DNA from: Chrysochromulina tobinii
Lineage: Eukaryota
Assembly (NCBI GenBank): GCA_001275005.1
Contig: JWZX01003291.1
Location: 1 to 38,792, forward strand
Length of the DNA stretch: 38,792 nt
Reading direction: 5' to 3'
In this document: positions 1 to 38,792 of the stretch, one piece after another
How the letters are laid out: each line of letters starts with the position of its first letter
Numbering within the stretch: the stretch's first letter is position 1
Notes under the pieces: generated by a model
The model's database searches: none
The model's input: only the letters and a program-made list of their open reading frames with translations
What the model was told of the DNA's origin: nothing
Translations under genes and position numbers: made by a program

Positions 1-469
1 GGGGGGGGGGGGGGGGGGGGGGGGGGGGGCGGACCGCCCCCGGGGCCGCCCGCCGCGCGTCGCTGTCCCGCGCAGCACGTTATGACGCGCGCTCCGCGCA
101 CGATATGACACGACACACGACGGATTTTCGAGAAGATCACATTTTGTTCGCTGTTTTCAGAACATGTTATTCCACCTCTCGTTTCAGACCGACTCGAGCG
201 AGTCTACATCGCGCCCCGAGGACACGTTTTGGTTGCCGATATCCAAAAAATGGATGCCGGATGGACGCGGGGTCGGGCGGACGCGAGAGACGGAGCAGAT
301 GATCACGAATGACAGCACGCCGCCTCCACCGCCTCCGCCGGGCCCTCGATAGGGATGCCGCCGCGCGCACACCGCGATCTCAGCGCAGCATAGAGCGACA
401 CGAGTGAGCGGGCTCGTATGCCAACAACGCACGTCCCGCGTGCACGTACAGAGCCGCCCCTCTAATGGT

Positions 470-1315
470 CTAGTGGTAGGAGGCGAAGGTGCCGAAGGGC
501 TCGACGAACGCCGCGCCATCGAAGAAGCCAGTGGGCGCGACAGGGATAGCGCCCGGGATTTTGCCCGCGATCAGGCAGCCGATGATGCCGAGCATGGCAG
601 CGCGCCCGTTCTTGAGCTCGCTGAGGCGCTGGCGCTCGAGCTTCTTGGCGTCCAATCCCCTGGTGATGCCGATCGGGTCCCAAAAGTTCTTGAGCCCCTT
701 GAGCGAGCCCGGCGTGCCGCCCGCCATGTAGTGCGGTTTGATCTTCCACTCGCTCTGGTGCTCGATGATGAAGATCGCGCCGATGATCTGAAGCTTGCCC
801 ACCTCAGGCACCGCCTCCCACTGCTCCATCGGGCCGCCCGCAGCCGCAATGTCGGCAAACGTGGTGCCGGTCTGCCACTGCGAGCAGTATCCGGGGAAGT
901 GGATGCCATCGTGGCCGTTGGCGATCGCCACCTGGTTGCCCGTCGCCACCAGCCAACCGACGAAGGCAGCCATCGCAACGCGCCCGTGCTTAAGCTCAGC
1001 GTGGCGGAACCATGCGAGCGTCGCCGGCGAGCCGAGGTCGGCGAGCTGGAGCGGATCCCAGACAGTGGCGAGGCCCGTCTCGTGCGACTTGCCCTCCCTG
1101 CAGGCAGGAGGAGGAGCAGGCGGTGGTCAGGCATCTTGCGGAGCTTTGGGGCCGCAGAAAAGACCTCCAGGGAAGCGACGGGCTATGCGGCTCGCGATCG
1201 AAAGTTTGGCAACGTACAAGCCGTTAGCTGCGGACATGACCACACTGCTGGCCATCGGGCGCGCGAGCATCGGGGCCTGGAAGGCGAAAGAGGCTGCGGC
1301 GAGGGTCAGAGCCAT
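470..1315 (-). CDS. Fucoxanthin-chlorophyll a/c-binding light-harvesting protein (LHC/FCP), 2 exons (1315-1218, 1097-470), 241 aa
   Basis: GT-AG intron 1217-1098 joins the signal/transit leader MALTLAAASFAFQAP to WDPL...WFRHAELKHGRVAMAAF (helix 1) and FWDP...RLSELKNGRAAMLG (helix 3), which are LHC signature motifs. Confidence 0.95.
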
Positions 1316-1401
1316 TTTGCGATCAGATCTGCTGCTGATCTGCAGCCTTTCATTCATTTGCTCTCAGACACTGTTTTCGACTGTGAAATGCACAGACGGA
1401 C

Positions 1402-4400
1402 CTATCCAAAACGCGCGAGTGCTCGCGCTGGAGTCAGGATGTGCTGTGTCTGCTGGATCAATGCCTTCGGCACGCGAGCTTCCCTAGCTTCATCAACGGC
1501 GTCCGAAAGTTCGTCCACTCGTCTTCCGAGCTCCGCCTTGTCGAAATCCTCGGTGCCGAAAGCCTTCATCATCTCTTCGACTGCCCGTGAAGCTTGCGCC
1601 ATTCGTTTATGGGATGCGTCATGGGCCGCGTGAAGCTGTTTGCACTTGTCGAGCAGCTCCTGCGCTTTCGTCACGCACGGCTCCAGATTGCCGGACTCAT
1701 CATTGAGCACGGCCTTGCCTCGCTTCACCGCCTCGGTCAGCGCTTCGGATGCCTTTCCTATCGAGTCGCTCGACTGCGACCGCTCAAACCATTTGAGTGC
1801 GCGCTCGGCAACCTCGATCTCGGTCGTGATGATCGCACGTGCACATGCCTTCTCGAGGTGGAGGCGTGCGGCCGTCATCGTCTCGTCATCCAGCTCCAAG
1901 TGGTCCGCCCGAGCGATGACCAATTTGTGCTCAGGCGCGACCCGAAGAATCGAGCTCGCATCCTGTTGACGATCTAAGCGAAGCTGCGCAGTTTTCAACG
2001 CCGCGTAGGCCCCCACCCGCTTTTCGTGCGCCGTTTGGGTCGCTTTGAGGGCCACCCTGCTGCGCTCAACGTCGGCCAAGGGCACAAGCGCCTCATCTGA
2101 CACGGAAAGCACCGATTTGAGCTCCTCTATGATCGTTGACAGTCCCTGATGAGAAGTGCTCCGGAGGTCCAGCAAAACATGGGTTGCAACCGCAGTAGTT
2201 CTCGTGAGCCGTTCCTTTGTCGTGTTGAGCCGCTGCGCCACAGCGCGAATCGTAGCGAGTGTGCTGTGCTGCTCCTCAGTCGCATTAATGGAGGGCGTGA
2301 AATTCTGCGCCTCGTCGATGGCAGCTGCAAGCTCCTCCGCTGCGTCCAGCAGCAGGTCTGCGTTACGAGAGCGCCGAAGCTTTTCAAGGGCCGACTGACA
2401 GCCGCCGTTTGCCGCGGAAAGGCGTTGCAGGATGCTCTCGCGAATCTTGCGCGTGGTGGCCCTCTTTCGGAGGATGGCGAAGAAGGCTACAACGTCACCG
2501 GCGATGCCTTTTTGCATGTCGCGCGCTTCCTTGAGCCTTTCTTCGCACTGGAGGATGAGCGCCTCCTTGACGCGGCATTCACGAGCGTGCTTGATGGCGG
2601 CGCTAATCTCCGTTGTGTCCAGTCGAGAGTAGTACCCCTCGCCCCCGTTGGTGATTGGGCAGACCCGGAGGAGCCGGTCTGTTGCAAGCATCCTGGCTCG
2701 CTGCACGCGATTGGCTTCTGCGAGCAATGCGGCTGCCTTCTCCACACGTTCTTCGTCCACGTGGGCTTCGCGTCCCTCATCAACGGCCGCTTGAAGTCTG
2801 GAGATATCCAACGAGAGGGCATCATCCTGCGTCAACGTCTTGAGCGCGAGCTCTGCACGTCGACGTCGCGCCAAGGCCTCATCGTAAGTGTTCCGCGTCC
2901 GAACTAAGTGCTCGATAGCAGGTTCAAGCAACGCAGCGCGGACATGCTCCTCATCCGCTTGTACGCAGGCGTCCTGCAGATCCTCGAGGTACTTTCCCGT
3001 TCGCTCCATGCCCATCCATGACATCGGCGCTCTCAAAGCTTCCGTCAGCTCCCTTTCGGCAACCAAGCGTCGGCCACGTGCGAGCCTTCTGAGGGCGTCC
3101 AACTTGCACCCTCTGTCATACTCCTTCGGCCTCACATGGCACCTCACCCAGTCACTGGTTGCAACAAACGTCAGCGTCGCGGTTGCGAGCGCAACAAGCA
3201 GCACCGGTGATGTTGCGGCCGCGCCTGCAGCGCCATCGACACCATCGCCAGACGCGTTCTCTACGCCGCCGGTGCGGATAAGCCAATCTACGGCGAGGAT
3301 CATGCTCAGTATGGCGGCCATAGTCTTTAGTGGCGAGAAGCGTGCTCGGAAGCCGATCTCGTCGAGGGCGATTTCGGCCCACGTCGACAACCGGAGGAGT
3401 AGCTGCGATTGACCCTCCTGCTCAGGGTCCGCAACAAAGAAGGTGAGGTCGTCCGCACCCTGCCATCTCCTGAGGAGCTCTTCCCGCAATGTCACAGCGC
3501 TATCTTGCAGCGCCTCTCCAGCGTGATCCATGGCCGCATCGACCTGCATGCGCACCTCGTTCAGGCGTGCAGTCGGATCGATGGCGGCTTTATTGCGGCA
3601 GGCTCTTGATGCGAAGAGCCACCCACACGCGTCCGGAAGCAAGATCGCGGAGCACGCGACGACGATGGCCGCGTCAGTGACCGTAACGTCTCGAGATGTG
3701 AGCACGACGTATGCTTGAGCGACAGCGGCCGCCCCCATTAGGAGCTGCACGGACGCTGCACATAGCGCTAACAGCTGCGTCACGAGCCAGCTCGTGAAGG
3801 CTGGAGGTACGTGATCGGCGGTGATGGGCAGCGTGGTCGACAGGACGGCTTGGTACGAGCGAGCCACGCTCGGAGTAGGGGTGAAGAGCGTAGCATAAAC
3901 GACCACTGCTGGTACGATGGCCGCGACGATAACTGCGAGTACTCCATAGCTCATTGCGGCGATAAGAGAACATCCTGTAGGTACGAGGGCACTCCAGAGA
4001 ACGGCAGACGTCGTGCTGCACACCGAGGGAGCCCGCACATACTTGCCGCCCGAACTCAACGTCTTGAGCAGGAGCGGCTGCGTAAGTGATGCAGATTGGC
4101 TCTGTCCTGGACTAGCGCCATAACCGTCTGTTGGAAATCCAGACCGGCTCCTTTGTGGTGCACTCTCGACTCTCTCCGCCTCGATGAGAGCGGCAACCTC
4201 TGCAGCTCGAGCAGCGGCTTGGCGCTCCTTGCGTTCTTTCCGCGCGGCTCGATCGACCGCCCTCGCCTCTTCCTTCTTGGTCGTATTCATGGGCGTGGCA
4301 CCAATGCTCATGCGGAAGTAGTCGTGCTGCTCTCGCCTTGCTAGGAGCCGCTCCCTGCCATGTGAATTGCCCTTGCGGACCATGGCGCGCATCCTCTCCA

Positions 4401-4728
4401 GCTCCTGATCTGTCGCGCATGGCGAGCCCAAGTACGTGCCGTCGCTCGCAACGTGTAAGTTCATCCTCGATGGGCGCGATGACGGCGAGCGAGATGCAGG
4501 CGATGCCCTGCTACTGCAGGGGCTAGAGCAGGGGCCATAGAATTCCTCACTCTCATCAAGCAAGGACGGTGACGGAAGCATTTTGGGCTGCGGCAGCTGC
4601 ACGATGCGCTTCGGTAACGTGACTCCAGGCACCTTTGTCATGACATATGAAAGCGAGGGCTGCCTCTTGATGTGAACTGCTTGTACGCTGATCCTTTGGG
4701 GACTGCTGGGCACCGGTATCAGCTCCAT
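1402..4728 (-). CDS. Large unknown protein (about 1108 aa) with a multi-pass hydrophobic central region and a long helical/coiled-coil C-terminus
   Basis: Long ORF 1402-5193. Its first 155 codons translate a palindromic repeat, so the start is placed at ATG 4728 (MELIPVP). Several 20-aa hydrophobic segments precede an A/E/L/R-rich helical region. Confidence 0.7.
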   Translation of the reverse strand: MELIPVPSSPQRISVQAVHIKRQPSLSYVMTKVPGVTLPKRIVQLPQPKMLPSPSLLDESEEFYGPCSSPCSSRASPASRSPSSRPSRMNLHVASDGTYLGSPCATDQELERMRAMVRKGNSHGRERLLARREQHDYFRMSIGATPMNTTKKEEARAVDRAARKERKERQAAARAAEVAALIEAERVESAPQRSRSGFPTDGYGASPGQSQSASLTQPLLLKTLSSGGKYVRAPSVCSTTSAVLWSALVPTGCSLIAAMSYGVLAVIVAAIVPAVVVYATLFTPTPSVARSYQAVLSTTLPITADHVPPAFTSWLVTQLLALCAASVQLLMGAAAVAQAYVVLTSRDVTVTDAAIVVACSAILLPDACGWLFASRACRNKAAIDPTARLNEVRMQVDAAMDHAGEALQDSAVTLREELLRRWQGADDLTFFVADPEQEGQSQLLLRLSTWAEIALDEIGFRARFSPLKTMAAILSMILAVDWLIRTGGVENASGDGVDGAAGAAATSPVLLVALATATLTFVATSDWVRCHVRPKEYDRGCKLDALRRLARGRRLVAERELTEALRAPMSWMGMERTGKYLEDLQDACVQADEEHVRAALLEPAIEHLVRTRNTYDEALARRRRAELALKTLTQDDALSLDISRLQAAVDEGREAHVDEERVEKAAALLAEANRVQRARMLATDRLLRVCPITNGGEGYYSRLDTTEISAAIKHARECRVKEALILQCEERLKEARDMQKGIAGDVVAFFAILRKRATTRKIRESILQRLSAANGGCQSALEKLRRSRNADLLLDAAEELAAAIDEAQNFTPSINATEEQHSTLATIRAVAQRLNTTKERLTRTTAVATHVLLDLRSTSHQGLSTIIEELKSVLSVSDEALVPLADVERSRVALKATQTAHEKRVGAYAALKTAQLRLDRQQDASSILRVAPEHKLVIARADHLELDDETMTAARLHLEKACARAIITTEIEVAERALKWFERSQSSDSIGKASEALTEAVKRGKAVLNDESGNLEPCVTKAQELLDKCKQLHAAHDASHKRMAQASRAVEEMMKAFGTEDFDKAELGRRVDELSDAVDEAREARVPKALIQQTQHILTPARALARFG

Positions 4729-4843
4729 GTCGCGACGGCCAGCCAAAGAGGGATGCGACAGAACCGTCCCTTGTCCGAAATTGACGGAGGTTTCGCGTGT
4801 GGCCGGCCGCCACTGTGGCGCCGGCGCGCGCGCGTCGCGAGCA

Positions 4844-5235
4844 ACCGGCTCCCCACGGTGTCTATTTACCGGTTTGTCCCGGCTCCCCCCGTGTGCGCTG
4901 CGCGCGCCCGTGTATCCCGTGTGTGTCCCGTGTGTGTCCCGGCTCCCCCCGGTGTCTTTTTTACCGGTACCGGGTACCGGTACATTGGTGGGTTGGGATG
5001 CTTGTGAGGTTCGTCTGTGTGATTCGTGTGTCCGTGTGTGTCCGGGCTCCCCCCGGTGTCTTTTTACCGGTAAAAAGACACCGGGGGGAGCCGGGACACA
5101 CACGGTACCGGTACCGGTACCGGTAAAAAGACACGGGGGGAGAGCCGGGACACACACGGGACACACGGGACACGCGGGCGCACAAGGGCACACGGATCAC
5201 ACAGACGAACCTCACAACCATCCAAACCCAGGCCA
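4844..5235. repeat. Foldback/MITE-like palindromic repeat built from CCGGCTCCCCCCGGTGTCTTTTTACCGG modules
   Basis: Perfect loopless 48-bp palindrome at 5045-5092, extending to 5032-5105 with one mismatch. Outer inverted arms at about 4986-5033 vs 5187-5235. GGTACC runs and further module copies near 4845, 4879, 4939 and 5121 (reverse). Confidence 0.85.
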
Positions 5236-5611
5236 ACACACCACAAGACACACAACCCCGAACCCAAGCCCGAACCTGTACGTCAGCAGCGCCAGCGCGA
5301 CGACCGAAGCCGCGGCCGACTCAACAGCCGCAGGCCCGGAGCCGACCGCTCCCCGCGGCCGACTCCGCGGTACCGTGGTCCGTGCTGCGCTCCCGCGGTA
5401 CCTTGCGAACAGTGTTCCCGACCCGCGCTCGGGCATCTCTCCTACCGCCCCCCGCGCGCCCATTAGCGGCGACCACCACGGTCCACGCGGCACGGCGGCA
5501 CCGGCGCGCCACAGTGAGAGTGACACCAAGAGGCTGTAACAACGGCAACGATGTACCCCAAAGCCAAACACGAACATACTACCCTCGGGGCGTATGTCGG
5601 GCAGAAAACAA

Positions 5612-6754
5612 TCAGATGACACACACCGTCTCCGACCACTCGCCGCTCGAGCGGCGCATAAGGCCCTGGTGCCGCACCGCGTCCACGTTTGCTGCTTCTG
5701 CTGTTTCCCCCAGCTGCTCCCTCGGCTCGCGCCCCTCACCCTTCGTATCTTGCGGCCCGCCGCCATGCCCGCCGCCGCGGCTTGTCGGGTCAAGCGCGAG
5801 CCAAGAAATGCTCGAGAATGAGACGCGCTTCGGCGGCTTCTTGGCGGGGGTGTTGGCGTTGACTCCCTTCTCAACGACGGACGAGCGATTGGCGCAGTGG
5901 TGGGCGTTGGCTGCCTCCTCGACGATGGACGAGCGGTTGGCGCTGTGGTGGGCGTTGGCTCCCTCTTCGACGGTGGACGAGCGGTTGGCGCTGTGGTGGG
6001 CGTTGGCTCCCTCTTCGACGGTGGACGAGCGATTGGCGCTGTGGTGGGCGCTCCCCATACGGCGCCGCTGCGCCTGCGCCACCCACGCCTGCACGGCGTC
6101 ATCGGCACCGGAATCATCGCCGTCGGACATGGCGCCGAGCGAGCCTCGTGGCGAGAGCGGCGGCGGCGCGCGGAAGGAGCCCGCGGATTGGAGCGAATGG
6201 GACATCCCAACTTCCTCGAGGGAGCGCATCCGGTAGTCGGAGAGGTGCTCGAGCCGCCGGCTCTTTGCGCGGTCGTCGTCGGCGTCTTCAGACGAGGCCG
6301 GAGAGGGAGCACGGCTTGTCGTCGCACGGCTGCTACAGCCGCTGCCGCCGCCGCCACCGTTGCCGCCGCTGCCGCCGCCCGCGGGCTGCGTGAGCTCGCG
6401 CCGCCGGTCGTTGATGCACTGGGAGATGGCAGCGTACCACCGTTGGAGCTCGCGCTCGTCAAACGTGCGAAAACGAAGCCGACGGCCCGATTCGGAGATG
6501 ACGTCGATGACGGGGATCTTGTGAGGCACTTCGACCGCGACCGTGCAAGTCGCAAGCATCAGGTATCCGCTCGCGGTGTTCGATACGTCGTACCAGGCCA
6601 AAAGGTGAGGGTACACCTCGAGATATCTTTTGCTCCAGCGCCAGAATAGATGGGGGCTGTCCACGGGCTGCTTCTCGACGAAGCCCACCTTAAGGGCATG
6701 ACCCCGGGACGACTGCAGGTAGTTGAGCACGGCCGCGGCGTCCTGCTCGGCCAT
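5612..6754 (-). CDS. PH-domain protein with a low-complexity C-terminus and 16-aa repeats
   Basis: N-terminal KVGFVEKQ...WSKRYLEV...LAWY...RFRTFDERELQRWYAAI fits the PH-domain pattern; the 3' end may be spliced. Confidence 0.8.
   Translation of the reverse strand: MAEQDAAAVLNYLQSSRGHALKVGFVEKQPVDSPHLFWRWSKRYLEVYPHLLAWYDVSNTASGYLMLATCTVAVEVPHKIPVIDVISESGRRLRFRTFDERELQRWYAAISQCINDRRRELTQPAGGGSGGNGGGGGSGCSSRATTSRAPSPASSEDADDDRAKSRRLEHLSDYRMRSLEEVGMSHSLQSAGSFRAPPPLSPRGSLGAMSDGDDSGADDAVQAWVAQAQRRRMGSAHHSANRSSTVEEGANAHHSANRSSTVEEGANAHHSANRSSIVEEAANAHHCANRSSVVEKGVNANTPAKKPPKRVSFSSISWLALDPTSRGGGHGGGPQDTKGEGREPREQLGETAEAANVDAVRHQGLMRRSSGEWSETVCVI
5855..6050. repeat. Coding minisatellite, 48-bp unit x about 4 (GANAHHSANRSSTVEE)
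   Basis: Units start at 5855, 5903, 5951 and 5999 on the + strand. Confidence 0.9.
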
Positions 6755-7007
6755 TGGACGGCCGCGTGAAGAGCAAAGTGCTCCATTTGGAAGGTTTCAT
6801 TTGGAAGTTTACATGCAGGGCGCGGCCTCGCACACCCTCGCTGAAAAATTGCGACTCCGAGGGTGGGTGTGAGTCCACGTGCTTTTTGAGGGAGCGCCCG
6901 CGGCGGCGCGATCATCAGAAAAAAGCGCAGCGAAGGCGTTCAAGAAGCTCAAGGCCTCCGTCTACTCTCCTTGCCTGCCACCGTCCTCAGAGCGGGCACG
7001 GACGAGC

Positions 7008-9735
<2,728 letters not shown>

Positions 9736-10430
9736 GCGCAGGCGCGCGCGGGGTCTCACACCCATGGCGACGCGCGCTGGCAGGGCGGCATCCGAACATC
9801 ACCAGGGGCTCTGTCAGTCGTAGCCGGTATACGCGGGAGTGGCGGCTACAACTTGACATCCAACATCGCAGCTACTGCATCCGGGTCTGTGTCCATGACA
9901 CTGACCGGCATCCGGGACAACGTGCTATCGTCGAATCGCGATTTTATTATGTGACGCGATAGAGATATCAGATGATAATTTTGATAATACGCCAAGATAT
10001 AGACATCATGATCGGGATTGTATGCGCGCGCCTCCGCATCGTAGGAAGCCACCAGCCACGGGCACGGCGGTCCACCACCAGGGCGCGCAGACACGCGACC
10101 CGCGCGCCGCGGTCGCGCAGCGCCCGAGCTCGAGACCGCCACAGCCAAACCGCGCGGTAAGCGCGGCCGCCGCTGGCCGACCAGAACCACGGCATCACCA
10201 GGCTTGTGCGAGAGCAACCTCCACGCCACCGGTCCATCGGCTGATCCGATCCTTCGCGGCCGCGCCGCGCGACGTGTGGTGAGGTGTGACCCTCGACACG
10301 CGCGTGAGATCCGATCAGTGCCTCCCGCGAATCACCCGCGCGCGTCCGTATGCACACAATACACTCTTCACCGCCGCGCAGACGCGTGGCCACGCCACGG
10401 CCGGACCATCCAATACTAGACGGTGCTGGC

Positions 10431-12134
10431 TCACTTGGGGCCATCCCCGGGCCCAAACTCTTCAGGCTTGCGCTTGGGTTCGAGCTTACCGGTCTCCTTC
10501 AGGTTATCAAACATCTCGAGCGCGTTCAGGATGGCCTGGTCCATGTTGAAGTACTTGTACGAGGCGAGCCGGCCGACGAACGCGACCCCCGGCTCCGCCT
10601 CGGCGAGCTTGCGGTACTTTTCGTACAGCTCATTGTTCTTGGGGTTGGGTACGGGGTAGTATGGGTCGCCCGTGGCCGAAGAGAACTCCTTAGCGAGCAA
10701 GGTGCCCTTGATCTGGCCGTTCTTGACGGCCGTAGGCTGGTTGATGACGTGCTTGTACTCGACGATGCGCGTGAACTCGACGTCGGGCGACGGGTAGTTG
10801 ACGACCATCGCCTCTTGGAAGAAGCCATCCTGGGGCTCCTCCACCCACTCCTCCTTGAAGATGATGGAACGGTATTCGAGCTTGGGCATGCCCTGCTGCG
10901 CAAAGTACGAGTCAATCGGCCCCGTGTAGATGATCAAGCCGTGCTCAGGAAGCTTGCCGGCGTCGCGCAGCTGGAAGAAGTCGCAGTTGAGCCGGATGGT
11001 GATGTTCGGATCGTGCAGCAGCATGTTCTCAAAGATGCGCGTGTAGCCGCGCTTGGGCAACGCCTGCCACTTATCGCCGAAGTAACGGTCGTCCGTGGTG
11101 GTCCGGCACGGCAGGCGCAGCATCACTGACGCGTCGAGCTCAGACGGGTACTTGTCCCACTGCTTCTTGGTGTAGTGCTTGAAGATCTTGTCGTACAGTT
11201 CCGGCCCGACGCGCGACAGCGCCGCCTCCTCGCTGTTGGCGAGCTCCGACACGCCCGGCAATTCCGGCGCCTTCGTATAGCCAGCCGGCATCACTCGGTT
11301 CTGGGCATACCACTCGGCCATCTGCTCCTCCGTTTGGATGCTGGTGCGAAAGAGGGTGTTGACCGTCTCCATCGTCGGCGGGATGGGCACGAGTTGCTTC
11401 ACCCCATCCTTGTCCGGCACGAGGCCCTTGACCCGATGGTCAAAGGGCTCCCACTCCGAGAATTGGGTCACGTACTCCCACACGCGCTCGAAATTGGTGT
11501 GGAAGAGGTGCGCGCCGTACTTTGACGCGCGCAGCCCATGCGACTCGATGTAGTCGTAGCAGTTGCCGCCGATGTGGTCACGGCTGTCGATAATCAACGA
11601 GGTCATGCCAAGCTCCTTGGAGCAACGCTCCGCGAGCACCGCGCCCGAGAGGCCCGCGCCGACGATCAGTAGGTCGACCTTCTTAGGCGCCGTCGATGTG
11701 TCGCCAGACATCACGTCCTGCGAAAGAGACGCGCGCGCCCGTGCATAGTCGGTGATCGATGGGTTCGGAGTGCGGCCGGATCGGCATGCTCCATCACTCG
11801 CAGTATGTGCACACCTTGGAAAGGGGCAGCGGCCCCTCAGCCTTGTCACCAAAGAGGCTCTCGGCAACCTTGGCAAACTGATCCTTGCCGACGCAGCCCT
11901 TGACCAAGTTCTTCTCCGCCCACTCGGGCTCGGCGCGGCCGACGCCCACGGACGAAGCAAAGGGACCTGTGAGGGCATACGCCGCAGTTGGACACTAAAT
12001 TAGCGAGGATGTGTCCAGCGCCACGAGTTGGGCCGAACTTCCGGCTCGAACTCGCGACCCCGCAGCATCCTTAAGGCCACCCGGACCGGCAAGGCGCGAT
12101 CGCCGCCGCATGCAGGAAACTCACCGATTGGCAT
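10431..12134 (-). CDS. glf: UDP-galactopyranose mutase (bacterial-type Glf), 3 exons (12134-12125, 11966-11815, 11717-10431), about 482 aa
   Basis: IVGAGLSG FAD motif, GGNCYD, GAHLFHT, YTKKQW, YTGPIDSYF, FTRIVEYKH, PYYPVP, GRLASYKYFNMDQAI. Two GT-AG introns give an in-frame N-terminal extension (MPIGPFASS...PLSK/DVMSG); the upstream exons are inferred. Confidence 0.92.
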
Positions 12135-12540
12135 GGAGGTTGGAAGCGACGGCGCGCGGCAGTGAACGCAGTCGTGTGAACGCAGTCGTGTGAACGTTGC
12201 AGAAATCCCTCTGCGCCCCATCCTACCCCCCGCAGCATCTTTTGGTGGCGAGCTTGTCTGTTGGTGCGCGATCAGGATCAAAGGGGGCACTTTGAGAATA
12301 GTAGTTATGGCCAATGTTGGGACGAGATGCAATGAATATACATATGCTTAGGAAGCGGGTGCAACATATGAACACATCTTCTATTGAGCTGCGGCCTAAC
12401 CACGAGTCCATTATTTATCGAGGTCTGGGCGCGCGGTGGCACACTCAAAGGTGTGAACTCGTGAGCGGCCTTGACACAGCAGACAGAGGCGAGAAACAGC
12501 ACATGGACCATGCACCATGGTCAAGCTTTTATTGTTCTGT

Positions 12541-13325
12541 TCACAGCAACTGCAAGCGCCCGGTGATCGGATCGATCCGCGTCACGAGATCGGGGCCAAC
12601 CGTTCCCACGGTCACCGAACCCGCAGCCACCTCTGTGCGTCCCGCATCGGCGATGAGGTGCGTCGTGAGGCCAGCTCGAGCAGCCTCCTCAAGCTTGGCT
12701 CTCAGTTCGGCCTCGTCCGCCACGCCGAGACAGATGACGGCCTCGCCCATCATTTCCCACTGATGCAACAGCCCCTGGCCCTCGGCGCCCTTGCTGAGCG
12801 TGGCTCGATAAGCACCAAGAGCGCCATGCGCTACCTGAGCGGCAACTTTGCCCTGGCACATGTGGCAGAAAGCGAATCGCACCGATCAAAGCAATAGTAA
12901 ACGCCACGCATGCGCAGTTGTGCATTTGCAGTGATGTGCGCTTGCAGCGTTGTGCGTGTGTGCGAGCGCACTGCGCGCACCACGCCCATGCCCAGGTCAC
13001 GCCGCACGAGGCACACGAGCTTGAGTGGAACTGCTGTCTCACGCGCTGCAGGGCGCGAGTCGGCTGCTGATGCCCAGGGTGCCGACATTGAAGACAGGAT
13101 GAGATCCACCGCCACCTCGACTCCGTCTGGTCCGGCCGCATCCAGCGCGTGCTTGGCCTGCTCGCGAGTGCATCCACAGATCTCAACGATTGTGTCAATG
13201 CTCGCTGCCTGGTCGCCATACGAGGTGGGTGGCGAAGCCGCTCGGACAGCGAAATCTACGCTCACCGCGACGGAGGTGGGAGACGCGACGATCACGCTCA
13301 CGAGCGGAGAAGGTGAGGACAGCAT
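12541..13325 (-). CDS. PTH2: Peptidyl-tRNA hydrolase 2 with N-terminal UBA-like domain, 2 exons (13325-12981, 12852-12541)
   Basis: KLVCLVRRDLGMGV/GKVAAQVAHG...IADAGRTEV...GP...IDPITGRLQLL are PTH2 motifs; IDTIVEICGCTREQAKHALDAAG...VEVAVDLIL is UBA-like; GT-AG intron 12980-12853; start codon uncertain. Confidence 0.88.
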
Positions 13326-13630
13326 TCTCACGAAGCGCTCAGGAGGCCGCGCGGACGTCGCGAAAGGCAGGTCCGGCCTCCTGCACACTCGCACAGAGCA
13401 TACGTCCTCACGAACGACCCTGTTAGTGATTAAGAAGCGTGAGACTTCCAGACACTGGGACTCTGACACGTTTGTCACAATAAAAGTCGAGATATCTCAG
13501 CCTGTGGGAGAGTCGACACCACTGTGTACCCGTATTTGGTGGAAATATTTTCTTGGTTTTCGAAAAGTGAGCGCATGCTCACTCAAAACATACCATGCAA
13601 AGAGCGCACAATACTGTTGTATGGCATGAC

Positions 13631-14300
13631 CTACAGGAGCGAGCGAGCGACCAGTCCTAGATAACAAATTATAACTCGCATGCGCGTTTCGCATGCAGAC
13701 ACTCTCGGTGCGCGCGGCGGCTGCTGCGCACGCCCCGGCAATGCCAGCTCACACGGATAATAGCGCCACGCCATCTGCACCTGCTTGTCCCACCTGTCAG
13801 GCACCAGGATGACCCACTGCTCGCCTGCCACCTCATCGGATCTGCTTCCCATGTCCAGAGCAGCGACGAGCGCGCTCCAGTTGCGGTGCGTCTTGGAGTG
13901 CAGCATCGCGTACAGCGTCGTGAGCTCGAGCTCAGAACGCTCGCCGCGACGTAGTCCATCAAAATGGCTCGTTCATCAAAATGCTCGGCTCGGACTGAAC
14001 CCATAGCCAGACAGCCATGTTGTGCATTTTGCTTTTCACAAACTCATCGACGCTGCTCATGTACGACTTGGGGTTCGCGGGGTCGAGCTCGGGAGTGCAC
14101 CCGTAGCTCGCGTGGCCGCGGTTCGAGATGGTCTCGACCTTATCGGGGCCGATCCAAACGCGGCTCGAGGCCTGGCGATGGACGTACATGAGGTCCATTA
14201 CGGCCTCGGCGAGGAGATGCGGCGGGAGGACCGTGGCGGCGACGGGAGCAAAGCGCTCGACGTGAGTGTCCTCGAGACTGTGACACAGAGGAACTGCAGA
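13631..14300 (-). pseudogene. Possible frameshifted gene or TE-gene remnant of unknown family
   Basis: Protein-like text continues across three successive minus frames (ORFs 13959-14393, 13669-14004, 13631-13906) and is flanked by AT-richer DNA; no family recognised. Confidence 0.3.
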
Positions 14301-14846
14301 GAACTGCAAAACGAATGAGGTTGACATTCTCGCGCGCTCTGCTACTCGTCCAGGACTCGGACTCGTCTCGGTCGGGACGTGCTCGGTTTTCACATGTTTT
14401 CAGACGGCTTTCCTTTCGCGCATCAAACTGTGTTTTCTGCAAAAAATTAGAAGGAAAGAAGCGTGGTGGTTATTCATCCTGGCGAGCTCCTGAAAGCTAA
14501 AGAGGCTCGCATTAATCGAATAGGCGAGTGCGCTGTTGCCTGATCGTAATTGCTAATTCGTACACGCCGGGGCGGAGCCAAATACAGACCGGTCTACACG
14601 AGCCGGCCGGCTCGGCGGAGGCAACGGCGGTGGTCGGTGTCGTCGCACGTCGGGCGCCGAATTCCCTACAAATCTACGGAACGGTACTCAGCCTAGCTTA
14701 CGTAAGCACTTTTATCGTATTCCCACACTCAGAGGCGTCCGACTCGCCACGCAGGTGGCGGGGTGGCGCGATCCCGTGCACGCGCGACGCCACAACGCCA
14801 CATGTGCCTGAGTGACATCGACGTCCCCCAGTGCTCCCGCTGGCCG

Positions 14847-16010
14847 CTAGAGCGGCCGTGCGTCTAAGGACGCGCCTGCCGTGTACGCGAAGGCCGCCTC
14901 CGCACATAGCGGCGCCTTGGCCACGCGCAGCACCATCGTCTTCGCGGCGGGCGCGTGCACCGCTCCCGGCGGCGGCGGCGGCGGCAGCGTCGCGTGGCGT
15001 GTGAAGGCGGCGTCGTACTGGGCGGCATGCTCGATCGCGAGGCGCACGTTGACACTGTGCGCCCAAGCTGTGCCGAGATACGCGTGCAGCTGCGCATCGT
15101 CCTGCCCAAGCACCGAACTCACGTCACCCACCTCGCCTCGCCCATAGCCGCCCACCGGGCCTGCCACGACATGGTTGACACACAGCACGCACGTTGCAAA
15201 CGCATCGGCATAGAGCTTGAGGCGAGCGGCGAGGGCGACGACCGCGCTCTGCCGGCGCAGCACGTTCCCCCCGCGATCAAAGCCGCGATGCGCCGCCATC
15301 GCGATCGAATCGACAATCAGCAGCCCGACGCGCGGCGGCGTGAGCATATCGAGCTCAAGCTGCTCGCTGACCACTGTGCAAAAGTCAGCCCATGTCGAGG
15401 GACGATAGACGGTAAGGCGACGGAGGAGCTCCTCGGCAGGGGGTACGCCGCGGGCCAGCGATGACGCCAGCGCCGGTGCCGCCTCGGCGGTCGCACCCGC
15501 TTGGTCCATGGCGGATGGAGCTCCGAGCGTGCGGAGCAGCTGCAGCAGCCGCTTGGCGGAGAAGCTGCCCTCGGTGTCGATGTAGATGACGCGCGTGCCC
15601 TCGCCCGCGCCCGCGAGGAGCGCGTGCGCGGCAACCGACGAGCACAGCTGCGTCTTGCCCGAGCCCGCAGGCCCGACGAGCTCAGTGACAGCACGCATGG
15701 GCAGGCCGCCACCGAGGTGCGCATCGAGTGCCGCGAGGCCAGTTGGCACCGCGGCCGCGGGCAGGTGGTTGCTGGAGGCCGCTTGGCCGAGAAGGGTAAG
15801 CGCGCTTGGCGGTGGCGGCGCCACGTGCCGTGCCACGGCCTGAAGCAACACGCGCACTTCGGGCAGGAAGAGGTCGAGGGCGTCGATCAGATCGAGCTCG
15901 GTTGCTTGTAGGACGTCGCGACAGGTCGTGAAGCGTCGCAGCGCGGCGGCACGCACGTTAGCTGGTAGGCCGCTCACACGCGCAAGCGAGCGTTCGGCGC
16001 GCAAGGCCAT
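14847..16010 (-). CDS. RAD51B: RAD51 paralog, RAD51B-like
   Basis: PTGLAALDAHLGGGLP, Walker A GPAGSGKT, VIYIDTEGSF, Walker B LLIVDSIA, and C-terminal LGTAWAHSVNVRL. Confidence 0.85.
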   Translation of the reverse strand: MALRAERSLARVSGLPANVRAAALRRFTTCRDVLQATELDLIDALDLFLPEVRVLLQAVARHVAPPPPSALTLLGQAASSNHLPAAAVPTGLAALDAHLGGGLPMRAVTELVGPAGSGKTQLCSSVAAHALLAGAGEGTRVIYIDTEGSFSAKRLLQLLRTLGAPSAMDQAGATAEAAPALASSLARGVPPAEELLRRLTVYRPSTWADFCTVVSEQLELDMLTPPRVGLLIVDSIAMAAHRGFDRGGNVLRRQSAVVALAARLKLYADAFATCVLCVNHVVAGPVGGYGRGEVGDVSSVLGQDDAQLHAYLGTAWAHSVNVRLAIEHAAQYDAAFTRHATLPPPPPPGAVHAPAAKTMVLRVAKAPLCAEAAFAYTAGASLDARPL

Positions 16011-16251
16011 GGCCCGCCTACCCTTGTTTCGACGCGTGAACGAGCAAGCGGTCAGTGCGGCCCCTCGGAAAAATGAATGTAATGGGGCCCCGCACGGAAG
16101 CCTACCAAGGAGGAAGCGTTGTGTGAATGTGTCCAGTGTCCGCCAATTTGTGAAGCGTGCGGTGCGACGTCAACGTGAACGAGATCATATTGATGTTTGA
16201 TCTTGGGGGTCCTCCTTTGAGCTTTGTGACTAAAGACAGTTCCTCACCGTC

Positions 16252-16861
16252 TCAGTGTGATGGAGCGCTTCGCGAAGACGCAGCCGCTGACGGCTCCTCT
16301 CGCTCCTCCTCGAGCGGTGCGAAGCGCTCGGAAGGGCGCGCGAGCTCGACCGAGTGGACGTCGTTGGTGAGGCGACGCGGCAGTCCAATGAGCCCCAAGA
16401 GCGCGAGTGAGCCGATGCCAACACCGAGTCCCACAAAGACGAGAAGGACGCCCGAGGGGGAGGAGGTAGCTGCGGGGCGTGTCGAGAGCGCTATGGCAAG
16501 CAAGGGCGCAGCCAGCGCCGGCCCCAGCATCTTCCCTATGCCTTCTGTGAACGCGACGATGCCGTTGAGAGCGCCAGAGCGACTAGGGTCGCGCGCACAC
16601 AGCACGTTGCTCATCGAGACGAGGGACGTGCCGCCAAGGAGCATCGCGGACGACTGGACGGCGTACACGGCCGCTGCGGCCGCTGCCTGCCAGTACCGTT
16701 CATCTGCTCCGGAAGGAACCCCAAGCACCGTGCTGCCTGAACTGTCTGTAACGTCCGTGCCTCTGGTGCCTGTGTCACTCGCGTTCGCGCCGAACGCTGC
16801 CTCTACGGAAGCGGTGGCGGTGGCGGCGACGGTGGCGGCGGCGGTGGCGGCGGCGGTGGCT

Positions 16862-16895
<34 letters not shown>

Positions 16896-17928
16896 TGCTA
16901 CTGCCTTCATCTGAGATGAGCGGGAACAAGAGCATGAATGCGCCTCCGAGCGCGCAGCCTAGGATGAGGCTGCAGTAGAGGCCCAGGCGCCGCACAAGAG
17001 CGCCCATCACCGACACCGTGAAGAGGAATTGGAGGAACGACGACACAGCGAGCATCGAGCCCACCTCCTCCTCGACCAGAGCAAGCCCTCCTGCTCGTGC
17101 CGTGGCGATGGCCCACAGCGGCACGACGTCAAAGGCGGCAAACATGGCCATACCGTGCCCACTGCGCAAGAACATCACCAGCGGGAACGGGTGTGTGCAT
17201 AATGCACCGCGCAGCGGCTTCTGCTGCTGCCTCGTCGGCATACGCGTGGCAGACTGCTCCATGTAAGTGCCATCCTCGCTGCTGCCATCGACCGCTCCTT
17301 TTCGCGCCGGGACCGTCTCTGGTAGCCACGCATACGTGACCGCCACCGCAACGATGCCGAGCCCAAAGCCGACCAGCGAGGGCGCGAGCGCCGGGAAGCG
17401 CGCGCCGAGCACGCCATAAGTCCATCCAGCGATCGCAGGTCCAAGTGTCGCCGTCACAGAGCCTACGGAGATGATGTACGAGAAGACCTGCGTTTGGTAT
17501 GCCTCGCCTGCCACCTCCAAGGTGCACATGCCCATGAGCGAGACCCAGCCATTGCACATGCCCAGCAGGATGAGGCGCACGCCGATGGCCACGTAGATAT
17601 TGGTGGCGAAGCCGAAGGCGAGGTTGCCCAGTGCCACTGCGGCCATGCTTGCAATCATCGCCGGGCGCCGGCCAATGCGATCGGCAGCGTAGCCCCAGCT
17701 AATGGATGTGAACAGGCGACCTACGAGCACAGCCGTTGGCAGCAGACCCGCCACGTAGCCCGAACGGTCCCTATCTGGAGCCCAGCCGCAGTCCACCGCC
17801 AAGAAGCCGGCGTATGAGAAGATGGAGCAGAGCGAGTAGAAATGTGCGCTGTTGCAGACACTCAGGGCGATGACGGGTTTCCAACCCAGTATTGGGCCCG
17901 ACTCAGAATCCTTCACTTTCCGTATCAT
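16252..17928 (-). CDS. Major facilitator superfamily transporter (ZIFL/DHA1-like)
   Basis: Motif A WGYAADRIGRRP, GPAIAG, WLPET, about 12 hydrophobic segments, and a poly-Ala insertion in the C-terminal half. Confidence 0.88.
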
Positions 17929-18555
17929 CCCTGCTTCACCCTCGGTGGATCGGAGAAAGCGCCCGCATGCGTCGGGTTACTTGCCAAGTTTTTGCCTGCC
18001 CCACTCCTGGCTCCTTATGGAGCAGAAGTGACGAAATTCACAGGTGGGGCGTTCGGGGGAATTCAAAAGCCCCACCAGGGTAGCACCCGCGGGGCTGCAT
18101 TGAGCCAGTATAGAACAACTTGGCAACCTTCTGCTTGTCGAAACCGCGGCTTTTAAGCACGATGAAGGGTGGTTCTCGCGCGCGCTCTCGTGTGAAATTG
18201 AAGCTGCAGTCTCCGCGGGCCGCTGGGCTTGCACCGGACATGGGCGGCCACCCGTACATAGTCATAGAACAATGAACATGCGAATCACGCTTCAACTACA
18301 TGATACATGTGACGTACATCATCTCGTCGCGGAATGGACCGACAGATCCCACAACGCACTCGCTACGCTCCGATCTTCCCACACGGCTGACTGACAGTTG
18401 TCACGGTACGCACCTCGCTCCGCCGCTCGGCCGTCGGCTCGGCACGGTCGCGCCGCTACATAGAGTACGAACAACCGCGCTGCCGGCCACCTCTGACCCT
18501 CATCGGACCCCACGGCACTCCCATAAGGTGTATGCCCCTACCGAGAGCGCCCCAC

Positions 18556-20103
18556 TCAGCAGATGGCTTTGGCGATCTTTTCGAACTCCTCAAAGTTGAG
18601 CTGCCCGTCGTTGTCTGCGTCGGCACCCTTGAAGACCTCGAGCGCTTGCTTTCCGTTGGACAGGCCCGCCGTCTTGAGCACCTCGTACAGCTCGCGCTTA
18701 GAGATCGTGCCGCTGTCGTCGGCATCGATCTTCTTGAAGGCGGCGACGGCGCGCTCGTACCGCGAGAGCTGCAGCGCGTCCAGCGACGCCGAGAGCGAGG
18801 GCATCGACTGGGAGCCGATGCGCTTGGGGCGCTGTCCCCCAAACTCTTCGGTTGGAGGGAGCAGCTTCGTGAGCGTCTTCTTCATCTGCGCGAGTGGCAC
18901 CTCGCCCGCGCCCGCGGGATCGAGCCGCTGCAGCAACGCCTTGAGTTCGGGGTTGTGCACCTCGCGCCGTTCTGTCGGGATCTCGAGCCGCAGCGACGCC
19001 ATCCCCTCGCTCGACAGATTCTGGCGCATCTTCGCCATCGAGTTCGACATCATCGCGCGCTCGAGGGCGCCCGCGACCGCGAGCTTCTGTGCGAGCTCCA
19101 TGTGCCCGTGCCGGTTGTTGCAGAAGTCGTCGACCTTGGCGGCGCGCGCCTCGAGCTGCCCCTCGAGCGACTCGAGCTGGCTCTGCAGCTCGCCCATAGT
19201 CCTCTCAACACGTCCTCGCGACGCCGCCTCCTGCAGCTGGCGCTCGCGCATCGCCTCCGCGCGCAGCTGGCGCTCCCGATCGGCCTTGGCGTCGAGCTCG
19301 GCGTTCTTCTTGGCCTCCTGCTGCATGATCGCCTGCTTCCTCGCCTCCTGCAGCGCCTTCTGCTGCTCGATTGCGCGCACGATCTCTGCCTGCTTCTGCT
19401 CACCGTGCGCCTTGATCTCCGCCATCTTGCGCTCGCGCTCCGCCTGCTGTTCCTCCACGCGCCGCTGCTGCGCTTCCATACGCACCGCGTAGTCGGCTCG
19501 CTGCTGCGCGGTCATTGCGATGCGCTGCTGCGCCGCACGCTCCACCTTGGCCTGCGCCTCGTCCGCCTTGAGCAAGTTCTTCTCGAGCTGCGACTGCCGC
19601 TCGGCCGCGAGCCGCTCGCGCAGCTTCTGCTCTTTCATGGCGTCTTGCATGCGCTTGCTCTCGGCCATGGCCTCGCGCTCCTCGGCGGTGCGCTTGAGCT
19701 GGTCCTGGTGCAGCTGGTGGGCCATCTGCCGGGCCTGCTCCCGCTTCTTCACCTCGATGGCGCGCTCCCGGGCCTCCTCGGCCGCCTTTTGCGCCAGCCG
19801 CGCCTCGTCCTTGGCGCGCCGCTTCAGGAAAGCCCTTTGCTCTTCCTTCTGGGCGGCCTCGATGGCCAGCTCCATATTGTGCAGCTTGCTCGCCTTCTCC
19901 GATGCGTTGGCCTTCGCCGCCTTCTCCTCCGCTACCGCCGCCTCCTCCGCCGCCTTGGCCGCGCTCGTCATGGCGCGCTCCTCCGCGATCGCCTGCTGCA
20001 GCTTGGAGATCTCATTGAGAAGCTGCCGCTCGTAACGCGCTTGCGTGAGCTCGGTGAGCGGCGTGGCGATCTCGCTCGTGCTCGCCGTCCTCGACGGAGG
20101 CAT
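18556..20103 (-). CDS. Coiled-coil protein with C-terminal EF-hand pair
   Basis: E/Q/K/R/A-rich heptad region; EF loops DADDSGTISKRE and DADNDGQLNFEE. Confidence 0.85.
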   Translation of the reverse strand: MPPSRTASTSEIATPLTELTQARYERQLLNEISKLQQAIAEERAMTSAAKAAEEAAVAEEKAAKANASEKASKLHNMELAIEAAQKEEQRAFLKRRAKDEARLAQKAAEEARERAIEVKKREQARQMAHQLHQDQLKRTAEEREAMAESKRMQDAMKEQKLRERLAAERQSQLEKNLLKADEAQAKVERAAQQRIAMTAQQRADYAVRMEAQQRRVEEQQAERERKMAEIKAHGEQKQAEIVRAIEQQKALQEARKQAIMQQEAKKNAELDAKADRERQLRAEAMRERQLQEAASRGRVERTMGELQSQLESLEGQLEARAAKVDDFCNNRHGHMELAQKLAVAGALERAMMSNSMAKMRQNLSSEGMASLRLEIPTERREVHNPELKALLQRLDPAGAGEVPLAQMKKTLTKLLPPTEEFGGQRPKRIGSQSMPSLSASLDALQLSRYERAVAAFKKIDADDSGTISKRELYEVLKTAGLSNGKQALEVFKGADADNDGQLNFEEFEKIAKAIC

Positions 20104-20313
20104 GCTCGTCGAAGCGAGAGGTTCAAAGGACGAGGCTCCAAGGACGAGCCTCTCGCTTCGCGGACAGCCAGCGAGGCGGAGGTAGAACTGTCGGGACGCA
20201 CTGAGCCCAAAACGACGCGTCTGTATGTAAACTTAAGCGGATTGCCATATGAGTGATGTTTTTTCTTTGCGTAACGTCGAAACTGTGCATCCGCAACCGC
20301 GTATCCTCAGCAT

Positions 20314-22903
20314 ATGCAGGCAGAGTCGCCTTCCTTGGTGGCCGAGGAGGTGATATTCGCAGAGCTCTCCTCGCCGACGCCTCTGCTGTCGCCCGGCACG
20401 CCACCCTTCGTCTTCTCGCGCCTCGACGACGAGGAGAAGGAGGACCTGCCCGACCCGGCTGATTACTTGGACGACGAAGACGAGGATGAGGACGGCGGAA
20501 TCGCGCAGTACGAATTGCGTCTGCACCACCCGGAGCGTTCGGGCGGCACGGTGCCGGTGCGTGCGGGTGGCGCGGGTGGCTCGGCCGCCGGCGCCTCGCG
20601 CGCCGCCTCGCTCGGCGTCGCCGTCGAGCGTGCGCACATGCAAGTTGACGAGCTGCGCCAGTTCAAGACGCTGTGTGACCGGCTGCTGCCCGGGCTGAGG
20701 TCGCAATCGCACTTGTACACGCTCATCCATTTGGACGATCGGACGTATACGCTCACGCTCTCTGAGTGGGGCGAGGTCATCGGCGGCGCCACCTTTCGCC
20801 TCGTGCAGGCGACGGACACGCCGTGGCTGCTGCTCGACGTGCTGCTCCTGGCCGTCGAGCAGCGGGCGGGCGTGTGCGGCCGTGGGCACGGCACGCGGCT
20901 GGTCAACTACCTCAAGGAGCTCGCCATGCGTGTCGCGCGCCGGCGCGGCCTCGCTGCCGCCCTCCTAGCCCAATCTGACTGGCAGGCGGAGGTACCCGGC
21001 GGAGGTGCCGCATGGCAATTCTGGACACGCCAACGCCTGCGGGCGACGCCGCAGGCGACGCTCCTGACGCGGGCGCTGTTCCAGTGGGACAAGGCGAACG
21101 AGGTGTACGCGCACGCCGCACCCATGCTCTGTTGGCTCTCTCCCTCGATGCCTCCACGTCACGTACTCTGTCCGGTACGGCTAAGCGCACGTGCTCAACA
21201 GCAGGTACGCGCATCTCCCCACCGAGCTCGCATCTCCCATCGAGCTCGCATCTCCCATCGAGCTCGGGCCGTCAAGAGTGCCTCTGATGGCCATCGATAC
21301 TCACTGATGGCCTCCCTCATCAGGCGAGCCTCGAGAAGCACTGATGACCTCTGATGAGCCCTGATGGCCTCCCTCATCAGGCGAGCCTCGAGAAGCACTG
21401 ATGACCTCTGATGAGCCCTGATTGCCTCCCTCATCAGGCGAGCCTCGAGAAGCACTGATGACCTCTGATGAGCCCTGATGGCCTCCCTCATCAGGCGAGC
21501 CTCGAGAAGCACTGATGACCTCTGATGAGCCCTGATGGCCTCCCTCATCAGGCGAGCCTCGAGAAGCCCGATGCCTTTCGGCACACGCGGCACACTCGGC
21601 GTGTGAATGTGAAGTTGCAGGGCGCGCTCACGCTGCTCCCGCCGATCGAGCCCATCGATGTCGAAGGCGAGCGCTGGGATGCGTCCGCGAACGTTGAGGT
21701 CCGCCCGCGCGACCGCGACCGAAGCCGCGGCGGCGGCGCCATCGCCCACGGCAGCGCCCACGGCAGCGCCCACGGCAGCGCCCACGGCAGCGCGCCACCG
21801 GCTCTGATGCGCCCGCTCGGGACGACGCTCGGGCCGCAAGCGGCACGTCGCCTCAAGTGTGAGGCGTGTGGGCAGCTGAGCAGCACCGACGACGTGTGTC
21901 GACCGGTCCAGCCGCAGCGCTCGCTTTCCGAGCCGGTGGCGTCGTCGTGGGCGCCGGTGGCCTCACCCGCATCGTCGCCGCGTCGTCATGGGCAGTCTAC
22001 CACAGCAGTGAGTTTCGTCAACGGATCGTCCTCCGGCGGGGCATCGCCGGTGCGCGCCTCGCGCCTGGCGCGCAGCAGCACTGTTGGCGCCGCCGCCGGC
22101 GCAGCCGAGCAGGTGCGCGAGTGCCGTTGCTGTGCACGGCAGCTCCACCAGATCTGCGATCACGATCGGCATAAGTTGTCAGACGCGGATGTGGAGCTGG
22201 CGCTGGCGGCACAGCGAGAGGCCGCCGCCGCGGCGGCGGCGCTCCACCTCGGCCTACCAGCCGCCGCCGACCCCGACCAGCAGTTTACGTGTGGTCGGTG
22301 CCTGGAGCTCATCGCGCGGGGAAGCGTACGTGACAGCACTGCCAGCGGCAGCGGCAGCGTCAGCGGCGGCGGCGGCAGCAGCAGCAGCAGAGAGGGTGTC
22401 GGCGGCGGCGGCGGCAAGGGCAAGCTTGCGGTCGACGGAATGCTCGCATTCCCAAATTTGGGAATGCTCGTGGTGGGCGAAGCGCGCGTGTGTCAGGCCG
22501 AGCTCCTCGTGCGCGTGTGTGCCGCGAGCGCAGCTTACCACGAACGCAAGCTCAAGGTCGATGCTTTGCTCGCCGTGCTCCGCCGCTATGCTCGCGTGCG
22601 CGTGCTCTTGGGCGGCGCGAGGCCCGTCGTCAAGGGCGAGTACCCCGCCATTCCCGTCAAGAGCACCGGGGGGACCGGCAGTGCTCGGGGCAGCGCTCGG
22701 GGCTCGGGTCGCGGCAGCGGGCGCGACGGTGGGCGCGGCGTCGGAGCAGGAAGAGGCATCAGCTCTCCCCATCCCCTCCCCTCCCCGTCTCCTGGCGCTA
22801 AGGGGCGGGCGGCGGCGCTGGCGCCAGTCAAGCAGCTCTCCGAAGAGGATGGAGGCGAGGGGCCTGCCTCGAGTCGCAAGCGTTCTGCAGAGAGCACATC
22901 GCT

Positions 22904-22938
<35 letters not shown>

Positions 22939-23489
22939 GGACATTCTCGCCCTCTCGCAAGCGCCACGCGAGTGGACTCGGGTCCACTTCACATTCACAC
23001 TCGAGTGGACTCGAGGCGGCCCTTGCAGCCATCGACGCGTCAGATCCCTTCGGGCTGCATCAGGCGTCGACGGGGCGGAGCCGCGGCAGCGGAGGTGGAG
23101 GCGTCGTAGTGGGCGCCGCCGGCAGCTGGCGAACAGGGCGTGGCGGGCGTGGCGGGCGCGGCGGGCGTGGCGGGCGCGGCAGCACGCCTCCGAGCGCCAT
23201 CCCGAGCGCACCCGTGCACGCCGTGACGAGCACTGCCACCATCGACGCGGACGGGCGCGTCGTAGTGGGCGTCCTCAACCATCACGTCTACGGCGGCGCG
23301 CGCCCTGGCTCGCTGCACAACGTCTACCTCAAGCTGCAGTACGAGGACGGGAGCCGCTCGAATGGCTTTGTGCCGGCGGTGGCGCTCCGGGGTGACCTGC
23401 AGGTGCTCCACCAGTACACCAAGAAGAAAGCTGGGATGAAAATCCTCAAGTACGTGGCAGGCGGAGGGGAGGGCGAGGACGACGAGTAG
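20314..23489 (+). CDS. GCN5-like GNAT acetyltransferase plus split PHD-finger protein, exons 20314-21204 and 21552-23489
   Basis: VIGGATFR...LLAVEQ...GRGHGTRLVNYLK (acetyl-CoA motif A) resembles the Gcn5/PCAF HAT. CEAC...CRCC...HQIC...CGRC is C4HC3 with long inserts. Donor CAG/GTACGC at 21204 and acceptor CATCAG/GCG at 21551 join in frame. Confidence 0.75.
21304..21567. repeat. 57-bp tandem repeat x4.6 spanning an intron 3' end and exon start
   Basis: Unit CTGATGGCCTCCCTCATCAGGCGAGCCTCGAGAAGCACTGATGACCTCTGATGAGCC starts at 21304, 21361, 21418, 21475 and 21532 (partial). Confidence 0.95.
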
Positions 23490-23755
23490 GCCGAAGAGAG
23501 AAGCAAATGATTGATGACGAGCCTCAGGATTTGCAGGTTTCCTATTGCAGCGTGGCGGAGTCGCCCTTTACATGTACATGTTGCATCACATGTTGTAACA
23601 CAGGGTGCAACGCAAGGGGCTGGGAGCCCCATAGTGCAACGGATACCAAGCGGGTACGGTTAGGCCGGTTACCTCTTCGTCGGCGACTCCGGCACCGGGG
23701 TGCGTCAACCGAACCTTTCTCGTGAAATGCGGGACAGCGGCCTTTCCCCCACCCC

Positions 23756-24550
23756 ATGGTGTACTGCTTGTGCCCCGACACCCCGCCGGAGAAGGTCAGC
23801 TCCAAGGGCTTCAATGGTACCAAGGGCCAACTGCTCCTCGAAATGCAGAACTCACCACACCGCTACGGCGTTGGACTCAAGGACGCGTGCTGCGCAGAGC
23901 CGTGCTGCTGCATCATCTCCATGATCGGCGTACCCTTTGGGTGCACCGCCTGCTGGGCGCGCAAGGCGGTGCTCGACAAGTATCACAACGGTCTGGACGA
24001 TTACACGTGCTGCCAGGGCTACCTCGGCCAGTGCTGCTGCGTCGATACGCGCGAGTGCTGCAAGGGCTCGGGCCTCGGCTTGTGCCTCGAGGGCTTCTGT
24101 TGCCCTGTGTTTTCGATCTCGCTCGCCCGCATCCACATAATGCACACCAAGCAGATCCGCCCCGACCCGTGCGACTACCAGCTGATCGCGTGCTCCAACT
24201 GCCTCCAGCTCGTCTCGTGCATCCTTGACATCGTCGCCATCTTCTTCGAGCCCGCCCGCGACTTTGCGCAGCTGCTGGACCTCGTCGTCGACCTGTTCAC
24301 GTGCTCGATCGCTGGGTGCATGGCCGCGCAGGTCCATCATGAAATCAAGAAGGACAACGAGGCCGGACAGATCATCTACATCGTCGTCGAGGGTATGCCG
24401 GTTGCCGGTGGCCTTGCGGCGCAGGACACCATGGGCGCCATCGCGTATGCGCAGCCGCAGCCCGTGGCCGTCGCGGTGCCCATTGGCCAGCCAGTGGGGG
24501 TCTACAGGAGCGCCGGTGCGCCGCCCAAGGCAGAGGAGATGACGCGCTGA
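23756..24550 (+). CDS. PLAC8 (Cys-rich) family protein
   Basis: GLKDACC...CCC, CTACWARK, CCQGYLGQCCC, CLEGFCCPVFSISLAR, CMAAQVHHEIK. Confidence 0.85.
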   Translation: MVYCLCPDTPPEKVSSKGFNGTKGQLLLEMQNSPHRYGVGLKDACCAEPCCCIISMIGVPFGCTACWARKAVLDKYHNGLDDYTCCQGYLGQCCCVDTRECCKGSGLGLCLEGFCCPVFSISLARIHIMHTKQIRPDPCDYQLIACSNCLQLVSCILDIVAIFFEPARDFAQLLDLVVDLFTCSIAGCMAAQVHHEIKKDNEAGQIIYIVVEGMPVAGGLAAQDTMGAIAYAQPQPVAVAVPIGQPVGVYRSAGAPPKAEEMTR

Positions 24551-25091
24551 GCACGCGCACCCTTCAGAGCGGCGGCCCACACGGCATGGACTGGCCGAGG
24601 CCAATACACACCAGGTTCGGCGTCGAGCAAGATTGTGTGCGCGCGCGTGGGCTCTCACTCGTCGTGAGAGTCGGCACAAGAACCGCGGCGGGTCTGGCGG
24701 TGGCTCGTAGCGTGGCGGGAGCCGGGGGCGGCGGCTGCAGTCTCTCTCACTCTCTCTCGTCCCACTGCCCCCCCTGCGTTCGGTTGTGCGCGGCGGCGCG
24801 ATGGTTGTGCGTCATTTGTACTTTTGCCGCCGTTTCGCTGCGAGTTGCGGTCACGTCGCAGGTCGACAGTTGCCCAGAGAGATATCGCCAGGTCGTGTTG
24901 TTAGAGGTGGGGAGTGTGCCCGATGATCTCAGTCGCACTCACATAAATTCGAGAATCGTCGTATAGGTGCCAGCACGACAGTACACTAGCCACTACATAC
25001 ACACCGCGCGCGCTGGCGCCAGCAGTACAAACCTGTCCACGGTCACGACGTGGGCGGGCGCGTGGCTGCTATGCCTTGCCTCGAGATTCAT

Positions 25092-25497
25092 TCACTGCTG
25101 CATGGGCCGCGCGCCTGCGGCGGTCGGCAGGAGGCCGGCAAGCGTAGTTGGCGGCGGCCCTGAGCTCTCAGAAGTAGCCAACTCCATCCGGAGCTGCCGG
25201 GTGAAGTTCTCATCCTCCTCGTCATCCTCCCACCCGTCCTGCCACATTGTGGGGTCCTCGACCTCCTCCGATATCTTGGACCAATCCTGCTGCTCAAATT
25301 CCTCGAAATCGTCGTCTTCCTGCGCGCGCGGGCGAACGAGGTGCGCACGGATTAGCCTCCGAGCCAGGCGGGCGGCGCTCTGACGCAGCTATTTCAGGGG
25401 GGCTGGGCCGGGGGTTTACCTCAAGCACGTCGACAATCTCCTCTGGCTTGCCCGAAGCAGCCGCCGGCGCGGCGGGCGCGGGAGCAGCAGACGACAT
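25092..25497 (-). CDS. SEM1: 26S proteasome lid / TREX-2 subunit SEM1/DSS1, 2 exons (25497-25420, 25319-25092), 101 aa
   Basis: Splicing out GT-AG intron 25419-25320 gives VLE/EDDDFEEFEQQDW...MWQDGWEDDEEDENFTRQLRMEL, the DSS1/SEM1 signature; not present as such in the ORF track. Confidence 0.9.
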
Positions 25498-25525
25498 GTC
25501 CGAGTGCACACGTCTCAAGGCATTC

Positions 25526-25553
25526 AGTCAAGTCAAGTCAAGTCAAGTCAAGT
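25526..25553. repeat. (AGTCA)5 microsatellite at the host/retroelement junction
   Basis: AGTCA x5 plus AGT, directly before CAAAAATG (25560). Confidence 0.95.
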
Positions 25554-25559
25554 TCAAAA

Positions 25560-28500
25560 ATGGCGCCTTCGGCGCCGCCGCCTTTGGGGCGCACCACGGG
25601 CGCGAGATATCGGGTGGGCGCGCCGCGGCGCAAATGGCTGGGACTTGCAGCCCCGTTCTCGGGCATTATCCACATCCACTTCTTTTTCCAGGGCGCGACC
25701 TCCCAAGCTACCAACTTCGGGCATTTCCCTTTTCGTACAGTACAGTGCAATGCTGCATCCGGGCCCGTCGACAATCGGGGCGGTGTCGGTGCTGCGCGAG
25801 GGCTGGAATGGTCGCCGGGAACCCCATCTATCGGGGGCAACTGCCGGCGTTTCTTCACGCGCGCGCGTGGACCCCCTACCTCTTCTTTTACGCCCTTTTG
25901 GGCTAGACAAGGACCCGTCAGCTACTTCGAGCCGGTCTGGGGGGCCAAATTTCATGATCGGGGGCGCGCTGGTGGAGTGGCTCGATGGACGATGGTGACG
26001 GCTGCGGTGGGCAGTTCTTCGTTCTGCTCGAGGAGTGCGCGCTGTGCTCCAGCAACGACTCATGGTCTGGCAGTGGCACGGCTGCAGCAGGAGCTCCACT
26101 TCCTGACCAACAACGAGGCAAGGAACGCGACGGGCCGCGCGACGCGGCGGGGCTCATCGATGCTGAGCATGCCAGCCGCGCTGGAGGCCCAGGCGGGCGA
26201 TCAATCGCGCCGCGGAGCACTCGCGAGCCTTCTTACTATGACGAGTTTGACCCCCTTTCGGGTCAGACAAGAGATCGGTTTTTCTTTTTGGACCGACTTC
26301 AAGAAGATCGGCGATCGGGCGCTGCGCGCATGGATGGCGCAGCGCGACGAGCGATGCGGCTCGCTGTGCGGCACGGCGATCGCGGGCTGCCGACGACGGA
26401 ATGCGAGTGGCAGCGAGCCGCGGCGGCTGCCGCAGCAGCCGCGACGCTCGAAGAAGAGCTCGATGACGAGCGCGTGCGCTACTTTGAGGGCGATGCGGCC
26501 GACTCGGAGCGTGAGCGCGATGAGCACGGCGCGTATCTTGACGAGCTGCATCGAGCCGCGTGTCTGCGGCGCACTTCTGGGTCCTTCTTCAAGCATCAAG
26601 TCGGATCGGGGCACGCCGCCACGACTGCCGAAGGGCTGCGCGACGCTGCTGCCGCAGTTTATCAATGCCGTCGGTCTGGCTGCCACACGCTCGTCGACGC
26701 CGGCAGGGCGCGCGCAGCGGCCCGTAAACGACCGAACGGCTCCTTCTGCGAAGGCGACGGATGCGCCGGGCCGCGCTGCGCCACTCGCTGGAGACCCGAT
26801 CGATTCGTGCCGAGGCAATGTGCGATGGCGTACAATCTCTTTCATGGCAGGCGGCGCTTGGCTGATTGGCCCGCCCGTGTGGGCGGTGGCTCTGGCACGC
26901 GACGCTCCAGGGCTTCCGGCGCGCGAGCTGCGCTTCTGGCTCTCGCCTGGCTGCAAGAGCTCGGGCTCTGCAGTTTCGAAGGTCCTCCTACGTCCTCCTC
27001 CTCGGCGCCTTGACGCGCCGCTCGCGGGTGGGATGGGGGGATATCGGATCGGGTCCTCTGGTCGCGCTCCATGGCATGCCCCCGAGGGAAACCTCCGCGG
27101 GGCCTCTGTCGGAGGTCGGACTATGCGACTCATGGTTCGCCCTCACCACACCGCGGGGCCGCCTCTCTTGGCTGCCGCCACTGACCTTCCTCTTCTTCTC
27201 CATCGACACCTTGATGCGCCGCTCGCGGGTGGGATGGGGGGACATCGGATCGGGTCCTCTGGTCGCGCTCCATGGCATGCCCCCGAGGGAAACCTCCGCG
27301 GGGCCTCTGTCGGAGGCCGGACTATGCGACTCATGGTTCGCCCTCACCACACCGCGAGGCCGCCTCTCCTGGTTGCCTCCGCACTTCTCCTTTCTCTTCT
27401 TTTCCTGTTCGGCGCGGGGGTGGCAGCCTGTCGTCGTTCGGAGCCGGACGTCACCCCTGACGAGCTGCACAAGGAGCTCCGGAGCATTGCGCAACTGCTG
27501 CGCCTGCACCACGAGAAGCTCTTGCTCATGGCCAAAACGGCGGCCGCGCCTGGAGCTTTCCAGGCATCGCGCGACGCCATCAAGGTGCTCGGCGGCAGGG
27601 AGGCGAAGCTCATCGCGTTACTGGCTGCCATGCCGTCCACGCGCGAGGTCCATGAAATTCGTGCGAACGTCGTGCAGAATTTTTACGCCGATCGCGACAA
27701 GCTCTCGTCGGCGATCCACGACGAAGTGACGAAATGCAGGACGCTCGAGGCCGAGCGCAGGCAGCCGATCTCTCACATCGGCATCGCCATCATCTGCTTG
27801 TCGCATCTTGCCGGTCTCGTTGGCGTCGCATGGTCTGCGCCATCTCCTCCGTCCTCTTCTCCTGTTCTACCTTCTTCTTCTGCATACTCTTCTTCTTACT
27901 ATTATTCTTCTTCCTCCTCATCTTCCCCTTCTTCCTCGGCTTCTTTCTCCGATTCTACTCGTGCTGACCCTCCTTCTTCCGTCGCGCTCATTGCGCCTAC
28001 TCTCGCGGGTACTTTTGCGTACACTCTTCCCACACCGCCCTCATCGCCGCCGCCCTCGCCGCCTGGATCTTCTTCTTCTTCTTCATCTTGTTCTCTCACT
28101 TCTTCGCCGGCGCGCCGTGTACGTCGCGTGCGGTGGCCTTCAGGCTCGCCACCGCCATCGCCGCCTCCATCGCCGACGGGAGCCTCGGATTCCTCGGCGG
28201 CGCCTTCGCCTCCTCCTTCGAGGACATCTTCGCGGCCGTCTTCACCAAAGGCACTGACTGCGGCCTCGCCTGCGCGCGAAGCGGCTCACGCGCGACGGCT
28301 GTCCTTGCAACCTGCACGATACGTGCCAGCCGCCTTTGGACGGCGGAGTATTCTCGCGACGGCGGCCGCAGCGGCGCAAAGCAGCACGATCGTCACGAAC
28401 GGCGAGCCGCCTGCAACCTTCGTGGCGTCGGCAGTCTGGACTGGCGCCATCGATGGCAAGGTCTTCAAGCGCGGCGCCTTTGGCGTGGGCTACTATGACG

Positions 28501-31500
28501 ACGGGCCGATCGCTGCGTGTGGCGAAGCGATCGTTGGACAGCGCGTGGGAACGGCACTATCCTTCGGCGCGGTCTCGATCAGCATGCGACCGTGCCAACA
28601 GGACTGCGACTGCGCGCGGTGCATACCGCGGCACGCGGATGCCAGACGGGCGCGCTTTGCCGGAGAGGCGGCGCTTCCGCCGCCGCCCCTGCCGACGCAT
28701 CGCATTACGGTGGCTGGCGGCAACGTCAACAAGACTGACGTCGTCGAGAAGACGCTCGCCTTCGCAATCCGGCAGCTTGACGGTGCCGACAAGCTGACGA
28801 GGCCGCGCGATCTTCTCAACGCGGGGCTCTTGAAGGCGCTATCGGCCCTAGGTGTTCATGACGGCGCTCTCGACGATTACGACGCGCTGCTAGCGCTGTT
28901 TCATGAGCGACAGGCCGTCAATCGCGCCGCTGTCGGCTGCGCAGCGGCAGTGGTTGTGGCAGCGGCTGCTGCTACGTCACGTCAGGCTAACGGTGCTCAC
29001 AGCGCGGCTGCCGCCGCGAGCGAGCGGTCGCGCGATGATCCCGAGGTGGTGTCAGTTTCGGCCGTCGCGGGCCTGAAGCGCAAGGTGGCTGCGGCGGTGC
29101 GCACGCTCGGTGAGTGTACCGCGAGCAGTGCACGGGCTGCTGCCGTCGCGATCGGCGGGCTTCATGCTGGGTCGGCCTTCGACAAGGCTGCCCAAGAGCG
29201 CGACGCGGCGGCGGCGGTCGCGAGCATGGTGGCCGCTGCGGTGACGGCCGAGGACCGCACTCGAAGCGCAGCCGCAGCGCGGGTCGGGTCATCGCACGAG
29301 ACGCAAGCCGAGATCGGGATGCGCGTCTACTGCAAGCTCGAGCTGCTCGAAGGGCAGCTACCGCACGAGGCCTGGCGGCTGGCTGTCATCCGGGGCCTCT
29401 TCTTCGTTGGTGCAGGCGAGGTCGAGGCTTTCGTCGAGTTCATCGTCATCGGCGCTCGTTGGTCGCTCGACGACTATCCGTATGTTGCCGAATGGAGCGC
29501 TGACGCGCTCAAAACGGCTGCGGCGAGAGAGCGGGATCGGCCGGCGCTCAAACAGCACAACGTCACTCTCGGACGAATGCTCGCCTTTGTTGGGCTCAAG
29601 GCGGTCGTGCCGCCGCCCCGGCCCGCGCTTGGCGTTGCGCTTAACCGATTACCCAGCGACACTATCGCCGCGGTTGGCGCCACCGGCGATGCAGGAAATG
29701 CCGTAACGCTGATCGTCTACGACGGGCGCGCCGCGCGCGCGACCGCGCTGCATCGCGTCCTTCAGGCCTACGCGTACGCGGCGGCCGGTTTCGCCACAGC
29801 GTGCCTGCCGACCATGTGGGAATGGCGCACTGCCCTTTGCGGCTCTTGCTCAGCGGCGCAATGGCTCGTGGCGCATTTTTTGCACTCCATCGGCTGGTCT
29901 GACGTTGTCGACGGCCTGGCAGCCTCAGCGGCACTCGCACGTTTCAAACGTGTGCTGCCCTGGCAGATGATTGCCGACGCGCTCGCGGATCTTTGCGAGA
30001 CTGACGTGTGCGTTTCGGTGCAAGCGCCGATGACACTCGGGCAGATCATCGGGTGCACGGGCAAGGCGCTCGGCGATGAGCTGCTGCGCGAAGCGATGAA
30101 GCTGCCACTGCAGCTCGAGCAGCTGCGTTCCGATGGTACGATCTCTGCGGCCGTGCTCGACTGGTGGCTGCGTGACGCGGCCTCTTTCATCGTCAAGTCC
30201 AAGTACAAGTTCGCCGAGGTGCTCGCCGCGCGCGCGGCCAAGCAGCAGCCCGCTCTACCGCGGCTGCCTCCGGGCGCATGTTGGATGGCCAGACAGGCTA
30301 AGGCGTACAAGATGGAGGTGGCGCTCAGCGACGCCAAATTCCTGCTCGAGCGGCTGCGGCGTGAGGCCAAGACGAAGGCGGAGGGCATCGTGCCTACATC
30401 GGCTACGGCGCCGCGCGCAGTGATCGAGGTGCAGCGAAGGCGCGCTTGCCTCGTTTGGAACCCCGGCGGCGTGCACGTCATCGACGCGAGGGCCGATCGC
30501 CGAGTGGGCGACCGTGAGCGTGCTATGCAAGGCAAACGGAGGGCGAGCGGCGCAGGAGCGCAGGCCGACGTGCGCGATCGCGAGCTGGCTGCGGCGATCG
30601 AGCGCGAGGACGAGGAGGACGGAGGCGGCGACGTGGGGCGGGGTTCAGCGCTCCGCTTCAAGGGCTGTGACGCGCTCGAGGCGATCATTGACCAAGTGAA
30701 GTCCAAGGACGCGCACCTGCTCGTGTTGTCCGAGACGCACTTGCACGGCCGCGCGGTCGATGACGTGGCCGATTACCTCGGCACGCGACTGGGCTGGCAG
30801 GATCTCGCCAAGGGGCGCAGTGGCGGCGCGCCTGAATATGTGCCGTGCGTCGTGCAGGCGCCGGCGGCGCGCGGTGAATGGGCGGGCGTACTGGTCGCTT
30901 TCGATCCGACAGTCTTCAAAAAGCTTGACGTGCAGATAGTCGTACCTGGACGCGTGCTGCAGATCGAGTTCCGAATGGTCGACGACTCTACGAATTTGAC
31001 GCTTTTCGCATGCTACATGCCTCAAGCCAATCTCCCACGCGAAGTGCACGACAAGGCTTGGGGCAAGCTCGAGGAGGCGCTGCTCACAGTGTGCGGCGCG
31101 TACGTGATTGCGGGCGACTTGAACGCGGAGACGGCGACTCGGCTGCTGAAGGCGCACAAGATCAACCTGAGCAAGGGCGGCGTGGTGAAGAGGCCGGGCG
31201 AGACCTATTTGTTCAAGCTCATGCACGGCACAAGCTTCCTCGAATTTGATCAGCCCACGAGGGTCGGGCGCGAGGAGTACACGCACCTGCACGTGGTGAG
31301 CGCGGCCTCGAAGGACGCGGAGGGCAATCTCGTCGAGGCCGTCACGAGCAAGCACGTCATCGACCACGTTCTCGAGGGCGGCTGCGATGGACGCGTCGGA
31401 GGCGGCGAGACCTTCACGGTCAAGGTCGGATCGGAGCCAAACAAGCAGTATCACAGGGCGCTGGGCTTTGCGATCATTACGACCGACACCGAGGAGATTG

Positions 31501-34500
31501 TCACGAGCGCGAATCGCAAACCGAAGCTCAGCAAGATGCCGAGGGTGTCGAGCAAGCCCAAGACGATGAGCAAGACGGGCAGCGACAAGCGCGACGGGGC
31601 CAAGCTGAAGAAGCGCCTGGTCACGATGGCCAACGCGCTGCCGGATCGTTTTGAGGATGGCACGGGCGGGCTCGTCGACGATGCCGAGTTGGGCGTGGAC
31701 GACTCTGACCTCGAGGAGGTGTTAGAGGGCGACGGTGATGCTGACGAGCTCATTGGTTGGGACGCGTACAAGGAAAGGGCGGCGAGCGCGAGCGAGTCGG
31801 CCATGAAGGACTGGGTGGCGGGGCGCGAGGGCGCGTGCGCCGAGGCGATGCAGCAGCTCGTTGGCCAAGGGCGGCCCATTGACGAGCGCAGCAGAGCGCT
31901 GGCGCGCGACGAGGCGGCGGCGCGCTACGCGGCGACGAACGGCACGTGCGTCGAGCATCTGATGCAGGCGTGCATGCTTGTGGCGCGCGAAGTCATCGCG
32001 GCGCCGCAGGCGGCCAAAGGGCGCAAGCAGTCGGCCGGCGAAGTGTTGCGGCGGAAGCTGGACAAGTACCTCGCGATCGAGAAGGAGGTCGAGGATCTGA
32101 AGATCACCGACATCGTCTTCGGCTACTGCGGCAAGATCAAGGGTCGCTGGAGGACGCGTGAGAGCGCGCTGACGCCCGAGCTCAAGCAGTTTTTCCTCCG
32201 CGACGCAGCGCCGCACGCGCCAGGCGAACGCAAGGCGCGCGAGCTTGTGCTCATACGGAGACGCGTCGACGAGTGCGTCAGGGAGGTCGAAGAGCATCGG
32301 CTGACTACTCGCGTCGACTATGTCAATGAGCAACTCACGATCTTGGCTGCCAGAGAGCTGGGGTACGCGCGAGCCGCTGCTGAGGTGATTCGAGCTGAGC
32401 GACGTGGGCTGATGTCCTCCAAGGACAAGGGCCCGGGCGGGACGCTGGTAGCTCTCGAAGACGAGGCGACCGGGCTGCTGCTCACTGGCGTGGCCCGCGA
32501 TAAGGCCGTCGCCGCCAAGGTGCGCTCGGGCAACACGCCAAATCTCGTCTGTCTCGAATCGGCTGGTCACCTTATGGACCTGTGCCGTATCGAGCGCGGC
32601 GAGCGCAGAGGAGGCAGCACGGCGCAGGGCAGCGGCGCGGCGTTTCAGGTCGTCGAGGACGCCGAGTGCCGGCTGGGTCGGCAGCCGCGCATCGCCCGAA
32701 ACCGAGAGCGCGTTGAGGCCTGTGTGCGGCCGCCGGCTGGCGACTTCGTCGTCGTTGGGAACGCGAGGTTTCCTGACGAGGCGCACGACGGCAGGGTACG
32801 GTACGACGGCAGCAGGAAGGGCATTCTGGGCAGTCCATTTCGGATGGGTCTCGACGGGCGCGACGAGAACTTGCGAGATCTCTCGTGCGAGTGCTATCGA
32901 GAGTGGCTTGAGACGGGCGGTGATGCGTACGCGATCGCGGTGGCCAAGTGTTTCCCAATCGAGTGCGTCGCGCCGGGTCACGGGCGGATCTGCAGCGCCG
33001 ACATCGAGGCCGAGATCGAGTCGCTCGTCGAGATCGTCGTCGAGCTCGACAAGCGCCTCGTGCTCGAGTGCGGGTGCGCGCCGAAGCGGTGCCATCTCGC
33101 GTGCATCGCGGAAAAGTGCAACACGCTGATCCGTGCGAAGCGTGCCTTGAGATCCAAGCAGGCTGCCGATGCGCGCGATGCCGGCGGCGCGGCGGCTTGC
33201 GAGCAGTGTGGCGAGGGCGTCGTGCAGGAGGGCGGAGGCGCGGCCGATGCTGATGCGCTATTGGCGAAGGTCGTCGCTGATGCTGTCGCTCAAAAGGGCG
33301 ATGTGTCAGGCTTTGTCGAGGCGGGCACGGCGGCGCAGCATCACGTCACGCGTGACGAGGAGAGCAGCGGTCAGCGGGCCGACGAGGCGACGCACGAGGG
33401 ATCGCGTGGCGCTGGGCACGCCACGGAGGCCGATTCAGCAAGGGAGCGCGCTCGCGAGCGCGACGCGTGGCATGAGGAACTGCGCAGCGTCATCGGCGCC
33501 ACGGGTGCTTCTGACGGCGATAAGGCGTCTGCCTTCGACTATTGGACCGGCGAGTACCAGCTCGAGTTCAACGAGAGCGGCGACCGGTGCACCGACCAGC
33601 GAGCACGGGCGCTGCTGCAACGGCTGCTCACGCCCGAGCGCGTCCTCGAGTTGACCAAGCTGGTCAAAGAGAAGCTCGCCACCGGGTTGGACGAGTTCAA
33701 CTTGGTGCTCGTCAAGCAGGGCGGGCTTGAGCTCGCCAAGCTCTTCGCTGACGCGTGCGTGGAGGAGGTGGCGGTCTTTTCATTCCCGACGAGCTGGACT
33801 ACCTGGCACGCGACGTTGATCCCGAAGCCGGGCAAAGATCGTTGCAAGCTCAGCGGCTGGAGGGAGATTTGGATCCAGTCGCATCTGTGGAAGCTCGTGG
33901 TCGGCGCCATCCTGCCCGAGTGCGCTGAGGTTTTTGCGCGCACGCGACCATGGTGCAACGCCGGCTTCGAGGCCGGGCGAGGCTGTCCCGAGCAGTCGGC
34001 GGCACTGCGCGCGCGGCTTGAGCTGCACATGCGGCTGCGGCAGCCACTACACGTCTACTTTCAGGACTATTCCGTCTTTTTTCCGTCGATCTCGAGGCAG
34101 CTTGTCGCCTTCATCCTGCATGAGCTGGGCGTGAGCACAGTCTCGATGCAGATTCTTCGAGAAGTCCAAGATCAAGTGATGGGAGCGTTCAAGACGGCGG
34201 GCGGTCCCACTGAGCTGGCCCCGATGCTGAGAGGCGAGCCCATCGGCGGCGTCGAATCGCCGTTGTTCTCGCTGCCTGTGGCGGCGCTCGTACAGCGCGC
34301 ACTCGAGACCTACGTGCCGGGCAGCCCACTGCCGGATCGGCGCGAGCTGCGTGTCGCTGCGCTGCAGCTGTGGTATGCCGACGACGGCGCACTTGCTGAC
34401 GCCGTCGAGGGCATCATCCAGACGGCGGTGGACATCATGATCTTGCTGTCGGAGGAGATCCTGGGGCTCAAGGTCGGGCACGACACGGTCGAGGCGTCCA

Positions 34501-37500
34501 AGTCGGCGTCGCTGTCGTGGACATGGGACAAGTCGCGCAACGAGTTCGTGCGTGGCAACGGAAACAAGTTCAAGGTGCCGTTGGGTAGCTCACGAGAGGA
34601 CATCGAGCTCGCGCGTGCAATCACCTATCGATACCTGGGCATTGACTTCGACCCTGAGCTCGACGTGACCAAAGTGGAGGAGTCGTATCGCGCGCGGGCC
34701 AGCGCAATCATCACCATGATCAACAATCTTGGCGGCGGGTACTGCGACCAGCTCGCGCAGGCGGTGAATACGGTCGTACAGGGCGTTTTCATCTTCCCGG
34801 CGAGGACGATTCCTTTCACGGAGGTCGCGTCGAAGGCGCTCGACATCAAGGCGACTAAGCTGCTCTTCAACCACGGCAATCGCGCCAGGCACTCCAAGAT
34901 CGTGGGTGCTTACGTCGCAGGCAAGTATGGAGGCCTCGGGCTGCGACCGGGGCGGTCGACGATGGCGGCCGGGCTGCTCGACGAGATGGCGCGCGCCTGG
35001 GGTGGCCGACACGGCGAGCCCGCGCGTGCAGTTCGGCTCTCCTTGCAGACGGTCTTCGTGGCGAGCCTGGGCTGGGACGGGCCGTCGGCGGAGGCGCCGA
35101 CCGTCTTCGACTTCATCATCAACGAGCGATGGCTACCTTGTTTCAGGAGCGAGGTCCCGATGGAGGGCGTAGCGCTGCATATGGCACGGCTGGGACTGCG
35201 GTGGCGCGGCACGGGCGTTGACGAGTGCCGGCTGGACAAGCAACGCGCGATCGAGCGAGGAGTGTTGCCAGGTCGCAAAGTGCGCCTCATCGAGCTGCTC
35301 GGCGTGACGCCCTCGCTACGCCTGCACGGGCTGGGCATCAGCAGCCTCGATGAGCTACACGCTGGTGGCGGCGAGCTGCTCAGCGCTGAACGGATCGAGG
35401 TCATCTATGCGAGGCCCGGTTGGGCGTGGAGCGACGTGGACAGAGCGCATGTCCGACGGCTGCTGCGTGAAGTCGCCGGCAACGATCGCGCAAAGGTCGC
35501 GCTCGACGACTGGAGAGAGCACGGCGCGCCGATGGGAGGCGAGATCGCGCTTATTGAGCGGATCAACGTGGGGAGACGGAGTGCGCTGCGCATGTTCTCT
35601 CGTATCGTGGGGATTATGTGGTGCAAGGACGCAGAGGGCGGCCGGCCCGACGAGCGCTCCTATGAGGTGATCTTCTGCGGCGCTCGGCTGCGCGACGCAG
35701 TATGGCTCACCCGGGCGCAAGTGCTGGAGGGCGCGGCGAGGCGCGACGCCGCCACGACTGTGTGCAGCCCTGGCGAGCCCATCGAGATCGATGAGGTGAC
35801 CGCGTGGATGGACGAGGCTGACGCATCGAGGTGGGAGCCGAGCACTTTCAACCGCTTCCTGACGCGGCTTCGAGGGCCGCAAGGCGCGGCCGAGCTGCTC
35901 GCCAAGGCCAGTCGAGCGGCAGGGCTCAATCGCGACGCGGCGCAAGCTCGTGTCGAGCTCACTGACGTCCTGCTGCTGGACTACGCGGCGCTGAGAGCTA
36001 AAGGCGTGAGCGCCAAGGAGGTCAATCTTCGCGAGGATCGGATCGCTGATGAGGCGAGGAGGCACGAAGTCGAGGAGTACTCGACTGCGTGGACGATCAC
36101 GTGCACGGGCGCGCTGCGACAGGCTCACACAGTCGAGGAGCGTATGGGCGCCGTTCGGGCGATGCCCGTACCGACTTACGCCGACGGTGGCGCGGTGCCT
36201 GAGTCTGACGTGCAGGTCGCTTTCGACGGGGTGGCATGGAAGGCTGCCAAGGATAACGGCAGTCTTTGGAGCGGGTGGCGCGGTCCCAATCACAAGGTCG
36301 CTGAATTCGAACGCGCGCCCGCGGCGTTCGCGTCAGCTGTCACGCGCAGTTTCTCGCGAGCGTATGAGGCCGAACGTTCGCCAGAGGGCCTGACGTGCGT
36401 GAACGCGTACGGCGGGCTGCTGCAGATTCGTATTGCGCGCGATGAGGCTGCGCTCATCGCGAGCGATCTCAATCTGGCGCTGCTGCGCGAGATCGGCAAG
36501 ATCGAGATGGTCTGCAAGCAGCGCGGCCGGGGCGGCTTCAAGCTCGTGGCGGCTACTGATGGCGCTTACTGCAAGGCGAAGGCGCTCAGTGCGCGCGACG
36601 CGCTGCGGTACGAGCTGGCAAGCGATGCTGAGCGCGTGCAGCGCAAATTGCGAGCGCCTTACGAGCCGCCGCAGGTGGCTAGCGGCGTCTTTTACGGGCT
36701 GCAGGCTCCTGGGAGCGCCGTGCCGGTGGCTGAGGGCAGGCGGCTGCCGGCCGAGTTCGATAACAATCAGGCGGAGCTCGACGGCCTCATACTCGCGCTT
36801 CGTCGTCACGTGGCCTTGCTGACCGGCATCTCGGTCCACGAGGTCTTGCGGCGGCTGCTGCACGACTGCGAGTACGCCATCGGCCCGGCCGCGAGCGCTG
36901 ACGAGGGTGAGGACGAGCTTGATGCTATGTCGGCCCGCGATGGCGAGGCCGACACGAGCGGCCCGAGAGAGGCGCGCGATCTGCTCATCATTATCGACAG
37001 CGAGATCATCGCCAGCTTCTTTCAGCGGGCGTGGCGCAGGGGCGACATCAAGTGGCTGCGCGGCGAGACGTACGGCCTGCGCATGGAGGAGGCGATCCTG
37101 TTACGGATCTGGCTCAGGACGCTCGGCGCCGAGGTCCACACTCTACGGTTGAGCTCTCATTGCGGCTTCATCCCGAACGTCTGGGCTGACGCGATCGCCA
37201 ATGCCGCGCGGCTTTTGGACTGCGACGGCGAGCCGCCTCTCGTCGTGCGTCGCCCCTTGGCCTTTTTGTGTAAGGTCGGCGGCGACGGCAAGTCGTGGCG
37301 TGGACCGGGCGCGTCGCTACCGCGGAGCGCGTGCGGGATGGCGAGCTCATCAGCGGAGCTCGACGCGCGGACTTCTAAGGAGATTCGCGAGCTGAGCGAC
37401 ACTTGCGCGCTGCACAAGCTCGTCGAGAACGACGTCAAGGTGTTTCGCGCCTCACGGCAGGGTCGCGAGGCGCGCGACGAGATCGACGGGATCGTCTTTC

Positions 37501-38792
37501 TGCCCAGGTGCTCGCGGCACGCCCAACTCGGCGAGCAGCTTTTGGACAGCGACGCGAGCAAGCAGGCCAAGGGTCTTTTCGAGCAAGCGAGACACGAGCT
37601 GCGCAGCGTCGCCGACGGCGAGCTATCGGCTGAGCTCATCGAGGGACGGTTGTACGCTGCCCCGTTCTTTGACTACGTCGGGGTGGGGCTCGACGTGACC
37701 AAGGGCATGCAGATCTTCGACCGGCGCATTCAGACCCCGCTCTCTACGCAGAGGGGAGGCGGTTTCGGCGGGCCGCTCGAGCTCACGCGTGTGGGCATGC
37801 GGCACTTACTGCGCAACTTCACGCAGAGCGCGTTGCCCGAGCTGGGCGATGGCATCGACGACAGCGCGAGAGTCGCGGGCGAGACTCTGCCGCTGTGCAG
37901 GTGCCCGGTTTGTCGTCGGGAGTGCAGGTGCGACCTTTTTCATTTCTTCGAGTGCCCGCACGGGCTGAGCGAGGCAGCGAGGGTGGCTTGCTGCAGCGCG
38001 CTCGAGCAGCACGCGTCTATGATAGGTGCGCCGCGCGCCGGCGACGGCGAGGGCGAGGGCGACTTGCATTTGGAGCTGGCCTGGGCGAGGGTGGCCTTGC
38101 TTGCCGAGCGGCTGCCGGGTGAGCTTGGGCGGTACCGCAGGTATTTGGCCGCCAAGGCGCTCGCAGGCGCCTTTGCGTTGCCAGCGGCGTCTTCAGTGAA
38201 GGAGGCTGTCATGGACAGCCTTCGCGCCGGCGTGAGCGTGAGCACGGCAGAGGCCGATGAGGCTGACGACGGCGACGGCGACAACGGCGATACGCAGGAC
38301 GAGTGGGAGGAGGCGCGCCCGCCGGGCGAGTTCGACTACGAGCAGTGCGCAGGGGCGCGGCGCGATCTGCTCAAATGGTACGTCGGGAAGGCTATCGCGC
38401 TCAACACGGTTATCATCGACCACTTGCGCATCGAGTACAGCGCGTGGGTCGAATCGTTGCGGCGTGGGCATGCAGGGCTGCGTGGCGCATACGGAAGCGA
38501 CTACATGAGTCATTTCCTTGGCGGCAGGGAGCGAGTCTGCGATGAGCAGCTGCGTGGCACCTTCTTCCCGACCGACGGCAGCGTGGCCGTGCCAATGAGC
38601 CTCGCCGACTTCAAGGTTGGGCACAAGAGCGACGAGATGCGGCCGGGCCGCTTCGTGCGCATCGTGGGCGGCGAGACGATCGCGTGCACGCACGGCACCG
38701 CAGCGAGCAGGTACGAGGCGCAGGCTAGCAGGCGCGCGAGCGCCAAGGCGGCGGCGGATCTCGCAAGGGAGGAGGGCAGCTTCAGGTACGCG
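25560..38792 (+). CDS. Retrotransposon polyprotein, at least 4411 aa from the first ATG (at least 3823 aa from ATG 27324), truncated by the window
   Basis: Manual translation of frame +3 has no stop from 25356 to the window end, and the ORF track lists no frame +3 ORF here, which is consistent. True start uncertain (25560, 27033, 27123 or 27324). Confidence 0.88.
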   Translation, partial: MAPSAPPPLGRTTGARYRVGAPRRKWLGLAAPFSGIIHIHFFFQGATSQATNFGHFPFRTVQCNAASGPVDNRGGVGAARGLEWSPGTPSIGGNCRRFFTRARGPPTSSFTPFWARQGPVSYFEPVWGAKFHDRGRAGGVARWTMVTAAVGSSSFCSRSARCAPATTHGLAVARLQQELHFLTNNEARNATGRATRRGSSMLSMPAALEAQAGDQSRRGALASLLTMTSLTPFRVRQEIGFSFWTDFKKIGDRALRAWMAQRDERCGSLCGTAIAGCRRRNASGSEPRRLPQQPRRSKKSSMTSACATLRAMRPTRSVSAMSTARILTSCIEPRVCGALLGPSSSIKSDRGTPPRLPKGCATLLPQFINAVGLAATRSSTPAGRAQRPVNDRTAPSAKATDAPGRAAPLAGDPIDSCRGNVRWRTISFMAGGAWLIGPPVWAVALARDAPGLPARELRFWLSPGCKSSGSAVSKVLLRPPPRRLDAPLAGGMGGYRIGSSGRAPWHAPEGNLRGASVGGRTMRLMVRPHHTAGPPLLAAATDLPLLLHRHLDAPLAGGMGGHRIGSSGRAPWHAPEGNLRGASVGGRTMRLMVRPHHTARPPLLVASALLLSLLFLFGAGVAACRRSEPDVTPDELHKELRSIAQLLRLHHEKLLLMAKTAAAPGAFQASRDAIKVLGGREAKLIALLAAMPSTREVHEIRANVVQNFYADRDKLSSAIHDEVTKCRTLEAERRQPISHIGIAIICLSHLAGLVGVAWSAPSPPSSSPVLPSSSAYSSSYYYSSSSSSSPSSSASFSDSTRADPPSSVALIAPTLAGTFAYTLPTPPSSPPPSPPGSSSSSSSCSLTSSPARRVRRVRWPSGSPPPSPPPSPTGASDSSAAPSPPPSRTSSRPSSPKALTAASPAREAAHARRLSLQPARYVPAAFGRRSILATAAAAAQSSTIVTNGEPPATFVASAVWTGAIDGKVFKRGAFGVGYYDDGPIAACGEAIVGQRVGTALSFGAVSISMRPCQQDCDCARCIPRHADARRARFAGEAALPPPPLPTHRITVAGGNVNKTDVVEKTLAFAIRQLDGADKLTRPRDLLNAGLLKALSALGVHDGALDDYDALLALFHERQAVNRAAVGCAAAVVVAAAAATSRQANGAHSAAAAASERSRDDPEVVSVSAVAGLKRKVAAAVRTLGECTASSARAAAVAIGGLHAGSAFDKAAQERDAAAAVASMVAAAVTAEDRTRSAAAARVGSSHETQAEIGMRVYCKLELLEGQLPHEAWRLAVIRGLFFVGAGEVEAFVEFIVIGARWSLDDYPYVAEWSADALKTAAARERDRPALKQHNVTLGRMLAFVGLKAVVPPPRPALGVALNRLPSDTIAAVGATGDAGNAVTLIVYDGRAARATALHRVLQAYAYAAAGFATACLPTMWEWRTALCGSCSAAQWLVAHFLHSIGWSDVVDGLAASAALARFKRVLPWQMIADALADLCETDVCVSVQAPMTLGQIIGCTGKALGDELLREAMKLPLQLEQLRSDGTISAAVLDWWLRDAASFIVKSKYKFAEVLAARAAKQQPALPRLPPGACWMARQAKAYKMEVALSDAKFLLERLRREAKTKAEGIVPTSATAPRAVIEVQRRRACLVWNPGGVHVIDARADRRVGDRERAMQGKRRASGAGAQADVRDRELAAAIEREDEEDGGGDVGRGSALRFKGCDALEAIIDQVKSKDAHLLVLSETHLHGRAVDDVADYLGTRLGWQDLAKGRSGGAPEYVPCVVQAPAARGEWAGVLVAFDPTVFKKLDVQIVVPGRVLQIEFRMVDDSTNLTLFACYMPQANLPREVHDKAWGKLEEALLTVCGAYVIAGDLNAETATRLLKAHKINLSKGGVVKRPGETYLFKLMHGTSFLEFDQPTRVGREEYTHLHVVSAASKDAEGNLVEAVTSKHVIDHVLEGGCDGRVGGGETFTVKVGSEPNKQYHRALGFAIITTDTEEIVTSANRKPKLSKMPRVSSKPKTMSKTGSDKRDGAKLKKRLVTMANALPDRFEDGTGGLVDDAELGVDDSDLEEVLEGDGDADELIGWDAYKERAASASESAMKDWVAGREGACAEAMQQLVGQGRPIDERSRALARDEAAARYAATNGTCVEHLMQACMLVAREVIAAPQAAKGRKQSAGEVLRRKLDKYLAIEKEVEDLKITDIVFGYCGKIKGRWRTRESALTPELKQFFLRDAAPHAPGERKARELVLIRRRVDECVREVEEHRLTTRVDYVNEQLTILAARELGYARAAAEVIRAERRGLMSSKDKGPGGTLVALEDEATGLLLTGVARDKAVAAKVRSGNTPNLVCLESAGHLMDLCRIERGERRGGSTAQGSGAAFQVVEDAECRLGRQPRIARNRERVEACVRPPAGDFVVVGNARFPDEAHDGRVRYDGSRKGILGSPFRMGLDGRDENLRDLSCECYREWLETGGDAYAIAVAKCFPIECVAPGHGRICSADIEAEIESLVEIVVELDKRLVLECGCAPKRCHLACIAEKCNTLIRAKRALRSKQAADARDAGGAAACEQCGEGVVQEGGGAADADALLAKVVADAVAQKGDVSGFVEAGTAAQHHVTRDEESSGQRADEATHEGSRGAGHATEADSARERARERDAWHEELRSVIGATGASDGDKASAFDYWTGEYQLEFNESGDRCTDQRARALLQRLLTPERVLELTKLVKEKLATGLDEFNLVLVKQGGLELAKLFADACVEEVAVFSFPTSWTTWHATLIPKPGKDRCKLSGWREIWIQSHLWKLVVGAILPECAEVFARTRPWCNAGFEAGRGCPEQSAALRARLELHMRLRQPLHVYFQDYSVFFPSISRQLVAFILHELGVSTVSMQILREVQDQVMGAFKTAGGPTELAPMLRGEPIGGVESPLFSLPVAALVQRALETYVPGSPLPDRRELRVAALQLWYADDGALADAVEGIIQTAVDIMILLSEEILGLKVGHDTVEASKSASLSWTWDKSRNEFVRGNGNKFKVPLGSSREDIELARAITYRYLGIDFDPELDVTKVEESYRARASAIITMINNLGGGYCDQLAQAVNTVVQGVFIFPARTIPFTEVASKALDIKATKLLFNHGNRARHSKIVGAYVAGKYGGLGLRPGRSTMAAGLLDEMARAWGGRHGEPARAVRLSLQTVFVASLGWDGPSAEAPTVFDFIINERWLPCFRSEVPMEGVALHMARLGLRWRGTGVDECRLDKQRAIERGVLPGRKVRLIELLGVTPSLRLHGLGISSLDELHAGGGELLSAERIEVIYARPGWAWSDVDRAHVRRLLREVAGNDRAKVALDDWREHGAPMGGEIALIERINVGRRSALRMFSRIVGIMWCKDAEGGRPDERSYEVIFCGARLRDAVWLTRAQVLEGAARRDAATTVCSPGEPIEIDEVTAWMDEADASRWEPSTFNRFLTRLRGPQGAAELLAKASRAAGLNRDAAQARVELTDVLLLDYAALRAKGVSAKEVNLREDRIADEARRHEVEEYSTAWTITCTGALRQAHTVEERMGAVRAMPVPTYADGGAVPESDVQVAFDGVAWKAAKDNGSLWSGWRGPNHKVAEFERAPAAFASAVTRSFSRAYEAERSPEGLTCVNAYGGLLQIRIARDEAALIASDLNLALLREIGKIEMVCKQRGRGGFKLVAATDGAYCKAKALSARDALRYELASDAERVQRKLRAPYEPPQVASGVFYGLQAPGSAVPVAEGRRLPAEFDNNQAELDGLILALRRHVALLTGISVHEVLRRLLHDCEYAIGPAASADEGEDELDAMSARDGEADTSGPREARDLLIIIDSEIIASFFQRAWRRGDIKWLRGETYGLRMEEAILLRIWLRTLGAEVHTLRLSSHCGFIPNVWADAIANAARLLDCDGEPPLVVRRPLAFLCKVGGDGKSWRGPGASLPRSACGMASSSAELDARTSKEIRELSDTCALHKLVENDVKVFRASRQGREARDEIDGIVFLPRCSRHAQLGEQLLDSDASKQAKGLFEQARHELRSVADGELSAELIEGRLYAAPFFDYVGVGLDVTKGMQIFDRRIQTPLSTQRGGGFGGPLELTRVGMRHLLRNFTQSALPELGDGIDDSARVAGETLPLCRCPVCRRECRCDLFHFFECPHGLSEAARVACCSALEQHASMIGAPRAGDGEGEGDLHLELAWARVALLAERLPGELGRYRRYLAAKALAGAFALPAASSVKEAVMDSLRAGVSVSTAEADEADDGDGDNGDTQDEWEEARPPGEFDYEQCAGARRDLLKWYVGKAIALNTVIIDHLRIEYSAWVESLRRGHAGLRGAYGSDYMSHFLGGRERVCDEQLRGTFFPTDGSVAVPMSLADFKVGHKSDEMRPGRFVRIVGGETIACTHGTAASRYEAQASRRASAKAAADLAREEGSFRYA
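25985..27013 (+). CDS. Candidate ORF1 of the element (342 aa, acidic middle, Cys-rich C-terminal part), overlapping frame +3
   Basis: Frame +2 ORF with protein-like acidic stretches; its TGA lies at the start of the first 201-bp repeat; no gag knuckle or RRM recognised. Confidence 0.4.
   Translation: MDDGDGCGGQFFVLLEECALCSSNDSWSGSGTAAAGAPLPDQQRGKERDGPRDAAGLIDAEHASRAGGPGGRSIAPRSTREPSYYDEFDPLSGQTRDRFFFLDRLQEDRRSGAARMDGAARRAMRLAVRHGDRGLPTTECEWQRAAAAAAAAATLEEELDDERVRYFEGDAADSERERDEHGAYLDELHRAACLRRTSGSFFKHQVGSGHAATTAEGLRDAAAAVYQCRRSGCHTLVDAGRARAAARKRPNGSFCEGDGCAGPRCATRWRPDRFVPRQCAMAYNLFHGRRRLADWPARVGGGSGTRRSRASGARAALLALAWLQELGLCSFEGPPTSSSSAP
27008..27377 (+). repeat. Two near-identical 169-bp cores at 201-bp spacing (27008-27176, 27209-27377)
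   Basis: Only six differences, all transitions; the period is 67 codons and preserves frame. Confidence 0.95.
30444..31475 (+). other. APE/EEP endonuclease domain
   Basis: LVWNPGG (30456), LVLSETH (E at 30732), AGVLVA, CYMP, IAGDLNA (31113), VIDHVL, QYH (H at 31452). Confidence 0.9.
32742..33125 (+). other. DUF4326-like domain inside the polyprotein
   Basis: VVVGN...ILGSPFRMG...DENLRDLSCECYREWL...IESL...LVLECGCAPKRCHLACIA matches the recalled DUF4326 pattern LGNPF...R...Y..WL...LxCxCxPxxCH. Confidence 0.75.
33600..34945 (+). other. Non-LTR type reverse transcriptase domain
   Basis: LATGLDE (domain 0), FPTSW, LIPKPGKD, NAGFEAGRGC (2a), QDYSVFFPSI, GEPIGGVESPLF, WYADD (34374), GLKV, YRYLG, GGLG. 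Confidence 0.93.
36540..37205 (+). other. Ribonuclease H1-type domain
   Basis: ATDGA (D 36558), SGVFYG, NNQAEL (E 36774), IIDSE (D 36996), SSHCG..PNVWAD (H 37158, D 37188): the complete DEDHD set. Confidence 0.9.
37902..37955 (+). other. C-terminal CCHC zinc knuckle
   Basis: CPVCRRECRCDLFHFFEC (C-x2-C-x9-H-x3-C), at the position typical for LINE ORF2. Confidence 0.75.

What the first reader, a model, noticed from the sequence alone, without database searches (positions are those of the whole stretch)
25560..38792. Hidden giant non-LTR retrotransposon: one intact ORF over 13 kb with a mosaic domain architecture
Seen: frame +3 is stop-free for at least 4411 codons and is missing from the ORF track. 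The order is 1000-1600 aa unknown N-terminus, APE, DUF4326-like, RT, chromo-like, RNase H, CCHC, then at least 280 further aa. Known: typical LINE ORF2 proteins are about 1200-1300 aa, and even the large algal Dualen/RandI ORFs are about 3000 aa. Inference: an intact, possibly active member of an undescribed clade of cargo-carrying giant LINEs in haptophytes.
Basis: partly seen in the sequence, partly recalled or inferred. Interest (0 to 1): 0.9.

Follow-up and report, generated by a model that had tools for sequence, protein, structure and literature searches.

The report
Giant LINE with mirror-repeat ends
This is a real, likely recently active 14.8-kb jumping gene of a haptophyte alga with one 4,761-codon reading frame, and many of its copies, even cut-short ones, start with a mirror image of their own tail repeat, which likely means that its copying enzyme primes on the tail at both cut ends of the target, a step so far reported only as a rare accident of primate L1.

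Summary
The ORF is real: frame +3 is open from 25356 to the window end, and a 99.99% identical contig (L001) completes it at 4,761 codons within a ~14.8-kb element. APE, DUF4326-like, non-LTR RT, chromo-like, RNase H and CCHC domains lie in the reported order. About three near-identical copies and several diverged subfamilies exist; the host is Chrysochromulina tobinii or a near-identical strain. Size is not a record: cryptophyte Dualen-1_GCr encodes 5,287 aa. The first ~600 codons show little amino-acid constraint; they contain a separate selected ORF in frame +2. The RT falls in a long-stemmed clade of unnamed giant ORFs whose sister group is unresolved; no restriction-like endonuclease follows CCHC, so it fails the Dualen definition. 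The new finding is at the ends: 5 of 8 distinct 5' junctions carry 5-8 repeats that are the reverse complement of the copy's own 3' tail, in three matching unit variants, on full-length and truncated copies, and inside the target-site duplication where both ends are seen. Most likely both target 3'-OH ends are primed on the RNA tail. That structure is known in L1 only as a rarity (39 loci).

The parts
25526..25553 (+). 5' cap: about five CAAGT units, the reverse complement of the family's (ACTTG)n 3' tail; marks the element's 5' end
   Evidence: TRF; tail at the end of L001 and caps on L003, L013; single-copy flank contig ends at 25552
25560..38792 (+). giant ORF, frame +3, 4,411 codons in the window, 4,761 in the complete copy L001
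   Evidence: pN/pS 0.15-0.68 in all 14 blocks from aa 1250 on against L008
25985..27013 (+). nested ORF1-like gene, frame +2, 342 aa, Cys/His-rich C-terminal half, no family match
   Evidence: dN/dS 0.21 in frame +2 against 1.2 in frame +3 over the same bases versus L013; 28 of 46 changes at its third codon positions; no Pfam hit below E 0.19
27008..27377 (+). 201-bp tandem duplication (1.8 copies), in frame, also in L013
27354..27848 (+). two hydrophobic segments (aa 599-623, 739-763) around a constrained helical-looking stretch
   Evidence: hydropathy; dN/dS 0.18 for 27528-27855; role untested
29307..29579 (+). predicted beta-barrel, Tudor/chromobarrel-like (weak)
   Evidence: conserved to P0006 at E 1e-10; AlphaFold pLDDT about 60-70 here; Foldseek top rows mostly Tudor, chromobarrel and BAH folds but none better than E 0.2
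30441..31484 (+). APE-type endonuclease
   Evidence: Pfam PF03372 E 5.9e-5; motif positions N1634, E1725, D1853/N1855, D1935, H1965 (catalytic assignments recalled)
32814..33113 (+). DUF4326 domain (rhodanese-phosphatase superfamily, predicted)
   Evidence: Pfam PF14216 E 3.2e-6; function proposal from PMC9503650, one passage
33627..34649 (+). divergent non-LTR reverse transcriptase, YADD at aa 2939
   Evidence: pN/pS 0.15
35562..35789 (+). chromo-like domain, divergent
36525..37229 (+). RNase H with two insertions; D-E-D-H-D positions kept
   Evidence: alignment with Pfam RNase_H-positive P0057, P0058, P0158, P0177
37902..37955 (+). CCHC zinc knuckle
37956..38792 (+). post-CCHC region, no RLE motif; continues in L001 as a 350-aa acidic tail, a ~500-nt 3' UTR and the (ACTTG)n tail
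25176..25497 (-). neighbouring host DSS1/SEM1 gene, head to head; the element sits about 30 nt upstream of its likely start codon
   Evidence: Pfam PF05160 E 1.6e-11 for 25176-25319; first exon and start codon read by eye, untested

Best explanation
This is a 14.8-kb APE-type LINE retrotransposon with one 4,761-codon reading frame, likely active recently, whose copies often begin with the reverse complement of their own tail repeat, likely because the reverse transcriptase primes on the RNA tail at both nicked target strands. Shown: intact ORF, domain order, several copies at different sites, a short-repeat 3' tail, a 9-bp target-site duplication (TSD) enclosing cap, element and tail, and caps on truncated copies. 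Inferred steps: (1) the RNA, ending in (ACUUG)n, is translated into the small frame +2 protein and, less often, the polyprotein; (2) APE makes staggered nicks about 9-12 nt apart; (3) the bottom-strand 3'-OH primes first-strand cDNA on the tail; (4) the top-strand 3'-OH also primes on tail repeats of the same or a second RNA and copies them only, probably with slippage, giving 5-8 CAAGT units; (5) this extended top strand is joined to wherever the cDNA ended, full-length or not, and second-strand synthesis finishes the insertion; (6) RNase H clears the hybrid. The Tudor-like and chromo-like domains would bind chromatin or nucleic acid, and DUF4326 would remove terminal phosphates; both roles are guesses from fold and family.
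For: Caps at 5 of 8 distinct 5' junctions among 21 loci: window/L002 (5 units), L003 (6), L013 (8), L005/L006 (5), L007 (7). Cap unit tracks tail unit in three variants: CAAGT/ACTTG, CAAGTT/AACTTG, AAGTT/AACTT. In L006 the TSD CGGCTCCTA lies outside both cap and tail, so the cap was not in the target; the same junction is in L005. L007's cap joins a point inside the APE domain (L008 position 3172), so it is added to a truncated cDNA; the 11-12 nt before it match the flank right after L010's tail. Read laying adds a loose end TCAAGTCA before L001 14712 and a joint 25550 to 33608. All 16 arrays of these units in the 21 loci lie at element ends, none in about 76 kb of flank. No inverted 3' UTR lies upstream of any cap. 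Per-contig depth is 104-115 on the element against 36-38 on its flanks in run X12, and 130-152 against 46 in X6; L001 and L003 differ at 2 of 13,899 sites but the window and L003 have different 5' flanks. Twin and dual priming on the poly(A) tail is the published model for the same structure in L1 (PMC2837659).
Against: Three of 8 junctions lack a cap: L010/L011/L012/L016 (junction at a TAA next to what looks like another transposon end), L017/L019, and L020/L021 (a short fragment between direct repeats); I read them as later breaks but did not prove it. Only one locus holds both ends of one copy (L005/L006); the L007/L010 pair is inferred across two contigs, and L007's own 3' end has a different tail and flank, so it must be a mosaic assembly for the pairing to hold. 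Whether L006 is truncated rests on its starting in an open frame without ATG; no longer copy of that subfamily was found. No TSD is known for the window's own copy. All sequences are short-read assemblies, most probably of the same culture, and runs X6 and X12 may be the window's source. Caps were not tested in the distant clade members. Several consensus residues (recalled) are changed: Q to I in RT motif B and the D before the last APE His. RNA evidence is weak: contigs only.
Confidence: 0.68

Rival explanations
1. Same LINE, but the cap is added by reiterative, telomerase-like copying of one or two tail units, or by a fold-back of the RNA that brings the tail next to the stalled cDNA end, and not by an independent second priming event on the target.
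For: Caps (5-8 units) are longer than the genomic tails seen (2-4 units) and never run into the unique 3' UTR in 5 of 5 cases; one cap has an irregular unit (L007), as slippage would give.
Against: It still needs the top-strand 3'-OH to be extended on the tail, so sequence alone does not separate it from the best reading; L001's tail is cut by the contig end, so true tail lengths are uncertain.
Confidence: 0.17
2. The cap is an inherited part of the 5' end of full-length RNAs, and the few capped truncated copies arose by later internal deletion or by rare L1-like accidents; insertion is ordinary TPRT.
For: Three of the five capped junctions are full-length 5' ends of one family with the same downstream sequence; internal deletions and inversions do occur in these copies (L013, L006); three junctions have no cap.
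Against: In L007 the cap abuts internal APE sequence with no 5' UTR remnant; cap length differs among near-identical copies; the cap unit changed together with the tail unit in three variants.
Confidence: 0.1
3. The element targets pre-existing microsatellites, or the caps are assembly joins through a high-copy repeat.
For: The repeat is abundant elsewhere in the runs (bin depth in the thousands); microsatellite-targeting LINEs exist (recalled).
Against: Targeting would leave the same-sense repeat on both sides, but unique flank follows the tail and matches the flank before the cap; arrays are only 25-40 nt; the window and L006 junctions each recur in a second assembly (L002, L005).
Confidence: 0.04
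4. The ORF is a domesticated single-copy gene or an assembly chimera.
For: None beyond the unusual length and the missing Pfam RT hit.
Against: About threefold depth, different flanks on near-identical copies, diverged subfamilies with open frames of 2,666-3,933 codons, TSD and tails.
Confidence: 0.01

Closest known systems
Dualen/RandI LINEs, especially cryptophyte Dualen-1_GCr (5,287 aa; PMC5029228, passages seen)
   Same: One very long ORF with APE, RT, RNase H and CCHC plus accessory domains, in an alga; a sister subfamily (L006) carries a stretch with papain-like C...H motifs whose weak Atlas look-alikes are all cysteine-protease-type families (scores 0.78-0.81).
   Different: No restriction-like endonuclease motif after CCHC; no SET or C48 hit; DUF4326 and chromo-like domains instead; short 9-12-bp TSDs against the very long duplications reported for Chlamydomonas Dualen-4b (median 900 bp; PMC9977147, passages); RT not shown to group with the one Dualen-like protein in hand (P0169).
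L1 insertions with 5' poly(T): twin/dual priming on the tail (Meyer et al. 2010, PMC2837659; parts 1-3 of 6 and passages read)
   Same: [quoted passage not shown]
   Different: In L1 it is rare (39 verified loci in the primate genomes screened, none full-length, 26 of them without a 3' tail); here it is at 5 of 8 junctions, on full-length and truncated copies, is a 5-6-nt repeat, and changes with the tail unit.
Ambal and Proto1 clades (APE, RT, RNase H; recalled, named only in search listings)
   Same: APE + RT + RNase H without RLE; Ambal elements are recalled as over 10 kb.
   Different: Recalled as two separate ORFs with a normal-sized pol; no reference sequence was available, so relationship untested.
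Human L1 ORF2p and R2 proteins (PDB)
   Same: Best structural-database sequence matches of the RT profile (E 3e-28 and 2e-26; group II intron RT only 2.5e-3).
   Different: About four times longer; RT only 22-30% identical to conventional LINEs and on a long stem.

Membership tests
non-LTR retrotransposon (LINE) | non-LTR-type reverse transcriptase | tested here: met
   profile hits L1 and R2 far above group II intron RT; YADD at 2939
non-LTR retrotransposon (LINE) | endonuclease (APE or RLE) | tested here: met
   PF03372 E 5.9e-5, below Pfam cut-off; motifs
non-LTR retrotransposon (LINE) | 3' simple-repeat tail, variable TSD, 5' truncation, no LTRs | tested here: met
   five distinct 3' ends with tails, 9-bp TSD in L006, truncated L007
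non-LTR retrotransposon (LINE) | transposition through an RNA shown experimentally | not testable with these tools
   RNA runs held only as contigs
Dualen/RandI | both APE and RLE endonucleases in one ORF | tested here: not met
   no RPD..(D/E) motif after CCHC in L001, L008 or P0161, while P0169 has one; by motif and alignment only, the fold model of this region failed
Dualen/RandI | single very long ORF with RNase H and CCHC | tested here: met
Dualen/RandI | cysteine protease domain | tested here: inconclusive
   no hit in the window ORF; weak leads in sister subfamily L006
Dualen/RandI | RT groups with Dualen RTs | tested here: inconclusive
   only one unnamed Dualen-like row (P0169, long branch); union not rejected, p-AU 0.43, and not shown
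L1/Tx1, I, RTE, Jockey crown groups | RT nests among conventional APE-type RTs | tested here: not met
   clade separate from all 61, 39 and 23 other rows, SH-aLRT 99-100; those rows are unnamed and labelled by domain content only
Ambal / Proto1 | RT groups with Ambal or Proto1 references | not testable with these tools
   no named reference retrieved

The most novel reading that the evidence does not exclude
A deep, unnamed lineage of giant protist LINEs integrates symmetrically: its RT routinely caps both nicked target strands with its own tail repeat, telomerase-like, and uses that cap to join the 5' end, so every insertion is bounded by inverted microsatellites; it also swaps enzyme and chromatin-reader cargo (DUF4326 phosphatase, chromo, Tudor, protease) between positions, and hides ORF1 inside the 5' extension of the polyprotein frame.
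Probability: 0.4. Interest if true: 0.88.

Novelty: new variant of a known kind. Interest (0 to 1): 0.72.

Why it matters
How LINEs prime the second strand and join their 5' end is poorly understood (stated in the abstract start of PMC6895275, listing). A family that leaves a readable, tail-dependent signature at most 5' junctions makes that step testable from genome sequence and in a simple tail-swap assay, in a culturable alga with a public genome. A programmable way to seal the 5' junction would also matter for RT-based gene insertion. The RT escapes Pfam RVT_1, so such elements and their inverted-repeat-bounded fragments are likely missed or mistaken for MITEs in algal genome annotation (inference).

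Tried and rejected
No whole genome is held, and the loci's records are not searchable, so copies could not be counted genome-wide. Pfam found no RT, RNase H or chromodomain on the window's own segments. A single-sequence AlphaFold model of aa 3601-4455 was useless (mean pLDDT 35.8); the five-sequence model of aa 1231-1647 was usable only for the barrel (mean 43.2), and Foldseek gave nothing under E 0.2; the VIA-align libraries gave no answer. The Atlas gave no usable hit for aa 1031-1667. The careful IQ-TREE search did not finish; all trees are quick trees, the last two without the mixture model; one search used 71 of 99 rows (short conventional RTs and near-duplicates dropped) and one search used 39. 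Viral contigs held no relative. Prokaryote genomes gave two loci (L022, L023) whose best matches are conventional LINE RTs, dropped. DUF4326 in P0057 is only weakly supported (no Pfam hit; iE 0.014 in a 178-protein set). A DEK-C-like look at aa 215-265 (by eye) got no Pfam support. Expression: RNA run X14 holds short contigs with 1-20 differences and X13 mostly contigs 7-14% different; contigs cannot show strand or level, so transcription is not shown. The 3' end folds only modestly better than shuffles (z -1.78). Earlier findings: none alike by sequence or place; word hits concern other elements. Rejected: record size, microsatellite targeting, domestication, chimera.

Full report
Observation. 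Frame +3 runs without a stop from 25356 to the end of the window, 4,479 codons, 4,411 from the ATG at 25560; chance from composition is about 1e-50. A scan of metagenome contigs with the RT returned 21 loci. L001 is 99.99% identical to the window from 25526 on and completes the ORF at 4,761 codons, followed by about 500 nt of 3' UTR and an (ACTTG)n tail at the contig end, so the element is about 14.8 kb. The one difference between window and L001 (35011, H/R at aa 3151) is read as the L001 letter in the laid contigs, so it is probably an error in the window.

Domains. APE: Pfam PF03372 E 5.9e-5, motifs from aa 1631 to 1965. DUF4326: E 3.2e-6; one paper proposes that this rhodanese-phosphatase clade removes terminal phosphates from ADP-ribose derivatives in phages and giant viruses (PMC9503650, one passage). 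RT: missed by RVT_1, weak alone against R2 and L1 (E 0.002-0.06), strong as a 17-row profile (L1 E 3e-28, R2 E 2e-26, group II intron 2.5e-3). Chromo-like: the window segment alone hits nothing; the aligned segment of P0161 hits Chromo_shadow at E 0.003, and a six-row profile ranks chromodomain proteins at the top of 38 PDB hits, best E 8e-4; I chose those segments by eye, so this is moderate support. RNase H: all five acidic/His positions align with relatives that hit Pfam RNase_H. CCHC at aa 4115. After it there is no RLE motif, whereas P0169, an unnamed 3,348-aa APE-RT-RNase H-CCHC protein, has one. A barrel at aa 1254-1337 resembles Tudor/chromobarrel folds, weakly. Against L008, pN/pS is 0.15 in RT and 0.29-0.68 in the other 13 blocks, so the cargo is under purifying selection.

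The 5' 600 codons. A second ORF in frame +2 (25985-27013, 342 aa) lies inside the giant frame. Against L013 (84% identical DNA), dN/dS over these bases is 0.21 in frame +2 and 1.2 in frame +3; only the first 70 codons lean to frame +3 (0.18 against 0.30, nine changes). Yet frame +3 stays open here in both subfamilies, with a chance of about 0.002 judged from off-frame stops in the main ORF, and all eight indels between them keep the frame once two neighbouring ones are summed. I infer an ORF1-like gene nested in an open leader of the polyprotein frame; the true start of the polyprotein (aa 1, 589 or 657) is not known. The protein may thus be about 4,100 to 4,761 aa.

Copies and host. Contigs identical to the element have about three times the depth of those on its flanks (104-115 against 36-38 in X12; 130-152 against 46 in X6), and the flank contig stops at 25552; these runs may be the window's source. 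L003 differs from L001 at 2 of 13,899 sites yet has another 5' flank than the window; L013 has a third. Subfamilies at about 73% DNA identity hold open frames of up to 3,933 codons as well as broken copies. Depth rises steeply over the last 800 nt, which suggests many short 3' copies. A Chrysochromulina tobinii gene model (P0003) is 99.7-99.8% identical to L010 over two stretches of 885 and 650 aa, and a C. parva model is related, so the host is this haptophyte or a near-identical strain.

The ends. The window's element begins with about five CAAGT units, the reverse complement of the L001 tail. Of 21 loci, six start inside the element; the rest show eight distinct 5' junctions. Five have such a cap: window/L002 (L001 starts within it), L003, L013, L005/L006, L007, with 5, 6, 8, 5 and 7 units. 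The unit follows the tail: CAAGT with ACTTG, CAAGTT with AACTTG, AAGTT with AACTT. In L006 the 9-bp duplication CGGCTCCTA encloses cap, element and tail, and the cap is followed by an open frame with no start codon. In L007 the cap joins a site inside the APE domain, and the 11-12 nt before it equal the flank after L010's (AACTT)n tail; I infer one insertion split over two assemblies, with L007 a mosaic. Read laying gives two more hints of capped truncated copies. All 16 arrays of these units in the loci lie at element ends, none in about 76 kb of flank, and no inverted 3' UTR precedes a cap. Against: three junctions have no cap (L010 group, L017/L019, L020/L021), and only one copy is seen whole.

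Mechanism. A cap that lies inside the TSD, sits on truncated copies and changes with the tail must be made during insertion by copying the tail onto the top-strand 3' end. The simplest model is priming of both target nicks on the RNA tail, followed by joining to the cDNA end (0.68). Reiterative or fold-back copying (0.17) and an inherited cap with later deletions (0.10) remain; targeting of old microsatellites or misassembly is unlikely (0.04). Steps from APE nicking onward are inferred from established LINE biology; none was observed.

Relatives. A full search gave 765 proteins at E up to 0.001, the best 150 listed. In a quick tree of 90 RT domains the element lies in a 29-row group split from 61 conventional RTs with SH-aLRT 100; a 71-row tree gave 32 rows, support 99. 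The group holds unnamed ORFs of 2,111-3,688 aa with the same core. Cargo moves: DUF4326 lies between APE and RT here and in P0006, is degenerate there in P0161, and follows CCHC in P0046 (E 3.7e-4); P0057 has a DnaJ hit; P0163/P0164 end in a chromodomain-like motif (read by eye). The sister group is unresolved: union with the Dualen-like P0169 or with the RLE group is not rejected (p-AU 0.43 each), and union with the APE group has support 60. No named clade reference was in any tree.

Comparison with what is known. Dualen-1_GCr encodes 5,287 aa with SET, C48 peptidase, APE, RT, RNase H, CCHC and RLE (PMC5029228, passages; 12 of 17 supplements searched, one figure label found), so size alone is not new; the element works like a Dualen without RLE but fails that family's defining test. 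Inverted tails at 5' ends are described for primate L1 as 39 loci, none full-length, explained by twin or dual priming (PMC2837659, parts 1-3 of 6 and passages). Nine literature searches (listings only unless cited above) showed no paper on this family or on routine inverted caps; Repbase, most subscription journals and the original Dualen paper were out of reach, so a prior Repbase entry is possible.

Verdict. Real, recently mobile giant LINE; new variant of a known kind; interest 0.72, carried by the cap signature and the deep, cargo-shuffling clade more than by length.

Noticed in passing
window 25176-25497 (-): Host DSS1/SEM1 gene; the element is inserted about 30 nt upstream of its likely start, head to head, and could alter its transcription.
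   Followed up: partly
window 4881-5260; L010 7586-7630: Nested, near-perfect inverted repeats (arms 30-56 nt, one 74-nt palindrome) whose arms recur in the L010 flank: a probable small repeated element.
   Followed up: partly
window 21304-21567: 57-bp tandem repeat (4.6 copies, 99% matches) with very high summed depth and many loose ends in DNA and RNA runs: a dispersed high-copy repeat.
   Followed up: no
L006 3576-4175: Sister subfamily has an N-terminal stretch absent from the window's family, with papain-like Cys and His motifs; weak Atlas look-alikes are protease or deubiquitinase folds.
   Followed up: partly
L006 7862-8584; L013 10951-11681: Two copies each carry an internal inversion of about 720-730 bp; L013 also lacks about 780 bp of the RT region.
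   Followed up: no
L006 versus L008: These subfamilies are 97-99% identical in their 5' parts and 88% in their 3' parts: likely recombinant origin or template switching.
   Followed up: no
L010 1-312: The L010 copy is cut at a TAA next to a G-rich end that looks like a DNA-transposon terminus (label recalled).
   Followed up: partly
L020 7600-8200: A 150-200-nt RT fragment sits between two direct repeats of at least 130 nt: a captured piece inside another repeat.
   Followed up: no
L001 14321-14465: The 3' UTR begins with a 56-bp direct repeat (96%); two short blocks of the UTR are conserved across subfamilies, likely RT recognition signals.
   Followed up: partly
protein P0169: Unnamed 3,348-aa protein with APE, RT, RNase H-like, CCHC and RLE motifs: a likely Dualen from a metagenome.
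   Followed up: partly
window 28410-28515: Short conserved-looking motif (F...W.G...G.VFK.G..G.GYY.D) in the ORF's N-terminal part, recalled from other algal proteins; no Pfam hit.
   Followed up: partly
window 1-24800: Ordinary host genes: PH domain, protein kinase, UDP-galactopyranose mutase, Rad51-like, MFS transporter, EF-hand protein.
   Followed up: no
L022, L023: Two contigs of a bacterial genome bin hold LINE-type RTs whose best matches are conventional eukaryote-type LINEs: probably contamination of the bin.
   Followed up: partly

Follow-up and report, generated by a model that had tools for sequence, protein, structure and literature searches.

Why does a giant LINE of the haptophyte Chrysochromulina tobinii carry a DUF4326 domain between its endonuclease and its reverse transcriptase (RT), where did this domain come from, and what could it do for the element? 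These questions are raised by contig JWZX01003291.1, whose whole stretch of 38,792 nt was analyzed and is referred to here as the window. An earlier note on this DNA had placed a DUF4326-like domain at 32742-33125 and read it as a captured viral module. A profile search of the plus-strand translation bears out the domain call: the 128-aa piece matched DUF4326 (PF14216; Pfam) with an E value of 2.1e-6 and 28.7 bits, above the gathering cut-off of 25; only when the whole 4479-aa open reading frame (ORF) is scanned does the score fall under it. The match spans residues 25-124 of the piece. DUF4326 clusters accounted for 29 of the 30 ESM Atlas matches to the domain (best score 0.93), and PHROG 464 also matched it (E = 2.3e-5). 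The GNPF-like motif of the family is present as GSPF at 32829, and the CxCxPxxCH motif as CGCAPKRCH at 33069; all three motifs quoted in the earlier note were found in frame 1 of this interval.

The domain lies inside one stop-free frame of 4479 codons (25356-38792), which runs off the window, and this single frame upholds its proposed in-frame location between the APE endonuclease and the RT. An ORF on the opposite strand overlaps the domain; the homology is wholly on the plus-strand frame. Gly/Ala/acidic spacers had been described on both sides of the domain. This description holds for the downstream flank, which is variable, but not for the upstream one, whose 60 residues are conserved (45-92% identity). 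The coordinates are collected in Table 1.

Table 1. Features of the LINE in the window and of its DUF4326 domain.
Feature	Position	Strand	Evidence
5' end: (CAAGT)n cap, reverse complement of the family's 3' tail (ACTTG)n	25526..25553	+	L001, L003 and L014 start matching here; flanks differ
Giant LINE ORF, first ATG right after the cap, runs off the window	25560..38792	+	4761 aa in L001
APE-type (EEP) endonuclease with SETH, GDLN and IDH motifs	30500..31500	+	PF03372 just under cut-off; motif positions
Conserved endonuclease-to-RT linker, runs into DUF4326 without a spacer	31800..32741	+	35-92% identity to three relatives; dN/dS 0.13-0.60
DUF4326 (PF14216), long eukaryote-type form, predicted RapZ-C/rhodanese-phosphatase-like fold	32742..33125	+	Pfam, ESM Atlas, model, fold search, tree
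CxCxPxRCH motif, predicted P-loop (C-x5-R) between last strand and last helix	33069..33095	+	Model secondary structure, conservation counts
Variable Gly/Ala/acidic spacer, DUF4326 to RT	33160..33470	+	33-52% identity, indels
Non-LTR reverse transcriptase, YADD at 34374	33600..34600	+	Weak phmmer and profile matches; dN/dS 0.12-0.18
RNase H-like domain, catalytic motifs only (TDG, AE, IDSE, SHxG, NxxAD)	36540..37200	+	Motifs conserved in 4/4 aligned copies
CCHC-type zinc knuckle	37902..37955	+	C-x2-C, H and C conserved in 4/4

The surrounding element is an APE-RT-RNase H-CCHC LINE with a single ORF, full length in copy L001, and its domains follow in the order endonuclease, linker, DUF4326, spacer, RT, RNase H-like motifs and CCHC finger. 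The endonuclease matched Exo_endo_phos (PF03372) with an E value of 6.5e-5 and 23.2 bits, just below the Pfam cut-off of 24.5. The RT gave no Pfam RVT match; it was detected by weak phmmer matches to R2 and L1 ORF2p in the PDB (E = 0.002-0.04) and by profile matches to L1 ORF2p from residue 442 of the latter (E = 9e-7). No profile match was obtained for the RNase H region in Pfam or in the PDB sequence search, and it is called by motif alone, from TDG, AE, IDSE, SHxG and NxxAD, which we take to mark an RNase H-like domain. The alignment of the C-terminal part had no PDB sequence match. A C. tobinii protein of the same 90% cluster, annotated as reverse transcriptase, is 100% identical over 3104 aa, and L013, a 33-44% identical element, has the same layout over 4502 aa up to a frameshift. 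Ankyrin repeats were observed in L013, and SET-, GNAT- and chromo-like stretches were seen by eye in the P0090 element, for which a PDB sequence search gave no match.

The element encodes an APE endonuclease and, further downstream in the same ORF, a non-LTR RT, which marks it as an APE-type non-LTR retrotransposon, and the usual hallmarks of this class were observed: dispersed copies, 5' truncations, a repeat tail and a target-site duplication. The 3' tails in the family are (ACTTG)n, (AACTTG)n or (AACTT)n, and a 9-base target-site duplication surrounds L005/L006; none was found around L007. In two DNA runs the element body was covered at a depth of about 110-135, and seven 5'-truncation joints were recovered in both runs at a depth of 38-50. 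As far as read depth, which is not a copy number, can indicate, there would be a small number of long, nearly identical copies in addition to truncated ones. RNA runs contained scattered short pieces of the element only (shares 0.07-0.10) and do not demonstrate its expression. The family is unusual in its ORF of ~4700 aa, in an RT that Pfam misses and in 5' junctions that carry the 3' tail in inverted form as a cap.

Giant LINEs with accessory cargo have been described in other algae. According to the available text of PMC5029228, the cryptophyte Dualen-1_GCr encodes 5287 aa with SET, C48 peptidase, APE, RT, RNase H, CCHC and restriction-like endonuclease domains. The Dualen/RandI LINEs presented there share with the LINE of the window a giant single ORF in algae, an APE endonuclease, RT, RNase H, a CCHC finger and accessory cargo, whereas DUF4326 is not among the Dualen domains listed in that text. 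An RNase H, recognized by motif, and a CCHC finger lie 3' of the RT of the giant ORF in 4/4 copies. Past this finger no conserved PD-(D/E)xK motif of a restriction-like endonuclease was seen; the C-terminal model is unusable (pLDDT 35.6), and its Atlas matches score below 0.9. Compared by description, our element resembles Dualen/RandI in size and layout. The restriction-like endonuclease that defines Dualen was not seen, although it may be present, and the element is not classed as Dualen here.

To the extent covered by the literature examined, in part as partial texts, DUF4326 is not a standard LINE domain, as had been claimed. Its distribution was examined in a homologue search of 1.84 billion representative proteins (E <= 0.001), which returned 44 proteins, the top seven being LINE copies; an earlier search restricted to proteins of at least 2463 aa had given 2 near-copies only. 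In all nine checked LINE protein records with the upstream linker motif (P0003, P0005, P0006, P0008, P0009, P0012, P0066, P0067 and P0075), the Cys motif was found 212-217 residues downstream, and five of these records extend into the RT. The RT alignment led to 20 metagenome loci, of which 14 have a DUF4326 profile match; the six without one comprise two short contigs and a single 5'-truncated insertion represented by four records. Altogether nine LINE lineages, down to ~33% identity, hold DUF4326 at the same place, and their domains form one clade (97/94 in a 51-row tree). DUF4326 is a family trait with a single origin among the LINEs sampled. Neither the Cys motif nor a DUF4326 profile match was found in P0069, P0089 and P0090, three records of a distant giant element whose RT is 24% identical. 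The domain is not known from L1 or R2 either, and its gain in this LINE lineage is the simplest reading, with this one outgroup family and the absence from L1 and R2 as its basis.

A domain inserted in frame by chance and tolerated by the RT linker could be a neutral passenger, and such elements do take up other cargo, as the stretches in L013 and P0090 illustrate. We consider this explanation largely refuted and very improbable. The dN/dS of DUF4326 was 0.09 against L014, 0.31 against L008 and 0.37 against L013, compared with 0.19, 0.26 and 0.43 for the endonuclease and 0.43-0.53 for the spacer 3' of the domain; values against L008 and L013 are rough because dS is near saturation (0.9-1.9). 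Thus, in two of three comparisons the domain lies at or below the endonuclease. It is also kept across all nine lineages, with invariant Cys and His residues next to a drifting spacer. DUF4326 is under purifying selection and is as constrained as the endonuclease.

We next consider the source of the domain. The nearest relatives outside the LINEs are long-form DUF4326 domains fused to AlkB, RNase T-type exonuclease, CCCH fingers, Nudix, GDSL or cytidylyltransferase-like domains. Ten clusters were looked up, and one eukaryote-type relative is an MMETSP record, that is, a transcript; the eukaryotic status of most relatives is deduced from domain fusions and this one record. An MGxDGxDE insert is common to the LINE copies and the eukaryote-type relatives. 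This signature occurs in 41 of 100 domain rows; only two of the LINE rows lack it, and none of the named phages has it. Searched as a DNA pattern, whose exact form would catch 29 of the 100 rows, it had 0 matches in 2.9 million viral contigs (IMG/VR) and a single one in 185,579 prokaryote genomes, located inside a eukaryote-type retroelement (L032).

Two trees of the domain were built. The first, made by a quick method, comprised 95 rows and left out the frameshifted L019 piece along with P0001, P0074, P0067 and P0152. The second comprised 51 chosen rows under LG+G4, with an unsettled bootstrap and no NCLDV or other giant-virus rows; in it, the LINE, eukaryote-type and tyrosine-recombinase (YR) element domains grouped together (34 rows, 89/73), although not with strong support. 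Approximately unbiased (AU) tests rejected a clade of the LINEs with five named phages (p-AU 0.009). A clade of the LINEs with a Nodularia cyanophage and two cyanobacterium-like long forms, P0026 and P0044, was not rejected (p-AU 0.11), nor was a eukaryote-type clade without the LINEs (p-AU 0.36).

The two surviving topologies leave some room for direct transfer of the domain to the LINE from a phage or giant virus, a matter of origin that is separate from function. The Atlas clusters are mostly viral or bacterial, and in BFVD the fold matches are to DUF4326 proteins of phages (best E = 5.6e-5 and 1.1e-4). Such a donor nevertheless seems unlikely to us: the best phage tblastn match to the LINE domain had an E value of 0.7, giant-virus models matched it only at E >= 0.088, and relatives of the LINE RT and of the YR-element domain were both missing from the viral contigs searched, in addition to the missing signature and the rejected phage clade. 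We favor a eukaryote-type gene, captured once, as the likely donor because of the tree grouping, the AU tests, the absence of the signature from the viral contigs searched and the weak phage and giant-virus matches. The captured viral module of the earlier note thus stands as a kept and selected module, while its viral origin is doubtful at best, the nearest relatives being LINE copies and eukaryote-type proteins and the signature count in IMG/VR being zero.

The single prokaryote-genome match, L032, is a 10.2-kb contig in a bacterial-MAG record; the contig is probably eukaryotic and misbinned. It encodes a CCCH-bearing gag-like ORF, then a 1275-aa pol ORF and then a 927-aa YR ORF. In the pol ORF, DUF4326 (E = 4.8e-9) comes first, and motifs of RT (YVDD) and RNase H come after it; the RT and RNase H had no Pfam match, the pol region had no PDB sequence match, and both are called from motifs and gene order. 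The 927-aa ORF matched Nudix (E = 2.6e-4, 21.4 bits against a cut-off of 21.1) and, under the cut-off, phage integrase (E = 7e-4). The order gag-like, RT-RNase H, YR is that of Ngaro elements as described in the available part of PMC8547959. In this respect L032, as distinct from the LINE of the window, is like the Ngaro/DIRS elements of that source, from which it differs in that its pol ORF opens with DUF4326 and its YR ORF with a Nudix domain.

The DUF4326 of L032 nests among eukaryote-type rows (97/88 and 95/87), away from the LINE clade, and a clade of the LINEs with the two YR-labelled rows (L032 and P0025/P0146) was rejected (p = 0.005). Because its domain groups with eukaryote-type proteins apart from the LINEs, this tyrosine-recombinase retroelement has taken up DUF4326 independently of the LINE. 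By eye, P0025/P0146 resembled a DIRS-type RNase H region with an embedded DUF4326; its blastp match to the L032 pol covered the DUF only, and it is no more than a putative further case.

Turning to the protein itself, the earlier note had called DUF4326 uncharacterised, which is outdated. In the available text of PMC9503650 the domain is assigned to the rhodanese-phosphatase superfamily and predicted to act on ribose-linked terminal phosphates, and that of PMC7824862 predicts an enzyme bridging NAD+ signalling and DNA modification. No activity for any DUF4326 is reported in the literature examined, as far as the texts available extend. With the DUF4326 domains of phages, NCLDVs and prokaryotes presented in these two sources, the domain of the window shares the R...GNPF motif (GSPF here), the R..xC helix and CxCxPxRCH, and its fold matches phage DUF4326 models. 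In contrast to them, the LINE version is a long form with the MGxDGxDE insert and with a P-loop Arg that is relaxed in the LINE clade, and it is part of a retrotransposon polyprotein, whereas known DUF4326 domains stand alone or are fused to SLOG, Macro or NADAR.

An AlphaFold model of the domain, computed from an 81-row alignment, had a pLDDT of 95. Among 48,161 PDB chains its best match was the C-terminal domain of RapZ (PDB 5o5s, 5o5q; Z 6.8-6.9, rmsd 3.0-3.4, 98-100 residues aligned), followed by a match at Z 4.3 and then by many dual-specificity phosphatases (Z 3-3.8) and tetrapyrrole methyltransferases (Z 3-4). A Z below 8 is moderate and could reflect merely a common arrangement. Foldseek against the PDB returned nothing at E <= 0.001, with RapZ at rank 8. 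The predicted model has a Rossmannoid fold with a Cys loop between strand E110-114 and helix H123-141, as in the rhodanese-phosphatase superfamily; Cys114 (33069) closes the last strand, and Arg120 (33087) completes C-x5-R ahead of the last helix. RapZ likewise has a Cys-bearing loop past its last strand, although it is only 10-12% identical to the LINE domain and is a bacterial sensor of sRNA and GlcN6P; we know of no CxCxPxxCH cluster in RapZ. We therefore predict a RapZ-C/phosphatase-like fold with C-x5-R at the P-loop position. A clade named RapZ-C-DUF488-DUF4326, with a predicted role in DNA-end processing, was reportedly defined by Burroughs and Aravind in 2023. The result of the fold search, which is that of a model, agrees with the rhodanese-phosphatase placement in the accessible portion of PMC9503650.

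Is this predicted site catalytic? The C, C, C and H of the motif are invariant in 14/14 LINE rows, and the copy in the window keeps the full C-x5-R. The P-loop Arg is present in 9 of the 14 LINE rows, corresponding to five of nine lineages, and is otherwise K, Q, M or A; it is found in 25/26 eukaryote-type rows and 48/55 short or prokaryote-type rows, a frequency of ~90% family-wide among rows gathered with a profile that favors Arg. The loss of Arg in four of nine LINE lineages is the main result against a catalytic reading, and a pattern of variable Arg with invariant C/C/C/H suits a metal-binding site or a ligand pocket no less than a catalytic center.

Because of this loss, a binding-only role is a strong rival. 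In such a role the invariant Cys and His would bind metal, and the domain would bind element RNA or a sugar-phosphate, holding the template or timing the RT. In other non-LTR proteins, the endonuclease-RT linker region contacts template RNA, and here DUF4326 precedes the segment that can be aligned with L1 ORF2p from residue 442 onward. The best fold match points the same way, in that the C-terminal domain of RapZ binds an sRNA and a sugar-6-phosphate (PMC7073468, available text), and one phage homologue carries the annotation, and no more than the annotation, 'enzyme with 4Fe-4S center'. Set against a binding module are the full C-x5-R in the window copy and four other lineages and the prevalence of Arg in DUF4326 at large. 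We regard a non-catalytic domain as a real but minority prospect, and catalysis by the LINE domain as somewhat probable.

As the most likely function we propose, at slightly less than even chances, that DUF4326 acts in cis and removes phosphate or phospho-ribose blocks from element RNA, cDNA or nicked target ends. In this proposal, the domain that is now fixed between APE endonuclease and RT would derive from a single capture of a eukaryote-type DUF4326 gene. Its predicted cysteine P-loop would take terminal phosphate or phospho-ribose groups off nicked target DNA or the RNA of the element itself, and the cleaned ends would let reverse transcription be primed and finished. The domain would work in cis, within the ribonucleoprotein, on nucleic-acid ends or on end marks derived from ADP-ribose. 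Action in cis is proposed because the domain sits in a scarce RT polyprotein, which suits it to its own ends and places it badly for draining a soluble pool. The relatives support end processing by their nucleic-acid contexts, namely fusions to AlkB, RNase T-type exonuclease and CCCH fingers, and the long form of the Nodularia phage lies directly 3' of an RNA ligase gene. Against it, the related P0090 element is intact without DUF4326, and APE nicks already leave a 3'-OH.

The domain might instead be a counter-defence enzyme that destroys soluble ADP-ribose-derived host signals or toxins, as proposed for viral DUF4326 in the available texts of PMC9503650 and PMC7824862. L032 pairs DUF4326 with Nudix, a pairing of the kind described for viruses, and other relatives are fused to Nudix, SLOG or a cytidylyltransferase-like domain. 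Within the LINE ORF and the LINE relatives, however, no Macro, NADAR, SLOG or Nudix match was found, and a single copy in a scarce 4700-aa polyprotein would fit action in cis better than the clearing of a pool. We judge counter-defence of this kind improbable for the LINE. A broader possibility, speculative and rather unlikely in our view, is that the LINE family and the Nudix-bearing YR element independently recruited DUF4326 as a built-in enzyme to counter a host that marks the RNA and cDNA ends of retroelements with ADP-ribose or phosphate.

No report of DUF4326 in a retroelement was found in the literature searched, although Burroughs and Aravind 2023 or Repbase may already note the fusion; no relevant literature was found on haptophyte LINE domains, and neither 'retrotransposon' nor 'retroelement' is mentioned in the available text of PMC9503650. 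Enzyme domains captured by retrotransposons are already known, such as SET and a peptidase in Dualen (PMC5029228) and AlkB in Gypsy (PMC9289625), as far as the accessible texts describe them. The AlkB of orchid Ty3/Gypsy is likewise a host-derived enzyme domain fixed in a retroelement polyprotein. It differs from the present case in the domain concerned and in its setting, which here is the endonuclease-RT linker of a LINE and, independently, a YR element.

A DUF4326 that is fixed and selected in an RT polyprotein narrows the likely substrate to the RNA, cDNA or target ends of the retroelement, and the LINE family offers a defined system for testing DUF4326. That a LINE and a YR element acquired it independently points to a pressure common to algal retroelements. 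If the reading of a dual recruitment is true, it would reveal an NAD+/ADP-ribose-based anti-transposon defence in haptophytes. The LINE would then heal both target ends, with each of them primed on the RNA tail of the element, and the inverted tail repeats found at its 5' junctions would be accounted for.

Upstream of the LINE, the window holds ordinary host genes at 7282-17976, encoding a protein kinase, a UDP-galactopyranose mutase, a Rad51-like ATPase and an MFS transporter. Within the LINE ORF, a small block that precedes the endonuclease (29319-29590) is conserved and shared by P0009 and the sister element at L013, and a possible degenerate chromodomain-like stretch lies between RT and RNase H (35640-35730); a Pfam search gave no match for either. 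The N-terminal part of the L013 ORF contains ankyrin repeats (L013:2260-2400, E 1e-7).

A related LINE of 3600 aa (P0090/P0089) lacks DUF4326. By eye, it contains stretches resembling SET, GNAT and chromodomain, the last being a clearer counterpart, at the same position, of the chromodomain-like stretch in the window; the endonuclease was the only Pfam match on the whole protein. DUF4326 also occurs elsewhere: in a Nodularia phage (L022, MK605242.1, 40158-41419), an RNA ligase gene is followed immediately by a long-form DUF4326 gene, and the tyrosine-recombinase (YR) retroelement L032 encodes DUF4326-RT-RNase H in one ORF and Nudix-YR in another. The ends of L032 match each other over 84 bases, and its contig, filed under a bacterial MAG, is probably a misbinned eukaryotic contig.

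Internal inversions, 550-730 bases in length, are present in several LINE copies (L004/L005/L006/L016, L014/L015 and L019), and the joint of the L014-type inversion was also present in sequencing runs X13 and X15. The 5' part of the window ORF contains an in-frame direct duplication of 200 bases at 91% (26995-27405).

At their 5' junctions, both full-length and truncated copies have the 3' tail repeat of the family in reverse-complement form. Among the fetched loci, it was present at six of the seven clear 5' junctions, including that of L013, whose own 3' tail is off its contig; the junction of the insertion recorded as L010/L011/L012/L018 is without it.

Inverted tail repeats at LINE 5' junctions and the separate YR retroelement
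Feature	Location	Type
Inverted tail repeat	window 25526-25553	5' junction
Inverted tail repeat	L003:52-81	5' junction
Inverted tail repeat	L005:3636-3670	5' junction
Inverted tail repeat	L007:7710-7748	5' junction
Inverted tail repeat	L013 about 165-192	5' junction
Inverted tail repeat	L014:2379-2418	5' junction
L032	G001:C129:1-10209	Ngaro/DIRS-like retroelement

In both DNA runs, seven internal LINE positions abut the inverted tail repeat directly. One literature search turned up no use of the term 'inverted microsatellite'. At L005, a 9-base target duplication lies external to both repeats; together with the inverted tail repeats at the 5' junctions, this suggests that the RNA tail of the LINE serves as the priming site for both target 3' ends.
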